Shown: positions 1-64,000 of the stretch, in pieces
Position numbering within the stretch: position 1 is the first letter of the stretch
How the letters are laid out: the number at the start of each line of letters is the position of its first letter
Assembly (NCBI GenBank): GCA_964291395.2
Contig: OZ219856.1
Location: 1,536,001 to 1,600,000, forward strand
Length of the DNA: 64,000 nucleotides
Source: Alphaproteobacteria bacterium
GTDB lineage: Bacteria; Pseudomonadota; Alphaproteobacteria; UBA2966
Direction of reading: 5' to 3'
The notes under the pieces: generated by a model
What the model was told of the DNA's origin: nothing
Database searches by the model: none
What the model saw: only the letters and a program-made list of their open reading frames with translations
Translations under genes and position numbers: made by a program

Positions 1-445
1 CCACATATCCATTCATGCCGCCGCCGACGATGCCGGCCAGGAACCCCGTGAGGCGGTTCCGCGGGCCGGTATAGGTCCAGCCGAACAGCATCGATACGGC
101 GGCGAACAGCACGACGACGCCCATCACGCGGCGAATGACCTCGGGATCGCCGACGAGCAGGAAATAGGCACCGACGGGCGACGCGATGATCGCGGCGATC
201 AACAGCGGCCCCACCTCCCGCCATCGGATATGAGGCCGCACCGAAGGCAGCGTCTGCCAGGCCGCGAACAGGGGGATCGCGTTGGCGATGATGACGCCCT
301 CCGTGGGCCAGTAGATGATCGCCAGGAGAGGCGTCATGATCAGGCCGCCGCCAAACCCTGCAAACCCGTACATGAACCCGCCAGCGAGGGCGAGCAAGGC
401 GGCCAGCCCGAAGTCCACCGTCGAGAGAGGCGCGAGCAGCTCCAT
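1..445 (-). CDS. TauE/SafE (TSUP) family exporter, partial (runs off window start)
   Basis: Manual translation from ATG 445: MELLAPLSTVDFGLAALLALAGGFMYGFAGFGGGLIMTPLL..., with GFAGFG motif and WTYTGPR motif shared with neighbouring paralogs. Confidence 0.85.
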   Translation of the reverse strand, partial: MELLAPLSTVDFGLAALLALAGGFMYGFAGFGGGLIMTPLLAIIYWPTEGVIIANAIPLFAAWQTLPSVRPHIRWREVGPLLIAAIIASPVGAYFLLVGDPEVIRRVMGVVVLFAAVSMLFGWTYTGPRNRLTGFLAGIVGGGMNGYV

Positions 446-446
446 G

Positions 447-1202
447 TCAGGCAAGGATCGTCAACACGGCGACGACCATGACGAGGCCCAGGACGACCCG
501 GCGGAACCATTCCGCCGTCGATGCCTTGAAGAACCGCGCCCCCAGCCAGATGGTCGCGGCAAAGGGCAGGAACAGAACGGCGGCCCGGACGGCGAGCTCG
601 ATCGTGACGACGCCGGCAAACGTCAGGACGATCAGGTTGAACAGCGCCATCGAGCTGCCGACGACGATGATGTTGGCCCGTTGAACCGCGGGCGGCTGCC
701 GGGCCGAGATGAAATAGAGCGCGACGAGCAACCTCCCCAATCCGGTGGCGCCGGCGACCGCGCCGGAAAGCGCGCCGGCCACGACGTTGACGCCGAAACC
801 GCGCGGCCCGGTGTAGGTTACGCCGCGAAACGTCAGAATCGACAGGACCAGGACCACGATTCCGATGACTTGCCGCATGGCGTGCTGATCCATCGTCAGC
901 AATACGTAGCTGCCCAGGGGAACGGCCAGGATCGCGACCGCCGCCATCGGCAGGGTCTCGCGCCAGAGGGTATGTCGGGTGGCGGGCGGGAACAGCATCG
1001 ACGATCCGAGCGTTCCCATGATCATCAACAGCGCGACGGCTTCGCGCGGGCTGTAGATCAGAGACAGCAGCGCGACGAAAATCAGCCCCGTGCCGAACCC
1101 GGAGAAGCCCAACACGACTCCGCCGACAAGAACGACCCCGAGGGCAAGGGCGAGCCTGACGTCGAACGTGCCGTCGAGAAATGTCGGGTCGAGATCGATG
1201 AT
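447..1202 (-). CDS. TauE/SafE (TSUP) family exporter (start uncertain; track start 1115, frame open to ATC 1202)
   Basis: GFSGFGTGL and GATGLG motifs, QRANII motif, hydrophobic; paralog of flanking genes. Confidence 0.85.
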   Translation of the reverse strand: MIDLDPTFLDGTFDVRLALALGVVLVGGVVLGFSGFGTGLIFVALLSLIYSPREAVALLMIMGTLGSSMLFPPATRHTLWRETLPMAAVAILAVPLGSYVLLTMDQHAMRQVIGIVVLVLSILTFRGVTYTGPRGFGVNVVAGALSGAVAGATGLGRLLVALYFISARQPPAVQRANIIVVGSSMALFNLIVLTFAGVVTIELAVRAAVLFLPFAATIWLGARFFKASTAEWFRRVVLGLVMVVAVLTILA

Positions 1203-1209
1203 CCGGTCC

Positions 1210-1968
1210 TCAGGACACGAGGGTAGCGACGCCCAGTGCCATCACCAGCGTCAGCACGATCTTGCGGTAGAGCGCCCCCGGGGTGACATGGAAAAACCGC
1301 GCCCCGCACCAGGCGGTGATGCCGTACGGCACCATGAGGATCGCGATGCGCGCGGCGAGGTCGGCCACGTACACCCCGCTCAGGGCGAGGATGACCAGGT
1401 TCACGACGGCAACGCCGGTACCGACGACGATGATGTTGGCCCGCTGCATGACCGCGGGGTCGCGCGATGACACCATGTAGAGACCGACGATGAGACCACC
1501 CAGCCCGACCGTGCCGTTCGCCATACCGCTCACGGCGCCGGCGGCCGTGGCGGTCAGGGCGTTGCGAGGCCCGGTGTACGCCGCGCTACGGAACTGGATG
1601 GCCGCGAGAACGAGGACGACGATGCCGATGACGGGGCGCAGGACCGCGGGGTCCGTGGTCTGCAAGAGATAGCTGCCGAACGGCATGACCAGACAGGCGG
1701 TGGTCAGCATCGGTGCCGCCTCCCGCCAGCGGGTATGCGGCATCGCGCCGGGCATCAAAGCGAAGCCGGTGATCGTGACCAGCACCATCTGGATGGCCAC
1801 GGCATGTGTCGGGCTGTAGATCAGCGTCAGCAGCGGCATCAGGACGAGACCCGATCCGAAACCGCCGAAGCCCATGATGACGCCGCCGGCGAACACCGTC
1901 GCCAGCGCGTAGGCAAATTCCCGATCGAACAAACTCAGGAACCAGGCGAGATCCGGGCCGATGGCCAT
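1210..1968 (-). CDS. TauE/SafE (TSUP) family exporter
   Basis: 252 aa, GFGGFGSGL, NGTVGLGG and QRANII motifs. Confidence 0.9.
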   Translation of the reverse strand: MAIGPDLAWFLSLFDREFAYALATVFAGGVIMGFGGFGSGLVLMPLLTLIYSPTHAVAIQMVLVTITGFALMPGAMPHTRWREAAPMLTTACLVMPFGSYLLQTTDPAVLRPVIGIVVLVLAAIQFRSAAYTGPRNALTATAAGAVSGMANGTVGLGGLIVGLYMVSSRDPAVMQRANIIVVGTGVAVVNLVILALSGVYVADLAARIAILMVPYGITAWCGARFFHVTPGALYRKIVLTLVMALGVATLVS

Positions 1969-1971
1969 TCC

Positions 1972-2108
1972 TCAGACAACAAGCGTGATGACGCCGAGCG
2001 TCGCGATGAACGTCGGTACAATGCGCCGGAATACGAGTCCAGGCTCGATCCTGAACACGCGTATGTCGCACCATGCCGTCACCCCGAACGCGACCATGAG
2101 TATGGGCG
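1972..2108 (-). pseudogene. C-terminal remnant of another TauE paralog
   Basis: ILMVAFGVTAWCDIRVFRIEPGLVFRRIVPTFIATLGVITLVV* aligns with ILMVPYGITAWCGARFFHVTPGALYRKIVLTLVMALGVATLVS* of 1210..1968. Confidence 0.75.
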
Positions 2109-3395
2109 CTATTTGGCGAAACCGAACAGTCTCGGGGCCGTCATCGCCACGTCCGGCACGTAGGTGACCAGGAAGAGCACGACGATCTCGACGGCGACGA
2201 ACGGCAAAATCGCCTTCATGACCCGCTCCACGGGGATGGCGCCGACGCTGGCGCCGACGAACAGGCACATGCCGAAGGGCGGCGTCGCCAACCCGATGAT
2301 TACGTTGAGCACGAAGACGATGCCGAAATGGAGCGGATCGATGCCCACCGCCACGGCGATGGGCGCCAGGATGGGCGCGAAGATCAGGATGATCACCGCG
2401 GCATCCAGCACGCTGCCGAGCAGCAACAGGAAGACGTTGATCAGGAGCAGGACGATCAGGGGATTGGTCGTCATGCTGGTGACGATGTTCGCGATCAGCT
2501 GCGGGATCTGGTCCATGGCCACGAGCCAGGCCAGGGGACCGGAGACGGCGACGATGAAGAGCACCGAGGCCGCCAGCACCATGCTCTCCTGAAAGGCCTG
2601 GAGGATGTTCCTGAGATCCAGGGTCCTGTAGAAGAGCACGCCGACGAGCAGGGAGTAGGTCACGGCGACTGCCGCGGCCTCCGTGGGCGTGAAAACGCCC
2701 CCGAAAATCCCGCCGAGAATGATGACCGGGGTCATCAGCGCGGGAATGGAGCGCAGCAGGATGCGGACCAGTTCCGGCCCCGTGTAGGTCACGCGGGTAA
2801 CGCCGAAGTCCCGCTTCCTGCTGATCGAGTAGGCGACGATCATCAGGCCCAGTCCGAGCAGGATGCCGGGGATCATGCCGCCGGCGAACAGGCCGCCGAT
2901 CGAGACCGAGACCACGGTGCCGTAGATGACCATGCCGATGCTCGGCGGGATGATCGGCCCGATCACCGAGGAGGCGGAGGTGACCGCCACGGCGAAGTCG
3001 GCGTCGTAGCCGTTGCGCCGCATGGACGGGATCAGAATCGATCCGAGCGCCGCGGTGTCGGAGACGGCCGACCCGGTAATGCCGGCAAAGAACATGCTGG
3101 CGACGATGTTGACGTGCGCCAGGCCGCCGCGCAGCCGGCCGACGAGCACGTTGCAGAGCGTGATGATGTCGTCGATGATGCCGGCCCGCAGCATCAGGTC
3201 GCCCGCGAGCATGAACAGCGGAATCGCGAGCAGGACGAAGTTGTCGACGGCCTGATAGAGCTGCTGGTAGATCAGGGTCATCGGCACCCGGGCCCAGATC
3301 ATGGCCGTGAACAGCGTCGTGAGGCCAAGCGCAAAGGCGATGGGCACGCCCATGATCAGGAAGAAGACTCCGAAGCCGGCGATATAGAGGCCCAT
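2109..3395 (-). CDS. dctM: TRAP transporter large permease
   Basis: 428 aa; LAIPLFMLAG, GGLAHVNI, IGPIIPPSI and FTPTEAAAV motifs. Confidence 0.95.
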   Translation of the reverse strand: MGLYIAGFGVFFLIMGVPIAFALGLTTLFTAMIWARVPMTLIYQQLYQAVDNFVLLAIPLFMLAGDLMLRAGIIDDIITLCNVLVGRLRGGLAHVNIVASMFFAGITGSAVSDTAALGSILIPSMRRNGYDADFAVAVTSASSVIGPIIPPSIGMVIYGTVVSVSIGGLFAGGMIPGILLGLGLMIVAYSISRKRDFGVTRVTYTGPELVRILLRSIPALMTPVIILGGIFGGVFTPTEAAAVAVTYSLLVGVLFYRTLDLRNILQAFQESMVLAASVLFIVAVSGPLAWLVAMDQIPQLIANIVTSMTTNPLIVLLLINVFLLLLGSVLDAAVIILIFAPILAPIAVAVGIDPLHFGIVFVLNVIIGLATPPFGMCLFVGASVGAIPVERVMKAILPFVAVEIVVLFLVTYVPDVAMTAPRLFGFAK

Positions 3396-3419
3396 TTTCG
3401 TGTCCGACCCGCCGCCCCG

Positions 3420-3949
3420 TCACATCCCGGACTGCCGGTCTCCGGCCGTTCCGGAGGCGCCGAAGACGTCCTCGAGCGTCCCGTGCACGAGGTGAACGAC
3501 CATGATCACGCCGCCCACGAAGGGCCCCAACGCAGGCCAGAAATGGGAAATGCCGGTCCCCGCGCCCGAAAACTTGGCGGCCGCTTCCATCGTCACGACG
3601 CCGTAGCGCAGGAACCATACGAGGAAGAACAGAATCGAAAGCTTGATCGCGATGTCGGCGAATCGCCTCAGCGCGGGCGGATAGGTGTTGACCAGGAACT
3701 CGAACGCGATCAGGGCTTTCCTCTTCAATCCCACGCTGGCGCCCAGGAAGGCGACCCAGACCATCAGCCACCTCGCCACCTCTTCCGGCCAGAGCAGCGA
3801 TGCCTGGGTGACGTAGCGGGAAAAATCGCGACGTCGATCGAAACCAGGATGCCGATGCCGAACAGGATGCAGACCGCCGCCGCCAGACGATCCAGCCAGT
3901 AGCTGACGGTGCCGGTAAAATTCAGGATCGTGCGGGCGATCTCATGCAA
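3420..3949 (-). pseudogene. dctQ: TRAP small permease, frameshifted at A5 run 3821-3825 (real or sequencing error)
   Basis: Adding one base joins ...IDVAIF to SRYVTQASLLWPEEVARWLMVWVAFLGA, the DctQ RY..W.EE..R motif. Confidence 0.8.
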
Positions 3950-3989
3950 ACCTGACCACCTGGCATTGACCGCAAGAGAAGCGGGGAAC

Positions 3990-4071
3990 GGCCCATAACA
4001 TCCGAGATGTTACAGGCCGCTTTCCCGTTCGATCAAAAGCCTCGAAGGTCGGGCGCCATGCCCGAGAGGCT
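3990..4071. terminator. Two stem-loops between dctP and dctQ (possible transcript-stabilising or attenuating structures)
   Basis: TAACATC-cga-GATGTTA and TCGGGC-gccat-GCCCGA with outer AGCCTC/GAGGCT. Confidence 0.45.
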
Positions 4072-4079
4072 TCGAAGGA

Positions 4080-5093
4080 CTACTCGCGCAACGCGTTGAT
4101 CTCGTCGATCAAGGATTGCGGAATGATCTTGCCCGCTCCGACGTATTCGTCCCAGACCATCTGACTGGCGGCATCCCAGAGCTTCTGCTCCTCGGCGGTG
4201 GGACGGACCAGCTCAACGCCGGCAGCCTCGATGGCGTCGATCGAGGCCTGATTGTCCGCCTCCAGACCCTGGTCGGTCCACAACTCCGTGTCCCAGCCGG
4301 CCTGGATCACCAGCTCGGTCAGTTCCGGCCCCAGCTTCGCCTCCGCCGACGGGCCCATCATCTTGATCGCGGTGACGTACGACTGCCCCACGAAGGTGTA
4401 ATACTTGATGATTTCCTCGAACTTGGGTTTGACCGTGAAAATCGGCTGATTGTACATGCCGTCGACGACGCCCTGCTGAAGCGCCGTATAGACCTCCGAA
4501 AAGGCGATGGGGATGGCACCGGCGCCCCAGGTCTTGTACAGGGAGACCTCGATCGGCGAGCCCGTCGTGCGCATTTTCAGGCCCTTCATGTCGCTGGGCA
4601 CGCGAACCGGCTTCTTAGTATTGCCGATCTCGCGCGGCCAGCCGCCGTCAATGTTGAACCAGATGACGGTGAGGCCGGTCTCCTTCTTGATCTGATCGAC
4701 GACCCGGTAGCGGACGGGGCTCTGCCACACCCGGCGCATGTGCTTCCAATCCTGGAACAGCCCGGGAAGGTCGCAGAACAACAAGGCATTCGAGACCTCA
4801 CCGAAGTTGCCGGCGCTCGAATGCGCGATGTCGATGCTTCCCGCCAGCGCGGCCTGGGTCAGCTTCTTGTCCGAGCCCAACTGGCTGCTGTGGAAGTACT
4901 GGACTTGACCGATCTTGCCGCCACTTCGCTGTTTCAGGAGCTGCTCGAAGTGGAAGACGCCCTTGTACTCGACCTGTCCCGGCGAGGACGTGTCGCCGAA
5001 GGTCAAGACGATCGGGTCCGCCGCTTGCGCGGTGGCGTGGAACAAAGGTGCAAGTAATAAACCAACGAAAGCGGAGGCCAATAAATTTCTCAT
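4080..5093 (-). CDS. dctP: TRAP substrate-binding protein
   Basis: Signal peptide; DMKGLKMRT and FSEVYTALQQGVVDG motifs. Confidence 0.95.
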   Translation of the reverse strand: MRNLLASAFVGLLLAPLFHATAQAADPIVLTFGDTSSPGQVEYKGVFHFEQLLKQRSGGKIGQVQYFHSSQLGSDKKLTQAALAGSIDIAHSSAGNFGEVSNALLFCDLPGLFQDWKHMRRVWQSPVRYRVVDQIKKETGLTVIWFNIDGGWPREIGNTKKPVRVPSDMKGLKMRTTGSPIEVSLYKTWGAGAIPIAFSEVYTALQQGVVDGMYNQPIFTVKPKFEEIIKYYTFVGQSYVTAIKMMGPSAEAKLGPELTELVIQAGWDTELWTDQGLEADNQASIDAIEAAGVELVRPTAEEQKLWDAASQMVWDEYVGAGKIIPQSLIDEINALRE

Positions 5094-5189
5094 GGTAACT
5101 CTCCCTTTCTAGTGTGGTGTCGAAATCTTTGCACACTTCCCCACATGGTTTGTAGTGTTTCATGTGCCGCTGGTGGAGGAGCTCGAGAA

Positions 5190-6110
5190 ATGTCTTTTGA
5201 ACGCGTCGCGGTGACGGGGGGCGCGGGACGGCTCGGCACGCATATCACGGACGCGGTGCCCGCTGGCCGGGCGGTGACCGTCATCGACATCGCCCCGCCG
5301 CCGCGGCCGGACGCCGATTTCGTCGAGGCGGACATTTCGGACCGGGAGGCCCTGACGAAGGCCTTCGCCGGCCACGACGCCGTCATGCACCTGGCGGCTG
5401 TCCCCAACCTGTTCGCGGCGGCGCCGGACGTCATCATGCAGGTCAACGTGCAGGGCACCTGGAACGTGCTTCAGGCCGCAGAGTCGGCGGGCGTCAGGCG
5501 GGTGGTCCTGTGTTCCAGCGATTCCGCGACCGGGTACACCCTCCTCAAGGAGCACATGACGCTGCCCCGGTACCTGCCGCTCGACGAGGCCCACGTCCTA
5601 CGGCCGTCGGACGCCTACGGCCTCAGCAAGCTGCTCGGCGAGGAGGTCGGCAAGAGCTTCGCGCGGCGCGGCAGGCTCGAGGTCGTGGCGCTGAGGCCGC
5701 CGTTCATCCTGTTCGAGGACTTCCACGCCGAAGTCGCGGCGCGGGTGACGGACCCGGAGAACTACGACGGGCCGGTGGCCGGCGCTCCGCGCGCCGCGGG
5801 GGGCGGCCCATGGTTCCACTACGTCGACCCCGAGGACGCCGCGCGGGCGTTCTGGCTAGCCCTGGAACCGGCGGACGTTTCGTTCGACGTGTTCTTCGTC
5901 AGCGCAACGAAGACCTACGCGCCGGCACCGACGCTCCAGATCGTCGAGCGCTTCTTCGGCGAACTGCCGGACGTGATCAAGCCGGAGGTTTATCGTGACA
6001 ACCCCTTCGCGGCGTTGTTCGATCTCGACCGAGCGCGGGACATCCTCGGCTTCGAGGCCCAGGGGACCACCGGCCGCCGACTCGCCGATGAAGCGCTCGG
6101 GTCTCGCTAA
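5190..6110 (+). CDS. NAD-dependent epimerase/dehydratase (extended SDR)
   Basis: TGGAGRLG, HLAA and YGLSK motifs; GGAGGA RBS before ATG 5190. Confidence 0.9.
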   Translation: MSFERVAVTGGAGRLGTHITDAVPAGRAVTVIDIAPPPRPDADFVEADISDREALTKAFAGHDAVMHLAAVPNLFAAAPDVIMQVNVQGTWNVLQAAESAGVRRVVLCSSDSATGYTLLKEHMTLPRYLPLDEAHVLRPSDAYGLSKLLGEEVGKSFARRGRLEVVALRPPFILFEDFHAEVAARVTDPENYDGPVAGAPRAAGGGPWFHYVDPEDAARAFWLALEPADVSFDVFFVSATKTYAPAPTLQIVERFFGELPDVIKPEVYRDNPFAALFDLDRARDILGFEAQGTTGRRLADEALGSR

Positions 6111-6211
6111 TTCGGCTGGCGCCCGTCGCCGGCGTCTGGCCACGGCGGGGTGGACCCCGTAACCTCATCGTGCCGGCCGCGGCGCGCATGCAACATTCGG
6201 GGAGGGCCGTG

Positions 6212-6514
6212 ATGGCGGATTTCATCATTCGGGCGGATCACTACATCAAGGAGGGCATGCTGGACGACTGGCTCGCGCTGGCCGAGGTGGACGCACGCGA
6301 GGCGGTAAAGGAGCCGGGCTGCAAGCGCTTCGACGTCCTGATCGAACGGGGGTCGACGACCCACGCCATGCTGGTCGAGGTCTACGACAGCGAAGCCGAC
6401 TGGCACGCCCACATGGAGCAACCCTACGTGAAGGCATTCATGGAGGGCGCCGCCGACATGCTCACCGACAAGGTGCGTGTCGAGTTCGACATGCTGTACG
6501 AAGGCGGCACGTAA
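6212..6514 (+). CDS. ABM-domain (LsrG/quinol monooxygenase-like) protein
   Basis: EPGCKRFDV...EVYDSEADWHAH motif. Confidence 0.85.
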   Translation: MADFIIRADHYIKEGMLDDWLALAEVDAREAVKEPGCKRFDVLIERGSTTHAMLVEVYDSEADWHAHMEQPYVKAFMEGAADMLTDKVRVEFDMLYEGGT

Positions 6515-6572
6515 GTTTCAATTCGGGCTTGAACCGCCACAGCCCTTTCCGGGTCCCGAGTGACGGAAAACC

Positions 6573-7664
6573 CTACGTAACCGTCACCACTTTCCTCTCG
6601 CCGGCGGAGCGGTAAAGGCAATCGAGCACGTTCAAGAGGGCGACATGATCGGCGCCGTCGATGTCGCTGGCACGACCCTCGCGCAGCGCGGTCAGGGCTT
6701 CCTCCATCGGACCGCCGAAGGCGTCCGGGAACCAGGGCATCTCGCTCGTGTACGTCCGCGTCTCCCCGCCGGCCGCGATCGTCAGTTCGTGGGGAGTCGC
6801 GAAGGCCGTTCCCCTGGTGCCGGAGACGATGAAGTGCTCGCCGCTGGGGTGCAGGTGCCAGGCGTCTTTCACGCGGCAGGTCCAGTCCTCCACGACGTTG
6901 GCCACGAGGCTCTCGCCGAAGCCCATGGTCATGACGGCGAAGTTGTCGGCTTTGACGACGAACCCCGGAACGTGGCGATACACCGCGAACACCCAATCGG
7001 GCAGTCCGAACATCCAGATCAGCAGATCGACATGGTGGATGGCCATCTCATAGCCGATCAGCCGGTCCATATGAGAACGCCAGTCGTCCGGGGTCTTCGG
7101 GTTGAGCCCGCGGTTCAGAACCTCCACGACCTGAACGTCGCCGAGCGTGCCGGAGCGGACCGCGTCCCGCAGCTCCCTGAAGGTGGGAACCCAACGCCCG
7201 TTCATCTGCATGAGCAAGCGCACATCCAGGTCGCGCGCCCGGGCAACCAGGCCCCGCGCGGCAACCGAGTCCTCGGCCAGCGGTTTCTGTACCAGCAGGT
7301 GGGGACAGTCCTTGCCGAGGTCGTCGAAGAGCCCGTTGAGAAACGCCGTGTGCACGGGCGATGGCACCGCCACATCCACGAGGTCCGGATTCGCGTCCCG
7401 AAGCGCGGTCAGAAACGCCTCACGGTCGTGGATGGCCCGGGTCGTTCCGCCCGTCCTCTCCACGGCCGCGGCCGCCAGCCGGAGGCGCTCCGGATCGGGA
7501 TCGAAGATCAAGCCGATATCGACGCCGAGGCGCCGGTAGGACGGAATATGCGCGTCCACGACGATGCGGGCGCCGGCGCCGGCGATCGCGATGCGCCCCC
7601 TGCCCTGCCCCCAGCCCACGGACGGCTGCAGCTCGATGGCGTTCGCCCGCGCGCGCTTCGTCAA
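6573..7664 (-). CDS. Gfo/Idh/MocA family oxidoreductase
   Basis: IAGAG Rossmann motif, QKPLA, MNGRW and EMAIHHVD; TTG start overlaps the upstream stop (the 706 aa track ORF is over-extended). Confidence 0.85.
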   Translation of the reverse strand: MTKRARANAIELQPSVGWGQGRGRIAIAGAGARIVVDAHIPSYRRLGVDIGLIFDPDPERLRLAAAAVERTGGTTRAIHDREAFLTALRDANPDLVDVAVPSPVHTAFLNGLFDDLGKDCPHLLVQKPLAEDSVAARGLVARARDLDVRLLMQMNGRWVPTFRELRDAVRSGTLGDVQVVEVLNRGLNPKTPDDWRSHMDRLIGYEMAIHHVDLLIWMFGLPDWVFAVYRHVPGFVVKADNFAVMTMGFGESLVANVVEDWTCRVKDAWHLHPSGEHFIVSGTRGTAFATPHELTIAAGGETRTYTSEMPWFPDAFGGPMEEALTALREGRASDIDGADHVALLNVLDCLYRSAGERKVVTVT

Positions 7665-8623
7665 TCGTCCCTCACGAGCGGCAGCAACTCCGCCGCGTGC
7701 CGTTCCATCCTGTCGAGAGTCTCCTCGAGAGTCGGACTGAAAAACCTGAAGAACAGCACGCTGCCTCCGAGCTCGCGGAAAAACTCGATGTCGCCCGCCA
7801 TGTCGTCCACCGAGCCCGAGAACAGGTGGCGGCTGCCGTCGGCCGCCTTGAGGTCCTCGCCGAGACCGTGCCACTGGGCCCAGAACCCGAGCCGGATGCT
7901 GGCCGGGTCCCGTCCTCTCTCTGCCGCCATCGCGTGGAGGCGTTCGACGTTGGCCCGATAGAGCGCCCGCGTGTCCATGCGGTTGCGCGGGTTGGTGCCC
8001 ATGGGAAGCCAGCCGTCGCCAAGCTCGACGACGCGCCGAATGGCCGGCGCGCTTTCGCCGCCGATGAAGATCGGCGGATGCGGCTTCTGCACGGGCTTGG
8101 GCTCGAAGATGACGTCCGAGAAGTTCGCGTAGGCGCCGGTCAGCGACGGACTGTCGCTGGTCCACAACTCCTTGAAGGCGCGGAGATACGCGTCCGTGAC
8201 CCTGCCCCGTTCGGCGAAGGGCGGCGCCGCCAGCGCCTCGAATTCTTCCTCCAGCCAACCCACGCCGCAGCCGAGGGTAATCCGCCCGCCCGAAAGAACA
8301 TCCATCGTCGCCAGCATCTTCGCCACCATCACCGGCGGGCGATAGGGCACCACCATCACGGCGGGGATCAGCCTGGGCCTGGTGGTTACGGCCGCCACGA
8401 ACGTCATGACCGTCAAGGAATCCAGAAAGAAGCCCTTTTCCAGAGCGGGCAACCGGCCCGTCTCGCTGGTTGGATGCCGCGACGCGTAGGTCCGCGGCGC
8501 GACGACGTGCTCGGGGAACGCCATGCAGTCGAAGCCGAGCTCTTCGCCGCGAACGGCGACGGTCCGCATGCTCTCGGGATCCGAGATCGGGCTCTGCGTG
8601 TGGAAACCGAAGCCGAATTCCAT
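7661..8623 (-). CDS. LLM-class (F420/flavin-dependent) oxidoreductase
   Basis: EELGFDC..PEHVV, LSGGRITLGCGVGW and PKPVQKPHPPIFIGG motifs. Confidence 0.9.
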   Translation of the reverse strand: MEFGFGFHTQSPISDPESMRTVAVRGEELGFDCMAFPEHVVAPRTYASRHPTSETGRLPALEKGFFLDSLTVMTFVAAVTTRPRLIPAVMVVPYRPPVMVAKMLATMDVLSGGRITLGCGVGWLEEEFEALAAPPFAERGRVTDAYLRAFKELWTSDSPSLTGAYANFSDVIFEPKPVQKPHPPIFIGGESAPAIRRVVELGDGWLPMGTNPRNRMDTRALYRANVERLHAMAAERGRDPASIRLGFWAQWHGLGEDLKAADGSRHLFSGSVDDMAGDIEFFRELGGSVLFFRFFSPTLEETLDRMERHAAELLPLVRDD

Positions 8624-8753
8624 GGAGATTTTCCCACGGGGCAGGACGGCGTGCGCGACCAAGAGCTTTTACGGTTCGTCCGTGGCGAGTCAAATGGCCG
8701 GCGGGTCGGTCCCAGGTCTTTCGGCCGCCGGCGCCGAATATCCCGACTGAACG

Positions 8754-9494
8754 CTATACGAACGCGACGGTAAGTCCGATCACCACCAGCAGCCACAGGG
8801 CCATCAGGCGATAAATCCGATCGGTCGCCCTGCTGAACAGCCGACCGCCTAGGATGATCGCGATCACGAACGGCACCAACAGTACCGCAGACCTCAGGAG
8901 CACGTCGCCGGATATGACGCCCGCAGCCGCCATGGGTATGACCGCCAAGATCGCCTGCACCGTGGACGCGACGGCGATGTTCGCTCGTTTCACGACGGCA
9001 GGCTCATCGGAGGAGATCAGGTAGAGGGTGACCGGAGGTCCGCCGACGCCACCCGCGCCGTTGGCGAAGCCCGACACGACTCCCGCCGCAAAACTTATCC
9101 TGGCGTTCCGCCGGCCGGTGTAGGACCAGCCCCTCAGCATGACCAAAGCCGACACCAGGACGAAACCGCCGATGAACCGGCGCATGACGTCCGGGTCGCC
9201 GGTCACCAACAGATAGGTGCCTACCGGTGTCGCAAAAACGCAGGCGATGGCGATCGGCACGAGGTCCCGCTTGGTGGCATAGGGCAGGACGCCGGGAACC
9301 ATCTGCGCGCCGCCGACCAGCACGGTCAACATCATGATGACCACGGCGTCCACAGGTCCATAGACCAGCGCCAGCAGCGGTGTCATAACCAATCCGGCAC
9401 CGAAGCCCGAAAAGCCCCGCACGGTGCCGGCGAGGATTGCCGCCGCCACGGCAAACGCGAACTGCTCCGTCCAGATGAAATCTAGATACGCCAC
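8754..9494 (-). CDS. TauE/SafE (TSUP) family exporter
   Basis: RGFSGFGAGL and GVGGPPV motifs. Confidence 0.9.
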   Translation of the reverse strand: MAYLDFIWTEQFAFAVAAAILAGTVRGFSGFGAGLVMTPLLALVYGPVDAVVIMMLTVLVGGAQMVPGVLPYATKRDLVPIAIACVFATPVGTYLLVTGDPDVMRRFIGGFVLVSALVMLRGWSYTGRRNARISFAAGVVSGFANGAGGVGGPPVTLYLISSDEPAVVKRANIAVASTVQAILAVIPMAAAGVISGDVLLRSAVLLVPFVIAIILGGRLFSRATDRIYRLMALWLLVVIGLTVAFV

Positions 9495-9698
9495 ATCCTG
9501 TCCCGTCCGGTCGGGCCTGCCACGGCCGCGCTTCCGATTGGGGTTTGCCGGTTCGGACTCGGAGAGTCGGAGCCAAACGCATTCGGTGTGCCGTGCATCT
9601 TGCGTGATATGCGCGACCGGAAAATGATGGTCAACCGCTCACCCGGACCGTGAGCCCGCATCGCTCGCAATTACCTTGCATGAGAGGAGTTGAACCTC

Positions 9699-11363
9699 AT
9701 GAAAGCCTCCGATCTGTTCGTGCGCTGCCTCGAAGCCGAGGGTGTCGAGCGGATTTTCGGCGTCCCCGGCGAAGAGAACGCGGATGTCATGATTTCGCTG
9801 CTCGACAGCAGCATCGAGTTCGTCCTGTGCCGCCACGAACAGGCCGCGGCCTTCGCCGCCGACGCCTATGGAAGATTGACCGGCAAATCGGGCGTGTGCC
9901 TCGGCACGCTGGGGCCGGGGGCGACCAACCTCGTCACCGGAGTCGCGGACGCCAACATGGATCGCGCGCCCGTCGTCTGCATCATCGGTCAGGCGAGCAC
10001 GCGGCGGCTACACAAGGAGTCCCACCAGAACATGGACTCCATCGCCATGTACCGCCCGATCAGCAAATGGGCGCACACCATCTGGGATCCGGCCGCCATT
10101 CCCGAGGTGGTTCGCAAGGCCTTCAAACTGGCGGAAGCCGAAAAGCCCGGCGCCGCCGTCATCGAGTTTCCCGAGGACATCGCCGAAGAGGAAGTCGAGG
10201 GTGATCCCATGACCGCCAGGAAGACGCGCCGCCCGGCGGCCGATCACAAGGCGGTTACACAGGCCGTCGACCTCATCGCGGCGGCCGAGAGCCCGATCAT
10301 CCTGGCCGGCAACGGCGCGGTCCGAAAGCGCGCCGCGCACCAACTGCGGCGCTTCGCCCACAAGGCTGGAATCGGCGTGGTCAACACCTTCATGGGCAAG
10401 GGAGCCGTGCCCCGGAAGGACGCGCATTGCCTGTTCACGATGGGCCTGCAAGGTCGCGACTACATCAACGTCGCGATGGATGAATCCGACCTGATCATCG
10501 CGGTGGGGTACGACCTGGTCGAATACGCGCCGGAGTTCTGGAACAAGCACGTCGACAAGAAAATCATCCACATCGATTTCTGGCCGGCCGAGATCGATCA
10601 TCGATATCCGGTGGAGGTCGACATCGCGTCGGACGTCGCGGACGCGCTCTGGCAGATCAACGAGGCTCTCGACGAGCGTTTCGACAATCAGGGCAAGCTG
10701 CCGCTGTTCGACATCGCGGACCGGCGGAAGCTCCGCGACGCCATCCTCGATGACTTCGCGATGGAGAAGGACGATTCGTCGTTCCCGATGAAGCCGCAGA
10801 AAATCCTGTGGGACGTGCGCGAGGTCATGGGTCCGGAGGACATCCTGCTGTCCGACGTCGGAGCGCACAAGATGTGGATCTCACGCTACTACCAGTGCGA
10901 CGAGGCCAACACCTGCCTGATCTCGAACGGCTTCTGTTCCATGGGGTTCGCCCTGCCCGGTGCCATGGGCGCCAAATACGCCCATCCCGACCGAAACGTC
11001 CTGGCCATCAACGGTGACGCCGGCTTCCTGATGAATGTCCAGGACGTCGAGACGCTGGCCCGCTACGAACTGCCGGTCACGATCATGGTCTGGTGCGACG
11101 GCGAGTACGGTCTCATCAAGTGGAAACAGCAAAACGCCTTCGACGGCCGTCACTCGCACCTCGCGTTCAACAACCCGGACTTCGATCACCTGGCGAAAGC
11201 GTTCGGAATCTGGGGAAAATCCGTCTCGTCGTCCGACGAGCTCAAGCCCGCGGTCGAGGAGTCGTTCCGTCAGAACGGTCCCGCCTTGATCGCGGTGCCG
11301 GTGGATTACGGCGAGAACACGAAGCTGACCCGGCGGCTGGGCAACCTCAACTTCTCGATCTGA
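9699..11363 (+). CDS. Acetolactate synthase large subunit-like ThDP enzyme
   Basis: FGVPGEEN, RHEQAAAFAA, TLGPGATN and GDAGFLMN ThDP motif. Confidence 0.92.
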   Translation: MKASDLFVRCLEAEGVERIFGVPGEENADVMISLLDSSIEFVLCRHEQAAAFAADAYGRLTGKSGVCLGTLGPGATNLVTGVADANMDRAPVVCIIGQASTRRLHKESHQNMDSIAMYRPISKWAHTIWDPAAIPEVVRKAFKLAEAEKPGAAVIEFPEDIAEEEVEGDPMTARKTRRPAADHKAVTQAVDLIAAAESPIILAGNGAVRKRAAHQLRRFAHKAGIGVVNTFMGKGAVPRKDAHCLFTMGLQGRDYINVAMDESDLIIAVGYDLVEYAPEFWNKHVDKKIIHIDFWPAEIDHRYPVEVDIASDVADALWQINEALDERFDNQGKLPLFDIADRRKLRDAILDDFAMEKDDSSFPMKPQKILWDVREVMGPEDILLSDVGAHKMWISRYYQCDEANTCLISNGFCSMGFALPGAMGAKYAHPDRNVLAINGDAGFLMNVQDVETLARYELPVTIMVWCDGEYGLIKWKQQNAFDGRHSHLAFNNPDFDHLAKAFGIWGKSVSSSDELKPAVEESFRQNGPALIAVPVDYGENTKLTRRLGNLNFSI

Positions 11364-11383
11364 CGACGCCCGTCGGCGCCGCG

Positions 11384-11845
11384 CTAAATCCGGCGCTCGC
11401 TCGCCTCGACAAGGTGGCAGCCGTTAATGCGCCAGGAACCGTCGGGCTGGCGCTCCATGGGGTAAAGCGCCATCACGGCGTCTCCGTCCTGCCCCTCGAA
11501 GTAGACGGACTGCACCGGGCCTACATCTTCCACGTGACGGAGTTCGCGGAATTCCACCACCGAGGGCCGGTAGACCTGCCGATAGCCCCGCCTGACCATG
11601 ATCATGAAGCGCTCGGGCGTGACGAAGGTGTGTCGGATGCCCGGCGCGGCGAGTCCGAAGGCCGCCTCGGCGTCATCGCGCCGAAAAGCCTCGAGCTGCT
11701 CCTCGATCACCGCCCGGATCGCGTCGCGGTCGGCCCGCGTCAGGGTCCCGGCCACCGGGTTCGAGTCCGCGGATGCCGCCGGCGCCGCAGTGTTGAACAG
11801 CAGCAGAACGGCGGCGGCGGAAATCAGTCTTCGCAACCGGATCAT
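11384..11845 (-). CDS. Secreted DUF4864-like protein
   Basis: Signal peptide; IRAVIEEQLEAFRRDDAEAAF...WRINGC. Confidence 0.8.
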   Translation of the reverse strand: MIRLRRLISAAAVLLLFNTAAPAASADSNPVAGTLTRADRDAIRAVIEEQLEAFRRDDAEAAFGLAAPGIRHTFVTPERFMIMVRRGYRQVYRPSVVEFRELRHVEDVGPVQSVYFEGQDGDAVMALYPMERQPDGSWRINGCHLVEASERRI

Positions 11846-11920
11846 GCCATCTGGCCCGTTGCGGACAACCTGTGCATCCTAACGACGATGGTCCCGCCTG
11901 TCTCCCCGCGGGCGCCCGGA

Positions 11921-11960
11921 CGGTGGGACTAGGCGGGACTTGGCGGGACTTGGCGAAACT
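11921..11960. repeat. Four degenerate tandem 10-mers (consensus TGGCGGGACT)
   Basis: cggtgggact aggcgggact tggcgggact tggcgaaact. Confidence 0.6.
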
Positions 11961-11983
11961 CCGGCCCTCCACGGCGGGCTCGC

Positions 11984-13588
11984 TCAGCCCCCGCGGCGAG
12001 CCGGCCGGCGAATGAGAAAGCAGGCGAGCGTGGCGATCACGAACACGACCCCGATGCCGTAGAACATGTCGTTGTAGGCCATGATGAGCGACTCCCGCTC
12101 TACGAGCGTATCGAGAGCCGCGACGGCCTGGTCCCGCGCCTGCTGCAGGTCGCCCGTGTAGTCGAGAAAACGTTGCGTGAGCAGCTCCAGACGGGATGCC
12201 GTCTCCGGGTCCGCGGACGACACGTGCTCGCTGACGTGGTCCGCGTGAAACTCGGAACGCCGGACGATCCCCGTCTTGAGGGACGCGATGGCGATCGCTC
12301 CGGCGAGGTCCCGGGTCCAATTGATCAAGGCTGCCGCCGACCCCTGGTTGGACGCCTCCATCGCCGCCGTGGCGACTGCCGCCACCACCACCATGATGAA
12401 GGGCTGGCCGAAACCGCGGATCACGTTGATGACCATCAGGTCCCAGTATCCGGTGTCGTAGCTCATGCCGACGTTGAGGAAACAGCTCGCGGCGAACAGG
12501 GCGCAGCCGAATCCCATCAACATCCGGTTGTCGACCCGGGGTATCAACCACAGCACCAGGAGTCCCGAGACGAACTGCGGGAACCCGATCCACATCAGGA
12601 CGGTGCCGACCTGTCCCGCGGTGTACTGAGGAACCTGGATCAGATACAGCGCGACCGTGAATTGCGCTCCGAACACCCCCACCCCGAAGGCGGCGGCGAC
12701 GATGCAGCACAAGAGGAAATCGCGTCGGGCATAAAGTCGGAGGTTGATGTAAGGGTCGCGATGGAAGAGCTGGACGAGCAGGAAAACGGTGAGCAGCACC
12801 GCTGAAATCATCGCCAAACGCGTGATGAACTGCGATTCGAACCAGTCGTTGCGATTGCCTTCCTCCAGCACGACGATCAGCAGCAGCAGGCCCGTCGCCA
12901 TGAACATGATGCTCAGCCAATTGACCCTCCGCAGCAGCGCAAGCTGGCGGGGCGACGGGTCGAGACAGATGAAAAGCGCCGCCAGGACGAACGCCGACGG
13001 GATCAACTGCACGTAAAACACCAGGGTCCAGGAGAACTCCTCGGTCAACCAACCGCCGAGCGCCGGCCCCAGCGACGGGGCGAGGGCGATGGCGATCCCC
13101 CAAAACATGAAAGCGACCGGCCGCTTCGCCACCGGCAGGGTGATCAGCACGATGTACATGGACATCGGGATGAGCGCGCCGCCGAAAAAGCCGCTGATGA
13201 AGCGCATGCCGATCATCGCCTCGAGGTTCCAGGCCAGTGCGCAGCCCACGACCGAAATCATGAACAACGCGATGTTCCAGACCACGTAGGTCCGCACCGA
13301 GAAGACACGCACGAACCAGCCGGTGAGCGGCATGGAGACGAGCGAAGATGCGACGTAGGCGGTGGTGATCCAGGAGGCTTCGGTCAGAGTCGCCGACAGG
13401 GCTCCCTGGATCTCACGCAGCGAGGCATTGGTAATCTGGATGTTGAGCACGGCGACGAACGAACCGGCAATGGCGCCGAAAACGGCAATCCATTGACGGA
13501 GCGTGACGTTCTCCCGCTCCGCCGATTCCGAAGACCGTGTTGCCGTTGACCCCTCCGGTGCGCTTTCCGCCACCGCGGACGGCGTCAA
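11984..13588 (-). CDS. DHA2 family MFS efflux permease (EmrB-like)
   Basis: Multi-pass membrane protein; SWITTAY, APSLGPALGGWLT and LEEGNRNDWFES motifs. Confidence 0.92.
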   Translation of the reverse strand: MTPSAVAESAPEGSTATRSSESAERENVTLRQWIAVFGAIAGSFVAVLNIQITNASLREIQGALSATLTEASWITTAYVASSLVSMPLTGWFVRVFSVRTYVVWNIALFMISVVGCALAWNLEAMIGMRFISGFFGGALIPMSMYIVLITLPVAKRPVAFMFWGIAIALAPSLGPALGGWLTEEFSWTLVFYVQLIPSAFVLAALFICLDPSPRQLALLRRVNWLSIMFMATGLLLLIVVLEEGNRNDWFESQFITRLAMISAVLLTVFLLVQLFHRDPYINLRLYARRDFLLCCIVAAAFGVGVFGAQFTVALYLIQVPQYTAGQVGTVLMWIGFPQFVSGLLVLWLIPRVDNRMLMGFGCALFAASCFLNVGMSYDTGYWDLMVINVIRGFGQPFIMVVVAAVATAAMEASNQGSAAALINWTRDLAGAIAIASLKTGIVRRSEFHADHVSEHVSSADPETASRLELLTQRFLDYTGDLQQARDQAVAALDTLVERESLIMAYNDMFYGIGVVFVIATLACFLIRRPARRGG

Positions 13589-14694
13589 TTGCCACCCTCC
13601 CGCGTCGTCGCATCGGCCGCCAAGTCACGGAGGCCGCGTGCCGAGCGCTTGCGCTGCGCCTCGGTCCGCGTGTCGACCCGGGTAACCACCGACATTCCCG
13701 GCCGCAACCGGCCTTCCAAGGCGTGCCCGGGCTCCAGAACGATCTTCACGGGAATGCGCTGAACGACCTTGGTGTAATTGCCCGTCGCGTTATCGGGGGG
13801 CAGCAGGCTGAATTGGGACCCGCTGGCAGGCGACACGCTGTCGACACGGCCCTGCACGGTCACGCCCGGAAAGGTGTCGACCTCCACCACCACCTGTTGA
13901 CCGGGCTTCATCCGGGTGAGCTGCGTTTCCTTGTAGTTGGCAACGATCCAAACGTCCCGCAGGGGAACGACCGCGGCGAGCCTTGCGCCGGGCCGCACGT
14001 ATTCCCCCCGTTCGACCCGGAGATTGCCGACGACGCCGGAAGCGGGCGCGTTGACGACCGTGTGGCGGAGGTTGATTTCGGCCAGGGTCAGTTCCGCCTC
14101 GGACCGCTGGATCTCGGCCTCGACTTCGGCCCTTCCGGAGTCGATGACCGCGCGTTGCCGTTTCTCCGCCGTAAGGCGCGCCCCCGCGCGCGCGACTTCG
14201 GCCTCCGCGCCGCGTTCTTCCGCCACCGCGTCGTCGTGACGCCGTCGGCTGGCCCATCCCTGGTCGGCCAGGGCGTCTGCGCGCCTGAGTTCCTTGCGGC
14301 TTCGGTCGGCGTTGGCCTGCGCCGCGCGGACCGAAGCCGCGGCCTCGTTGATGAGAGCGGTCTGAAGCGCCCGCCGCTGGTCGAGGTTGGCGAGGGCGGC
14401 CCGCTTCTCGGCAAGTTCCGCCCGGGCCCGCGCGACTTCCGCCCGGAAGGAAGAGTCCTCGATGCGCAGGAGAACGTCGCCGGAGGCCACGGAGACGTTG
14501 TCGTCGACGAGGACCTCGGAGACGTACCCGCCGACCTTCGGGCTGACCGCCGTGATGTCGGCGTGGATGAACGCATTGTCGGTCTTTTCGACGAACCGCC
14601 CGGTCAGCCACCATTGCCAGCCGAATACGGCGCCGCCACCCAGCGCCGCCAGGACGAGTATCACGATCAGAAACGACCGCACCCCACGCTTCAT
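13585..14694 (-). CDS. HlyD/EmrA family membrane fusion protein
   Basis: TDNAFI, ANYKETQL and LLPPDNATGNYTKVVQRIPVKI motifs. Confidence 0.93.
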   Translation of the reverse strand: MKRGVRSFLIVILVLAALGGGAVFGWQWWLTGRFVEKTDNAFIHADITAVSPKVGGYVSEVLVDDNVSVASGDVLLRIEDSSFRAEVARARAELAEKRAALANLDQRRALQTALINEAAASVRAAQANADRSRKELRRADALADQGWASRRRHDDAVAEERGAEAEVARAGARLTAEKRQRAVIDSGRAEVEAEIQRSEAELTLAEINLRHTVVNAPASGVVGNLRVERGEYVRPGARLAAVVPLRDVWIVANYKETQLTRMKPGQQVVVEVDTFPGVTVQGRVDSVSPASGSQFSLLPPDNATGNYTKVVQRIPVKIVLEPGHALEGRLRPGMSVVTRVDTRTEAQRKRSARGLRDLAADATTREGGN

Positions 14695-15061
14695 GCCTCT
14701 ACACCCGCTGTCATGCTCCCCCCTGGCGCCGCACCGCTCCGGACGGCCCATCTTAACCGACTTCCGCGCCGGCGTGCCCCCGACCGGCCGATAGCACGCG
14801 GCGTCCGGTCATGCCAGACGAGAATCGGGGTCCGATCCCGGCGTGCTCTTCCGTTGATAGGTCGAAGCCGACATACTCCGTCGCGGTCATTCTCCCGGTC
14901 GTCCATCGGGACGCATGCGCGACTCCGCGTCGGGGGCAGGAGCAACCGGCCAGGACCAGGTCACGTGCGGGAAGAGGCGGAGAAAGCCTGCAGACGGAGA
15001 AAGGCTGAGGCAACTTAAAACCTCGGAGCACAAACGCCCCGAAGCATGGGAAGGAAATGGG

Positions 15062-16555
15062 ATGGACGCCGCCCCTCGCCAGGAACGCATGTCGGAAGGC
15101 GCCGCCGTCAGGTCGCGTCTCGATCATCCCGTCATCGACACGGACGGACATTTCATCGAGATCGAGCCGATCCTGATCGACTACATCCGGGACGTCTGCG
15201 GCGCCGACCTCGCCGGACGCTATCGCGAGATGGTCGGCGATGGGCGCTTCTGGGCCTGGTACCACATGTCACCGGAGGAACGCCGTCACAAGCGCGTCAA
15301 CCGCCCGCCCTTCTGGGCCTTGCCCACCGCGAACTCCGCCGACCGGGCGGCGGCCATGATTCCCGGCGCCTGGCGCGCCAGGATGGACGAGTTCGGCATC
15401 GACCTCACTCTCGCCTATCCGACGATCTGTCTCATGCTCATGGGCATTGCCGACGACGAGATGCGGCGGGGCTTCATCCGTGCCGCCAACGTCATGACGG
15501 CGGATCTCTACCGGGGGTACGAGGACCGCATCGTTCCGGCCGCGACCATCCCGACCAATACCCCCGAAGAGGCCATCGAGGAACTCGAATTCGCGGTCAA
15601 CGGGCTCGGCATGAAGCTCGCCATGGTGAACGGCATCGTCCGGCGTCCCGCAGGTGCGACCAGCGCGGGGCTTCGCGCCATGTCGGCCGAGGAGAACTCG
15701 TACTGGGTCGACCCGTTGGGTCTCGACAGCGAGTACGACTACGACCCCTTCTGGGCGAAATGCGTCGAACTCGGCATAGCACCCACCATGCACAGCCACG
15801 CCATCGGCCTGTCCCATCGCACGTCCATCTCGAGCTACAACTACAATCATATCGGTCACTTCGCCGATGCCTCCGAAACGTCGGCGAAAGCCCTCTTCCT
15901 GGGCGGCGTCACGCGGCGCTTTCCGGAACTCAACGTCGGATTCCTGGAGTGCGGAGTCGGCTGGGCGGTCGCTCTCTACCACGGCCTGATGGAGCACTGG
16001 GAGAAGCGCAATCTCGGGGCCATGAAAGCCAATCTCGACCCGGCCAGGATCGACCAGCGGGCATTGGTCGAATACGCCGAGCGCTACGGCGACGAGCGCA
16101 TCGTCAGGAAGGTCCGCGAGACGGGCTCCCTGGACGGTCCGGAGTATTTCATCCAACCCGAGGACCCCGGCGATCTGGACGAGTGGGCCGCCTGCGCCGT
16201 CCGGACGAAGCAGGACATCCGCGATCTCTTCGTGCCCCGTTTCTACTTCGGCTGCGAGGCGGACGACAGGGGTGTCGCCTGGGCCTTCGACACCCGAGTC
16301 AACGCGCTCGGCGCCCGACTCAACGCCATGTTCAGCTCCGACATCGGTCACTGGGACGTGCAGGACGCCTCGAAGGTGCTGGCGGAGGCCTACGAACTCG
16401 TCGAGCGCGAGGTCGTGACGATCGACGACTTCCGGGACTTCACCTTCACGAATACGGTTCGCCTCCACGGCGGCATGAACCCCCGGTTTTTCGAAGGCAC
16501 CGTGATAGCGGACGAGGCGGCGGGCCTCCTCGTCCAGCCGAGGGCCGCGGAATAG
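15062..16555 (+). CDS. Amidohydrolase_2 family metal-dependent hydrolase
   Basis: VIDTDGH, FLECGVGW and FSSDIGHWD motifs. Confidence 0.88.
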   Translation: MDAAPRQERMSEGAAVRSRLDHPVIDTDGHFIEIEPILIDYIRDVCGADLAGRYREMVGDGRFWAWYHMSPEERRHKRVNRPPFWALPTANSADRAAAMIPGAWRARMDEFGIDLTLAYPTICLMLMGIADDEMRRGFIRAANVMTADLYRGYEDRIVPAATIPTNTPEEAIEELEFAVNGLGMKLAMVNGIVRRPAGATSAGLRAMSAEENSYWVDPLGLDSEYDYDPFWAKCVELGIAPTMHSHAIGLSHRTSISSYNYNHIGHFADASETSAKALFLGGVTRRFPELNVGFLECGVGWAVALYHGLMEHWEKRNLGAMKANLDPARIDQRALVEYAERYGDERIVRKVRETGSLDGPEYFIQPEDPGDLDEWAACAVRTKQDIRDLFVPRFYFGCEADDRGVAWAFDTRVNALGARLNAMFSSDIGHWDVQDASKVLAEAYELVEREVVTIDDFRDFTFTNTVRLHGGMNPRFFEGTVIADEAAGLLVQPRAAE

Positions 16556-16616
16556 GGCGGCGACTCACCGCCCGTTCGCACCGGCCCGCCCGTCATCCGC
16601 TTCTCGGGAAACACCC

Positions 16617-16743
16617 CGGCCGCCGGCGCTTCTATCCGGGGTTGGGCGAGACGCCTTTCCCCTTGTTGACGGGACGCGCCTTCTGGGCCGTCCGCTTGAT
16701 GACGTCGAGGTTCCTCATGGCCCGGCGTGCCGCCCGTCCCCCG
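16617..16743. repeat. 127-bp direct repeat, copy 1 (detached 3' end of gene 17990..18394)
   Basis: 124/127 identical to 17975..18101 by manual alignment. Confidence 0.95.
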
Positions 16744-17014
16744 AGCCGGGGGTTGTCGTTCGCCGCCATGCCGCGCATGACGGCAACCCCGCGATCCCCG
16801 CTCTCCGGCATCCCTTCGCGCCTCCCGCAACACCACGCTCCCGGGAGTCCATTTGGACCCGAGATTCGGTCATGTCGAACGGGACAGATAGGGGATTTCC
16901 TGCATGGAATCACACACTTGCGTAGCTCAGGGGAGTCATGGCCGGACAGGCGGTGCCTGGCGTGCGATCAAAAAACTTCTGCGATGCGCGTTCACGGAGT
17001 ACACCGGGCATCTT

Positions 17015-17434
17015 CTAGGCCGTCCACGGGTCGACAGTCTTCAATCCCGCCGCCTCGAACGGCGCGGTGTCCCGCGTCGCCACCATCGTGCCGTTGGCCG
17101 CGGCTGTCGCCGCAATGTAACCGTCGGACACCGGGATCGTCCGTCCCTCGGACCGCGCTTTCGCCATCAGGTCCGCATAGGCCTGCGAGGCCGCGAGATC
17201 GAAGACCAGCACTCGCCCGGCGAACATTGGCAGGACCTGCCCCTCGAGATCCTCGTCCAGTCGATCACGGCGGCGGCCGGCCGGCAGCGACCGGATCCCG
17301 AAGCGCAGTTCGGCGACGGTGATGGCGGACAAATACAGCGTTTCCAACGCCTGGGCGTCGAGCCATGCGGCGACGCGCGGCTCCGGAGCCCTGCGCAGCG
17401 GCTCCGACACCACGTTGGTGTCCACCAGAATCAT
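17015..17434 (-). CDS. PIN-domain toxin (FitB/VapC-like)
   Basis: MILVDTNVVSE, DGYIAATA and ATRD motifs; ATGA overlap with antitoxin. Confidence 0.93.
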   Translation of the reverse strand: MILVDTNVVSEPLRRAPEPRVAAWLDAQALETLYLSAITVAELRFGIRSLPAGRRRDRLDEDLEGQVLPMFAGRVLVFDLAASQAYADLMAKARSEGRTIPVSDGYIAATAAANGTMVATRDTAPFEAAGLKTVDPWTA

Positions 17435-17682
17435 TCCAGATCGATCGGTCGGGCCGGAGCGGTGTCGCGTTGCGCGAAGCCCGCGAACTCCTCGTCCGTC
17501 AACCCGGCGCGTCGGCCGACTGCGGTCAGCAGCGTTCCCAGCGCGGCCCGCCCTTCCGGCAGCACCGTTTCCGCCAGGATGGCGCGCACCTCGGCCTCGG
17601 TGCTGCGGCCCCGCAGGGCGGCCCGCACGCGCAGGGCGCGATGCACCTCGTCGGGAAGGTTGCGCACGGTCAGCATGGCCAT
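17431..17682 (-). CDS. RHH antitoxin (FitA/StbC-like)
   Basis: [36 protein letters not shown]. Confidence 0.93.
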   Translation of the reverse strand: MAMLTVRNLPDEVHRALRVRAALRGRSTEAEVRAILAETVLPEGRAALGTLLTAVGRRAGLTDEEFAGFAQRDTAPARPIDLE

Positions 17683-17780
17683 AGTCGATTACCCATGATG
17701 CTTTCGATGCATGCAATATAGACTTATGAAGGCGTCCTGACAAACGCACGCGCCTTCGCGGTCCCGTCGAAGAGATCACG

Positions 17781-17975
17781 TCATTTGTTTGCCGCCTCCT
17801 CATGCATGGTGGGGAACCGACCGGCGGAAGACGTCCTGGCCCACCCATATCGGTGCATGATGACTGCCAGCTTCCTGGCGACTGCGACGACGGCCTTCTT
17901 GTGTCCCCGGCGCCGCGCCACGCGCATCCCCCAGCTCTTGAGGGCCGATGGCCGCGCGCTTCGCCTGAGCAGCAC
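17781..17975 (-). pseudogene. IS110-family transposase C-terminal fragment
   Basis: [32 protein letters not shown] motif. Confidence 0.8.
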
Positions 17976-18101
17976 GGCCGCCGGCGCTTCTAACCGGGGT
18001 TCGGCGAGACGCCTTTCCCCTTGTTGACGGGACGCGCCTTCTGGGCCGTCCGCTTGATGACGTCGAGGTTCCTCATGGCCCGGCGCGCCGCCCGTCCCCC
18101 G
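17975..18101. repeat. 127-bp direct repeat, copy 2
   Basis: Matches 16617..16743. Confidence 0.95.
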
Positions 18102-18394
18102 TTCTTCACGTTGCCGCGCACGTACAGCGCCCGGGAGGCTTCGATCTCGTCGAGCGCCGCGAGGATCTGCGGCGCGACGATGTTGATTCGGGTCCGGTCG
18201 GCGGCGTGCAGGTACTCGGCGTGCATCACGTCATGGTCGTCCGGTCGCAGGCCAAACTTGTGCAGAGCGACGTTGAACCAGTGCGTGCCGGCAAGCATGC
18301 ACCCCTCGATGACGGCCTCGTAGTCCCGCGCTGTGAAATGACGCATGGCGCGGGTGATCCTGTTCGCCTTGTCGCGGTGGAATTCGGGAGTCAT
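17990..18394 (-). CDS. Hypothetical protein (134 aa), paralog of upstream gene
   Basis: [12 protein letters not shown]...; ATGA overlap at 18391-18394. Confidence 0.8.
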
Positions 18395-18942
18395 CGGCGC
18401 TTCCTCCCCGCGGCGCCCCGGCTTGAAGCGGACCTCCGCGCAGTGCTCCGCGGCTTCGCCGCAGCCTTCTTCTCCCCGGCGCCGACTTCCTCGACGACTT
18501 CGCGGCACAAGGTCACGGCGGTCGTGTACGCGGCGTCGACGTCGCGGACGATCTTCTTGGTGATCTTCTTGCCGCCGCGCACGCAGGGGTCGCGCACGTC
18601 CTCGATCACCTGCATCGCCGCATAGGCTTTCTCGAGCTTGGGCGTCAGCGGCTTGGAGATCTCCGGCATGTGGATGTGGATGAGGTCGACATCCCACATG
18701 AACTTGGGTGTCCAGGACTCCGGTTGATCGTGCTTGCCGCCCTGCATGTACACGTCGACCGACTGGGTGCAGAAGTAGTCGCCGTCATCGGTCAGTTCCG
18801 CCGCGTGCAGCGCGGCGTTGATGGCGCTGGTGCCGCCGCTGAGCGACATCCAATACCACATCTCGAATTCCTTCTCCGGGTCGAGCTTGGCCCTGTAGCG
18901 CTCGAACCGTTTCACCTTCTCGAGGTGCGATGCGATGTCCAT
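18391..18942 (-). CDS. Hypothetical protein (183 aa) with basic C-terminal tail
   Basis: GGAGG RBS, host-like codon usage, motifs shared with downstream gene. Confidence 0.85.
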   Translation of the reverse strand: MDIASHLEKVKRFERYRAKLDPEKEFEMWYWMSLSGGTSAINAALHAAELTDDGDYFCTQSVDVYMQGGKHDQPESWTPKFMWDVDLIHIHMPEISKPLTPKLEKAYAAMQVIEDVRDPCVRGGKKITKKIVRDVDAAYTTAVTLCREVVEEVGAGEKKAAAKPRSTARRSASSRGAAGRKRR

Positions 18943-19165
18943 GGATCCTCCCTGATGTATTCGAGTCCCGCGACTCCTCCGCGGCCGTCAAAGCGGGACT
19001 CTAACGTGAATTCCCGGCGCTAGACCAGCCGTCGCCGAAGACCGGCTCAGGATGCCGACCGCGGCGGGAATTGCAGCGGCCTTCCGGCAGGGGCTGTCAG
19101 GACGTCCCGATCCGCCTATGCTCCGGACAATGCCGGGAAAGGGCGATGCCGGGAAGGGAAAGCCG

Positions 19166-20254
19166 ATGAAGGGACGCATGGCCTATATGGATGAGCCGGG
19201 AAAGATCTCCATTCGGGAATACGATCTCCCCTCGAAGATCGAGCCGGGGGCGGCCCTGCTGGAAGTGATACAGACCAACGTTTGCGGATCGGAAATCCAC
19301 CTGTTCAACGGCCACCATCCGATGATGCGGAAGGGTGGACTCGGCCACGAGATGATCGGGCGCATCGTCGAGCTGGGCGACGGCCTCGAAACCGACAGCG
19401 CCGGGCAGCCGATCCAGGTGGGAGACCGCGTCGTCCCCGTCTACACGATCAATTGCATGAAATGCCCCGCCTGCCTGAAGGGATACCCCAGCCACTGCGA
19501 GCATACATTCACGTACTTCATGCAGCAGGACACGGCGCCGCATTTCCATGGCGCGACCTTCGCGACCCACTACTACGTCCACCCGGGACAGTTCTTTTTC
19601 AGGGTGCCGGACACCGTGGCCGACGGCGAAGCCGCCGCCGCCAACTGCGCCTTGTCGCAGATGCTGGTGGCGGTCGATGCCGCCGACGTCAAGGCCGGCC
19701 AGAACGTCGTCATCCAGGGTGCGGGCGGTCTCGGCCTGAACGCATGCGCCGTCGCCAAGGAACGTGGCGCGACCGTGATCATCATCGATCGCGTGCCCCT
19801 GCGTCTGGAGCTTGCGCGCGAGTTCGGCGCGGACCACACGATCGACCTCAGCGAGCACAACTCCAGCGAGGCCCGCGCCGAGCACGTCCGTGACCTCACG
19901 AACGGCTGGGGCCCGGAGGTCATCATCGAGGTGACGGGCGTCTCCGAGGTCATCCCCGAAGGCCTGGACATGATCGGCGTCGGCGGCACCTACATCCTGG
20001 TCGGGTCGATCGGCTTCGGGCGCCCGTGCGACTTCGATCCGGCGGTCGCCGTGCGCAAGCTCGTCACCATGAAGGGGGTCATTCGCTACCATCCCAGGTA
20101 CCTGCGAGAGGCCCTGCGGTTCCTCGATCGGACCCGGGACCGCTATTCCTTCGGCAAGCTGCTCGACAGGAGGTTCACCCTCGATCAGGCGCAGGAAGCC
20201 ATCGAAAGCTCGGCGCGCCGGGAATTGGCGCGGGCGACAATCGTCCCGGGCTAG
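19166..20254 (+). CDS. Zinc-binding alcohol dehydrogenase (MDR)
   Basis: CGSE, GHE, CxxCxxC..C and GAGGLG motifs. Confidence 0.92.
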   Translation: MKGRMAYMDEPGKISIREYDLPSKIEPGAALLEVIQTNVCGSEIHLFNGHHPMMRKGGLGHEMIGRIVELGDGLETDSAGQPIQVGDRVVPVYTINCMKCPACLKGYPSHCEHTFTYFMQQDTAPHFHGATFATHYYVHPGQFFFRVPDTVADGEAAAANCALSQMLVAVDAADVKAGQNVVIQGAGGLGLNACAVAKERGATVIIIDRVPLRLELAREFGADHTIDLSEHNSSEARAEHVRDLTNGWGPEVIIEVTGVSEVIPEGLDMIGVGGTYILVGSIGFGRPCDFDPAVAVRKLVTMKGVIRYHPRYLREALRFLDRTRDRYSFGKLLDRRFTLDQAQEAIESSARRELARATIVPG

Positions 20255-20472
20255 CGTTCCCCGTCTCCGCCGCGCCGCTGCTGGCGACCCAGCCCAACTC
20301 CATGCCCATGGGGTTGGACAGATCACGCGCGTGCAGCAATCAGATCTGTTTCACGGCAAACCGGACAGATCATGTGCTAGCGACAAGCGCTCGAAAGCCG
20401 GTTGCGCGTGGAATCGTGGCGTCCTACGCTGGCCTCGGACGTCGTTGAAATCGTGACGACCGGAGGCAGTGC

Positions 20473-21402
20473 ATGGCGTTGAGGGTTGCGCCCGGCGATC
20501 TCTCCATCGAAGTATCGCCATTGTCGATTCACACGGGCGCCGAGATCGCGGGCGTCGATCTGACGCGGCCTCTCGCGCCTCGAGAGATCCGGGACATCCG
20601 CGACGCGCTGGTGACATGGAAGGTGGTCTTCTTCCGCGACCAGTTTCTCGATCACGACCAGCACGTCCGTTTCGCGCGGCAGTTCGGCGACGTGACGCCC
20701 GGTCACGCGGTGTACGGCAGTGTCGAGGGGCATCCCGAAGTCTACGAGGTCTCGAAGCATCGGAAAGCCAGGCGCTATTCGGGCGAACTGCTCACGCGCG
20801 CCTGGACGGGCTGGCACACCGACATCACCTGCGCCATCAACCCGCCCGCGGGCTCCATCCTCCGCGGCCACATCGTGCCGCCCTATGGCGGCGACACGCA
20901 GTGGACCAACCTCGCGGCGGCCTACTGCGGCCTATCGGAGACCATGCGCCGGTTCCTGGACGGCCTGCGCGGCGTCCACCGCATCACGGCACCTCCCGGA
21001 ACGGAGGCCTCGCCGTACCTGAAGGAAACGGTGCAAAGCAGCGGGATGGTCAGCGAACATCCCCTGGTCCGCGTTCACCCGGAATCCGGAGAAAGGGTTC
21101 TGTTCGTCAGCCCATCGTTCCTCAAGTCGATCGTCGGCATGTCCCCGCGCGAGAGCGAGGTCCTGCTGCAGTTCCTGTGGGAACACGTCATCCGGGCGGA
21201 GTACACGGTCCGCTTCGCCTGGCAGCCCGGGAGCATCGCGTTCTGGGACAACCGCGCGACCTGTCACCTGGCACCGGCGGACATCCTGGATTCCGATTTC
21301 GACCGGCTGTTCTACCGGGTGACGCTGGCCGGTGACGTGCCGGTCGGCGTCGACGGACGTCCCTCGACCCCGGTCGAAGGGGACCCGATCGGGACCATTT
21401 GA
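20473..21402 (+). CDS. TauD/TfdA family 2-oxoglutarate dioxygenase
   Basis: WHTD, GGDTQW, HPLVRVHPESG and WDNRATCH motifs. Confidence 0.93.
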   Translation: MALRVAPGDLSIEVSPLSIHTGAEIAGVDLTRPLAPREIRDIRDALVTWKVVFFRDQFLDHDQHVRFARQFGDVTPGHAVYGSVEGHPEVYEVSKHRKARRYSGELLTRAWTGWHTDITCAINPPAGSILRGHIVPPYGGDTQWTNLAAAYCGLSETMRRFLDGLRGVHRITAPPGTEASPYLKETVQSSGMVSEHPLVRVHPESGERVLFVSPSFLKSIVGMSPRESEVLLQFLWEHVIRAEYTVRFAWQPGSIAFWDNRATCHLAPADILDSDFDRLFYRVTLAGDVPVGVDGRPSTPVEGDPIGTI

Positions 21403-21408
21403 GGGGCC

Positions 21409-22284
21409 TCAAGGACTCTCGCGGGTGTTGATCCAGATACCGGTGACGATCAGTCCGGCCCCGAGGACCAGCCAGACCTCGACGCCCTCGCCATAGAGCA
21501 GCCAGCCGATCACGCCGATCAACGGCAGCCGCAGGAAATCGACCGGAATCACGACGCCCGTTTCGGCGGCCATGAAGGCGCGCGCCAGACAGTAGTGGGC
21601 GGTGAGGCCGACGATCCCGACCACGACCACCCACGGCCAATCCTCCGCCGTGGGCACGACGAATCCCGGAAGCGCCGGGCCGAGACCGATCACGAACTGG
21701 ATCAGGAACATGTAGAAAAGAATGGCGAGCGGCGTTTCGGTCGCCGTCATGCGCTTGGTGACGACGAAGACGACGGCGTAGCAGAACGCCGCCGCCAGCA
21801 CGATGAGGGCCGCCGACTCGACCGGGATGACCCCTGGACGGAGGATCACCAGGATTCCGCCAAAGCCGAGGAGGACGGCGAGAGCCCGTCGGACGGTCAG
21901 ACGCTCTCCAAGGACCAGGGCGGCAAGCAGGACCGTCCAGATCGGCGCGCTGAACTCGAGCGCCGTTATCTGCACCAGCGGTATCAGGGGAAGCGCGTAG
22001 AACCAGCTGTATTGTCCAACGTAGTGAACGACGTTGCGGCCGAGGTGAAAGGCGGGAATCGAGGTTCGCAATTGACCGAAGCCCGTTTCTCCGAGTCCGC
22101 CGCGCGCCAGGAAGCCGACGATGACGAGCAGCGAAATGGCGCTGCGGTAGAGCATGATCTGAAAGGCGTTGAGCTCCCCCGACAGCTCGCGTCCGGCCAG
22201 GGCGAGCGACGTGAACGAACAGATCGCGCCGAGCATCCACAGGCCACCGACGAGCGGCGAGGATTGAGGCAGGCGTGACGTCAT
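21409..22284 (-). CDS. DMT/EamA family transporter
   Basis: Multi-pass membrane protein; LGER and ILRPG motifs. Confidence 0.9.
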   Translation of the reverse strand: MTSRLPQSSPLVGGLWMLGAICSFTSLALAGRELSGELNAFQIMLYRSAISLLVIVGFLARGGLGETGFGQLRTSIPAFHLGRNVVHYVGQYSWFYALPLIPLVQITALEFSAPIWTVLLAALVLGERLTVRRALAVLLGFGGILVILRPGVIPVESAALIVLAAAFCYAVVFVVTKRMTATETPLAILFYMFLIQFVIGLGPALPGFVVPTAEDWPWVVVVGIVGLTAHYCLARAFMAAETGVVIPVDFLRLPLIGVIGWLLYGEGVEVWLVLGAGLIVTGIWINTRESP

Positions 22285-22340
22285 GAAGGAACATCATTCA
22301 GACCCTCGGTACGCGCCGCAAGTAACGGGAGAGCTGCAAC

Positions 22341-22694
22341 TAGAGCACTTTTCGTTCAGACGGGGTCATATCCTGCAGCGGCGAAGTAGTTTTGGCATTC
22401 GGCCGGGGTGAAGTTGTCTGTGGCTTGGCCGGTGGCCTCCCAGAGTTCGTTGAGGGTGCGTGCGGCTCTGCGCTTGAGGTAGGCCTTGAGCTTGGAGAAG
22501 GCCATCTCGATCGGGTTGAAGTCGGGGCTGTATGGCGGCAGGAAGCGCAATTCGGCTCCGGCGCCCTGGATGGCGTCGCGCACGGCGGCGCTGCAGTGGC
22601 AGGCAAGGTTGTCCATCACCACGATGTCGCCGGGCTTGAGCGAGGGCACTAGCACCTATTCGACGTAGGCGAGGAAGGCGGCGCCATGCATGGC
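22341..22694 (-). mobile_element. IS630-family remnant (3' end only, internal stop)
   Basis: VVMDNL..H and [12 protein letters not shown] motifs; end TAGAGCAC; close copy of 33880-34230. Confidence 0.9.
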
Positions 22695-22821
22695 AACCCG
22701 AACATGCCCATGTGAAGCTTGGTGGTCCAGCCGCGGCGGGACCTGCCGATCGACTGAGGACCGTTTTTTGCGCCGCCGCGCCAGTACATATTCCAGCCGT
22801 CGTTGACACATGAGCCGCCGT

Positions 22822-22976
22822 CACGCCCACACAGCAGCTTGGGATACCGACCGCCGGCCCCGGAAACGATCGTACGCCAAGCTGGCCGCCCGGCTCCGCT
22901 ACGCTCCGCCGGCCACCCAGCTTGGCCGAGAAACCATCAATGCACTTTAACTGGACCAGTCAGCGGGGGCCGATCA
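22822..22976 (+). mobile_element. IS3-family 3' remnant with right end
   Basis: RPHSSLGYRPPAPE motif; terminal ACTGGACCAGTCAGCGGGGGCCGATCA ending in CA. Confidence 0.75.
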
Positions 22977-23007
22977 GCCTCACTGCGCAAGGCATATTTG
23001 AAAGCGA

Positions 23008-24399
23008 TTAAATCAGACCGGGCGGTGGCCCAATTGGCACAATCGATTGTTCAAAAGCCGCGCCGATTCGAAGGGCAGACGCCTCGTCGTTCCTTCGGGT
23101 GATGATCTGCAGTCCACCCGGCAAATGTTCGGGTGTCAGTCCCATCGGCAGGGACAAGGCGCAGGTAGCCAAATAACTCACAGGCCGCGTAAAGCGCCCA
23201 GCTATGGCAGACCGGTCGATATCCGGCAAGGGAATGGGAGCCGTCGCCATGGTGGGTGTAAGTACCGCAGCGAAGCCACGCATGCTTTCCTCAAACGCAG
23301 AGAAATGGATTTGCCGCTGCAGGCGGGTGGCGATGTAGTCGCGAGCCGAGATGTCTCGTCCCGCCAGGACCTTGCGGCGAATTTCTTCGTCGACACGGGC
23401 GTCCGGATTCTCCATCAGGGTACCGTGATGGGCATAGACTTCCGCAGTAAAAATTAGACCGTTTGCTTCGGCCATGGTTTGATAGGGAACAGGCGGCTCG
23501 TAAGGAATGATTTCCGCACCCAACGAACGCAGGCGCTCCAACGCGACGTCGTAAAGCCCTAGAATTGCCTCTTCCACGCCCTCGCGATCCTGTTTCCGCA
23601 GCGCACCGAGACGGAGACCACGAATACTTTCTCCCGTCACCTCTGCCGAAATGCCGTGGTCACCCAAATGGTGTTCCAGATCTCTGGCGCTTACTCCTGC
23701 CATGACATCGAACATGAAAGATGTGTCGGCCGTAGAACGGGTCATCGGCCCTGGCGTATCTTGCGTGTGCGAGCAGGGAATAATACCGTCGGTGGGCAGA
23801 AAGTTTTCGGTCACTTTGAGTCCCACGCCGCCACACCAGGCGGAAGGCATGCGCACCGAACCACCGGTGTCCGTTCCAACAGCACAGGGCACAAGACCGG
23901 CCGCGACAGCAACGCCCGAGCCACTCGAGGAACCGCCGGGTGTGCGATGAATTTGCAAATCCCATGGGTTCCACGGAGTCCCCATGTGCTGGTTGGTGCC
24001 CCAACCGCCCATTGCGATTTCGGTCGTTTTGGTCTTACCAATCAGGATACCGCCCGCGGCAAGCAACCGCTGTGCGATTGTCGCCGTGGCCGGTGAAAGG
24101 CGTTGAGCCATCTCCGCCGAGCCGCCGGTGGTGATACGGCCCTCAACATCAATTAGGTCTTTGAGGGCAAAGGGAATGCCGTGGAATGGACCGACCTGAT
24201 GACCGCTACGGATCGCCTTGTCGGCAGCTTCCGCCGCAAGGCGTGCATCATCGGCGTAGACAGCCTGGAATGCACCAAGTTTGCTGTCGAGGGTCTCAAT
24301 CCTGCTCAATATGGCGTCGATGACTTCGCTCGGCGCCACGGCGCCATGTCGGTAGTCCTGCGCCAGGCCAATTGCACTCTGAAATGGGTCGGTGGACAT
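23008..24399 (-). CDS. Amidase-signature family amidase (lower GC than backbone)
   Basis: ALKD, PGGSSSGS and GTDTGGSVR (Lys-cisSer-Ser triad). Confidence 0.93.
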   Translation of the reverse strand: MSTDPFQSAIGLAQDYRHGAVAPSEVIDAILSRIETLDSKLGAFQAVYADDARLAAEAADKAIRSGHQVGPFHGIPFALKDLIDVEGRITTGGSAEMAQRLSPATATIAQRLLAAGGILIGKTKTTEIAMGGWGTNQHMGTPWNPWDLQIHRTPGGSSSGSGVAVAAGLVPCAVGTDTGGSVRMPSAWCGGVGLKVTENFLPTDGIIPCSHTQDTPGPMTRSTADTSFMFDVMAGVSARDLEHHLGDHGISAEVTGESIRGLRLGALRKQDREGVEEAILGLYDVALERLRSLGAEIIPYEPPVPYQTMAEANGLIFTAEVYAHHGTLMENPDARVDEEIRRKVLAGRDISARDYIATRLQRQIHFSAFEESMRGFAAVLTPTMATAPIPLPDIDRSAIAGRFTRPVSYLATCALSLPMGLTPEHLPGGLQIITRRNDEASALRIGAAFEQSIVPIGPPPGLI

Positions 24400-24509
24400 C
24401 TATTCCCGCCTTCTTGTTGATCGTTTGCGGCACTTCGGCATTTTCGGACTAACTGGATCGGACCAATAGAACCAACAATCGGGGTCTCTCAGGCCTCACT
24501 CCGTAGCGG

Positions 24510-24719
24510 CTAAGGCTCAATTGCAGACCGATCGTACCGGCCAGCAATGGAGTGGAAGGGGAAGCGACCCAGAACCTTGTCGCCAGCGGAAAGCTCCAGC
24601 ATCCAGTTCCCCGATTCGCTTCGGCACGGTCCAACCTTTTCGACACCTTGGAGGTGGATGGGATGAACCGCGGCGTTCCCCTGCACAAACACGGTGATCG
24701 CCCTCGACTCCTCACTCAT
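24510..24719 (-). CDS. Small hypothetical protein
   Basis: 69 aa ORF with plausible composition and GGAG-like upstream sequence. Confidence 0.4.
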   Translation of the reverse strand: MSEESRAITVFVQGNAAVHPIHLQGVEKVGPCRSESGNWMLELSAGDKVLGRFPFHSIAGRYDRSAIEP

Positions 24720-24986
24720 GTCCGTCTCCTATCTTCCGTTCGGGGCTCAAATCATGCCCCGCAGACGTACCCTCCGGGAACCGACCCCGGCTGAGAAGCG
24801 TTGAGAACCACGTTTCCCGTCTCGGTTCGGGCTGCGCCTCCAGGAGGATACAAGAACGGCAGCACCGCGACGGGCGTCCGGCCCCGCATGACCACACGGA
24901 GTTCGTGCACGTCACCGCCGATTGCAACTGAGGCCGATCGGGCCGCCGGGCGGGAGGCCGAGCGTCTCCCTCCCGTCCGGCGGTCA

Positions 24987-25077
24987 CTCAGATGTGGATG
25001 CGCTCGATCTCGTCGAGCGAGATCTCCTCGGGCAGTTTGTTGTAGAGCTGCGTCGTACGCGTCGAGGCGTGGCCCGC
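24987..25077 (-). pseudogene. C-terminal piece of a split tyrosine recombinase
   Basis: AGHASTRTTQLYNKLPEEISLDEIERIHI* carries the catalytic His and Tyr. Confidence 0.88.
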
Positions 25078-25109
25078 AAGCGGGGATCAATTCCGTCAGC
25101 CCTTTCGCT

Positions 25110-25243
25110 TACCCTCCACGAGGTCCATTAAACACCTATAAATCAATCACTTGACACAGGTGAACAGACGCTTCATCCTACCAACGCTTTCGCTATGCAT
25201 CCACCCTATCCGCGCCTGGGCGGGGGGATAAATGGGGGGATAA
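25110..25243. promoter_or_regulatory. Left att accessory sites: arm-type repeats and IHF consensus
   Basis: TGGAGGGTA (minus strand, 25110-25118); AATCAAtcacTTG 25141-25153 fits WATCAANNNNTTR; GGGGGGATAA twice at 12-bp period (25222, 25234). Confidence 0.65.
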
Positions 25244-25252
25244 TCCTCTGGC

Positions 25253-26479
25253 ATGAAAGGTGAGAACGAGAAGCAAAAGCGACAATACAAGCGTCCGTTG
25301 ACAGCCAAGTTCGTCCAGTCTGTACGGGCCGCAGGCAAGTACTACGACGGTCCTGGTAGAGGATTGTATCTGCGCGTCACGCCGACAGGCTACAAGTATT
25401 GGGAGACACGCCTCACCGTCAACGGCAGGCGGCGCACCCGTGGACTGGGACCTTATCCTGCGCTCTCGCTGAAGGAGGCTCGTGAGCAAGCGCAGGAGCT
25501 TCGAATCCAAGTACGTAAGGGTGAAGATCCATTCGTCGGCAAAGGCGCTCGGGAATTGACCTTTGCCGAGGCCGCGGCTTGCGCCATCGCGGACCGCCAA
25601 TCCCAATGGTCGAACCAGGACGAGATGAAGAGGAAGTGGCTTGGCGTATTCGAGCGCTATGTCTATCCAAAAATTGGGCACTGTCCCGTGTCAGCCATTA
25701 CACCGCATGACGTGGTAGATGTTCTTCGTGGCGTTGAAAAATCTTTTCGCCGGAGCTTGCCTGTCGTGCATCAGCGTATGGGTGTCGTGTTCAAGTGGAG
25801 CAGGACCAACGGTCACTACACCGACAATCCGGTCGCCTCCATTGTTCTCAAGGATGTGTTCGGCGCAGCCCCTTCCTCGCGTCATCATCGCGCCTTGCCT
25901 CATGCGCAAGTGGCCGGTGCAATGGCGCTCGTGCGCGAATCCGAGGCGTGGTTCGGCATCCGACTGCTGTTCCTCTTTGTCGTCCTGACCGCTGTGCGTA
26001 CGAACGAGGCACGCGGGACTTTGTGGTCGGAGATCGATTTCGAGGCTGCGCGGTGGACGATACCGGCCGCTCGCATGAAATCGCGCGAGGAACATAGTGT
26101 GCCCCTGTCGACGGCGGCTCTCTCCGTGCTGAGTGAGGCTCGCGACTCCGAGCCCCTTTGCGCCGCTCGTGAGCATAGCGGCCTTCCCGAGGTTGTATTC
26201 CCGTCCCCACAGGGCCAGGTGCTCTACCACAACGCGCTCTCTAAACGCGCGAAATTGCTGCGAATTGCCGCAGTGCCGCATGGCTTTCGTTCATCATTTC
26301 GGGACTGGTGCGGCGAGACGGGTGTGGAGTTCGTCGTTGCCGAGAAATGCCTCGCCCACGAGGTAGGCAACGACGTCGTAACCGCGTACTCGCGTTCTGA
26401 CCTCTACACCCGCCGTGTTCCGGTCATGGAAGACTGGGGTCGGTATGTAATTCCGGGTTCTGGCGGCGCGGCCCGCTGA
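25253..26479 (+). CDS. P4-like tyrosine integrase with arm-binding domain, apparently intact
   Basis: DG.GLYLRV..G.K.W and GLGPYP..SL.EAR arm domain; catalytic R (TAVR), K (RMK), HGFR, LAH and AY. Confidence 0.93.
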   Translation: MKGENEKQKRQYKRPLTAKFVQSVRAAGKYYDGPGRGLYLRVTPTGYKYWETRLTVNGRRRTRGLGPYPALSLKEAREQAQELRIQVRKGEDPFVGKGARELTFAEAAACAIADRQSQWSNQDEMKRKWLGVFERYVYPKIGHCPVSAITPHDVVDVLRGVEKSFRRSLPVVHQRMGVVFKWSRTNGHYTDNPVASIVLKDVFGAAPSSRHHRALPHAQVAGAMALVRESEAWFGIRLLFLFVVLTAVRTNEARGTLWSEIDFEAARWTIPAARMKSREEHSVPLSTAALSVLSEARDSEPLCAAREHSGLPEVVFPSPQGQVLYHNALSKRAKLLRIAAVPHGFRSSFRDWCGETGVEFVVAEKCLAHEVGNDVVTAYSRSDLYTRRVPVMEDWGRYVIPGSGGAAR

Positions 26480-26641
26480 GGTCGGCCGATTTTGGTCGGC
26501 ACCGCACTTCCATCGTTTTCGCAACACGATTTGGGAGGAGGTTGAAGCGAAATATCATGATGCCGTGCGAGCCAACCTTCGAAACTGACCGGACCCCCGC
26601 TGAGCCGGCGCTGGGACATCGACGCCCACTCAGGCGCTTGG

Positions 26642-26866
26642 TCAAAGCCTGCAGCGTCGTTGTTTACCCTCTGGTCGACGTCCCCGTCCGCTGCCGTCAG
26701 GTGCAGCGGCGTCAGGCCGGTATCGCTTTACCGACAGACCGAGGGCGTCGACGATCTCGCTTTTGACGAACGCGGCGGGATGGACGGGGTTCTTAATGTG
26801 GATGCCTTGCGCGTGCGAAACCGCTTCGACGAGGGACCGGTTCGGGTCCATGCCGAACGCGCTCAT
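26642..26866 (-). pseudogene. Chimeric antitoxin remnant (XRE-type N-terminus plus internally deleted HigA-like part)
   Basis: MSAFG...SLVEAVSHAQG followed by IKNPVHPAAFVKSEIVDALGLSV then KRYRP; no complete HTH. Confidence 0.6.
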
Positions 26867-26936
26867 TTCCTCCTCCTTTCCCCGTTCCGGGCACTGCCAC
26901 CGGCGAGCACGGAACGCCCCTTGACTCCCGCACCGA

Positions 26937-27077
26937 CTAAACCATAAACGCCCCAACGATCAGGGTCAGGGACAAGACCAGGTTCAAGCCCAGCATCCAC
27001 TTCAAGAGCGTGAGATCGTTCTCGATCTTCGCCAGTCGATTGTCGTACCCCGCGATTTCTTCCGTCGCCAATTCCAT
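26937..27077 (-). pseudogene. DUF1640/CCDC90-like coiled-coil plus TM C-terminal fragment
   Basis: EEIAGYDNRLAKIENDLTLLKWMLG motif. Confidence 0.6.
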
Positions 27078-27172
27078 GGCGCCTCGCCTATTCGGAACAG
27101 TCCGTCCGCATCCGCACCCGGACTTCCCCGGCGAGAGCCGAAGACATCGCCTCCCCATCCCCGATCATCCGC

Positions 27173-27373
27173 TCAACGGCCGCTGCCGCGGTCGCACCAG
27201 GAACGCCGGTCCGCCAACAAGGCCTCGGCACGGGCGATGTCGTCCCGTGCCTTGGCGATGAACTCGGCGTCGCCGCCGGCCTCCTCCAGACAGGCCTCCA
27301 GATACGCGGCCATTTCCTCCGGCGTGCGGAGGTGCCCGGCGACGTCGTACGGCGAGGTGACGGTTCTTGCCAT
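27173..27373 (-). pseudogene. Truncated addiction-module antidote protein (HI1420-like)
   Basis: PYDVAGHLRTPEEMAAYLEACLEE...FIAKA.DDIARA; the HTH half is missing. Confidence 0.8.
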
Positions 27374-27397
27374 GATCACACCGGCATTGCACCCGTC

Positions 27398-27637
27398 TCA
27401 CCGCTCCTCGTCCCGGTCCTCGCGCAGCATCTCGGCGGAATGGCGTCGCAACCGGGGCATGTCGGTGCGGAACTCCGCCAGCTCCTCGAGCGGCAACGGG
27501 GTCTTTGGCCGGGCGGCCGGAGACATGCGCGCAATGGGCCGGCCATGGCGGGTGATCGACACTTCCTCTCCGCCCTCCACCCTGTCGAGCAGTTCGCTCA
27601 AGCGCCCCTTCGCGTGGGCAACATCGACCGTCAACAT
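27398..27637 (-). CDS. Phd/YefM antitoxin, orphan
   Basis: AKGRLSELLDRVEGGEEVSITRHGRPIAR. Confidence 0.88.
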   Translation of the reverse strand: MLTVDVAHAKGRLSELLDRVEGGEEVSITRHGRPIARMSPAARPKTPLPLEELAEFRTDMPRLRRHSAEMLREDRDEER

Positions 27638-27703
27638 AACACCATCATCTCTCATTCCCGGCCACGCAGAGACCACGCGGGCTCGTCGCTCGCCCGGCCT
27701 CCG

Positions 27704-27940
27704 TCAAGCCTTTCGAGGAGGTTCCTCGTCCAGGGCGGACTCCAGGGACCCTTCGTCCGTGACGCCGGCATCCCCAGCTACGTGGCGAAGAATTCCCCTG
27801 GCCGCGCCAGCGGTCTTCGGCACGATGGTAATGCGCCCGTCGGCGACGAAGCTGCGGACCTCGTCGCCTGGTCCGATCCCGGCCTCCCTGCACTGATCGG
27901 CAGGGAGCGTGATCCGGCGCCTGGCGCTCACTCGCGGCAT
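27704..27940 (-). CDS. AbrB/MazE-type antitoxin, orphan
   Basis: MPRVSARRRITLPADQCREAGIGPGDEV. Confidence 0.85.
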   Translation of the reverse strand: MPRVSARRRITLPADQCREAGIGPGDEVRSFVADGRITIVPKTAGAARGILRHVAGDAGVTDEGSLESALDEEPPRKA

Positions 27941-28094
27941 GGGACCATTCCCCGGACAGGAGCAATAGCGAAAGGCAATGTCGAATTCTCCACCAGCGGC
28001 TCAGCGGCAAGGAGCCTGCAACACCGGCGGGACCGAAGGACAGCTCCTGGCGCTCTCCGGTCCGACGGCGTCGAGGGCGTGATGTTCTGGAGCA

Positions 28095-28361
28095 TCAGCC
28101 GGCCACCAGACTTCCGGTCTCCCGGAACAGGCGATCGTATTCGGCCAGCAGCGCCTCGTCCGCAGGTTCGTCGTGCTCCCACTTGCGCCACTCGACCAGA
28201 GCCCTCCACCACATCCGATCCACCGCTTTCGATCTCGGATCGGTCGCTATAAGGAACACCGGCATCGGACACGGCCACCAGGTCTTGGCTGGCACGCCGA
28301 GGGGTGCGAGCGCGATAGCTGCCGCTCCAGCCGCGCCCCGCATCGTGGATTCATATGTCAA
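28095..28361 (-). CDS. Small Trp-rich hypothetical protein
   Basis: TTG start overlaps the stop of 28358..28696. Confidence 0.4.
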   Translation of the reverse strand: MTYESTMRGAAGAAAIALAPLGVPAKTWWPCPMPVFLIATDPRSKAVDRMWWRALVEWRKWEHDEPADEALLAEYDRLFRETGSLVAG

Positions 28362-28696
28362 GGCGTGTTCTCCCCTTCTGCCACGTCATCGACTTCCCTG
28401 AGCACCGGAACATCGTCATCCCCGCCGGCGCCCGGCACCTCCTCCAGCACCGGCTTGGCCAGCGCCGCCAGGTACAGTTCCAGGTCCTCCCGCAGTTCCT
28501 CCAGAGTATTGCCCTGGGGAGCCCGGCCCTCCACGGACCAGGCGACGATCTCTTGGGCATCGCCGTCGATCTCATAATGGACCTCGTGCACGACGTAGAA
28601 GTACGGCTCGTCCCATCCGGACACGTGCCGGTGCCTGATGACCCGATGGTTCCACACGCTGCGTTTCTCATCGGTGTCGCTATCCGATGCCGCCAT
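28358..28696 (-). CDS. Hypothetical protein with WNHRV..HEVHY..GNTLEEL motif (phage-type, possibly HicB-like fold)
   Basis: GGAGG RBS; acidic 112 aa ORF. Confidence 0.7.
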   Translation of the reverse strand: MAASDSDTDEKRSVWNHRVIRHRHVSGWDEPYFYVVHEVHYEIDGDAQEIVAWSVEGRAPQGNTLEELREDLELYLAALAKPVLEEVPGAGGDDDVPVLREVDDVAEGENTP

Positions 28697-29761
28697 GTTC
28701 CGACCTCCCGTTCCAGTCCGCGCCTGCATCAGCCTCCCGTTCCAGCCTCTGGATGATGGCCTCCCGGATCCGGGTGCCGCGGTTCGCCGTGCGCTTCGGC
28801 GTCTCGGAGCGCACCGTCGAGCAGCGGCTTCCCCAAGGCAGGTTCACATGGGCTGACCTCGCCAGAGCTGGACGGATGGTTGCAATGGGGGTGAAAAAAT
28901 ATTTCGACTTCGCGATCCAGAGACCCGAGCTAATTCGGTCGCAGCCACTTAAATGACTGAACGCCTGACAAGAGCCCCGTAGCGCCCTGAACTCCCTTAC
29001 AAACATCCCATCTACCTCGACGATTCTCCTACGCGCGCGTCTCGAAGGCCCGAAGGCCGCCCCGGTGTTGCGGGCGCGTCAGGCGTTGTCGGCCTCTTTG
29101 AGCAGCGCCACGATCCCATCGGCCAACTCCCGGATCGGCGCGTTCAGCCCGTCTCCGTAGTCGTTCAAGACCACGTCGCCCACGATGGATCAAGAGCTTC
29201 GCCAAACCGCGCGGCACGCTCACCAAGCCAGGAATGGACAATTATAGCGGTAGCCACGCCGAATGGTACGAGGCCTTTCCCAGGTTGCGGCGTGGATCTC
29301 AGTCGCCAAGTGATGGAGACGCTTAACAAATACGATCCGGAAGGCACTTCGAAGGCGATGAAAGGCCTAAAACTGCAAACGCCTGAACAAGCTAGAGCTG
29401 GCTACGTCGTCATGGCAGCGTTCATGCTACGACTTCACGATGTGAATTCGAACTCGCATGCTGGTCGGTTCTGAAACAGCTGCAAGTGCATCACTGAGAC
29501 CGGGCACGGATCTGTGTGCGATCGTTGCGGACTTCCTTCGACACGAGCACAAAACTGCGTCACGCTGGACCGGAAGGACCGGCGAATTTAGGGCCGCCAC
29601 TTGAGCATGATTATATTATGTGACGGTGGGCAATGCCGGTCGGCGCGCTATACGGTCTGGTGATTTGACTTTCGGCGCGCCCAACCCTGACGGCAGGCCG
29701 GCAATAAGCAACGCTCCGGGAAACGGCGTTGCGGACGCAGGCGCCAAAGCGGCTTCGGGGT

Positions 29762-29824
29762 TGTCCTTTCATTTTGATTGATGATGACCCTAAATCTGTC
29801 CGGACCAAATAAATGGAAGGGACA
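29762..29824. repeat. 63-bp palindromic element, copy A (degenerate)
   Basis: TGTCC...GGGACA; 48/63 ungapped identity to 32765..32827. Confidence 0.75.
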
Positions 29825-29996
29825 AGATAGGTTCAATACGAGAGTTCCGGAAGTTACCATGCAGTATCAGCCATTGCCGAGGGTTTCCGAGTGATGCCGT
29901 ACGCTACTTGTAACTTCCATGCAACTTTGGTCGACGCACCCGTCTGCATGGGAGGGATTGGTGAACCACTCGCCGGGGTTGGACGAAACTGTCGGA

Positions 29997-30150
29997 AACA
30001 TGGCCGTCATCCGACACTTCGCCTTCAACCTCCTGCGCATCGTCGACGACAAGCGCTCCATCAAGCTGCGCCGAAAGCGTGCCGCCAGAAACAACCAATA
30101 CCTCGCCGAAATCCTCCAACAGTTACGCCGTTAACCCGGATTCACGGCCG
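29997..30150 (+). mobile_element. ISAs1-family transposase C-terminal remnant
   Basis: NMAVIRHFAFNLLR...SIKLRRKRAA.N..YL..IL motif. Confidence 0.8.
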
Positions 30151-30754
30151 TGACAAAGTCCGAGGTTTTTATAATCGCATGGGCAAAAGTCGGCCCATTG
30201 ACGCGATGAGCAGCGTCCATTTCATCCCAGCTAACGCCTGCCGTTGCATCGGTAATCAATGTTACGTTATAGCCAAGCTCCATACCGTAGCGAGCGGTTG
30301 ATTCGATGCAGGTGTTCACGCGCAAACCAACAACGACAATTTTCGATACCCCATGCTTTTTAAGCAGCATATCAAGATCCGTATTCGCAAAACCACTTTG
30401 CGCCCAATGCTCCTGCACAATAACGTCGCCGTCTTGCGGCTGAAATTCTGGGTGAAACTCACCACCCCATTCGCCATCAGCAAATAGTTTCAAATCTCGG
30501 CTGCGTTCTTGTGTTGGGGCGTAATTAACCCAGCCGTCATAACGTCCGGCGCGATATCGGCGATGCGGCACGAAAAATACTGTGATCCCGGCATTGCGAC
30601 ACAGGTCAACAATCACTTTCAGGTTCTCGAACAACTTGACCTCAGTAGCGACTTTCTCGATATGCGGATATAATATCCCGCCTTCCGCCAAAAAATCATT
30701 GTAAGGATCAACGAGCAGTAATGCTGTGTCCAATGGAGTGTGGCTGTTTGTCAT
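30131..30754 (-). CDS. Isochorismatase-family cysteine hydrolase (low GC)
   Basis: LLLVDPYNDF, SGFANTDLD and NTCIESTAR motifs. Confidence 0.92.
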   Translation of the reverse strand: MTNSHTPLDTALLLVDPYNDFLAEGGILYPHIEKVATEVKLFENLKVIVDLCRNAGITVFFVPHRRYRAGRYDGWVNYAPTQERSRDLKLFADGEWGGEFHPEFQPQDGDVIVQEHWAQSGFANTDLDMLLKKHGVSKIVVVGLRVNTCIESTARYGMELGYNVTLITDATAGVSWDEMDAAHRVNGPTFAHAIIKTSDFVTAVNPG

Positions 30755-31068
30755 ACCGTATCATCCTTCTCCTAGCCGACACCCAAGTGGCGTGCGGCTT
30801 GACGGTGAGATTTCCAGAACGAGCGATTTGATCAAGCGTCTTCTGCCTCGAGGCTCGTCTCTGGTCGGGGAAGTGCCCGGAACCGGGCAGATCGGGACAG
30901 AATTAAGCCGACATTCACCAGATGAACGTCGTTTCCGGCGATGAGGGTAGCCGTTCCGGCCATCGACGGCAATTTTCATGTTGATGGGCTGTAACCGTAA
31001 GGCTCCCGATCGGCGCGGAAGAACTGCAGGGACGGGCACACGCCTTTGGCTGACCCCCGCGGCGGCCT

Positions 31069-31270
31069 GGCTTCCTGGGCGATCCACCAACCGGCCAGAT
31101 CGGGTTGATCGCGCAATATGGCGGTGATCTTGCCGCGGCCTTTGAGATAGCAGAGACCGCAGTTGCCTTCGTAAGACCGCAGTGCCAGGTCAAAGGGCTG
31201 ACGCTGCCACCAGGCGAGCACATCGCGCTCTGAGCACGCCCTCTTTTGTTGCATGACGAGACAGAACCCG
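31069..31270 (-). pseudogene. Fragment of phage-type PAPS-reductase-like protein
   Basis: DVLAWWQRQPFDL..EGNCGLCYLK...WWIAQE. Confidence 0.6.
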
Positions 31271-31587
31271 ACTCCATTTTGACGCCAGAATATTTTTGGT
31301 CTCGCGCCTCAGATTGATCAGTCCAAATGCGCGGTTGTATACCCCCACCTGATTTAGCGATACTTGAGCATTACCCTACGAACGTGGAGGCTGAAATGAA
31401 GATTTCCAGTGTCGTCTTGGGTGCTGCTCTTGGAGCCCTCTTTGCAATTCCGATTGCGTCTGCACCATCGAGTGGGAGTAGCGACTGGTTGCACTTCTTC
31501 AGGTCGTGATCGTCTTTCCCACAATCATCTTCTGGAACTCGGTACGCCAGGGCGCCGCAAGTCAAAACCATCGGAGGAATTGGAAGC

Positions 31588-32466
31588 ATGATTCAGGACA
31601 CAGTTGGATTCATCGGTCTCGGGAATCTTGGCAAAGCCATTGCGGATAATATCGCCAAGGGTGGATTCGAAATGTGCGTCTACGACGTTGTCGGAGCCGA
31701 CGAACGGGCGCCACAGGGGGCAGTCGTTGGGGCCTCCGTGAGCGAAGTCGCGGAGCGGAGCGGTTTGATATTCATATGCCTTCCGACCGTCGAGTCCATC
31801 GAAACCGTGGTGGATGAGATTTGTTCGGCCAATATCGCAGACGGTACCGTGGTCGTGAACAACTCGACCGCGGGCCCGACGTGCGCGATCGCGGCCCATG
31901 GCCGACTCGGCAAAAAGGGCATCGCGTACGCGGACGCGACCATTTCGGCAACACCGCCCCGTGCACGGGCCGCGGAGGCAATCGTGATGTTCTCCGGCGA
32001 GCCTGACGTGCGGAAGCGCCTGACTCCCGTGTTCGAGTCGTTCAGCAAGCAGGTTTTCGATCTTGGCACCGTGGTCGGCAACGGTCAGCGCATGAAGCTC
32101 ATCAACAACTGCCTGGTTCATACGGCGTTGGTGGTTTCAAGTGAGGCTATGGTATGGGGCGAAAAGGGCGGGCTCGAGTTGAAGACGATGCTGAAAGTCT
32201 TGACCGAGACATCCGGTCGTAACGTCGTCACCGATCACTTCTTTCCGGACGATGTCCTGACGGAGAAATACGCATCGGGTGGGTCAATAGACATCATTCG
32301 GAAGGACATCGAACTATTCGTGGGCGAAGCCAAGGCCGCCGGTTGCCTGCACGCCGTTGCTGAAACCGCATACAACGTGATCAAGGATTGTCAGGAGCAG
32401 GTACCGGGGTTGGATCAAACTATGATGTACCCCTACACGAAAAGCGGTGGCAAAGTGTCGGCCTGA
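31588..32466 (+). CDS. NAD(P)-dependent beta-hydroxyacid dehydrogenase family protein
   Basis: GFIGLGNLG and MKLINN motifs. Confidence 0.9.
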   Translation: MIQDTVGFIGLGNLGKAIADNIAKGGFEMCVYDVVGADERAPQGAVVGASVSEVAERSGLIFICLPTVESIETVVDEICSANIADGTVVVNNSTAGPTCAIAAHGRLGKKGIAYADATISATPPRARAAEAIVMFSGEPDVRKRLTPVFESFSKQVFDLGTVVGNGQRMKLINNCLVHTALVVSSEAMVWGEKGGLELKTMLKVLTETSGRNVVTDHFFPDDVLTEKYASGGSIDIIRKDIELFVGEAKAAGCLHAVAETAYNVIKDCQEQVPGLDQTMMYPYTKSGGKVSA

Positions 32467-32764
32467 CGCGGGAAATACTCGAATGCTAAGCTCGTCTTGA
32501 GAGAACCGACACCTGACTCGTGCTGCTCTGAAGAAGCAGATTCAAATTTCACGCCATGTAGAGGTGTGACAATTCCGACAACTGCTGATCGCCATCCTTC
32601 TACAATCAGCGATAATGTGTGTTTTCCGATATGCCTTGGCGACGTCTAAGTTCCTCGCCCGACATCCCCTCTCATGAACAGGACCGAGCCGTTGTAAATT
32701 GTCGTTGAGAAACTTGTGCCTCACCGGGAAGCTCCTGGATTCGCAATATGCGCCATTGGACACC

Positions 32765-32827
32765 TGTCCCTTCTATTTAATCGGTCATGATCCTAAATCA
32801 GTCCAGATCGATTAAATAAAAGGGACA
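32765..32827. repeat. 63-bp palindromic element, copy B (22-bp stem, 19-nt loop)
   Basis: TGTCCCTTCTATTTAATCGGTC ... GATCGATTAAATAAAAGGGACA. Confidence 0.85.
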
Positions 32828-33311
32828 GGGACAGGTTTTCTTGTCACCCACCCGGAGATTACGCCATCCCCAAATTTCCACCACGTACGAGGCAGAGCAA
32901 ACCGAGGTATCTGAAGCTAAAGGAGTTGTCTCGAAGAATTTGCTCTGACAAAGCCCCGGCTATCAATGGATGACTTCGCCGGTCCAGCGGTCGCGGTTCG
33001 CCCAGAACGGGCATTCCGGGCAGACCGTTCCATCGTAGTCAGTGAACCACACCGTGAACGCACCGACCCTATGCGCGACATGTCTACCGAGGCGCGCCCT
33101 CCAGCGTCGCGGCACGTAGTCGGAGTTCTCGGTGGCTCATCGTGCGCGTGACATCGTACCCCTTGGTGCTGCTCGGAAAGACCAGAGGCAAGGTCGCTAC
33201 ACATTCCGTCGCCGCTTGACCAGTTGCTGCCAGGCGTGTCGACGGCGTTCAATCGTAGATCAAACTTTACGTCTCCGGCACCGGTTGAAGTATTTTCAAT
33301 TGGTGGTCTTT

Positions 33312-33433
33312 TGGAGGGAAGCGTGGAGGGAGAACTCTGTCAGCACGGCGCTGCTGCACAATAAATTGTAGCAAAAACAGTCTGTTATCTAGATATTGGG
33401 AGCTCGACGCTGGTCCATCCCCGTTCGGTCCGC
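33312..33433. promoter_or_regulatory. Right att region: arm-type repeats, IHF-like site, core half-site
   Basis: TGGAGGGA twice at 12-bp period (33312, 33324); AAACAGtctgTTA 33375-33387; ATCCCCG before CCGC. Confidence 0.6.
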
Positions 33434-33795
33434 GATCCGCGCCGCAACCTCCAGGTCGCCTCCGTTCCGCAGGTACTCCGTGATCCCCGTCCCCCGGAAG
33501 CTGTGCGCGCATATCTCCGCGGGCAGACCCGCACGCTGCGCACGGCGCTTGATGGTCGCGAACGCTCCATGCCGCGTGAGGCCCTCCTCGAGCAGCGCAT
33601 CGCGCGGACCGGGACCCGTGCGCCGGAACAAAGGCCCGCGGCGGTCGTGAGCGATACCTGACGCCTCGAGGTAGGCATCGACATACTCCTACATCGTATG
33701 GTGGGCGGGAACCACGTTGTATCGGCTCCCCTTCTCGTGAAGACGGAAGAACGAGCGCGGTCCCTGCGTGTAGTAGTCGCCGACCCGAAGCGAGG
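33430..33795 (-). pseudogene. Upstream piece of the split tyrosine recombinase (5' truncated, in-frame TAG at 33689-33691)
   Basis: LRVGDYY...RLHEKG...PAHH...CAHSFRGTGITEYLRNGGDLEVAARIA. Confidence 0.88.
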
Positions 33796-33879
33796 CCGCT
33801 TCGGGTCGGGCAACCATCAATCCGACAGACCATTCGGAAACCAAGCGAGTCCGGCTCAGTCCTCGATCAACACGGTCAC

Positions 33880-34647
33880 TAGAGCACATTTCGTTCAGAC
33901 GCGGTCATATCCTGCAGCAGCGAAGTAGTTTTGGCACTCGGCCGGGCTGAAGTTGTCTGTGGCTTGGCCGATGGCCTCCCAGAGCTCGTTGAGGGTGCGG
34001 GCGGCGCGTTGCTTGAGGGAGGCCTTGAGCTTGGAGAAGGCCATCTCGATCGGGTTGAAGTCGGGGCTGTATGGCGGCAGGAAGCGCAGTTCGGCTCCGG
34101 CGCCTTGGATGGCGTCGCGCACGGCGGCGCTGCGGTGGCAGGCAAGGTTGTCCATCACCACGATGTCGCCGGGCTTGAGCGAGGGCACCAGCACCTGTTC
34201 GACGTAGGCGAGGAAGGCGGCGCCGTGCATGGCGCCGTCGAGCACCATGGGCGCGGTCATGCCGCTCAACCTCAAGGCACCGACGAAGGTCGTGGTCCTC
34301 CAATGTCCATTAGGCACCGGCGCCCTGCACCCCTGTCCGCGCATGGCCCGGCCGCATCGTCGCGCCATCTTGGTGGACGCGCCGGTCTCATCGACGAAGA
34401 CGAGCGTGTCGGGCTCGAGATCGGGCTGTGTCTCGATCCAGGCCCGCCTGCGCCTGAGCACGTCAGCGCGTTGCTGCTCGCTGGCGGGTCATGCTGCCAT
34501 CGACAACCGCCCTCACTACCCGGCGACGCAGATCATTCGAAAGAGGTCGTATCATGCAGGCTGGCCTCCTTCACCAGCCCGCATCTTGAATCACATTTCC
34601 AAGAGATTGAAAATTCTAATGATTCTCTAAGGGCGAAAAATGCTCTA
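33880..34647 (-). mobile_element. Internally deleted IS630-family element with both ends
   Basis: Ends TAGAGCACATTTCG and CGAAAAATGCTCTA; N-terminus MIRPLSNDLRRRVV (ATG 34555) joined out of frame to the DDE domain (FVDETG, MDNL, PIE). Confidence 0.88.
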
Positions 34648-35030
34648 GATTACGGCAATATCCCGCGTCTCAAGTCTTGGAGTACCGTCGGCAGCCAGTC
34701 GTCCTCGGCGCGGGCGATCTTTCGCTTTCGACGCTTTCAAGGTAAGCGTTGGGTGACCCCGTCTTGACGTGCCCATGCGACTTGCACGATCCGCGTACCC
34801 ATCAGACGTTTCTGGAGGGGTTGTCGACTGCGGACTCCTGAACGCAGGAATATCTGCATCGCCGTGAGCATTACGGTCGACATACGGTAGTCCTACAAAC
34901 CCATCGATTGCAGGCAATCTACTGATTTCAGATCGTAGTGCGCTACCTCCCGGACGCGACGCGGACACATGCAATCACGCCTAATTGACCCAACACATTG
35001 GCTTGTATTGTGGCTCTGCCCCAACATGTC

Positions 35031-35161
35031 TGTTCTATAAACGGATCATTAATCTATCTTATGATCGGTTTATGGAGCACAAACTTTCCAATCCACTTGA
35101 AATCCACTAGAATGATCTATAAATAAGTCATGACCCTTATTCATGATCTATTTATGGATCA
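35031..35161. promoter_or_regulatory. Four 18-bp imperfect palindromes (putative HipB-like operators)
   Basis: Sites at 35031, 35062, 35113 and 35144; consensus TGATCYATAAAYGGATCA. Confidence 0.75.
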
Positions 35162-35170
35162 AACAAAGCA

Positions 35171-35509
35171 ATGGCGAAGCCCGCAAACAGAAGCTATTCC
35201 CGCTATGCCCGTGAAGCCGCAGAGCTTCTCGGGCTGATGATCCATAACGCGCGCATCGAACGCGACATCACGGTCGCCGATGTCGCCGAACGAGCCGGGA
35301 TTTCGCGCGGCCTTGTGCACCGCATCGAAAAAGGCGAAATGGGCTCCTCCATCGGTGCGGCCTTCGAGGTGGCCGCCATTATCGGGCTGCGCTTGTTCGA
35401 AGCCGAACCGACAACGCTGACGCGCCATCTGTCGATGGAACGAGACAAGCTCACCCTGCTACCGAAATCCGTCCGCACGGGAACGACGAAGGTGAAAGAT
35501 GACTTCTGA
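35171..35509 (+). CDS. XRE-family antitoxin (HipB-like)
   Basis: HTH VAERAGISRGLVHRIEKG; overlaps the hipA-like start. Confidence 0.88.
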   Translation: MAKPANRSYSRYAREAAELLGLMIHNARIERDITVADVAERAGISRGLVHRIEKGEMGSSIGAAFEVAAIIGLRLFEAEPTTLTRHLSMERDKLTLLPKSVRTGTTKVKDDF

Positions 35510-36779
35510 TCGCCCCGACACGAAAGCGCCGGAAGAAGCCTATGTCTGGGTATGGCTGCCCGGCGCGACTGCACCGGTCGTCGCCGGTCGCATCGCGCAT
35601 GACGGCGAGCGGCTGATCTTCAACTACGGTCAGAGCTATCTGGATCGGAATGACCGCATTCCGATCTACGAGCCGGAACTGCCGCTGCGCAGCGGAGCGA
35701 TTGCGCCCGAAGTCGGGCTGAGCATGGCCGGATGTCTGCGCGACGCCGCGCCCGATGCGTGGGGCCGTCGCGTCATTCTGAACCGGACCTTCGGACGCAA
35801 GGGCAATGATGTCGACACCGCTACACTCGACGAGCTGACCTATCTACTGGAGTCCGGCTCCGACCGCATCGGCGCTCTGGACTTCCAGCGCTCCCCTTCC
35901 GAGTACGTGCCGCGCGTCGTTCAAGCCGCGACGCTCGAAGAGCTGCTGAGCGCCGCCGAGAAAGTCGAGAATGGCGTGCCGTTGACGCTCGAGCTCGATC
36001 AGGCACTGTTCCACGGTACGTCGCTCGGCGGCGCGCGCCCGAAGGCGACGATCCAGGACGGCGACACAAAGATGATCGCCAAGTTCTCGTCTTCGACCGA
36101 CACCTACAACGTGGTGAAGGCGGAATATGTCGCCATGCGCCTTGCTGCCAAGGCGGGGCTTGACGTCGCCCCCGTGCGTCTTGAGCACGTCGCCGGCAAG
36201 GACGTGCTTCTGGTCGAGCGTTTCGACCGCGCAAAGACGAAAGACGACTGGACGCGCAAGGCGATGGTCTCGGCGCTGACGCTGTTCGGTCTCGATGAAA
36301 TGATGGCGCGTTACGCCAGCTATGAAGTCCTCGCGGAAATCATTCGGCACCGCTTCACCTCGCCGAAGGCGACGTTGCACGAGCTGTACGGACGGCTCGT
36401 GTTCAATATCCTGTGCGGCAACACCGACGATCACGCCCGCAACCATGCGAGCTTCTGGGACGGCGAACACCTGACCCTGACGCCTGCCTATGACATCTGT
36501 CCGCAAAGCCGTTCCGGCAATGTGGCCAGCCAGGCGATGCTGATCGTCGGAGACAATCGGACGAGCACACTTGCGATCTGCCTCGAGGCCGCGCCCAGTT
36601 TCCAGCTCAGCGAGAAAGCCGCGAAGGACATCGTCGCCCGGCAGATCGGTACTGTCCGGGACGAATGGGACGACATCTGCCAGGAAGCCGTATTGACCGA
36701 AGTCGAGCGTAACCTGTTCGGCGAACGCATCTTTCTGAATGACTTCATCTTCGAAGGCACGCCGGACGGCCTGCGGTGA
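35499..36779 (+). CDS. hipA: HipA-family kinase toxin
   Basis: SLGGARPKA, NTDDHARNH and LTPAYD motifs. Confidence 0.92.
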   Translation: MTSDRPDTKAPEEAYVWVWLPGATAPVVAGRIAHDGERLIFNYGQSYLDRNDRIPIYEPELPLRSGAIAPEVGLSMAGCLRDAAPDAWGRRVILNRTFGRKGNDVDTATLDELTYLLESGSDRIGALDFQRSPSEYVPRVVQAATLEELLSAAEKVENGVPLTLELDQALFHGTSLGGARPKATIQDGDTKMIAKFSSSTDTYNVVKAEYVAMRLAAKAGLDVAPVRLEHVAGKDVLLVERFDRAKTKDDWTRKAMVSALTLFGLDEMMARYASYEVLAEIIRHRFTSPKATLHELYGRLVFNILCGNTDDHARNHASFWDGEHLTLTPAYDICPQSRSGNVASQAMLIVGDNRTSTLAICLEAAPSFQLSEKAAKDIVARQIGTVRDEWDDICQEAVLTEVERNLFGERIFLNDFIFEGTPDGLR

Positions 36780-36878
36780 TGGGCAAGCGCCACCCGCCGA
36801 CGGAAGAGTGATCGAAGTTCTCGAACAGCTTCGATCGGCGCGCCTTCGATCGGAGTCGAAGGACGGCCAGCGGCGCCA

Positions 36879-38129
36879 TCATCCTTCGACGGTCACGTCC
36901 ACCGGGACGATGCCGTCGAAATGCTTGAGCTGGTGGTTCCACTCCTGGGCCGGCTGGACACGGCCCTTTTCGTCGGTGGCCCGGGCCAGGATCCGGTAGG
37001 AGCCGGGCTCCGAAACCTCCCACGGGGACGACCACCGCCGCCACAACCAGCGATCCCCCGTCTCCTCTACGCGGGCGGCCGTCCAGGTCCGGCCCCCGTC
37101 GACGCTGACCTCGACTCCGGTGACCGCGCCCTCGCCGCTCCAGGCCAGTCCGCGGATGAGATGCGAGCCGGGTTTCAAAGGAGAGTCGTCGTCGCGCGGA
37201 TAGACGATGAGGCTCTTGCAGCCCAAGGCCGTCATCATTTCGCTCGCCGGGTCGTCGGCGGATTTGCCGGAGACGAAGTAATGCACCTGGTGATAGCACT
37301 CGGCCATGTGATCGTGGACCTCGATCTTCTGGAGCCACTTGACCCACCAGTTGCCGGCCCATCCCGGCACCACCAGGCGCAGGGGCGCACCGTGGACGTG
37401 CAACAGGTGATCGCCGTTGTGGGCCCAGGCCAGGAGGGTGTCCGGGTGGAGCGCCTTCTCAAGGGGCAGGGCCTTGTCGAAGTTGATCACGCCGGGATCA
37501 TGGACCTCGACGTCCGCCGTGCCGAGCGCCCGGTAGAGCCGCATGGGATCGGGGCGCCCGCGATCCCAGCCCTCGGCCCGGACGCTCACCGCCGAGCCCT
37601 TCAGGCCGGCCAGTTCGAGGACCGCCGACAACGGCGTGCCGGTCCACTCACCGCCGCTGCACAGGTTGGTCGCCCGGGGCGCCGCCAAGGCCTCGTCGAC
37701 GGTCAAGTCGCCGCCGGCGCGCAGTGCGTTCCAATCCTCGAATTTATCCCGCATGCGGCGAATTCGCGGCTTCTCGTTCAGGCGTTCGCCAAGGTACTCG
37801 AAGAAATCGGCGTCGTTGCCGGCGCACTCGGTGACCGCGCGCACCGTCTTCGACGGCAGTCTCCGGATGTCCGCCAGGGTCAGGGTCAGCGGCCTCTCGA
37901 CCTCACCCAGGAGCTCGAGCTCCCAATCGTCGGGATGCACCGGTTCCGGCATCTGAAGCTGGGCCATGACGAAGAACGCGTCGACCGGGGTGATCAGGCC
38001 CTCCTGCTCCAGGATGGGGGACTGGGCGTAGATCACCCGTCCTTCCGGGTCCGTGCTCGGAAAATTGCGCAGGCGCTTACGCCCGGGCCAGCCGAAAACC
38101 CATTCACCTTCCAGGTCGTCGTCTTCCAT
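36879..38129 (-). CDS. Sulfite oxidase-family molybdopterin oxidoreductase (no signal peptide)
   Basis: TECAGN, HGAPLRLVVPGW.G..WVKWL and VEVSVDGGRTW motifs. Confidence 0.9.
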   Translation of the reverse strand: MEDDDLEGEWVFGWPGRKRLRNFPSTDPEGRVIYAQSPILEQEGLITPVDAFFVMAQLQMPEPVHPDDWELELLGEVERPLTLTLADIRRLPSKTVRAVTECAGNDADFFEYLGERLNEKPRIRRMRDKFEDWNALRAGGDLTVDEALAAPRATNLCSGGEWTGTPLSAVLELAGLKGSAVSVRAEGWDRGRPDPMRLYRALGTADVEVHDPGVINFDKALPLEKALHPDTLLAWAHNGDHLLHVHGAPLRLVVPGWAGNWWVKWLQKIEVHDHMAECYHQVHYFVSGKSADDPASEMMTALGCKSLIVYPRDDDSPLKPGSHLIRGLAWSGEGAVTGVEVSVDGGRTWTAARVEETGDRWLWRRWSSPWEVSEPGSYRILARATDEKGRVQPAQEWNHQLKHFDGIVPVDVTVEG

Positions 38130-38286
38130 GCCATGCCCTCCCATTTCGACGGGTGCGGTCCTTCAGGGCGAATCCGGTACCCGAAGGTCGGAGCGTGGAT
38201 CGTTCTCCGACATCAGGGAAGCAGCCGACGAGTTCGGACTCCCGATCCCGCGTTACAACGCCGAATCCACAGTCCGCGGCACCGCA

Positions 38287-39468
38287 CTAGGGTTCGAGTT
38301 GGAAAACATCGATGAGGTTGTGCGAGAAAAACTTGTTGCGGGTGTCCTCGTCGAGATCCGGGAATTCATCGAGATAGCGCTTCACGCCGCTGATTCCGCT
38401 GGAATCCCAGTGCGGATAGTCACTGGTGTAGCCGACGTTGGAGGGCATGAATTCCATGGTTTCCTTGAGCAGCGGCTCGTCGTCCTCGAAGGCGCAGATG
38501 CAGACCTGTTCGTGGAAGTATTCCGACGGCAGACGCTCGAGCGTGACCTCGCCCGGGGGACGGGACTCGACGTGCTCGTCCATGCGGCCGAGGAAGTAGG
38601 GCACCCAGGTGACGCCGGCCTCGCACATCATGACCTTGAGGCCCGGGTGCCGTTCCAGGACGCCGTGGCCGATGATGCCGATCAGTGCCGTGCACATCTC
38701 GAGTGGATGCGAGGCGACGTGGGCCATCCAGTAGATGTCGTACTTGTAGTCGGTACTGTGCGTGGCGTTGTAGGTGCCGGTGGCTTCATGGAACAGGAGC
38801 GGCATCTTGAGATCCTGCATCGTCTGCCAGACGGGATCCCAGCCTTCCTTCCACCAGTAGACGTCCTGCATGATATTGGGCCGCAGCCACATGGCGCGGG
38901 CTCCGATTTCATGGCACCGCTTGACCTCCGCCACGGCGTAATCCACCTGGAGGGGGATCGAGCCGCACCACATGTGACGTTCGCTGTGGGCAAAATCCTT
39001 GCCGGTCCAATCGTTGAGGGCCCGCATCAGGGCGTATTGAAGCTCGATGTCCTCGACGTCGGGCACGTACAGACCGGCCGTGGGAATCCACATGCCGATG
39101 TCGACACCCGTGATGTCCATGTCCTCGTCGCGCATGTCCCAGCAGTGTTGAATCGCCTCCTGCTGGTTCAGCGACACGCCGCGCGGCCGATAATCGGAGT
39201 TGCCCTCCGGGCGGCCCATGCCGCCACCCGTGGGTTTCTGGTACATGCGGCCCTCCAGCACAAAGCGGACACCGCCGCCGTTGTCGACCTGGATGTACGG
39301 GGCACGGTCCTTGAATTCCGGGTCGAGATATTTCGTGAAAGCCTCCAACGGCTCGATCAGATGGCGGTCGCCGTCGACGACGAACCACTCCTTGCCGATC
39401 TCCTTCTGGGGTTGCCGGTACTTGTCCGCGACGAGTTCGTAATTCGATTTTTCCAATGCATCCGGCAT
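38287..39468 (-). CDS. Amidohydrolase_2 family protein
   Basis: VDGDRH, EAGVTW and SDYPHWD motifs. Confidence 0.9.
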   Translation of the reverse strand: MPDALEKSNYELVADKYRQPQKEIGKEWFVVDGDRHLIEPLEAFTKYLDPEFKDRAPYIQVDNGGGVRFVLEGRMYQKPTGGGMGRPEGNSDYRPRGVSLNQQEAIQHCWDMRDEDMDITGVDIGMWIPTAGLYVPDVEDIELQYALMRALNDWTGKDFAHSERHMWCGSIPLQVDYAVAEVKRCHEIGARAMWLRPNIMQDVYWWKEGWDPVWQTMQDLKMPLLFHEATGTYNATHSTDYKYDIYWMAHVASHPLEMCTALIGIIGHGVLERHPGLKVMMCEAGVTWVPYFLGRMDEHVESRPPGEVTLERLPSEYFHEQVCICAFEDDEPLLKETMEFMPSNVGYTSDYPHWDSSGISGVKRYLDEFPDLDEDTRNKFFSHNLIDVFQLEP

Positions 39469-39648
39469 GCTGACTCGCTTTCCTGTTCCGGTGAAATCAG
39501 TGAGCGGCGCGAAGCGCACACTCCAAACCGCTATATAGTGCTTTCAGGATAGCAAATCATCGGCCGGGAGTCAAAAACCCGCGCGAGACATCCGAAGGCT
39601 TCCATCGCGACGCCGGCTTCACGGCCGGCGCGGCCCTCCCGGTCGATT

Positions 39649-40425
39649 CTAGTCGACGTTCTCGCTCAGCAGCAGGCGACGATTGCCGGGCGGCACATGG
39701 ACCAGATGATAGGAAATCGGCTCGTCGCGATACCCGTGGCTCATGATGTGGAAGACCATGCCGACGGAATCAGGGGGCAGCCCAAGGGAGCGGCAGGCAT
39801 CGTCCGGCAACGTATCGCAAGACACCTCCTCCACCAGACGCAGCGTCGGTGTGCCGAAACGTGAGCGAAGGGTCTCGCGGATGTACTTCCCTTCCAAAGC
39901 GGTGACGGGCATATCGAGGAGGCTCCCGAACAAGTCTCCCGAGACGTAAAAGCGACTCAAGGCGTTGAACTCCCCACCGACGTCGATCATACGCCTGATA
40001 CACAGATAAAAGCTGGCGTCACCGAGAAACGTTCCCCATGGGGGTTCACCCGTGACCTTCTCGATGTCGAGGACCTCCTGATGGATCGGCAGCAGGGTCC
40101 TGCCGTCGGAGCCGATAAATCTGAGATGCCATGGCCCGAGCAGTGAGCGCGGACCGTTGACGAAGGTCCCGCGACAATGTTCACGGACGATGGCGCCCTG
40201 CTCGACCAGTCTCCCCAACGCCTTCTGGATAGTACCCAGGCTGGCGGGGACGGTTCTCGCCATCTCCGCCTCCGACGGAATCCGGTCGCCGGGTTTCCAC
40301 TCTCCGGCTTCGATCATGTGGGAGATATGATCGGCCAGTTGAACGTATTTCGGCCGTTTCAGGACCTCGGGCTCTTTCTCCGACGCCAGGCGCCTGGCAA
40401 GATTTTGAATCTCGGATCTTTCCAT
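39649..40425 (-). CDS. GntR family regulator with UTRA-like domain
   Basis: PGDRIPSE..SLGTIQKAL..GTFV. Confidence 0.9.
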   Translation of the reverse strand: MERSEIQNLARRLASEKEPEVLKRPKYVQLADHISHMIEAGEWKPGDRIPSEAEMARTVPASLGTIQKALGRLVEQGAIVREHCRGTFVNGPRSLLGPWHLRFIGSDGRTLLPIHQEVLDIEKVTGEPPWGTFLGDASFYLCIRRMIDVGGEFNALSRFYVSGDLFGSLLDMPVTALEGKYIRETLRSRFGTPTLRLVEEVSCDTLPDDACRSLGLPPDSVGMVFHIMSHGYRDEPISYHLVHVPPGNRRLLLSENVD

Positions 40426-40586
40426 CGTTTCCGCACATACCTCAGATCGACGCCGACATTTCGCTTGAACATCCTGGTTGCATGTTCGATTTCAAAACGA
40501 CCGGGCTCGGGAAGGCATTGTCGGAACGGAGTCGCTTGAACCTCCGGCAAGCCGGCTCCAGGTGCCGCGCCCGGGCCATCCGGGTC

Positions 40587-41174
40587 TCATTCCTTCACGA
40601 CCACGACGTAGTCCGATGCCGTCTTGGCGTCGGGGTCGAAGCGCGTCCGTCCGGTGTAGTTGATGTGCATGCCGTACGTGTGGAGCGAAAGCGTGGTGCG
40701 CTCGCCGTCGTTGCGGACGGTATGGATGTCGTCCCCGAGGAACGACGACAGCGTATCGACCGTCAGCTTCCGTTCGCCGACGCGCCTGAGGTCCGCGTAA
40801 CCGGGCGTCGAACCGTCATCGAGGCGCTCCCACAGGATCTCGGTCTCCTCGCCGTCCAGCCCGACAACCACGCCCCAGGTCTTGTGATCGTGAGCCGGCG
40901 TGCCCCGACCGGGCAGCCAGGAGAACAGGAATACCGGAAGGCTGTGGTCCTCTTCCTCATGCAACAGGTGCAGGCCGAAGCCCTGGTTCGGGTCGCACTC
41001 GTAGTGCTCGTCCCTGATCCACCCGGGAGTCGTGGAAATCGTCCTGGCGAGCTTCAGGATGTGAGGTTCCAGCAGCTCGACAATCCGGCGCTCGTCGGTT
41101 TCCTCGCGCACGATCCGGCGCAAGTCCTCAACGAATTCCGGGACGTCGTAGATGTTCACGTCAGCTTGCGACAT
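40587..41174 (-). CDS. Cysteine dioxygenase-like cupin
   Basis: WLPGRGTPAHDHKTWG, DIHTV and SLHTYG motifs. Confidence 0.88.
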   Translation of the reverse strand: MSQADVNIYDVPEFVEDLRRIVREETDERRIVELLEPHILKLARTISTTPGWIRDEHYECDPNQGFGLHLLHEEEDHSLPVFLFSWLPGRGTPAHDHKTWGVVVGLDGEETEILWERLDDGSTPGYADLRRVGERKLTVDTLSSFLGDDIHTVRNDGERTTLSLHTYGMHINYTGRTRFDPDAKTASDYVVVVKE

Positions 41175-41199
41175 TTTCCATCCTCCCGATCTCCATCTT

Positions 41200-41465
41200 C
41201 GCAATTTACAGCGTACCGCGCGAGGCTTCGAATCGTGTGGGCACCGATCGATCGCCTCGGTGACGACGATGCCCGCGATGCCCTCGCCGTGCTTGCTTCC
41301 GAGAAGGGGGTCGCCTTCAAACCCGGCGCAGTCTCCGAAATTCTACGCCAGACAAGCGGTTATCCCTACTTCCTTCAGGAGTGGGGCAAGCACAGCTGGG
41401 ACATCGCCGAAGCTTCCCCGATTGAGCTAGACGACGCGCAACGCGCGACAACCGAGGCGGTCGCC
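41200..41465 (+). pseudogene. Internal fragment of an AAA ATPase
   Basis: TSGYPYFLQEWGKHSW motif; no start and no Walker motifs. Confidence 0.65.
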
Positions 41466-41493
41466 ACCAACAGCCGGTCGAGCCGCGCCCATG

Positions 41494-41892
41494 TCAGCTC
41501 AGCGTGTCGACCAACTCCGCTTCCGCGATTCTCCTGTCCCGCGTCAGAAGTGTCGCGCCGAGCACGCGGGCGGTCGCCACCAGAATGCGGTCGGCCGGGT
41601 CGCGATGAAAGGAATCCGGCAACGAGGCCAACTCGGCCGCCACCGCCGGAGAGATGCCATGCCGCCGCACCAGCGGCGCGGCAACGGCCTTGTCCAGCCA
41701 CTCCCGCAGGGGAATCGTCAGGCGGATCCGTCCCAGGCGGTACAGCATGGCCACTTCCCAGAGCGAGATATCCGAAACCTCGAGCGGCGAGTCCGCGCCG
41801 GCGGCCGCAATGACGTCCCGCTGCTCCCGGGACAGCCGACCCCGGTCTCCGTGCCACCAGAGCAAAATGTGCGTGTCGAGCAACGCCTTCAT
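41494..41892 (-). CDS. PIN-domain toxin (VapC-like)
   Basis: LLDTHILLW, ISLWE, HRDPADR and TRD motifs. Confidence 0.93.
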   Translation of the reverse strand: MKALLDTHILLWWHGDRGRLSREQRDVIAAAGADSPLEVSDISLWEVAMLYRLGRIRLTIPLREWLDKAVAAPLVRRHGISPAVAAELASLPDSFHRDPADRILVATARVLGATLLTRDRRIAEAELVDTLS

Positions 41893-42128
41893 CGCTTCAG
41901 GCTGTCCCAATGGTCCTCCGGAAACACCGGCCCTACGACGTCGCCGACGATGGTGACCGTTCCCTCCAATTCGGCCTGGGGATAGACGCTTCCCTCGCCG
42001 GTGACCGGCGACAACTCGGCGACCGGCCGGCCGCGCTTCAGAATCACCAGCCGTTCGCCGGTCTCGTGGACGCGATCCAGGATGGCAAGGCACCGCGCCT
42101 TGAAGTCGGACGCGTTGATCGTATTCAC
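41889..42128 (-). CDS. Phd/YefM antitoxin (likely GTG start, leaderless)
   Basis: INASDFKARCLAILDRV..TGE..VILKRGRPVA. Confidence 0.9.
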   Translation of the reverse strand: MNTINASDFKARCLAILDRVHETGERLVILKRGRPVAELSPVTGEGSVYPQAELEGTVTIVGDVVGPVFPEDHWDSLKR

Positions 42129-42134
42129 ATGACC

Positions 42135-42163
42135 AGTATTCATGACCGGTCATGCCGTGTCAA
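42135..42163 (-). promoter_or_regulatory. Sigma70-type promoter with palindromic operator
   Basis: TTGACA-17 nt-AATACT; CATGACCGGTCATG (42141-42154) within the spacer. Confidence 0.75.
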
Positions 42164-42179
42164 CGCCGGCGCGCCCGCT

Positions 42180-43454
42180 GGTGACGTATCAGGGTTTGTG
42201 TCAGCTGAGGAGAGGGGGGTACTCCGTGGATTGTCGAGATCCACGAGAAGGAGCACCCCCATGCCGCAATCTGCGACGATCGAGAGTTTACCCGCCGCGT
42301 TCCGGATGATGAAGGCGATGCAGGCCGAAGGGGTCGAGTGGGGCGAGGATTACCGCACCGCCGCCAGGGCTGCGCTGAAGGAGGTGCTCGAGGCGCGGAT
42401 GGGCGATCTGATCGTCGGCCATCTCGATGCCATGGCGAGGCGCGAGTCGCTGACCGGCGCAACGGCCATTACCGGCGCTGGCTGATCACCGAGCTCGGCG
42501 AGATCGAGCTCTGCGTGCCGCGCACCCGCAGCTTCTCGGGCGCGGTGCTGCGCGCCTATGCAAGGCGCGCGCCGCATGTCGACCGCCTGGTGCTGGCCTG
42601 CTTCGTGCTCGGACTGTCGACCCGCAAGGTAGCCACCGCGCTCATGCCGATCCTCGGCCGGCGCATCAGTCCGGCCACGGTGAGCCGCATCGCCAGGACG
42701 CTCGATGGCGCCGTCGCCGCCTTCCACCGCAGGCCGTTGAAGGACGCTTACCCCGTGCTCATGCTCGACGGCGTGGTACTCGCCCGCAAGACCGGCGCCG
42801 GCGCGCTCAGGCGCCCCGTCCTGGTGGCGCTCGGCATCGGGGCGGACGGCAAGAAGGAGGTCATCGACTTCCGCCTGGCGGCCAGCGAGAGCGCCGCCCA
42901 GTGGGAGCGCTTCCTCACCGATCTGTACCGCCGCGGGCTCACCGGCGAAGGGATCGAGGTGATCTGCGCCGACGGCGGCCAGGGCCTGCTCGCCGCCCTG
43001 CCCATCGTCTACCCCGGCATCGCCGTCCAGCGCTGTTGGGCGCACAAGATCAGAAACGTCCTCGACAAAGTGCGCAAACCCGACCGCGACGCCGTCAAGG
43101 CCAGCCTGCACGCCATCATGAACGTCCCAAACCGGCCCAAGGCAATCTCCGCCGCGCGCCGCTTCGCCGAGCGCTGGCAGACAACCTACCCAAAGGCCGT
43201 CGCCTGCCTGCGCAACGACCTCGACGACCTGCTCACATGCTTCCGATACAAAACCCCAGACCAGCGCAAACGGGTCAGAACCACAAACGCCATCGAACGA
43301 CGCTTTCGAGAAGTCCGGCGCAGAACAAGGCCCATGGGAACCTTCCAGGACCGAACCTCAATGGACCGCATCCTGTTCGCCGTCTTCACACATGAAAACC
43401 AAAACCAGGGAGTCCCTACCCTCTTCTCCCTGACACACAACTCTTGACGTTACC
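42180..43454 (+). mobile_element. IS256-family element with 9-bp target duplication
   Basis: Imperfect IRs GGTGACGT..TGTGTCAG and CTGACACA..ACGTTACC; GCGCCCGCT at 42171-42179 and 43455-43463. Confidence 0.95.
42261..43447 (+). pseudogene. IS256 transposase, frameshifted near 42445
   Basis: MPQSATIESL... frame switches to DRRNGHY...QRCWAHK...TTNAIER. Confidence 0.85.
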
Positions 43455-43522
43455 GCGCCCGCTTGGTGGGCCAGGAAGCGGGTTTACGACGCGCTGCGGC
43501 GTTTCGTTCTCACACCCCGCAT

Positions 43523-44635
43523 CTAGGGTTTGTCAGGATCCGGCATCCGCTCCCCGGGACGGCGCGGAAGCACGCGCGTCTCGCCGATACGCATGATCCA
43601 GACGCGGTCATCCGGGATGCCCGCGCGCCTGCCCGCGGCGACGAACCCCTTGGGAGCATCGTCGAACCCGTCGTCGCCGACACGCACCGTGCCCCAGTGG
43701 ATGCCCAGCAACGCGTGGGCGCCGAGATCCATGCCGAGCCGAAGGCAGGTCTCGGGAATGCAATGGGAACCGTGCATGACCTTGCGGGGCAGATAGGCCC
43801 CGATCGAGATGATCGCCAAGTCGAAGCCGCCGTGGGTCTTCGCCACTTCCCCGTAGACGGGTCCGTATTCCGCGTCGCCGCCGAAATAGAGGCGCTTGCC
43901 GGCGCTCCCCTCGATGGCGAATCCCGCCCACAGCGTATCGTTGGTCTTGAACAACGTCCGCTTGGACCAGTGAATCACCGGCAACGCCGTGAACTTCAAG
44001 CCCTTCAAGGTCGCCGAGTCGTACCAGTCCATTTCGATCACCGTTCCATAGCCCCGCTCCTCGAAGTAATGCCCGAGCCCGAGGGGCACGATGGCCGTGA
44101 TGCCCGCCTTGTGGGGCAGGATGTCCAGGGTGGGCAGGTCGAGATGGTCGAAATGGCCGTGCGAAAGGACTATGACATCGATCTTCGGCATGTCCTTCAC
44201 CGCAATACCCGGCGGAACGTAACGGCGGGGACCGTAGGGCGGTGTCGGCGTGGCAAAATCGGTCAGCCAAGGGTCCGTCAGAACGGTCACGCCATCGAGA
44301 CGGATCAGCGCCGTCATGTGACCGATCCAGGTCAGCGTGTCCTTGCCTTCGGTCGCCCGGAAGGCGGCCAGGGCGTCGTCGGGCGGAATCACGTGGCTCT
44401 CCGGGAACTCCACCCGCCAGTTTTCCCGTCCGGCGACGAGGCGGCTCAACAACCAGGGGAAACGGACATGCCAGGGATTGCGTTCGGGACTGCCGGGCGG
44501 GTTGCGGAAGCCGCCGGTCGTGTGATGGTAAGGCGCGTCCGGCTTTTGCTGGGGCGCGCAGGCGACCGCCAAAGCGAACGCGAGCGTCAAGAGGACGGCC
44601 GGAAACGACTCCCGAAAGACCAGCCGGCCTCTCAT
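43523..44635 (-). CDS. MBL-fold metallo-hydrolase (NAPE-PLD/RomA-like), probable lipoprotein
   Basis: AVAC lipobox; SHGHFDHLD, HWS.R and IHWGT motifs. Confidence 0.9.
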   Translation of the reverse strand: MRGRLVFRESFPAVLLTLAFALAVACAPQQKPDAPYHHTTGGFRNPPGSPERNPWHVRFPWLLSRLVAGRENWRVEFPESHVIPPDDALAAFRATEGKDTLTWIGHMTALIRLDGVTVLTDPWLTDFATPTPPYGPRRYVPPGIAVKDMPKIDVIVLSHGHFDHLDLPTLDILPHKAGITAIVPLGLGHYFEERGYGTVIEMDWYDSATLKGLKFTALPVIHWSKRTLFKTNDTLWAGFAIEGSAGKRLYFGGDAEYGPVYGEVAKTHGGFDLAIISIGAYLPRKVMHGSHCIPETCLRLGMDLGAHALLGIHWGTVRVGDDGFDDAPKGFVAAGRRAGIPDDRVWIMRIGETRVLPRRPGERMPDPDKP

Positions 44636-45819
44636 GCCCTCAGCAGTCCCCGCTCCGCCAGGTTCCGCATCAGCTCTCCGGTCCCGAACTCCCATCGCGG
44701 TATGCGGTCCGAAAACCCCACGCGGTTGACGAGCGCCCCCAATTCGGGCGCCGAAATCGTGACGAGATCGCCGACCTCGTGCGTGAAGCCGAGTCCCGCC
44801 TCGCCGCGGTCCCGGGTCGGCGCGAACATGGTTCCCGTGAACAATGCAAACCCGTCCGGGTATTGATGGCTGGCGCCGATGGTCTGGCCGACGAGCTCTT
44901 CCGGATCCCGGCTGATCTCCGCCATGGAGCTCGTGCCGTCCAATTCGAAACCGTCTTCGCCCCGTACCCGCAGCGATACGTCGCACCTTCGGATATCGTC
45001 GAGGGTGAACCCGTCGTCGAACAGGCGGATGAACGGTCCCACGGCGCAGGAGCCGTTGTTGTCCTTGGCGCGGCCCAGCAGCAGGGCGCTGCGCCCCTCC
45101 ACGTCCCGCAGATTGACGTCATTGCCGAGCGTGGCGCCGACGATCCGCCCGTGCGCATTGACGATCAGAACCACTTCGGGCTCCGGGTTGCTCCAAGTGG
45201 AAGCGGGGTGGATACCGATGTCGGCGCCGGTCCCCACCGAGGACATGGGCTGCGCCTTGGTGAATACCTCGGCGTCCGGACCGAGCCCCACTTCGAGATA
45301 AGGGGACCAGAGATCCCGTTCGAGAAGGAGATCCTTGACGCGGGCCGCTTCCTCGGAGCCGGGACGGACGGCGGACAGGTCCGCGTCGATCTCGCCCGCC
45401 AGCTCGCGGCGAACCTCGCCCGCCAGCGTCGGATCACCCTTTGTCCGCTCCTCGATGACACGTTCGAGAAGGCTGGACACGAAGGTCACACCGGCCGCCT
45501 TGACCGCCTGGAGATCGATCGGCGACAGGAAGTACGGCACCCCGTCTCGCCGGGTATCGGCACTCGAATTGACCAGGATGTCGTCGAACGATCCGATGGA
45601 CACTCCGCCGTCGGCCGCGTCCGCGCCCTGCAGCCCATCACGCCGATTGCAGAATTCGGAGACGGTGGGCGCCGCCCCGGTAACGTCCACGACATCCTCT
45701 CCGCGCACGAGAACGACGGCCGGACCCGGTGGACGACCGGGAACCCAGGCCCGGCCGACGAGGGTGGCATCCGGGAACCCTTCCGGCAGCGCCAGTCCTG
45801 GATCGAGGGTGAGTTCCAT
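44632..45819 (-). CDS. Fumarylacetoacetate hydrolase family protein
   Basis: NPEPE, GNDVNLRDVEGRSALLL and TGT motifs. Confidence 0.92.
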   Translation of the reverse strand: MELTLDPGLALPEGFPDATLVGRAWVPGRPPGPAVVLVRGEDVVDVTGAAPTVSEFCNRRDGLQGADAADGGVSIGSFDDILVNSSADTRRDGVPYFLSPIDLQAVKAAGVTFVSSLLERVIEERTKGDPTLAGEVRRELAGEIDADLSAVRPGSEEAARVKDLLLERDLWSPYLEVGLGPDAEVFTKAQPMSSVGTGADIGIHPASTWSNPEPEVVLIVNAHGRIVGATLGNDVNLRDVEGRSALLLGRAKDNNGSCAVGPFIRLFDDGFTLDDIRRCDVSLRVRGEDGFELDGTSSMAEISRDPEELVGQTIGASHQYPDGFALFTGTMFAPTRDRGEAGLGFTHEVGDLVTISAPELGALVNRVGFSDRIPRWEFGTGELMRNLAERGLLRA

Positions 45820-46030
45820 GATGGTGGATACCGGAATCTATCAATCAGTGAAATTACTTTGTATTCAACAACTTAACAATAGAAACCTGACTCCCGCGTT
45901 TGGTTCCGTAAACTTCGGCGACTCGAATGCGCCGCAGGGAGAGGGTGGCGGGCGCATGGAGAGAACCGACGCGCGCGGCCCGCCCCCTGCAGGACCACCG
46001 GAGGAACGGAAACTATCCTTCCGGTGCCGG

Positions 46031-46432
46031 TCAACCGAGCGGCGGCACCCCTTCGGCCGCGGCCGCCTCGTTCAACCGCCGGTCCAGGCTCGCGAGCGCA
46101 CAACCTTCCCGGATCGCGAGAGCCAGGTAACCGGCGTCGTAGGCGCTCAGGCCGTGAGCGCGGGCCAGCGCCATGATGAGATGGTCGTCCGCGTCGCCCG
46201 GACAACGGATCGGGAGCCGGCGCAGCCGGGCAAGGGACGCGTCGGCGTGGTGCACGCCGATCCTGCCCCGACGCTCGGCCGCCAGCAGCAGGTTACGCAG
46301 TTCGTCCCAGAAGAGGCCCGGAACCCTGGCTTCTTCATCCGCCAGGCAATCGAGCGCACGCTCAGCGAGCTCCGCTTCCTCGTCCGGCAGCAGCCAGGCG
46401 GCCGCCACCGACGCATCGGGCACGAAGGCCAT
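46031..46432 (-). CDS. PIN-domain toxin (VapC-like)
   Basis: FVPDAS, LSAYDA.YL.LA and SLD motifs; TGATG overlap with antitoxin. Confidence 0.9.
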   Translation of the reverse strand: MAFVPDASVAAAWLLPDEEAELAERALDCLADEEARVPGLFWDELRNLLLAAERRGRIGVHHADASLARLRRLPIRCPGDADDHLIMALARAHGLSAYDAGYLALAIREGCALASLDRRLNEAAAAEGVPPLG

Positions 46433-46674
46433 CAGCGGGCGTGTCCCTCGTGGCGCCAGGAGAGGAGCTCGGACGTCGTCACGGCCTGCTGCTTCGATCG
46501 TTCCCGGCGCAGGGTGGCGCACAGCGCGGCGCGGTCCCGCGGGCTGTCGATGCGGGTGACGTGGGCGATCGGCGTCGGCCCGCGGCAGATGACGAGATCC
46601 TCGCCGGCCTCGACCTCGGCCAGCAGCGCCGAGAGATGCGTCTTGGCTTCGCCGATCTTCACGCGGCGCGTCAT
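46432..46674 (-). CDS. Phd/YefM antitoxin
   Basis: IGEAKTHLSALLAEVEAGEDLVICRG. Confidence 0.9.
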   Translation of the reverse strand: MTRRVKIGEAKTHLSALLAEVEAGEDLVICRGPTPIAHVTRIDSPRDRAALCATLRRERSKQQAVTTSELLSWRHEGHAR

Positions 46675-47136
46675 GAGTTCGCACTCCCCGTCCAGGCTTG
46701 CGACGGAACCGTAGGCGCGGATGCGGGACTTGGTCAAGTAGTTGGTTCAATAACCGGAAGCGCCTGGCCGTCGCGAGGGCGGCCATGTCGGGCTGGCCCT
46801 CTCCCCACCGCCGAGGAGTCTCTGCCGAGTTCTCCTGAAGAAAACTTCATGACATCATGTGAATTGTCGCTTAATCGAGTCTGTCCGGGACCCCCGGGGA
46901 CCGGGTCCAAACCAAGGATGGCCGCCACAAATGCCGGAAATGAGGGATTCGTGTACCCTAGTGTACCCGACCTGGCCGGACAGCGGAGGAGGACGTCTGA
47001 AGAACGCGCCCGGTGACAGCTCTTCCGCAACCGGCGTTCCTGCAGCCATGTCATCCGGATCATTCCCGCACCTCTTTCCAGAGACGCGCACCAGACAAAT
47101 CATGTAATGGCGGAACCATACTGAAGGAAAATCAAT

Positions 47137-48069
47137 ATGGACATAGATAATGTAATAACTCATTCCATCGGAATGAATTCAATAATTTCATTATTGGTCG
47201 TTATATTCGTATTGATTGTGATTTTCAAAGGAATCAAGGTGGTTCCGCAAAGCAACGTGTTCGTCGTCGAACGGTTTGGAAAATTTACGAGAACACTCTA
47301 TGCGGGGTTGAATTTCATCGTGCCGTTCCTGGACAGGATTGCACACCGGGTATCCATCCTCGAACGTCAGCTGCCCGAATTCAGAATTTCGGTCATCACC
47401 CGCGACAACGTAGAGGTTCGACTGGAATCGACGGTGTTTTACCGCATTACCGATGCCGCATCCTCGGTCTACAGGATTCAAGACATCAACCAAGCCCTGC
47501 ATACCGCTTCGGAATCGATCATTCGATCCGCCGCCGGCAAGCTCGAGCTCGACGAGCTGCAGTCGAGCCGGGAATCCATGAATGACGAGATCGCGCACAA
47601 TCTCAAGGAGGCGGCCGCCGTTTGGGGCATCGACATCACCCGAACCGAAATCACCGACGTCATCATCGACGAGCAAACCAAAGAGGCGCAGCGCCAGCAG
47701 CTCAATGCCGAACGCGAACGCCGCGCGGTGATCGCGCGCGCCGAAGGCGAGAAACGGGCCATCGAACTCTCCGCCGAGGCCAAGCTCTACGAGGCACAGA
47801 GAGAAGCCGACGCCGTGAAGGTGAAGGCGGACGCCGATGCCTATGCCGTCAAGGTCAAAGCCGCGGCGGATGCCGAGCAAACCCGTGTCGTGGCCGCGGC
47901 AATATCCGACGACGGTCAGCCTGCCATCGAATTCGAGATCATGAAGCGCCAGGTCACCGCGCTGTCGGAGGTGGCTTCGGCCGACAACGCCAAGACGATC
48001 ATTCTGCCGACCGATGTCACCGGCGTTCTCGGCGCCCTGCAGGTATTCGCAGAAAACATCAGGAAATAG
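47137..48069 (+). CDS. SPFH/Band 7 (QmcA/paraslipin-like) protein
   Basis: VVERFGKF..L.AGLNFIVPFLD, ITRDN and AERERRA motifs. Confidence 0.92.
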   Translation: MDIDNVITHSIGMNSIISLLVVIFVLIVIFKGIKVVPQSNVFVVERFGKFTRTLYAGLNFIVPFLDRIAHRVSILERQLPEFRISVITRDNVEVRLESTVFYRITDAASSVYRIQDINQALHTASESIIRSAAGKLELDELQSSRESMNDEIAHNLKEAAAVWGIDITRTEITDVIIDEQTKEAQRQQLNAERERRAVIARAEGEKRAIELSAEAKLYEAQREADAVKVKADADAYAVKVKAAADAEQTRVVAAAISDDGQPAIEFEIMKRQVTALSEVASADNAKTIILPTDVTGVLGALQVFAENIRK

Positions 48070-48073
48070 AGGG

Positions 48074-48385
48074 ATGGAAGTCTACCTGTCGTTGTCGTAC
48101 TGGCTGTTTCAGTTCGAGGTGTGGATCATCCTCGGCATCGTCCTGATCATCGTCGATATCTGGGTCGGGTTCGGCATGATCATTCTGCCCGTAGGCGTCG
48201 CCGCTCTATTGCTGGCCGCGCTGCTCTTCGGCGAGTCGCGGCAGCTGTTCGGCGAGATGGATCTGTTCCCGTCCTGGCGCGTCGTATTGATCTGGTTCGC
48301 GGGCCTTTCGATCCTCTCCGTCGGCCTGATACGGGTCGTGTTCCAACGCTCCAGAAAAAGCGGAACCGATATCAACAAATATTGA
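48074..48385 (+). CDS. Short NfeD-like membrane protein
   Basis: Three hydrophobic segments, C-terminal DINKY, directly after the SPFH gene. Confidence 0.7.
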   Translation: MEVYLSLSYWLFQFEVWIILGIVLIIVDIWVGFGMIILPVGVAALLLAALLFGESRQLFGEMDLFPSWRVVLIWFAGLSILSVGLIRVVFQRSRKSGTDINKY

Positions 48386-48632
48386 GCGGACTTGCGCCTG
48401 AGATCGGCGGAAGCCGAATCCGCTCGTTCAGGGCTTCCCTGAATTCCACCACAGGTGTAAGCGTCCGGTCTCGCCGCCCGGCCGGTATCAGACGCGGGAG
48501 CTTCCGTCAGGCGATCGTACGGGCGGCCGTCGTCGATGATCTCGACACATTCTTGATGAGGGGCGGTCCGAAACCGCTCTATCGAGGTTTCGAACGGCGC
48601 CTCGTCGAAAATTCTGCAATGGAGGAACGATC

Positions 48633-49052
48633 ATGAGAAAAGTCGTCAAGGAAGTCCCCGGCTATGAGTTGCATGACGAAGTCAATTCACCGGCGGGCCA
48701 CCACACGAAACAGGGCTGGCGCTCGGATGCGATTCGCAGCGGTCCCTTCATCTTCGTCGCCGCCCTCGGCACCCGTCCCGACACGCATGTCCTCGGTGAA
48801 ACCGTGGAAGAGGAAGTCCGAATCATCTTCGAGCACTTCAAGACGGCGCTTGACGTCCATGGCGCCACCATGGAGGACATCGTCCACTTGACCATGTACT
48901 TCACCCACCGTGAACGTGACTGGCCCATCCTCGAGAAGGTTCGCCGCGAATACTTCCCAAAAGACCCGCCCGTCTCGGTCGGCGTGGGCGTTACCGACCT
49001 GGCCCAAGGCGGGGCGGTCGAGATCGACGCCATGGCAGTCGCCCCCAGCTAG
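48633..49052 (+). CDS. RidA/Rid family protein
   Basis: VRREYF..P.S..VGV..L....VEIDAMA. Confidence 0.85.
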   Translation: MRKVVKEVPGYELHDEVNSPAGHHTKQGWRSDAIRSGPFIFVAALGTRPDTHVLGETVEEEVRIIFEHFKTALDVHGATMEDIVHLTMYFTHRERDWPILEKVRREYFPKDPPVSVGVGVTDLAQGGAVEIDAMAVAPS

Positions 49053-49088
49053 AGTTGCTACCGCCGGGCTGCTCGAAGACGGACGGAG

Positions 49089-49138
49089 ACGGTGTCGTAC
49101 CACGCCGGAGCATTTGCGAAGGCAGGGTACGACACCGT
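49089..49138. repeat. 13-bp perfect inverted repeat between convergent genes
   Basis: ACGGTGTCGTACC-24 nt-GGTACGACACCGT. Confidence 0.7.
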
Positions 49139-49424
49139 TCCAGAGTTGATCTCTCCCCGTGACAGGGCGCGGTTTCCTCTCCGGTGGAAGTGACGGGACG
49201 AAGACGAACTTCTATAAGGACGTGTCCGCTCGGGCGATCACTCGCCAAGTGTGATCGATTGCGGAGACTGTCCTCGATGAACACCACCGCCCGTCTCGCC
49301 TGTCTCTTCCTCGCCCTCGCGCTCGACGCCTGGTAGGGCGGCGCTCAGGGCGGCGGAAAGTCAGCGATGCGGCGGCTGTTCGTGACGCCGGGCGCGAGGA
49401 GCGTTGGGACGACGTCAGGAACGG

Positions 49425-50924
49425 TCAAACGGCGACACGGTCCGCGGTCCACGTGCCGGCGTTCTCCAGAACGAGGTGGGGTTCGTCGTACTGGTCACGA
49501 AGCAGACCCTCATAGAGCCGCCCCTCTGCAGCGCGATCGAGAGGCACCTCCGCCCCGGACAGTCGTGAGAGTGCTTCGTCGAGCGCTGCAACCGTTCCGC
49601 TGCCTTCGTCAAACTGCGCCTTCTTGCGCCAGACGATGTCGGCGGGCAACAGGTCCTCGCACGCCTTGCGCAAGATCCATTTCTCCGTCGTCTCCCGAGT
49701 GTCGTCGCCGGTGATCTTCATCTTCAACGAAGCCGGAATCGACTGAGCAAAATCGATGAGGTCCTCATCGAGGAACGGGGTGCGGGCCTCGAGGCCCTGG
49801 GCCATGGTGATCCGGTCCACCCGTTGCAGGTTGCTGTTGTGCATGGACCCGAGTGAGCGCGTGATTTCGTCGGCCAACGCCCGCGGCGCGCCGGCGTAGC
49901 GATGATGGTAGGCATACCCCGCAAAGAGCTCGTCGGCTCCCTCGCCCGTCAGCACCGCCTTCACGTGCTGACGGGCGAGCGTAGTCGCGAAATGGGTCGG
50001 TAACGCGCTGCGCACGAGATCCACGTCGGCACTCTCGAGGTGATAGATCACGTGGGGAAGCGCGTCCACCAGATCACCGACCGAGTAAACCAGCTCCCGA
50101 TGATCGGACCCGATATGGTCAGCCACGGCGCGAGCGGCGACGAGGTCAGCGCTGCCCGCCACGCCGACAGAGAAGGTCTTGAGCGGCCGGTCGATGGCAT
50201 CCGAGGCCAGGGCCGCGATGAGCGAAGAGTCCAACCCACCGGACAGGAACGCACCGACCTCGACGTCCGCGACCATCCATTTTCGCACGGCCGCTTCGAG
50301 AACCAGGCGCAATTCGTCCCGGATCGATTCGGGATTCTCTCCGGGCAACAGCTCGGCGGCACCCTGAGGCACGCGATGCCAATCTCGGCGACCGTCCAAG
50401 CTGTCGAACATCGTGCCGGGCTCGATAGCCTCGACCGCACGAAACCCCAGACCGTCGAACGCCTTCAACTCCGATGCAAAGGCAAGGCCTTCGCCAAGGC
50501 GCGCCATGAACACTGGTTTGATGCCAAGCGGATCGCGTGCAGCGATGATTCGATCCGGAGTCGCCAGAACAAATGAGAACATGCCATCGAGTCTGGTAAT
50601 CCATCGAACTTCTTTCGAGCGGAAAAGGTGCAGGATGGTCTCGCTGTCGCTCTGGGTTTCGAAGGCGCTCTCGCCCAGAATCGCCCGCAGGTCGGCGTGG
50701 TTGTAGATCTCGCCGTTGGCCACAAGCATGTCTTCGTCGTTGGAGATGGGCTGGGTTCCGTTCTCGGGTCCAATAATCGCGAGACGGCAATGGGCCATCA
50801 CGACGGGCGCATTCAGTGCTCTACTCACGCGCACGTCGTCGGGACCGCGATGGGCGATCCTGTCGATCATCCGATGCGCGAGATTGAGGTTGTCGATCTT
50901 CCAAAGGCAGATATAGCCGCACAT
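49425..50924 (-). CDS. Asparagine synthase-family glutamine amidotransferase
   Basis: MCG, HRGPD, NGEIYN, SGGLDS and GEGADELF motifs. Confidence 0.93.
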   Translation of the reverse strand: MCGYICLWKIDNLNLAHRMIDRIAHRGPDDVRVSRALNAPVVMAHCRLAIIGPENGTQPISNDEDMLVANGEIYNHADLRAILGESAFETQSDSETILHLFRSKEVRWITRLDGMFSFVLATPDRIIAARDPLGIKPVFMARLGEGLAFASELKAFDGLGFRAVEAIEPGTMFDSLDGRRDWHRVPQGAAELLPGENPESIRDELRLVLEAAVRKWMVADVEVGAFLSGGLDSSLIAALASDAIDRPLKTFSVGVAGSADLVAARAVADHIGSDHRELVYSVGDLVDALPHVIYHLESADVDLVRSALPTHFATTLARQHVKAVLTGEGADELFAGYAYHHRYAGAPRALADEITRSLGSMHNSNLQRVDRITMAQGLEARTPFLDEDLIDFAQSIPASLKMKITGDDTRETTEKWILRKACEDLLPADIVWRKKAQFDEGSGTVAALDEALSRLSGAEVPLDRAAEGRLYEGLLRDQYDEPHLVLENAGTWTADRVAV

Positions 50925-50963
50925 ACTTGACTGGTTTGAACCCTTCCGGTCTCTACCCGACGT

Positions 50964-51812
50964 TTACACGATGTCGCTGAGCGGCAGGACGTCGGCTTCG
51001 TCGGCCGGCCGCGCACAGAGCAGCCGCGTTTGAAGATACTCGCGAGACGTCGACGGCGACGGCGCGTGATCGCACATGCCAGAGACGAAATGGAGATGGT
51101 TTTCGCCGTTCGCAACGCGTCTTTGCGGGAACGTCTCGTTGTCCCAGATCTCGACCCGCAGGCCGAAGTCGGAAAATACCCGGAAAAAGGGCTCCAACGG
51201 AGTCCCGACCAGCGGAAACGCGATAATCCACGGCAGAACGGCCGGCCCGACGTTCGCGAGGATGTTTCCCATGGTTCGCGGACCGATATAGCCCATGCCG
51301 CCCGTAATGGTGACCAGGTTCGCTCCCAGCAGGTGGCGGCGCAGTTCCGTGCTTGGCTCACCGTCCTCGAGGTCCTCGGATGCGCCGTAATCCACCAGGC
51401 CGACCGATTCCGCGTACCGAATGGCATGTTCTGCCTTGTCGATCGCGACCACAGGGCCGATGGACCCGTTGTCATGACGACGCGACACGAAGAAGCGCCT
51501 GTCCCAATCCTCGAGAGAAACGCCGGCATGCAACGGCGGGGCACTGTTCGCGTCATAGAGTGTGTAGAGGTCGTCCAGAGTGACGCGGAAGCGCAGCAGG
51601 GCGGCATTGACCCCATACCCTGCACAGAGATCCACCATCTTGATGCGGCGCAAGTTTCGATGGGCCGACAGGAGTTTCGCGCAGCGGTCGAAGATGGGAA
51701 TTGCGTGCCTATGAATGCGATAATCAAGTGAACGCAAGGTCGTGAAGTACGGTCGTGGATCCTGACAATTGTAGATCCGGTCGAAGTTCTCTTTCCCTGA
51801 AACGACGGACAT
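50964..51812 (-). CDS. SAM-dependent methyltransferase-like protein
   Basis: FD.IYN..DPRPYF, DLCAGYGVNA (motif I-like) and FPQRR. Confidence 0.75.
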   Translation of the reverse strand: MSVVSGKENFDRIYNCQDPRPYFTTLRSLDYRIHRHAIPIFDRCAKLLSAHRNLRRIKMVDLCAGYGVNAALLRFRVTLDDLYTLYDANSAPPLHAGVSLEDWDRRFFVSRRHDNGSIGPVVAIDKAEHAIRYAESVGLVDYGASEDLEDGEPSTELRRHLLGANLVTITGGMGYIGPRTMGNILANVGPAVLPWIIAFPLVGTPLEPFFRVFSDFGLRVEIWDNETFPQRRVANGENHLHFVSGMCDHAPSPSTSREYLQTRLLCARPADEADVLPLSDIV

Positions 51813-52062
51813 TCAAACAATTCCTTGGGCGAATGGATGTTTCATGAAGACGACAATCACGAAGGTGCGGCTTCGATGTACCGTGTGATGACGAGTCGCG
51901 GGTGGCTACGCGCCCGCCAGGTAAATGACGATTGCGCGCTTCGGCGGTATATTTTTTGATGGGAATACAGCCTAACCGCATGAGCTGAAAATTTCAACTG
52001 AAACTATTTCAAAGCAAAATATCAGAGGTCAATTCTACCGACGCACGCGAAGAGGTATCCCG

Positions 52063-52623
52063 ATGACCGGTGGTGCACAGGAAGAACGAGAGCACCGCAG
52101 CGACGAGCGCCGCACGGACGCGGTGCTGATTGCATTGCGGAAGATCATCAGGGCGGTCGGCCTCCACTCGCGACAGGTCACGCGAGTGTGCGGTCTGACA
52201 ATCCCGCAGATCGTGGCACTCCGATCAATTCAGGAGTTGGGGGAGGTCACCTCCAGCCGCCTCGCTAACCGCATGAGCGTGAGCCTCAGCACGACAACCA
52301 CGATTCTCGATCGGCTCGAACACCGAGGTCTGGTCGAGCGTTACCGAAGCGCCACAGACCGGCGTGTGGTCCATTCGCGACTGACGCCCGAGGGAAATCT
52401 CGTACTGCAAAAGGCTCCGGCTCTTCTGCACGAGCGGTTCATCGAGTGCTTTTCGTCACTCACCACGGACGACCAGGACCGAATCCTCGAAACTCTGGGC
52501 GAGGTGGCGCGGATGTTGGGCGCCGAGGCGCTCGACGCGTCCACGGTGCTGGATGTCTCGCCAATCATTGCTCCGGGCGAGGACGAACTCTCCTCCGCCG
52601 ACCACTCCCAATCGGCGGTGTAA
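52063..52623 (+). CDS. MarR family regulator (EctR-like)
   Basis: VLIALRKIIRA...GLTIPQ...LDRLE.RGLVER.RS..DRR. Confidence 0.9.
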   Translation: MTGGAQEEREHRSDERRTDAVLIALRKIIRAVGLHSRQVTRVCGLTIPQIVALRSIQELGEVTSSRLANRMSVSLSTTTTILDRLEHRGLVERYRSATDRRVVHSRLTPEGNLVLQKAPALLHERFIECFSSLTTDDQDRILETLGEVARMLGAEALDASTVLDVSPIIAPGEDELSSADHSQSAV

Positions 52624-52763
52624 TCACGTTCAACATCCGGCATCGTCCGAGGAGCAGCCGGACGGCTCAACCACCCCCTTCCGGTCAGACCACGGCTCGC
52701 CATGTCATCAAGCCTCTCCAGCCCATTGAAACGCCAGGCACGGTGCCGGGGGGCGATTGACTT

Positions 52764-54218
52764 TCAGACGATTGCGCCCTGCTCCAGCAGAATCTCGCGA
52801 AGGCGGGCGGTATCCACGTCGCGAGGAGCGATTCCCTGCTTGGCAGCCATCGCGGCGGCAACCCCGGCCGCGTGACCATAGGCTTGGCAAGTGGCACCAA
52901 TCCGTGCCGATCCCGAGGCTTCACGGGTCGCGGCCAGGCAGCGGCCCGCCACCAGAAGTCCGTCGACCCGTTTCGGCACCAGACAGCGGTAGGGAACGTC
53001 GTAGTCGCCACCGTCCTTGACGTAGAGGTGGAGACGGACGTTCGGCTTCTCCGTCGACTGCACGCTCATGGGATAGGCACCGCGCGCGATGCCGTCGGGA
53101 AAACGGCGCCCCTCGGCCACGTCATCCCGCGTCAGTTCGTATTCGCCTTCGATGCGCCGGGAAGCCCGGATGGACACCTTGGGCATGCTGCCGAGAAGAT
53201 AACTGTCGGCGAACCCCGGCAGATAGCGCCGGAAGATATCGAGAATCATGCGGACCTGTTGCTGTCCTTCGAACTCGGCACGGGACCAGGCCGACCCGTC
53301 CGTCGCGTCGAACTTGATCGCCGTGGCGTTGACGTAGAGCACGTCCTTGCGGACGGGTGAGGGTGTCACCTGGACCCGGCTGCCAAGAAAACGAAGCTTG
53401 CCCCAGCCGGCCTTGTCGGTGTCGGTGATCTCCCACTCCGCCCAATCCTTCTCGGGGATGTAGTCCCGAACGATGTTTGCGAGATAGAGGTACGGGGCGT
53501 CGTAGATCGTCTCCACCTGATCGGCCATGATCTTCTCCGGCGTCAGGCCGGGGATCGTCTGAAAATAGGGATCCTCGAGGAGAGTCATCTTGTGGGGTTC
53601 GCGACGGATGTCGGCGATAAAGGCGTCGGTATCGACAGAGGCGATGCGAAACATCAGGGTGGCGTTGAGCGCCGTCTCGGGCGTGTCCTGACGGATCGTG
53701 ACGCCCGCCCGCGCCGCCACGTCGGCATCGCCCGTCGAGTCGATCACGACCTTGGCCGTCAGCCGCTGCATGCCCGACTTGTTGTGGATGACGACCCCCG
53801 TAACGGTTTCATCATCCATGATCGGATCTACAAAGACCGAATGGAGGTACATCTCGACCCCCGCCTCGTCCATCATCTCCAGCAGGACGAGCTTCATGAC
53901 GTCCGACTCCAGGGGCGTGAACGTGCCGCAAATTCCCGAGGGATTGGGCAGATGGCCACCCTGCATCGCGCCGCCCGCCGCGACCATACGGTCGACGATC
54001 TCCTGCGCGATACCGCGAACGATCGGCTCCTTGCGATTGTTGTGAAACGAGATCGAATTACCCAATTCGAACGCCGTGCCACCCGGATGACCGAAGCGTT
54101 CGACGAGGGCCGTGCGAGCGCCCGCGCGCGGCGCGGCGAGCGCCGCGTTCATGCCGGCGCTCCCCCCGCCGACCACAATCACGTCATAAGCTTGATCCGT
54201 CATCCCGCCCCCGGTCAT
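52764..54218 (-). CDS. FAD-dependent oxidoreductase
   Basis: GGGSAG, IDSTGDAD and VPYRCLVP..DGLLVAGRC motifs. Confidence 0.9.
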   Translation of the reverse strand: MTGGGMTDQAYDVIVVGGGSAGMNAALAAPRAGARTALVERFGHPGGTAFELGNSISFHNNRKEPIVRGIAQEIVDRMVAAGGAMQGGHLPNPSGICGTFTPLESDVMKLVLLEMMDEAGVEMYLHSVFVDPIMDDETVTGVVIHNKSGMQRLTAKVVIDSTGDADVAARAGVTIRQDTPETALNATLMFRIASVDTDAFIADIRREPHKMTLLEDPYFQTIPGLTPEKIMADQVETIYDAPYLYLANIVRDYIPEKDWAEWEITDTDKAGWGKLRFLGSRVQVTPSPVRKDVLYVNATAIKFDATDGSAWSRAEFEGQQQVRMILDIFRRYLPGFADSYLLGSMPKVSIRASRRIEGEYELTRDDVAEGRRFPDGIARGAYPMSVQSTEKPNVRLHLYVKDGGDYDVPYRCLVPKRVDGLLVAGRCLAATREASGSARIGATCQAYGHAAGVAAAMAAKQGIAPRDVDTARLREILLEQGAIV

Positions 54219-54605
54219 GTTTGCCCTCTCCACAGCGCGCGTCCGCCAGCCCTGCGCCCAACCCGCGAGTTTAACACGGAATTTTGAAGATCGTTGATTA
54301 TCAATGCGTTACGGGTCAATGATTCCGCGTAGGGTACTACATTCCGCCTTCTTTCGACGCATCCGGGGGACATAGTAGCCGTCAACGGCCGCGGACCGTC
54401 CAACAATCCCGTCCATCAACTTGTATCGGATTGCCCTATGCTCTTCCTCTTTCCGGATAGGCAGCGCCCAATCTCCGCTCCACCACGGCGCATCGGCGGA
54501 ATACACGTGCCCAGAACGCGGCAGATTGCCTACCGGTCGGTATTGGAGCACGATCAACCCTGTCGAAGGAGCTCGAATGGAGAACCCCACCCAAAGGAAA
54601 ATTCC

Positions 54606-55367
54606 ATGCTGACGCCTGAAGAGGTCGCGCAGTACCACGAGACGGGTCAGGTGACACCGGCATTGCGGCTCGACCTCGACGTCATCTCTGCCATCGAGGA
54701 GAAGGTGGAAGCGCTGTTCGCAAAACGGACGGATTTCGCGGAACTCGACCTCGCCGACAGTCTGGTCGAAGTCGACCGAAGCTGGATCGAGTTCGGGAAG
54801 ATTCCAGAGATCCTAGACAGCGTCGAACAGCTGCTCGGCGAAAACCTCATCGTCTGGGCGATGGAGTGTTTCCGCAAGAAAGGCGAGCGCAGCAAGGCCG
54901 TTCCCTGGCATCAGGACGGCTGCTACTGGCCCATCCGGCCGCTCGAGTCATGCACGGTGTGGATCGCCTTAGACCATGTGACACCCGAGAACGGCTGCAT
55001 GCGTATCATTCCCGGATCACACAAGGGCCGGCGGTTGTTGACGCATGGGATCACCGAAGGCGATCACGTCAACCTGAGGCAGACCGTCGCCGCAGACGAG
55101 ATGCCCGATGTCGAGGCGGTCGATATCGTGCTCGAGCCCGGCATGATGTCCTTTCACGACGTCTACACGGTTCATGGTTCCGCGCCGAACAATTCCGGGA
55201 CGCGGCGCGCCGGTCTGTCGGTTCGCTATATGCCGTCGAGCTCATACTACGACCGGCAGCTCGCCCTCGAACTCGGCGGCTCGCCCAAGAATGCAGTCCA
55301 CGAGCTCCATCTGGTTCGCGGCATCGACGAATGCGGCCGGAACGATATCTGGCGGCCAGCCGCCTGA
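54606..55367 (+). CDS. PhyH family Fe(II)/2OG dioxygenase
   Basis: WHQD, ENGCM..IPGSH and HGS.PN motifs. Confidence 0.92.
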   Translation: MLTPEEVAQYHETGQVTPALRLDLDVISAIEEKVEALFAKRTDFAELDLADSLVEVDRSWIEFGKIPEILDSVEQLLGENLIVWAMECFRKKGERSKAVPWHQDGCYWPIRPLESCTVWIALDHVTPENGCMRIIPGSHKGRRLLTHGITEGDHVNLRQTVAADEMPDVEAVDIVLEPGMMSFHDVYTVHGSAPNNSGTRRAGLSVRYMPSSSYYDRQLALELGGSPKNAVHELHLVRGIDECGRNDIWRPAA

Positions 55368-55377
55368 GCGGTGTCGG

Positions 55378-55465
55378 TCAGCAGGCTTCTGAAAAAACCG
55401 CCCCGTGCGGGTGATTTGGCGGTTGAAGCTCTTCATCGACGCCCGGGCCTCGATCAGCGTGCCGC
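55378..55465 (-). mobile_element. Tiny IS5-family remnant
   Basis: GTLIEARASMKSF next to an AGGCTTCTGAAAAA end-like sequence. Confidence 0.5.
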
Positions 55466-55477
55466 CCACCCTGACGG

Positions 55478-56404
55478 TCAGCGTACGCCCATGCGCCGCT
55501 CCTTGGCGCGGACGAGCGCACTCACGACATCGTTATATGGTGTCGCAACCCCCACGGCCCGTCCCTCCCGCGGAATCGCGCCGTTGATGACATCAATCTC
55601 CGAAGCGCGGCCCGCCAAGAGATCGAGGAGCATGGAGGGGGTCGCATTCGGGATTTTCTCGCCAAAGCCGCGGACATAGGCCACCGGATCGTCGATATCG
55701 ACGGCAATGTGCTTGGCCTTGGCGACGTTGAAGGCTTCCGTCGCGCATCCGGAAGCGACGGTCCAAGCGTCCGGGTCTTCCATTACTTCTCCGACGGACC
55801 GCTCGGTAATCGTGCAGGTACCCGAGTAGCAGACGTTGCAGATCAGCTTTTCCCAAACGAGCTGATCGATGTCGTCGAACGTGCGGACGTTGAACCCGGC
55901 ATGCCTCCACACGCCGGCGATCTCTTCGAGGGCCAGCGTCACGGGAGAGCCTCGGTTGCCGAGACGGATCAGCTCCATACCGTTGTGGTGGGCCAGGCCC
56001 GGGCCCCGGATCGAGGCGCCGAACCCCTCCGCCACGCCGATGACGATCGGTGCGGCGCCCAAGGCCTCGGCCGCCTGGTCGGGGCCGCCCAATCCGTTCT
56101 GAATGGAGATCACGTGGGCACCCTCACCAAGGAGCGGCGGCACGCCTTTGGCCGCCGCGGCGACATGCATCGCCTTGGTAGCGAGGATGACCAGATCGCA
56201 AGGACCAACATCCGACGGTGTCGTCGTTGCGTTCAGAGGAATGGTTCGATCCCCGCTGACGCCCTCCAGCCGTAAACCGCACGTCCGAATGGCGTCGATA
56301 TGCTCGACCCACCGGTCAACGGCCCAGACCTCATGTCCCGCTTCCGACAGCAACCCCGCGTAGATACACCCCATGGCGCCGCAGCCGACGACGGCGATTT
56401 TCAT
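55478..56404 (-). CDS. Ketopantoate reductase family protein
   Basis: GCGAMG, IQNG, WEKL..N, SMLLD and EID.ING motifs. Confidence 0.92.
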   Translation of the reverse strand: MKIAVVGCGAMGCIYAGLLSEAGHEVWAVDRWVEHIDAIRTCGLRLEGVSGDRTIPLNATTTPSDVGPCDLVILATKAMHVAAAAKGVPPLLGEGAHVISIQNGLGGPDQAAEALGAAPIVIGVAEGFGASIRGPGLAHHNGMELIRLGNRGSPVTLALEEIAGVWRHAGFNVRTFDDIDQLVWEKLICNVCYSGTCTITERSVGEVMEDPDAWTVASGCATEAFNVAKAKHIAVDIDDPVAYVRGFGEKIPNATPSMLLDLLAGRASEIDVINGAIPREGRAVGVATPYNDVVSALVRAKERRMGVR

Positions 56405-56564
56405 GTCACTATCCTGGTTCCCGTTCCGTTCAACTTGATTTATTCAGTCAACTGAAAAAGGGGAGAGGTAATCCACAGCTCCCCCGCGTCTTCACCATGC
56501 CGGCACTGCCTGAAGTACGCCGCCAATGCCTGGCGCGCCGGAGGTTGTCCACGAGGCCGTTCGC

Positions 56565-57503
56565 TCAGGCCGCGGTCGCCTTGGGCAGGCGCATCCACCC
56601 ATATCCCTCATGACCGAACGAGAAGCATTCCGGATGCAGCATCTCGGCCATCATCTCCAGCGAGTCCTCGAGCCTCGGGCCAGGTCGGTTGAAGTAGGCG
56701 TTCCCGTCGGTGACGTAGGTCCGCCCTTCCCTCACCGCCCGAAGGCTCAGCCAACGGGTGTGCTCGGAGAGCAGGTCCGCCTCCTCGCGCGTGCGGTCGA
56801 GGTCGTAGCCGCAGGGCATCAGGACGATCACGTCGGGATCGGCGTCCATGAGAGATTCCCATTCCAACCACGGCGAATGTTCACCGGCATCCCCGAACAG
56901 GTTCTCGCCGCCCGCCGCACTGACGAATTCCGGAATCCAGTTGCCGGCAGCCATCAAGGGGTCCGTCCACTCGATACAGGCAACGCGCGGGCGGTGGTCG
57001 AGTCCCGCCGCACGCTCGGAGATCTCGGCAAAACGGCCTTGCATCCGGTCGACGACGTCGGCTCCGGCTTCGACGGCGTCGAGCGCCCCGGCGACCCGGC
57101 GGATGTCGTCATAGACGTCTGCCGTGGAGGCCGCGGTGAGCGTGACGATAGAGATGTCGCTGCCGACCCAGTCACGGAGCGCGGCCTGGACATCGGGCAG
57201 CGAAACGGCACACACCTCGCACTGGTCCTGCGTCACGACGATCTCGGGCGACACACGCTTCAGCGTATCGATCAATACTTCATAAACCGATAGAGCTTCC
57301 CTAACTATCTCTTTGACTTTTAGGTCGATTTCAAGGCTGCTTCCATCCAGTTTCACGCGGGGCCGGGTGCAGACCGGAAGCGCTTCGATACCAGATGGAA
57401 AATCACACTCGTGGGAGCGGCCGACCAACGCGTTCCGGTGTCCCAGGGCGGAAACGATCTCCGTGGCGCTGGGGAGCAACGAGACGATCCGAGGTGATGT
57501 CAT
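56565..57503 (-). CDS. BtuF-like helical-backbone binding protein without signal peptide
   Basis: RIVSLLPSATE, SHECDFP, QDQCEVCA and FNRPGPRL motifs. Confidence 0.88.
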   Translation of the reverse strand: MTSPRIVSLLPSATEIVSALGHRNALVGRSHECDFPSGIEALPVCTRPRVKLDGSSLEIDLKVKEIVREALSVYEVLIDTLKRVSPEIVVTQDQCEVCAVSLPDVQAALRDWVGSDISIVTLTAASTADVYDDIRRVAGALDAVEAGADVVDRMQGRFAEISERAAGLDHRPRVACIEWTDPLMAAGNWIPEFVSAAGGENLFGDAGEHSPWLEWESLMDADPDVIVLMPCGYDLDRTREEADLLSEHTRWLSLRAVREGRTYVTDGNAYFNRPGPRLEDSLEMMAEMLHPECFSFGHEGYGWMRLPKATAA

Positions 57504-57645
57504 GAAGGCCCTACGTGCAGTCAAGGCAGGCGACGGGTATCGGCAAAACGTAGACAACGATGGTATTGGTTCCGTGGCCGATTTGCGACATGTTCCGCGA
57601 AGTTAGACGGCGCGCCGTGCGAGTCAATCCGGGTCTGCTCTCATC

Positions 57646-58383
57646 ATGGATCTTAAGCGGGAAGACATCCTCGAGGGGCGCATCGAAGAAGCCGCGATGG
57701 AGGCGGAACGCCTCGGCCTTTTCCGCCGCATGACACCCGACGAGCGCCTGCAGTCGAAGCGCGACATCCTCTCCATCCTTCCCGCGGGCGAGGACGTGTG
57801 GCTGTTCGGATACGGCTCCCTCATGTGGAATCCCATCATCCACTACCTGGAACGCCGACCCGGGCACATCTTCGGCTATCACCGGTCCTATTGCCTGCGT
57901 ACCGCCATGGGACGGGGCACGCCGGAGCGTCCCGGTCTGACGCTCGGCCTGGAACGCGGCGGATCCTGCCGAGGACTCCTGTTCCGAATCGCGGGAGACA
58001 TCGCCGAGAACGAACTCGACTTCGTGTGGAACCGCGAGATGATCAGCCGGGCCTACACGCCTCGACTGGTGACCGCACACGCCGGCGGCGACGCGGTCCG
58101 CGCCATCGCCTTCGTCATCAACACCCGACACGAAGGATACGCCGGCAAACTGACGATGGGGGAAACGGCGGACGCCGTTGCGAAGGCGCACGGCCCCCTG
58201 GGCCGTTGCAGCGAATACCTCGAGAATACCGTCCTGCACCTGGATGAACTCGGGATCGCGGACGGCCCCATGCACAAGCTGTTGGCGTGCGTCCGCGCCC
58301 GGATGGCGGAACTCGGCATCGACATGAAATCCGCACCCACCGAAAACGGCTCTCGATGGCTTCGCGGGACCGGCAGTCGGTAA
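57646..58383 (+). CDS. ChaC-family gamma-glutamylcyclotransferase
   Basis: WLFGYGSLMWNP, RGTPERPG and REM motifs. Confidence 0.92.
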   Translation: MDLKREDILEGRIEEAAMEAERLGLFRRMTPDERLQSKRDILSILPAGEDVWLFGYGSLMWNPIIHYLERRPGHIFGYHRSYCLRTAMGRGTPERPGLTLGLERGGSCRGLLFRIAGDIAENELDFVWNREMISRAYTPRLVTAHAGGDAVRAIAFVINTRHEGYAGKLTMGETADAVAKAHGPLGRCSEYLENTVLHLDELGIADGPMHKLLACVRARMAELGIDMKSAPTENGSRWLRGTGSR

Positions 58384-59678
58384 ACGCGCTCGCCGACCTC
58401 GTCCGGCTGCCGGCCCATGAGGCGGCGGCGATGATCGCCGCCGGACGCTTGAGTTCGGAGGCGTTGGTATCGGCCTGCGTCGAACGGATCGCGGACCGAG
58501 ACGATGAAATCCGGGCATTCGCTCACTTCGATCCGGACCACGCCCTCGATCAGGCCCGTGCCCGTGACCGACGGGCTCCCGAGGGCCCGCTTCATGGCCT
58601 GCCGTTGGCGGTCAAGGACACGATCGATACCGAGGACTTCGCGACGGAATTCAATTCCCCCATTCATGCGGGGTCCCGCCCCGGCCGGGATGCCGCCTGC
58701 GTGGCGATCGCCCGTCACGCGGGCGCGGTGATCATCGGCAAGACCGCGACGGTCGAGTTCGCCGCGGGCGGCCGCAATCCCGATACCCGCAATCCGCACC
58801 ATCCGGCCCACGGCCCCGGCGGGTCGTCCAACGGTTCGGCGGCGAGCGTCGCCGACTTCATGGTTCCCCTGGCGCTGGGAACGCAGACGGGTGGATCCAT
58901 GATCCGGCCCGCCTCCTTTTGCGGCGTCTACGCCATGAAACCGACCTGGGGCGCGGTCAGCGTCAACGGAATCCGGATCAATTGCCCGAGTCTGGACAGC
59001 GTGGGCTGGTACGGCCGGGATGTCGGCGACCTCGCCTTGCTGGCGTCGCTCTACGAAATACCGGGCACGACCGATATCCCTGCCATGGAACCGGACGATC
59101 TGCGGATCGGCGTGTGCCGGTCTCCCGTTTGGGATCGGGCGAGCCCGGCTTCGCAAGCCGCGCTCGAGGAGGCGGCGTCGAGGCTGGAACGCGCCGGCGT
59201 GCGAACCGTGCCCCTGGCATTGCCCGAGGAATTTCAAGCCCTCCCCGATGCGGTGGCCACGATGATGCGAGGAGACGCGCGCGTCGCGTTCCTCCAAGAG
59301 TACTGGGCGGATCCGAACGGTCTGCACGACGATTTCAGGACCGACGTGGAAAACCGGCGTCAGCTGACGCCCCAGGACTTGACCCGGGCGTACGACACCG
59401 CGGCTGGTTGCCGGGCCGCCTTCGCGAGGGTCGTCGCCGACGTGGATGCCCTGATAACCCCGAGCGCGCCGGGCGAGGCGGTAATGTTCGAAGAAGGTCA
59501 CGGCGACCCCGCATTCAACGTCATCTGGAGCGCCCTGCACGCACCGGTCATCAACCTGCCCGGCTTGACCGGACCGCAAGGCCTGCCCGTGGGCATTTCA
59601 CTCGTGGGTTCCCGCTACGCCGACGGTCGGTTGCTCGGCATTGCCGAGGCCGTGGCGGAACTGATCGACGCCGGGTGA
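58356..59678 (+). CDS. Amidase-signature family amidase
   Basis: VKD, PGGSSNGS and GTQTGGSMIRPAS motifs. Confidence 0.92.
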   Translation: MASRDRQSVNALADLVRLPAHEAAAMIAAGRLSSEALVSACVERIADRDDEIRAFAHFDPDHALDQARARDRRAPEGPLHGLPLAVKDTIDTEDFATEFNSPIHAGSRPGRDAACVAIARHAGAVIIGKTATVEFAAGGRNPDTRNPHHPAHGPGGSSNGSAASVADFMVPLALGTQTGGSMIRPASFCGVYAMKPTWGAVSVNGIRINCPSLDSVGWYGRDVGDLALLASLYEIPGTTDIPAMEPDDLRIGVCRSPVWDRASPASQAALEEAASRLERAGVRTVPLALPEEFQALPDAVATMMRGDARVAFLQEYWADPNGLHDDFRTDVENRRQLTPQDLTRAYDTAAGCRAAFARVVADVDALITPSAPGEAVMFEEGHGDPAFNVIWSALHAPVINLPGLTGPQGLPVGISLVGSRYADGRLLGIAEAVAELIDAG

Positions 59679-59764
59679 AACGTCGCGGCCCCGGACGGGC
59701 GAAGACAATCCGCCAGGTTCTGCGCTACAGTGGCCGGATACCGCAGCATTGGGGAGACCCGTCC

Positions 59765-60163
59765 ATGGCAATCAAGGAAGCTGAAGACGTCACCGCCGAC
59801 CGGCAAACGGCCTCCATCGCCGAGCTCATGCAGCGGTACTTCGAGGCCATCCATGACGGGGACGTGCCCGCGCTGCGCGAGATCTTCCACCCCGAGAACC
59901 GTCTGGCGGGTCTGCGGGGCGACGAGGAACGATTTTCCTCGCTCGAGCAGTTCCTGGCCCGGGTCGAGAATCGGCCCAAACAGGACGCGTTCAACTACCG
60001 ATTGTTGTCGGTCGACCGTTCGGGCCGCGCCGGGGTCGCCAAGATCGCGTACCGCTATCACGGGGTCGATTTCGTCGATTACATGGCTGTCCTGGAACTG
60101 GACGGCCGGTGGCGAATCGTCGCCAAGTCCTTTGACGGTTATTACGTGTCCGAGGACGAGTAG
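59765..60163 (+). CDS. NTF2-like (putative lumazine-binding) protein
   Basis: YFEAIHDGD..L..IFHP...FVDY...WRIVAK. Confidence 0.85.
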   Translation: MAIKEAEDVTADRQTASIAELMQRYFEAIHDGDVPALREIFHPENRLAGLRGDEERFSSLEQFLARVENRPKQDAFNYRLLSVDRSGRAGVAKIAYRYHGVDFVDYMAVLELDGRWRIVAKSFDGYYVSEDE

Positions 60164-60201
60164 CCCGTGACCGGTTGGGCCCCGCAAGCCTTTAGGAAAG
60201 C

Positions 60202-61320
60202 ATGATGAGCGTCCAGGAACGCATCGACGCCATTCCCGACCTCGATGCACCGGCGTGGTGGCCCGACGGCTCTCCGCCCATGCCCGGCCGCGAAGTGACC
60301 GGCCCCCAAGCCTGGTACGGCGCGGACATGGCGAAGACGGACGAATGGATCTACACGCTCTCACCCGCAGAGATTTCCGAGATCGACACGGCGTTGGAGG
60401 GCGTGAAGGACAGAGCCGACGATCTACTGAACGTCACCAAGGAAGACTTCCCGCTTCCGACGTTCGGGCCGGTCATCGAAGATCTGCGCCATGAGATCCT
60501 GTTCGGCCGGGGTTTCACGCTGATTCGGGGCCTCGAGATCGAGCGCTACACGAAGCGCGAGGCCGCCGTGATCTTCTGGGGCGTCGGCCGACATTTCGGA
60601 GAGCCCCGCTCGCAGAACGGCAAGGGCCATCTGCTGGGACACGTACACGACCTGGGAAACGACGTCGGGAATCCCGGTCACCGGGGCTATCAGACGACGA
60701 TCGAACTCACCCACCACACCGATTCGACCGACATCGCCGGTCTGATGTGCCTGCGACCCGCCAAATCCGGCGGAGAGAGCAGCCTGGTCAGCTCGACGAC
60801 CATCCACAACGAGATGTTGCGTCGGCGCCCCGACCTGGTCGAGGAATTGTTCAAACCATTCCATGTCGACCGCCGGGAAGAGATTCCCGAAGGCAAGCTC
60901 CCCTATTACCTCATGCCCGTGTTCAACTGGCATCAAGGCAAGCTTTCCGGATTCTACTCCTGGCTTCAGGTCGAGATCGCCTCGCGGCATCCCGGCGTGC
61001 CGGCGTTGACGGACAAGCAGCGAGAGGCCGCCGCGATGATCCACGAACTCGCCTGGGAACCGCGGATCAATCTCATGACGAGCTTCAAGCCCGGCGACAT
61101 GCAGCTCGTGCATAACCACACGATATTTCATTCTCGGACGGCCTACGACGACTGGGACGAGCCGGACAGGAAACGCCACCTGCTGCGGCTCTGGCTCTGT
61201 CCGCCGGTCGCCCGCGAGCTGCCCGTTCAATTTACCGGTCGCTATGGGGGGATCGCGGTTGGAGACAGGGGCGGGATCAGGGTTCCCGGCGTGCCGTTGA
61301 AGGCACCGCTGGACCCGTAA
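60202..61320 (+). CDS. TauD/TfdA (CAS-like) dioxygenase
   Basis: HTD, AKSGGES, HSRT and RHLLRLWL motifs. Confidence 0.9.
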   Translation: MMSVQERIDAIPDLDAPAWWPDGSPPMPGREVTGPQAWYGADMAKTDEWIYTLSPAEISEIDTALEGVKDRADDLLNVTKEDFPLPTFGPVIEDLRHEILFGRGFTLIRGLEIERYTKREAAVIFWGVGRHFGEPRSQNGKGHLLGHVHDLGNDVGNPGHRGYQTTIELTHHTDSTDIAGLMCLRPAKSGGESSLVSSTTIHNEMLRRRPDLVEELFKPFHVDRREEIPEGKLPYYLMPVFNWHQGKLSGFYSWLQVEIASRHPGVPALTDKQREAAAMIHELAWEPRINLMTSFKPGDMQLVHNHTIFHSRTAYDDWDEPDRKRHLLRLWLCPPVARELPVQFTGRYGGIAVGDRGGIRVPGVPLKAPLDP

Positions 61321-61412
61321 GACCGTCAGCAGACCTCGTCCAGGTCTCGCCCGTGAAGGCCGCCTGCGAGATTGCCTTCGTGCCTCGGTGCCTTCGTGAT
61401 TGACGGTACGCG

Positions 61413-62183
61413 CTACTGGATGATCTGACCGCCGTCGACGACGAGCTCGGCGCCATTCACGAAACTCGCTTCGTCCGAGGCCAGATAGCACACCGCGTTG
61501 GCGATGTCCTCGGCCTGTCCGAGACGTCCCAGGGGAATCCTCCGGCGGCGTTCCTCCCGTCCCTGCTCGGGATCGTCGAAGATGAAATTGAGAACCGTTT
61601 CGCCCATCGCCGTTTCGATGATGCCCGGGTGGACCGAATTGCAGCGAATTCCGTAACCCTGCTTCCCGCAGTAGGCGGCCACGGACTTGGTAAGCTGCCG
61701 GACGGCACCTTTGCTCGCCCCGTACGGGACGAGCGCGGGAACCGCATAGATGCCGGCGATCGAGGACAGGTTGACGATCGCGCCACCACGATCCTTCATC
61801 GCCCTGATGGCGTGTTTGCAGCCCAAAAGGACGCCGTCGACATTGACCTTGCTGATGGCGTGCACTTCGTCCAGCGACAGATCTTCCGGGCTTTGCGGCG
61901 CGCCGGTACCGAGGATGCCGGCATTGTTGACCAGGATGTCGACCTTGCCGAAGCGATCGACGGTCTCCTTCATGACGGTTTCCCATTCGCTCTCGTCCGT
62001 CACGTCGTGGCCGAGGAATACGGCGCTCTCGCCAATCTCTTCGGCGACCCCGCGACCCGCGTTCGCGTTGACGTCCGTCACCACGACGGTCGCCCCCTCC
62101 GCCGCGAATTTCTTGGCCGTCGCTTTTCCGATACCCAATCCTCCGCCGGTGACGATCGCCACCTTGTCCGCCAGACGCGCCAT
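61413..62183 (-). CDS. Short-chain dehydrogenase/reductase
   Basis: TGGGLGIG, NNAG and YGASK motifs. Confidence 0.95.
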   Translation of the reverse strand: MARLADKVAIVTGGGLGIGKATAKKFAAEGATVVVTDVNANAGRGVAEEIGESAVFLGHDVTDESEWETVMKETVDRFGKVDILVNNAGILGTGAPQSPEDLSLDEVHAISKVNVDGVLLGCKHAIRAMKDRGGAIVNLSSIAGIYAVPALVPYGASKGAVRQLTKSVAAYCGKQGYGIRCNSVHPGIIETAMGETVLNFIFDDPEQGREERRRRIPLGRLGQAEDIANAVCYLASDEASFVNGAELVVDGGQIIQ

Positions 62184-62209
62184 GATCCCGTTCTCCCTCT
62201 CTTGTCGAT

Positions 62210-63595
62210 TCAGCCCCGGTTCAGCTCGCGAAGTCTTTCGACAACGAACTCCCTGCGTGCGCTTTCATCCAGTTCGTCCGCCTGGTAAAGGACGTCGGTG
62301 ACCCGGCGGCCCGCATCACCCAGGCATTGCCGGTCCGCTTCCCGATCCGCCTCTCCTGGAACGGTCAGCACCGTATCCTGCGCATAGGTGTAACGGGGAT
62401 TGGTGCGCCGCAAACCGCTCGCCCGCGAGCCGACCGCGGATTCGGGCGGCCACGCGGACGGCGTCTCCCTTCGCACCGCCCGTCGCAGCAGTTGCCTCAG
62501 CAGGGTCACGCCGGCGTCGGTGCTGGCGCGGTGCTCCAGGGCGTGTATGGCGATGGGACGCTGACCCGCCTGGGCTTCCCAGTCCCCCGGCGTGCGCTGC
62601 TTCGACTCGTAGTCGGGACGTTCGGCCTGACCGCCGAAATCGATCGAGTTGATGCCGACGCGCGTGCGGTCCCCACCCGGAAGGTCGTCGCGGAAAAAAC
62701 GCCAGCCGTAGAACGTGCACGACGTATCGTCGTGCGGAACGATCCAGCGCGTGACGTAGACGCGCCGGAAGAACACCTCCTCGCCGCCGATGTCGAAGAC
62801 GGTCCCGAAGTGGGCTTCGTTGGGGAATCTGAAGTGCACGTGCCGCACCCAGACCTTGTCGTCGGGCAGCCGGCGGTTGGAGATGTAAACCAAACCGCTC
62901 CCCTGGTGCGTTTCCTCATACTCGACGTGCGGGATTTCCCCGAACGAGCTGGAGAGCTGGAGCCCGGTCACGCGGCTGTGCAGAAACACGGAATGGACCG
63001 GATCCATCATGTTTTCATAGGTCTGGAGCCAGTTGTTGCCGTGATTGACCAGGAACGGGATCTTCTCGACATCGTCGCGGTCGAATGTCTCGCGCAAGGG
63101 AAACGCCGGTTTCTCCGCCGGCGGCCCCATATAGGCGAACACCAATCCGTCCCGCTCCAGGGCGGGATAGGCGCCGTGCGCCAAGGAGTCCTTGAGGCGG
63201 GAGTCCGGCGGTTCTCCGGGGGTTTCGAGGATCCTGCCGTCGATCCCGTACAGCCAGCCGTGGTAGCAGCAGCGGATTCCGTGCTCCGAAATGATGCCGT
63301 ATTCCAGGGACGTGCCCCGATGACTGCAGTGCCTGTGGAGCACGCCCACGGCCCCCGATTTGTCCCTGAACGCCACCAGGTCTTCGCCGAGAACCTTCAA
63401 CGCCAGGGGCAGGTCCTCCAGGTGCCGGGACAGGCAAACCGGCTGCCAGTGACGGCGCATGTACTCGCCCATGGGCGTACGCGGACCGACTTCCGTCAGC
63501 TCGGGATCGTAGGCCGGCACGTCGCGCAGGTAGTAGCCGGAATACGGCTCCCTGCGGTCCTGCCTCGAGGTTTGCGGCGTCACATTCCTCACCAC
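62210..63595 (-). CDS. Rieske non-heme iron oxygenase alpha subunit (phthalate 4,5-dioxygenase-like); start approximate
   Basis: CSHRG..CCYHGW Rieske motif; ENMMDPVH..FLH mononuclear iron motif. Confidence 0.92.
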   Translation of the reverse strand: MVRNVTPQTSRQDRREPYSGYYLRDVPAYDPELTEVGPRTPMGEYMRRHWQPVCLSRHLEDLPLALKVLGEDLVAFRDKSGAVGVLHRHCSHRGTSLEYGIISEHGIRCCYHGWLYGIDGRILETPGEPPDSRLKDSLAHGAYPALERDGLVFAYMGPPAEKPAFPLRETFDRDDVEKIPFLVNHGNNWLQTYENMMDPVHSVFLHSRVTGLQLSSSFGEIPHVEYEETHQGSGLVYISNRRLPDDKVWVRHVHFRFPNEAHFGTVFDIGGEEVFFRRVYVTRWIVPHDDTSCTFYGWRFFRDDLPGGDRTRVGINSIDFGGQAERPDYESKQRTPGDWEAQAGQRPIAIHALEHRASTDAGVTLLRQLLRRAVRRETPSAWPPESAVGSRASGLRRTNPRYTYAQDTVLTVPGEADREADRQCLGDAGRRVTDVLYQADELDESARREFVVERLRELNRG

Positions 63596-63629
63596 CCCGC
63601 CATCGTCCTCCCAGGGTCGCGGTCCCGAA

Positions 63630-64000
63630 CTACCGGTAGACGTAGATCGGGCTCGACCACGCAAGATGCCCGTCTTCCTGGGTTACGCGCACGAACAGCG
63701 GGTTGTCGCCACCGTCTTTGAGATCGATCGGCCGTTCGAGGCGCATGGCGCGGTGAGGATTGTCCTCCGGAAGCCGGAACACCCGCACGCGGCGGCCGAG
63801 GCCTCCGGCATCGGACACATGATCGTCGTACCCGACATCGCTCAAGGGCAGGTCGAGCTTCACCAGAGGCGTATCGAGCTTCAATTTGCCGCCGTCCGCG
63901 TCCGTGATCCAGGCGTCGAATCCCCCCAGATTTCCGGTCGTCAGGGCACGCCACCGGAGCGTGTCGTCGCCGATCCGGTCGATGGTCTTGTCCCGGTTGA
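63630..64000 (-). CDS. C-terminus of DUF3604-like protein (partial)
   Basis: VRVTQEDGHLAWSSPIY C-terminal motif; runs off window end. Confidence 0.75.
   Translation of the reverse strand, partial: NRDKTIDRIGDDTLRWRALTTGNLGGFDAWITDADGGKLKLDTPLVKLDLPLSDVGYDDHVSDAGGLGRRVRVFRLPEDNPHRAMRLERPIDLKDGGDNPLFVRVTQEDGHLAWSSPIYVYR

Follow-up and report, generated by a model that had tools for sequence, protein, structure and literature searches.

A tyrosine recombinase gene that is interrupted by an island carrying an integrase of its own raises the question of whether that integrase seeks out such genes or reached this one only once. The locus lies in a stretch of 64,000 nucleotides, here called the window, for which a preliminary description had proposed a system that targets other elements' recombinases, interpreted either as parasitism or as a switch controlled by excision. 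We examined the broken gene, the ends of the insert, the island integrase and its relatives, and the occurrence of these sequences in other genomes and public runs.

The interrupted gene encodes a 327-aa tyrosine recombinase and is present as two minus-strand pieces, 33799-33434 (residues 177-298) and 25077-24990 (residues 299-327). Translation of the minus strand from 33892 to 33434 gives ...CAHSFRGTGITEYLRNGGDLEVAARI, and from 25077 to 24990 it gives AGHASTRTTQLYNKLPEEISLDEIERIHI, followed by the stop codon at 24989-24987. In BLASTP comparisons with the intact 327-aa protein P0001, the upstream piece was identical at 113/122 positions over residues 177-298 (E 2e-83) and the downstream piece at 28/29 over residues 299-327; they thus adjoin in a single protein without gap or overlap. 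Both P0001 (93% identity) and a second homologue, P0002, whose final 29 residues agree by eye with the 3' piece, run uninterrupted across the break. The coordinates and reading frames of the fragments were as originally described, but the peptides given for them had counted Ala-299 twice: the split lies at I298|A299, and the Ala-299 codon falls inside a duplicated CCGC. The features of the broken gene and its upstream flank are as follows.

24987..25077, minus strand: 3' piece of the recombinase gene, residues 299-327 and stop, with the His-III and Tyr nucleophile region, from comparison with P0001 and P0002
33434..33799, minus strand: middle piece of the recombinase gene, residues 177-298, with the HxxR box and an in-frame TAG at 33689-33691
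33778..33810, no strand: near-perfect palindrome at the 5' break of the recombinase gene, read from the sequence
33895..34461, minus strand: fragment of an IS630-family transposase gene (NCBIfam NF033545, profile positions 128-298 of 299)

The insertion is precise and in frame. It parts the HxxR region from the His/Tyr region, and in this position it would, as first proposed, have disabled the recombinase of another element. The further decay reported for the host gene was also found: 176 codons are missing from its 5' end, the IS630 fragment abuts the truncated end, and the palindrome looks like a fold-back rearrangement junction. With these codons gone and a stop codon gained, the gene is wrecked independently of the island insertion. 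Its family has >2900 members, and the insertion site falls in their most conserved stretch. Intact relatives carry Phage_int_SAM_4/SAM_1 and Phage_integrase domains, and copies at ~55% identity adjoin ParA/ParB genes on plasmids of ~21 and ~26 kb (in one case also a Rep gene); the family is one of XerC/D-like tyrosine recombinases of plasmid backbones. In this genome it survives as remnants only. XerC or XerD itself was rejected as an identification, as scores fell far under the equivalog cut-offs (121.9 versus 329.6).

The insert and its junctions comprise the following features, the last four of them read from the sequence.

25078..33433, plus strand: inserted island, 8356 bp, delimited by gene content, G+C and contigs that skip exactly 8356 bp
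25253..26479, plus strand: intact CP4/P4-type tyrosine integrase gene, 408 aa (Pfam PF13356, PF22022, PF00589)
25071..25077, plus strand: attL overlap GGCCCGC, target-type sequence, its last four bases (CCGC) being the perfectly shared repeat
33427..33433, plus strand: attR overlap GGTCCGC, island-type sequence, matching the attL overlap at 6/7 positions
25081..25087, plus strand: right arm of an inverted repeat, CGGGGAT, putative core-type integrase binding site C', which arises on joining the island ends
33417..33423, plus strand: left arm of the same repeat, ATCCCCG, putative core site C

CCGC stands at both junctions (25074-25077 and 33430-33433), and excision of exactly 25078-33433 in silico restores the recombinase gene with zero bases lost or gained, in agreement with the join originally proposed; intact alleles match this join. 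The outer boundaries are therefore the product of one event. An assembly artefact is ruled out by contigs from other public runs that bridge the left junction, namely a piece in run X2 (8093 nt, covering 25006-33044) and one in X6 (covering 25008-25567); joints in other runs carry 3-4 ambiguous bases at the left-junction overlap, 25071..25077. Runs X2, X5, and X6 also contain contigs from which exactly these 8356 bp are missing (25073->33430), and uninterrupted alleles therefore exist in the same communities. From assembled contigs, excised sites cannot be told from paralogous intact recombinase genes, and neither a circle junction nor genome-specific excision was observed among them. Depth in run X2 was 19.9 over the island, 26.6 over unique flank, and 121-541 over the recombinase 3' end, which indicates a single-copy island and mostly uninterrupted recombinase copies in the community. 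The DNA from ~22271 to 36873 is accessory throughout; in a congener (G005), the EamA-type gene directly abuts the molybdopterin oxidoreductase gene.

The integrase gene begins 175 bp inside the left edge of the island and is intact, as had been stated, with Arm-DNA-bind_3, Phage_int_M, and Phage_integrase domains; its N-terminal domain matches the solved arm-binding domains of CP4-like integrases (3ju0 and 3jtz). Among 56 genome loci with distant relatives of this integrase (≤46% identity), 25 have a same-strand tRNA or tmRNA gene end 154-288 bp before the integrase match, and the layout in the window is the same. The island thereby resembles CP4-57/P4-type islands in the three-domain architecture and CP4-like arm-binding N-terminus of its integrase, in the position of that gene ~150-290 bp inside one end and reading inward, and in a cargo that mixes toxin-antitoxin and metabolic genes. 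It differs from them in that the target is not a tRNA gene but a coding gene belonging to another mobile element, in that the identity block measures 4 to 7 bp instead of tens of bp, and in that the target gene is destroyed, with no replacement 3' end to repair it.

Joined to each other, the island ends form a perfect inverted repeat of 7 bp that spans the junction around a 7-bp crossover. Arms of at least 7 bp arose across 1.45% of 4000 simulated random junctions, and the rejoined target has arms of only 4 bp. The symmetry centre places the overlap at 33427-33433, which agrees with 25071-25077 at 6/7 positions; in the 12 bases on either side, island and target match at 4/12 and 4/12 positions by hand count, the chance level. 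In secondary-site integration by lambdoid phages, similarity between element and target is confined to the overlap and the core-site arms of the target are unmatched. The island shares this restriction of similarity to the overlap, and its site would be a secondary one. According to PMC10111431, att sites usually share 7 bp or more of identity; the perfect identity of only 4 bp seen here therefore makes any integrase-mediated reading less secure, and on that point a transposon-like 4-bp duplication fits equally well. An insertion by transposition, or of a composite transposon, would leave a CCGC target duplication with no part played by the integrase. Many insertion sequences create a 4-bp direct repeat and otherwise leave the target unchanged, the IS630 debris adjoins the island, and a 71-aa ORF at 29919-30134 looks transposase-like by eye, though no NCBIfam or Pfam family matched it. 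However, the island has no intact transposase, the inverted CGGGGAT is offset by 3 bases at the left end and by 10 at the right and is thus not an in-register terminal inverted repeat, and the repeat is centred on a 7-bp spacer like the core site of a recombinase. We consider transposition very improbable.

Our preferred explanation, which we hold to be probable, is a one-off nested island, integrated by its own CP4/P4-type integrase at a secondary site in a plasmid-type recombinase gene and now fixed. A small circular genomic island would have integrated once at a non-canonical site, the 3' part of a recombinase gene that would itself have belonged to an older accessory element. The integrase would bind the inverted 7-mers flanking the 7-bp overlap in attP, ~170 bp upstream of its own gene; attP would pair with a target matching in the overlap only (6/7 bases, the last 4 perfect); and strand exchange would leave CCGC on either side of the island, all bases being conserved, and would divide the recombinase into an R-K-HxxR part and a His/Tyr part. 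The precise insertion, its geometry, the shared bases, the intact integrase, the decay, and the occurrence of the insertion in other samples are observed; the role of the island's own integrase and the secondary, not preferred, nature of the site are inferred, and a primary tRNA site is only assumed. Comparison of the rejoined island ends with the 4.16-Mb genome found no resembling site, junction-crossing matches all being ≤15 nt (E ≥0.6) and none lying within 300 nt of any of the 51 tRNA genes. A tRNA 3' end could not be recognised in the rejoined ends (best score 21 versus a shuffled mean of 20.3, p = 0.36), and the window contains no tRNA genes.

The absence of a tRNA remnant and of an alternative site in the genome also suits a reading as dedicated targeting, in which the conserved Ala-Gly-His codon region of the recombinase family is the normal attachment site of the integrase lineage. 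Were this true, the island would be a hyperparasite that knocks out the recombinases of other elements, restorable in principle on excision, and the choice of the most conserved stretch of so large a family would parallel the reasoning behind tRNA targets. Two hints still speak for targeting. The first is the 12-mer GGTCCATCCCCG (33412-33423, the extended core site). Apart from the copy at the island's right end, the genome contains it at one position, C1:102993, which immediately adjoins a further remnant of this recombinase family; a pure one-off insertion does not predict such an arrangement. C1:102993 also gives the best non-self genome match to a 43-mer spanning the right junction (31/43, the runners-up having 30 and 29) and to the last 22 bases of the island before that junction (19/22, the runner-up having 18); however, the similarity ends right after the core, exceeds genomic background by one match, and does not extend to the P' arm. 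The second hint is that full-length integrase homologues exist at 78-87% identity, so the lineage is alive. In addition, the window copy and two other 3' remnants of the family in this genome (C1:102999 and C3:1072925) all start within residues 294-303.

Against targeting, the analysis yielded no further full example. Not one of the 56 loci with distant integrase relatives, nor of a further 89 (n = 145), adjoins the recombinase family; none of 203 family proteins inspected (120 + 83) breaks after ...ARI, and Ala-Asp, encoded by the island-type overlap, is absent at that position in all 203 listed. Nor was the read-through tail present in any protein of a 5.8-billion-protein library (397 hits). 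Recombinase copies at 50-56% identity in ~12/400 genomes of the class are all uninterrupted except two cut by contig ends, and the island is single-copy despite many intact targets in the same communities. The att sites are perfectly identical at only 4 bp (6/7 with the mismatch). The claim of a recombinase-targeting system is unsupported, and we judge targeting unlikely. A published parallel is with helper-embedded PICIs, or 'regulated gene integrity' elements, which, as presented in PMC10111431, are likewise nested in and disrupt a gene of another mobile element, with an attP lacking replacement sequence for the target, such that precise excision would restore the frame. In that account, however, an entire clade of integrases inserts repeatedly into the same late genes of prophages and excision was demonstrated by experiment, whereas here there is a single full case with no excision seen, no recognisable excisionase in the island, and a host gene that is otherwise dead.

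A further alternative is that the recombinase family made the junction itself, the recombination site of the enzyme being located within the 3' end of the gene that encodes it, with circular DNA captured at a pseudo-site and the integrase as cargo. Eight contigs in X2 and three in X5 part from one another at 24987, and the repeated unit of the family thus ends exactly at the stop codon; several solitary 3' remnants start near residue 300; a 17-nt inverted copy of the right-junction flank lies within the island at 29282-29298; and inverted fusions occur at other remnants in the genome. Yet the inverted repeat and crossover sit where the attP of a P4-type integrase is expected, and the order of N-terminal piece, insert, and C-terminal piece is that of an interrupted gene, not of one that the integrating element has split in its own sequence. 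The inverted repeat of the rejoined target is not longer than 4 bp, and partial 3' duplicates near intact relatives were absent from two G379 loci (10-kb flanks) and from the 15.7-kb circular plasmid of G324. We consider this the least probable of the readings.

Under the preferred explanation of a single secondary-site integration, both partners would have decayed later, the recombinase by losing its first 176 codons beside the IS630 remnant and gaining a stop codon, and the island by filling with gene debris. Contigs in X2 and X5 carry a form of the island from which the right junction is deleted altogether. The missing codons, the stop codon, and this form exclude an excision-controlled switch today, and the best reading of the island is a fixed, vertically inherited relic in the lineage.

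Its cargo consists of the integrase gene, orphan antitoxin genes, unassigned ORFs, and genes for an isochorismatase and an NAD-dependent dehydrogenase, and the island is full of gene debris. The features inside it are as follows.

27173..27940, minus strand: three consecutive antitoxin-like ORFs (HI1420-downstream antidote, Phd/YefM, MazE/AbrB), from profile matches, with no partnering toxin ORF recognised
29762..32827, plus strand: cassette 29825-32764 with its bounding repeats, two 63-nt palindromic direct repeats (repeat search: family D1, pairs I2 and I3)
30131-30754, minus strand: isochorismatase gene inside the cassette
31588-32466, plus strand: dehydrogenase gene inside the cassette

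G+C over 29-33 kb drops to 50-60%, compared with ~65% in core genes. This mosaic, with a 2.94-kb cassette bearing palindromic repeats of its own, would accord with an accretion of several events that two gene halves bound by chance; however, exact restoration of the gene by removal of 25078-33433 confines accretion to the interior, and as an account of the whole 8.4 kb it is improbable. In run X10 the cassette stands alone, exactly 29825-32764 being found on a 3232-nt contig with unrelated flanks.

Translation of the minus strand from 33892 to 33434 yielded a tyrosine-recombinase segment that ends in the residues ...GGDLEVAARI and carries an in-frame TAG at 33689-33691, and translation of the same strand from 25077 to 24990 yielded AGHASTRTTQLYNKLPEEISLDEIERIHI and then a stop codon. 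When a 5.8-billion-protein library was searched with the recombinase segment, the TAG being read as X, 2908 relatives were returned; the closest of these, P0001 (93% identity) and P0002 (91%), are both full-length proteins of 327 aa that are contiguous across the break point. In BLASTP alignments to P0001, the upstream piece corresponded to residues 177-298 and the downstream piece to residues 299-327. The two halves thus follow each other in one protein without gap or overlap, which disposes of the possibility that they come from different recombinase subfamilies. The insert spans 25078-33433 (8356 bp), with CCGC present at both 25074-25077 and 33430-33433; as the codon for Ala-299 lies within the duplicated bases, the split is placed at I298|A299. 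In tyrosine recombinases, the HxxR box, a conserved His, and the Tyr nucleophile have catalytic roles; here the HxxR box is found in the upstream piece and the His and Tyr in the downstream piece, and the insertion parts them. The precise boundaries with a shared core, together with uninterrupted target alleles that match the join, are those expected of a site-specific integrative island. The proposal in the preliminary description that an island splits another tyrosine recombinase gene was thus confirmed by the coordinates, the reading frames, the CCGC at both ends, and the BLASTP contiguity.

The stretch is present in public sequencing runs X1-X8, and contigs of four runs that share DNA with the window (X2, X5, X6, and X10) were aligned to it. 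An 8093-nt contig piece of X2 (25006-33044) and a piece of X6 (25008-25567) bridge the left junction, and the insertion is real DNA common to several samples. Other runs place the genome in sponge-associated communities. Contigs from X2, X5, and X6 jump exactly 8356 bp (25073 to 33430, with 3-4 ambiguous bases); therefore, uninterrupted alleles are present in the same communities, and such alleles are represented both by these three of the four runs and by P0001 and P0002. Read depth was several-fold higher at the recombinase 3' end than over the island or the unique flank; the X2 values are 121.5 for the bin versus 19.9 and 26.6. The skipping contigs are most simply explained as intact paralogues in the community, a reading that contigs alone do not separate from excised sites. 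No circle junction was listed among contigs of the four runs, although absence from contigs is no proof of absence. A variant found in X2 and X5 has 33045-33623 (579 bases, including the right junction) exchanged for 9 other bases, and the island there is consequently no longer excisable by site-specific recombination. Separately, 8 contigs in X2 and 3 in X5 diverge from the window exactly at 24987, the recombinase stop codon, which indicates that a repeated unit bearing the recombinase gene ends at the last base of the gene.

These observations bear on the earlier suggestion of an excision-controlled switch. Joining the flanks does restore the reading frame, but residues 1-176 of the recombinase are missing and the TAG interrupts what is left, and the variant contigs lack one junction altogether; the suggestion was therefore abandoned for the present state of the locus. 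The same two lesions support the accompanying statement that the host gene has decayed further and is not restorable now. The loss of residues 1-176 falls at a near-perfect palindrome (33778-33810) abutting an IS630 transposase fragment. This palindrome lies exactly where recombinase homology starts (residue 177), with the gene preceded by its own reverse complement, and looks like the scar of a fold-back rearrangement.

P0001 scored below the XerC/XerD equivalog level (121.9 with TIGR02225, cut-off 329.6; 102.4 with TIGR02224, cut-off 335.15), and its family is, as judged from these profiles, XerC/D-like with scores far under both cut-offs. Copies of about 55% identity on plasmids of ~21 and ~26 kb adjoin ParA/ParB genes, one of them neighbouring a Rep gene as well, and a 15.7-kb circular contig from one genome of the class carries a further copy. 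The genome under study matches the family at seven loci, all of them short remnants, with no intact copy; in one remnant (C1:2148149-2148326), the match is broken off at residue 182 and resumes at residue 313. The 85-aa recombinase piece had no match in five congeners. Many 5'-truncated fragments of the family were also seen in the public protein library.

The EamA-type transporter gene and the molybdopterin oxidoreductase gene that flank ~22271-36873 of the window directly abut each other in a congener (G005), which lacks this 14.6-kb block and so marks it as accessory DNA. The contents of the block, with those of the island, are as follows; the IS3-like fragment, the amidase, and the hipB/hipA-like pair were named by eye from translations of open reading frames (ORFs).

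22803-23102: IS3-like fragment
Amidase gene
25253-26479: intact integrase gene of the island (408 aa; Arm-DNA-bind_3, Phage_int_M, and Phage_integrase domains), inside the split recombinase gene
27173-27940: three antitoxin-type ORFs in a row in the island (HI1420-downstream antidote, Phd/YefM, and MazE/AbrB)
29825-32764: cassette of 2.94 kb in the island, with isochorismatase and dehydrogenase genes, bounded by 63-nt palindromic direct repeats at 29762-29824 and 32765-32827
IS630 fragment
35171-36779: hipB/hipA-like pair

Islands with CP4/P4-type integrases are common, and the integrase has the architecture of this type: an N-terminal arm-DNA-binding domain (DUF4102/Arm-DNA-bind_3; PF13356, E 1.2e-18), a central domain (PF22022, E 3.3e-15), and a C-terminal catalytic domain (PF00589, E 2.3e-16, profile positions 3-168 of 172). 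The N-terminal domain also matches 3ju0 and 3jtz, solved arm-binding domains of CP4-like integrases. Candidates for the R, K, HxxR, H/W, and Y positions, which we presume from familiar motifs to have these roles, are ...AVRTNEA..., ...MKSREEH..., HGFR, LAHE, and AYSRS. The score with NCBIfam PRK09692 was 142.7 bits (cut-off 434), and the protein is thus a relative of that group rather than a member at the level of the model.

To place the junctions relative to the integrase, 56 loci with relatives of at most 46% identity were collected from species-representative genomes. In 25 of these, the end of a same-strand tRNA or tmRNA gene lies 154-288 bp before the integrase match, and the junction in the window, 175 bp before the integrase start, reproduces this layout. 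In silico joining of the island ends produced a perfect inverted repeat of 7 bp across the junction, with 13 nt between its arms ATCCCCG (33417-33423) and CGGGGAT (25081-25087). Of 4000 random junctions from the genome, 1.45% had arms this long, and the rejoined target has arms of only 4 bp. The centre of symmetry predicts a 7-bp overlap at 33427-33433 (GGTCCGC) that matches the target at 25071-25077 (GGCCCGC) in 6 of 7 positions. By hand count, the 12 bases on either side of the overlap match at 4/12 and 4/12, which is the level of chance. The core is symmetric on the side of the element and resembles the target in the overlap alone; by these alignments, this is the trace to be expected where a tyrosine integrase has used a target of poor match.

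Other routes of entry were considered and rejected. A transposon or insertion sequence would leave a different pattern, since the inverted 7-mers are out of register with the island ends: the CGGGGAT motifs stand 3 and 10 bases from the ends, and neither in-register terminal repeats nor an intact transposase is present. Self-splitting of an SSV-like integrase gene was dismissed because the pieces are arranged as in an interrupted gene, and the intact relatives examined carry no 3' duplicates. As candidate arm-type sites in the P' arm, a direct repeat (25097-25119 and 25182-25204, 17/23) was discarded; other places in the genome score just as high, and the repeat has no match at the C1 locus treated below. 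Integration into the 3' end of a tRNA or tmRNA gene, for which attP would supply a substitute, was likewise set aside. The window contains no tRNA gene, the rejoined island ends hold no tRNA-like remnant (best score 21 versus a shuffled mean of 20.3, p = 0.36, with 72 tRNAs adjoining related integrases), and the short genomic matches that cross the rejoined junction are all more than 300 nt away from each of the 51 tRNA/tmRNA genes. Against the 4.16-Mb genome, the rejoined junction had no other match beyond 15 nt. The weak target match suggests that the site is a secondary one.

The most likely account, and probably the right one, is that a single integrase-mediated insertion took place at a weakly matching site, after which the island and the host recombinase would have decayed independently and the insertion would have become fixed in the lineage. 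The preliminary description had instead proposed a system that targets recombinase genes. Dedicated targeting by this integrase lineage predicts that recombinase genes recur beside related integrases, and we consider it unlikely. Among the 56 genome loci, recombinase matches were found at one only (L039), whose two matches (~28% identity) are both separated from the integrase by over 5 kb. A further 89 loci (9 from genomes of relatives and 80 from metagenomes) had no recombinase match at E <=0.01, and tRNA/tmRNA genes were present in 39. From the side of the target, none of the 120 best family proteins has a foreign tail after ...ARI. A search for read-through tails at the right junction gave 397 matches, all ending at ...ARIA or continuing into the normal GH..., and its 83 new proteins, mostly 5'-truncated, all pass through the site. 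Among 400 genomes of the class, copies of 50-56% identity occur in ~12, without a single interruption at this codon; two of them run off the ends of their contigs. The proposal thus found no support in any of the 145 loci of distant relatives, none of which adjoins the family, or in the 203 family proteins, none of which is broken at the site. A plus-strand ORF spanning the junction (24801-25151) had no match in a 1.84-billion-protein library, which is uninformative.

Some observations within the genome hint at repeated use of the site. The 12-mer GGTCCATCCCCG of the right core of the island has one other genomic copy, at C1:102993, adjoining a 3' remnant of the same recombinase family. Two further sequences have their best non-self match in the genome at this position, namely the right-junction 43-mer (31 versus 30 for the next) and the last 22 nt of the island before the right junction (19 versus 18), each by a margin of one match. 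Additionally, three 3' recombinase remnants in the genome begin within residues 294-303. At C1:102993, however, similarity stops right after the core, and similarity to the P' arm is absent. The copy and the remnants would fit a second insertion by a related island, and equally well an old duplicate of this junction that has been rearranged. At C1:102898-104208 (L156, ~4899-6210), two opposite-facing recombinase remnants flank a gene pair that looks vapBC-like in translations read by eye.

How far the surveyed loci speak for this integrase is set by its distance from them: relatives reach at most 46% identity in the genome collection, 40% in the metagenome, 33% in the viral, and 38% in the plasmid collection, and the first three sets are too distant to share site specificity in TIGER-style mapping. 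Closer homologues were recovered from a large protein library, namely P0205 (87%), P0206 (82%, with six cluster members, among them P0324-P0327), P0207 (78%, MCY4499233.1, on a 7.7-kb contig and labelled as a Rhodospirillaceae metagenome-assembled genome), and a truncated P0208 (87%), which together with P0331 is found on contigs of 287 kb and 17 kb. An N-terminal extension of P0205 translates a homologue of the P' arm of the window, to ~72 nt upstream of the start codon, and related islands therefore exist. It is conceivable, if improbable, that this lineage (at least four relatives at 78-87% in public assemblies) switched from tRNA genes to the conserved Ala-Gly-His codons of one family of plasmid-type tyrosine recombinases, as a hyperparasitic island silencing the recombinase of rival mobile elements; the 12-mer at C1:102993 and the remnants that begin at 294-303 would then be scars of earlier hits.

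The island is a nested genomic island of an already known type. In one report (PMC10111431), helper-embedded PICIs are described in which an integrase clade repeatedly hits prophage late genes without a replacement sequence, so that one element is nested in a gene of another, and a PICI inside an IS110 transposase gene is also described. In helper-embedded and regulated gene integrity elements, excision restores a functional target; in contrast, the in-frame join here would return a host gene without its N-terminal part and with a premature TAG. A narrow search of the literature found no island that targets a tyrosine recombinase gene, although one may still be in print. The window offers a textbook case of nested mobile DNA, in which a site-specific element entered, with base precision, the catalytic region of a recombinase that belongs to another element and was then frozen by decay. 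If the site were the normal target of the lineage, recombinase genes would join the few mobile-element genes to which integrases home (one transposase gene and prophage late genes), and the insertion would show how an element can put a competitor out of action.

With regard to the remaining cargo, no toxin partners were recognised for the three antitoxin-type ORFs at 27173-27940; a HicB-like ORF and a HigA-like fragment were noted by eye nearby. Beyond these, the island encodes the isochorismatase, the NAD-dependent dehydrogenase, and small ORFs without family matches. No excisionase or recombination directionality factor was recognised in the island, where none of the 10 small ORFs had a Pfam match. 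The two 63-nt repeats around the cassette are 76% alike and are absent elsewhere in the genome. Runs X9-X19 share ~0.28 of sampled words with the stretch, and of these X10 alone was aligned; one of its contigs carries exactly 29825-32764 (9 differences) between unrelated flanks. The island interior is therefore a mosaic, and this segment may be a separate mobile cassette. Finally, 29282-29298, inside the island, is an inverted copy (16/17 bases; E 0.047 within the island) of 33434-33450, the recombinase sequence flanking the right junction, and this 17-nt copy ends at the junction base.

Follow-up and report, generated by a model that had tools for sequence, protein, structure and literature searches.

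Positions 25078-33433 of the 64,000-nucleotide stretch of DNA that was analysed (the window) are occupied by an integrated islet of 8356 bp with its own integrase. The insertion point lies in the 3' part of an Xer-like recombinase gene, which the islet has cut in two and which is now a pseudogene. The features of the islet and its flanks are listed below by window position.

24988..25077, minus strand: 3' fragment of the Xer-like tyrosine recombinase target gene, comprising the last 29 codons (AGHASTRTTQLYNKLPEEISLDEIERIHI) and the stop at 24988-24990
25074..25077: left copy of CCGC, the 4 bp common to islet and target; right part of the attL overlap GGCCCGC (25071-25077)
25078..25087, plus strand: putative core-type half-site C' (AAGCGGGGAT) at the very start of the islet; pairs with 33417-33423 as a perfect 7-bp inverted repeat
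25109..25118, minus strand: putative inverted arm-type site of the P' arm (TGGAGGGTAA on the minus strand; TACCCTCCA at 25110-18)
25141..25153, plus strand: candidate IHF site from a consensus scan (AATCAATCACTTG, a perfect WATCAANNNNTTR)
25182..25204, plus strand: second, degenerate (74%) copy of a 23-nt unit, repeat family D1
25222..25243, plus strand: two putative direct arm-type sites GGGGGGATAA of the P' arm (25222-31 and 25234-43), 100% identical, spacing 12
25253..26479, plus strand: int, a 408-aa P4/CP4-like heterobivalent tyrosine integrase (Pfam PF13356, PF22022, PF00589)
26480..33311: partly decayed cargo, from ORFs and domain searches
27176-27397, minus strand: HigA-like antitoxin-like ORF (cargo)
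27401-27703, minus strand: Phd/YefM antitoxin-like ORF (cargo)
27707-28000, minus strand: MazE/AbrB antitoxin-like ORF (cargo)
30131-30754, minus strand: isochorismatase-family gene (cargo)
30979-31308, minus strand: PAPS-reductase-like fragment (cargo)
31588-32466, plus strand: 3-hydroxyisobutyrate-dehydrogenase-like gene (cargo)
33312..33331, plus strand: two putative direct arm-type sites TGGAGGGA of the P arm (33312-19 and 33324-31), 12-bp period
33386..33398, plus strand: IHF-like site TATCTAGATATTG with 1 mismatch, separated from the core by 18 bp
33417..33426, plus strand: putative core-type half-site C (ATCCCCGTTC)
33427..33433: proposed 7-bp overlap O (GGTCCGC), positioned from inverted-repeat symmetry
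33434..33799, minus strand: part of the target recombinase gene towards its 5' end, covering residues 177-299 of the 327-aa family
33895..34461, minus strand: DDE_3 transposase ORF (Pfam PF13358, E 7e-33), outside the islet, adjoining the truncated target gene and given for context only

The two flanks of the islet are contiguous parts of one recombinase gene. Compared with the intact homolog P0003, the 3' fragment is a 97% match to residues 298-327 and the 5'-ward fragment a 91% match; the latter lacks the N-terminal half of the gene and has an in-frame TAG at 33689-33691, where homologs have Gln. Two intact 327-aa homologs, P0002 (94% identical) and P0003 (93%), run uninterrupted across the junction (LEVAARIAGHASTRTT), and excising the insert with one CCGC kept restores the same reading (...LEVAARI/AGHASTRTT...). 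The islet is genuine, exactly bounded and ordinary in kind. It had initially been drawn from 25074, which is the left copy of CCGC, so that 25074-33433 holds both copies; the islet proper is 25078-33433, and every motif described at its ends is present there.

Public sequencing runs contained both occupied and uninterrupted forms of the locus. In two runs from two studies, X1 and X2, the islet sits at the same site, with contigs spanning both junctions in X2 and the left junction in X1; as these copies differ from the window by approximately 0.1-0.3% over most of the islet, the shared insertions look inherited rather than independent. One contig from each of these runs joins 25073 to 33430, skipping 8356 bp, with 3 (X1) or 4 (X2) ambiguous letters at the joint and a shorter side of 45 and 68 letters, respectively; the joint can therefore slide by 3-4 letters, and it carries the tool label 'between: not known'. 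These contigs are uninterrupted sequence, not proof of excision. They could stem from another strain or organism in which this widespread recombinase gene is intact. A contig from a further run (X13) stays on the left flank up to 25077 exactly; the 56 letters after that have no match in the window. No circular junction of the islet was seen among the assembled public contigs, which drop rare forms.

The initial annotation had proposed that an attP could be reconstructed from the islet ends, and a lambda/P4-style composite was indeed rebuilt from both: its core is an inverted repeat, each arm bears arm-type repeats, and there are IHF-type sites. At the right end, the motifs ATCCCCGTT (33417-33425) and CGGTCCGC (33426-33433) are followed in the joined sequence by C', giving perfect 7-bp arms (ATCCCCG/CGGGGAT) with 13 nt between them. 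Among 200,000 random joins, 2462 (1.2%) had a perfect inverted repeat of 7 bp or more astride the junction, and the 10-mer AAGCGGGGAT alone was not special (4 matches against 5.96 expected, allowing 1 mismatch). By the symmetry of these arms the core would have a 10-7-10 structure, two 10-bp half-sites around a canonical 7-bp overlap, and cleavage would be predicted at 33427-33433. Half-site C and the reverse complement of C' then agree at 8 of 10 positions. The last four bases of this overlap are the right copy of CCGC and the last bases of the islet. The core had earlier been read as 4 bp of homology within an 8-nt spacer and a repeat with one bulged base. The contiguous identity with the target is 4 bp, as claimed, but the symmetric core needs no bulge and its overlap matches the target GGCCCGC at 6 of 7 positions; the earlier reading is the least parsimonious one. 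The match of the GG in the overlap to the target could be chance.

Arm-type repeats of the form GG(A/G)GGGA at a 12-bp period were found on both ends, in agreement with the initial annotation. In the 4.16-Mb genome, searched on both strands, GGRGGGA-N5-GGRGGGA has exactly two copies, one at each islet end and both on the same strand, and GGRGGGA tandems at any other spacing from 8 to 18 gave no match in the same search. The genome-wide rate of exact 8-mer repeats with a 12-bp period is 0.128 per kb. The arm repeats at the islet ends are not chance. The direct GGGGGGATAA sites end 10 nt before the int start codon, and the inverted site lies inside the first copy of the 23-nt unit (25097-25119; family D1, 2 copies, spacing 85), of which the degenerate second copy is possibly a weak arm or accessory site.

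The perfect IHF consensus reported at 25141-53 is also present. For an expectation of 0.32, this consensus has 2 matches in the window, a count that 2 of 100 shuffles reached; the genome has 43, the site at 25141-53 included. Its TTG starts a TTGACA hexamer, and a promoter scan upstream of int gave no full match to a sigma-70-type promoter; the candidate may be an architectural site, an int-promoter site, or both. On the other arm, the weaker site first placed at 33375-87 exists with 2 mismatches, but 33386-98, with 1 mismatch, is the better candidate. One-mismatch matches occur at 0.18 per kb genome-wide, or approximately 0.04 expected in the P arm. The host encodes both IHF subunits, with ihfA and ihfB (IHF alpha and beta) scoring above NCBIfam cut-offs.

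The integrase is P4-like, as had been suggested. Its Pfam domains are Arm-DNA-bind_3, Phage_int_M and Phage_integrase, its N-terminal domain matched PDB 3ju0 and 3jtz ('CP4-like integrase'), and the R-K-H-R-H-Y catalytic set is complete (R249, K276, H343, R346, H369 and Y379, invariant in a 5-sequence alignment); the gene is apparently intact. It lies next to one end of the islet and reads inward, with its start 175 bp inside the left end. Searches of 77 ORFs against Pfam and 60 against PHROGs recognised no excisionase. We found no close relatives of the integrase (best 46%, 40% and 36% identity; phage-borne members approximately 31-33%). Three relatives of 42-46% identity have, as judged by eye, short direct repeats of other sequence between the element end and int.

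These observations are best accounted for by an 8356-bp integrative islet whose own P4/CP4-like Int used conservative site-specific recombination to place it within the ...ARI/AGH... codons of the Xer-like recombinase gene (probability roughly 0.8). The centre of the rebuilt attP would be C (33417-26), the overlap GGTCCGC (33427-33) and C' (25078-87). Its P arm would carry the two direct TGGAGGGA sites and the one-mismatch IHF-like site, and its P' arm one inverted arm site, the perfect IHF site and the two direct GGGGGGATAA sites. In the proposed mechanism, the N-terminal domain of Int would bind the arm sites and its central and catalytic domains C and C', while IHF would bend the arms into an intasome. 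Strand exchange would then proceed across the 7-bp overlap, with one difference from the target overlap (T versus C). Because they immediately precede int, these arm and IHF sites of the P' arm probably control the gene as well, as has been reported for P4 and the E. coli 536 island.

The target half-sites are a poor fit to the islet's C and C' (3/10 and 4/10). With at least 6/7 required in the overlap, 7578 positions in the genome equal or exceed this site in their match to the 27-bp core; the insertion site was therefore not picked by core similarity alone, and sequence alone does not explain its use. The poor half-sites most likely mark a low-affinity or secondary-type site and not a new mechanism. 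The initial annotation had instead proposed relaxed, transposon-like targeting, with heterology tolerated as by IntDOT or Tn916 Int and some 4 bp of identity (CCGC) in an 8-nt spacer sufficing. Besides the short contiguous identity, the poor half-sites and the 7578 positions that fit as well or better, this is favoured by the lack of a long attP-like match, a candidate primary site, in this genome (best 15-bp exact match, E 0.74), by the lack of a tRNA gene in the window and by IntDOT, which can work with 1-2 bp of overlap identity (excerpt of PMC2817482). However, the islet is single-copy in the 4.16-Mb genome, both islet-carrying runs show the same site, and no second insertion site was seen anywhere. 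A symmetric overlap matching at 6/7 is within the range of ordinary site-specific systems such as SGI1 (excerpt of PMC2297512), and 3 of 11 relatives checked lie approximately 150-250 bp after a tRNA gene with the same layout, like site-specific P4-type elements. With a single insertion to go by, the proposal of relaxed targeting is unproven, and we consider it unlikely.

The opposite view, that the recombinase gene is a natural, specific target and that the islet homes to the conserved ARIAGH-coding stretch of this mobile-element recombinase family and so disables a competitor, seems to us more improbable still. The insertion is in the most conserved, catalytic part of a large family (348 matches at E <= 1e-8, many 70-94% identical) with plasmid-borne homologs (approximately 54% identity), and it recurs in the two further public runs, but those copies look inherited. 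Moreover, across the 138 loci retrieved for integrase relatives (L018-L155), the target recombinase family never adjoined the integrase; the only two recombinase matches, both distant (27-28% identity), were in L046 at 4-5 kb from its integrase. Elsewhere in this genome, fragments of the family break off at different positions, and one (C3) starts 2-3 codons away with no islet end beside it. An origin other than the integrase, be it illegitimate recombination or a DDE-type transposon whose ends are terminal inverted repeats and whose target duplication is the 4-bp CCGC, is the least credible and very unlikely. The 4-bp direct repeat around the insert, the inverted repeats near both ends and the DDE_3 transposase gene approximately 460 bp to the right would suit it. 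Against this, Pfam and PHROGs searches found no transposase inside the islet, the inverted repeats are not flush (offset by 3 nt on the left and 6 nt on the right if CCGC is the duplication), and element-specific arm repeats and IHF-type sites are placed as in an integrase attP, with an intact integrase gene close to the left end.

Known systems close to the islet include satellite phage P4 and the P4/CP4-like integrases of genomic islands (e.g. PAI I-536), which have the same three-domain build and, in their islands, the same position and inward reading of int, with repeated arm sites and an IHF site just upstream. P4 shares approximately 20 bp with its tRNA target, whereas the islet is not beside a tRNA gene and has a short identity with its target; unlike members of this group, it has no recognised Vis/AlpA-type excisionase. 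In P4 and PAI I-536 the IHF site is in the int promoter, and regulation of int is reported, shown in PAI I-536 (excerpt of PMC7286903). Lambda attP resembles that of the islet in its inverted core half-sites around a 7-bp overlap, its mixed-orientation arm-type sites on both arms and its IHF-type sites between arm and core. Lambda Int is likewise heterobivalent but of a different subfamily, the GGRGGGA arm motif differs from lambda's, and no Xis or Fis sites were identified in the islet. The islet overlap has one mismatch to its target, and in lambda overlap mismatch is badly tolerated (excerpt of PMC2817482). IntDOT (CTnDOT) and Tn916-type enzymes are, like islet Int, arm-binding tyrosine recombinases whose products can carry overlap heterology (same excerpt), but they use many insertion sites with variable coupling sequences, compared with one site and one mismatch here; Pfam and PDB matches place islet Int with the P4/CP4-like group. 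The block common to element and target is an 18-bp att sequence for SGI1 at its primary target, compared with GG-CCGC for the islet. The resemblance to SGI1 lies elsewhere (excerpt of PMC2297512): in its attP a proposed 7-bp overlap sits between imperfect inverted repeats, attB sites that differ by one substitution in the overlap are still used, and a protein-coding gene receives the element in its 3' end, unless a secondary site is used.

The islet (window 25078-33433, 8356 bp) interrupts a gene for a Xer-like tyrosine recombinase, which we call the target. Minus-strand translation gives AGHASTRTTQLYNKLPEEISLDEIERIHI and then a stop for the left flank (24991-25077), and ...CAHSFRGTGITEYLRNGGDLEVAARI for the right flank (33434-33799). 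We used the right-flank fragment as a protein query, and of 775 candidates 348 were relatives at E ≤ 1e-8. The two top-scoring relatives are tyrosine recombinases of 327 aa, both intact and with 94% and 93% identity, which read ...LEVAARIAGHASTRTTQLYNKLPEEI(A/S)LDEIERIHI. As the intact homologs read across the junction in this way, removing the insert and keeping one CCGC puts the target gene back in frame.

The same empty-site joint, 25073 to 33430, was present in public data. Among four sequencing runs compared with the window as assembled contigs (X1, X2, X13 and X17), X1 and X2, from two studies, each contained one contig with this joint. Both contigs skip 8356 bp, the joint slides by 3-4 letters and the shorter side is 45 and 68 letters long. 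The alignment tool flagged these joints as 'between: not known', and the contigs may derive from a different strain or organism that has an intact copy of this widespread gene. They are evidence of uninterrupted sequence, not of excision; assembled contigs would in any case miss rare forms such as a circular junction. An unoccupied attB is therefore present, both in these contigs and in the intact homologs. The inserted form was found in X2 contigs across both junctions and in an X1 contig across the left junction, and an X13 contig follows the left flank up to exactly 25077 and continues with 56 letters matching nothing in the window. Over most of their length the islet copies in X1 and X2 are only ~0.1-0.3% different from the window and, given this small divergence, they look inherited.

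Other variation was seen in these two runs. An X1 islet contig (25006-33044) jumps to 33624 with 9 other letters between, so that window 33045-33623 is absent; this variant has lost the attR core, ~190 bp of the target gene and the right end of the islet (the P arm), and would no longer be able to excise. X1 also has a 12-base insertion after 28336 and a substitution cluster at 28317-28369, where there is no recognised gene. X2 contigs from the outer flanks (window 24300-24861 and 33469-33799) are 3% and 6% different from the window, and the X2 islet contigs listed are mostly ~0.3% or less different, the exception being a 396-base piece that differs by 2.5%. Either paralogs are the source of the outer contigs, or the islet and its immediate flanks have been shared more recently than their surroundings.

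Sites and genes at the islet ends and beyond the right junction (window coordinates; the P' arm is the left end, with the integrase gene int)
25078 onwards: left islet end, AAGCGGGGAT
25110-18: inverted arm-type site TACCCTCCA, one further, inverted copy of the arm motif
25141-53: perfect IHF consensus, P' arm
25222 and 25234: arm-type direct repeats GGGGGGATAA, P' arm
25253-26479: int, 408 aa, with Arm-DNA-bind_3, Phage_int_M and Phage_integrase domains
33312 and 33324: arm-type direct repeats TGGAGGGA, P arm
33417-25: right-end core piece ATCCCCGTT
33426-33: right-end core piece CGGTCCGC
33895-34461: DDE_3 transposase ORF, right side, beyond the target pseudogene

All the motifs named in the initial annotation are present in the window at the places it gave, and several of its details needed adjustment. 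Its start at 25074 corresponds to the left CCGC copy, so that an interval of 25074-33433 spans both copies; AAGCGGGGAT itself begins at 25078. It had read the joined ends as an inverted repeat with one bulged base around an 8-nt spacer. The perfect arms are ATCCCCG (33417-23) and CGGGGAT (25081-87) with 13 nt between them, and the centre of symmetry leads to a 10-7-10 layout in which the half-sites match each other at 8/10 positions and the overlap is 7 bp, without a bulge. Of random joins, 1.2% produce a perfect inverted repeat of 7 bp or longer across the join. The proposed overlap, GGTCCGC (33427-33433), has the observed junction as its right edge. With cleavage positions placed by prediction, it agrees with the target overlap GGCCCGC at 6/7 positions, differing by T versus C at overlap position 3; the earlier figure of only 4 bp of target homology holds for contiguous identity and understates the overlap match. 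The C of the target is retained in attL and the T of the element in attR, a distribution expected if the exchange was resolved inside CCGC or rightward of it, but one that does not fix the cleavage sites. The target gene contains, 66 bp further right, a second copy of ATCCCCGT, an 8-mer of core half-site C (window 33483-33490, repeat family D6), probably by chance.

The arm repeats are specific to the islet within its host. The pattern GGRGGGA-N5-GGRGGGA occurs exactly twice in the 4.16-Mb genome when both strands are searched, once at each islet end and on the same strand, and no GGRGGGA pair at any other spacing from 8 to 18 was found in the genome. The single motif is rarer than expected in the window (13 matches vs 28), and exact 8-mers of any sequence recur with a 12-bp period 0.128 times per kb. 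Matches to the IHF consensus number 43 genome-wide; the window contains two of them, where 0.32 would be expected. A 'weaker' IHF site had been placed at 33375-87 in the P arm; it is present with 2 mismatches, and 33386-98, with 1 mismatch, is the better candidate for that arm. Both IHF subunits are encoded by the host (curated models: ihfA 133.4 bits vs a cut-off of 120.25, ihfB 143.1 vs 119.95). Taken as sequence patterns, the arm, IHF-type and core sites exceed what chance would give. The P' arm also contains a 23-nt unit twice (25097-25119 and 25182-25204; 85-bp spacing, 74% identity). Both copies share GCTTTCGCT, adjoining the inverted arm site or a degenerate copy of that site, and the unit may represent a longer version of the arm site or be bound by an accessory protein. 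Among the loci fetched around integrase relatives, three read by eye (L018, L021 and L038) have short direct repeats of other sequences between the element end and the integrase gene.

We analysed the integrase against profile and structure collections. Residues 16-94 match PF13356 (Arm-DNA-bind_3; E 1.2e-18, 67.5 bits vs a cut-off of 27), and the N-terminus matches the solved arm domains PDB 3ju0 (E 9e-9) and 3jtz (E 1e-7), described as 'CP4-like integrase'. The core-binding and catalytic domains score 56.5 bits with PF22022 and 60.5 bits with PF00589, and R249, K276, H343, R346, H369 and Y379 are invariant in an alignment of five sequences (int and four relatives). The initial description as a P4-like integrase is borne out by this three-domain build, the invariant catalytic residues and the CP4-like arm-domain structure match. 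Identity with phage integrases is ~31-33%, and the NCBIfam model NF007246 (PRK09692), aligned over residues 14-401, gave 142.7 bits vs a cut-off of 434. By sequence, int is related to the family over its full length and is a distant member. P4/CP4-like integrases usually insert at the 3' ends of tRNA or tmRNA genes, a habit that does not define the family. Three fetched loci (L018, L020 and L025) have a tRNA gene followed by the integrase at a distance of ~150-250 bp. ARAGORN found no tRNA or tmRNA gene in the window, and the target of the islet is a recombinase gene instead.

Upstream of int, the perfect IHF site is 100 nt from the start codon and the pair of direct arm repeats 10 nt from it. 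According to PMC7286903, P4 and PAI I-536 have an IHF site within the int promoter; the main effect of the PAI I-536 site is to lower int expression, and in P4 the integrase represses the promoter of its own gene. By this parallel the P' arm sites likely have a dual role, architectural and regulatory. A simple scan of 24850-25350 for promoters and terminators returned no sites, with no full sigma-70 match.

The initial annotation had suggested looking for the islet ends beside integrase homologs and tabulating their flanks, and no relative proved close enough for its ends to be compared. The host genome has one full copy of the integrase and one 38-residue match at chance level. In 12 other genomes of the family the best relative reached 36% identity and was found in two of them; the best was 46% among 56 integrase loci in the genome contig collection and 40% among 80 of 162 metagenome loci. 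The window's own copies aside, AAGCGGGGAT occurred in the fetched loci only in L022 and L066 (~8.5 kb and ~2.7 kb downstream of the integrase gene, respectively), which fits chance. Two exact patterns of the islet ends had no match in viral contigs. The islet and target locus gave only ~70% paralog-level matches in the 12 other family genomes, to the dehydrogenase and amidase genes.

The target gene has a TAG at the position of the homologs' Gln and lacks residues 1-176; it was already a pseudogene or became one later. No fragment of this recombinase was found in 22 other genomes of the order. A second remnant of its family lies elsewhere in the host genome (G000:C1:2148149-2148326, L011), covering residues 139-182 with 91% identity to the intact homolog P0003. 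It directly abuts a 48-bp stretch 100% identical to window 24987-25034, the 3' end of the target gene, and has the look of a product of recombination or internal deletion, related to the copy in the window, whose first residue is 177. Homing into the target's recombinase family was considered and rejected: no fetched integrase relative has that family beside its integrase, and a fragment of the family on host contig C3 ends near, not at, the same codon, with no element end adjoining. The region right of the target is a patchwork of mobile and toxin-antitoxin genes, including a full-length HipA-like kinase gene (HipA_C and Couple_hipA, 35499-36779).

The islet cargo includes genes of the isochorismatase family and of 3-hydroxyisobutyrate-dehydrogenase-like type, together with antitoxin-like ORFs and a number of gene fragments. 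Searches of 77 ORFs against Pfam (E ≤ 0.05) and of 60 ORFs against PHROGs (E ≤ 0.001) recovered no excisionase or other directionality factor of the Xis, Vis or AlpA families, although small or novel factors would escape them. Since this genome has an intact int and two intact att sites, mobility of the islet would be possible. In X17 the isochorismatase and dehydrogenase segment (window 29825-32764) lies on a 3232-bp contig with 9 differences and unlike DNA at both ends. The cargo module may be present outside the islet as well, so that the islet may be a mosaic. The X17 contigs do not cover int, and the uncovered parts in X13 and X17 are no evidence of absence.

Core similarity does not explain why the islet is where it is. 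The target half-sites match those of the element at only 3/10 and 4/10 positions, and the genome has 7578 positions that fit the 27-bp core at least equally well with 6/7 or more in the overlap. Nor does the genome hold a long attP-like sequence: blastn-short and fuzzy searches with the computed attP for a primary attB in the host's own genome gave nothing above chance level, with a best exact match of 15 bp (E 0.74) and no 27-mer at five or fewer mismatches. These results fit a secondary-type, low-affinity integration. They also leave room for the proposal of the initial annotation that target choice may be relaxed. In its strongest form, a P4/CP4-like member would integrate with almost no half-site recognition and as little as 4-6 bp of overlap identity. 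The P4/CP4-like family is thought to be strictly site-specific and mostly tRNA-directed, and were the proposal true, an IntDOT-like tolerance would exist within it and the islet could land in many genes. We consider this improbable, however, because the genome has one islet copy and both runs that carry the islet, X1 and X2, have it at the same site. Several insertion sites with a variable coupling sequence characterise CTnDOT/Tn916-type elements, and none of the collections searched yielded a second site for the islet. A DDE transposon was likewise rejected: there is no transposase within 25078-33433, and the inverted repeats are subterminal and offset, not flush with the ends. The observation behind the initial annotation was confirmed and sharpened, and its interpretation was supported in part only.

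The islet is a clean case, in which attL, attR, attP and attB can all be written to the base and an uninterrupted form of the target is in public data, and it could readily serve for tests of a P4-like integrase that is distant from the known ones and comes from an uncultured host. The kind of element is well known and the architecture textbook, and the islet adds a new, distant member to it; only the target half-sites, with their poor fit in a single event, are out of the ordinary. Secondary-site integration is documented for lambda, SXT and SGI1, as reviewed in PMC2297512. The islet resembles SGI1 as described there in its imperfect inverted repeats, its proposed 7-bp overlap and an attB with a single substitution in that proposed overlap.
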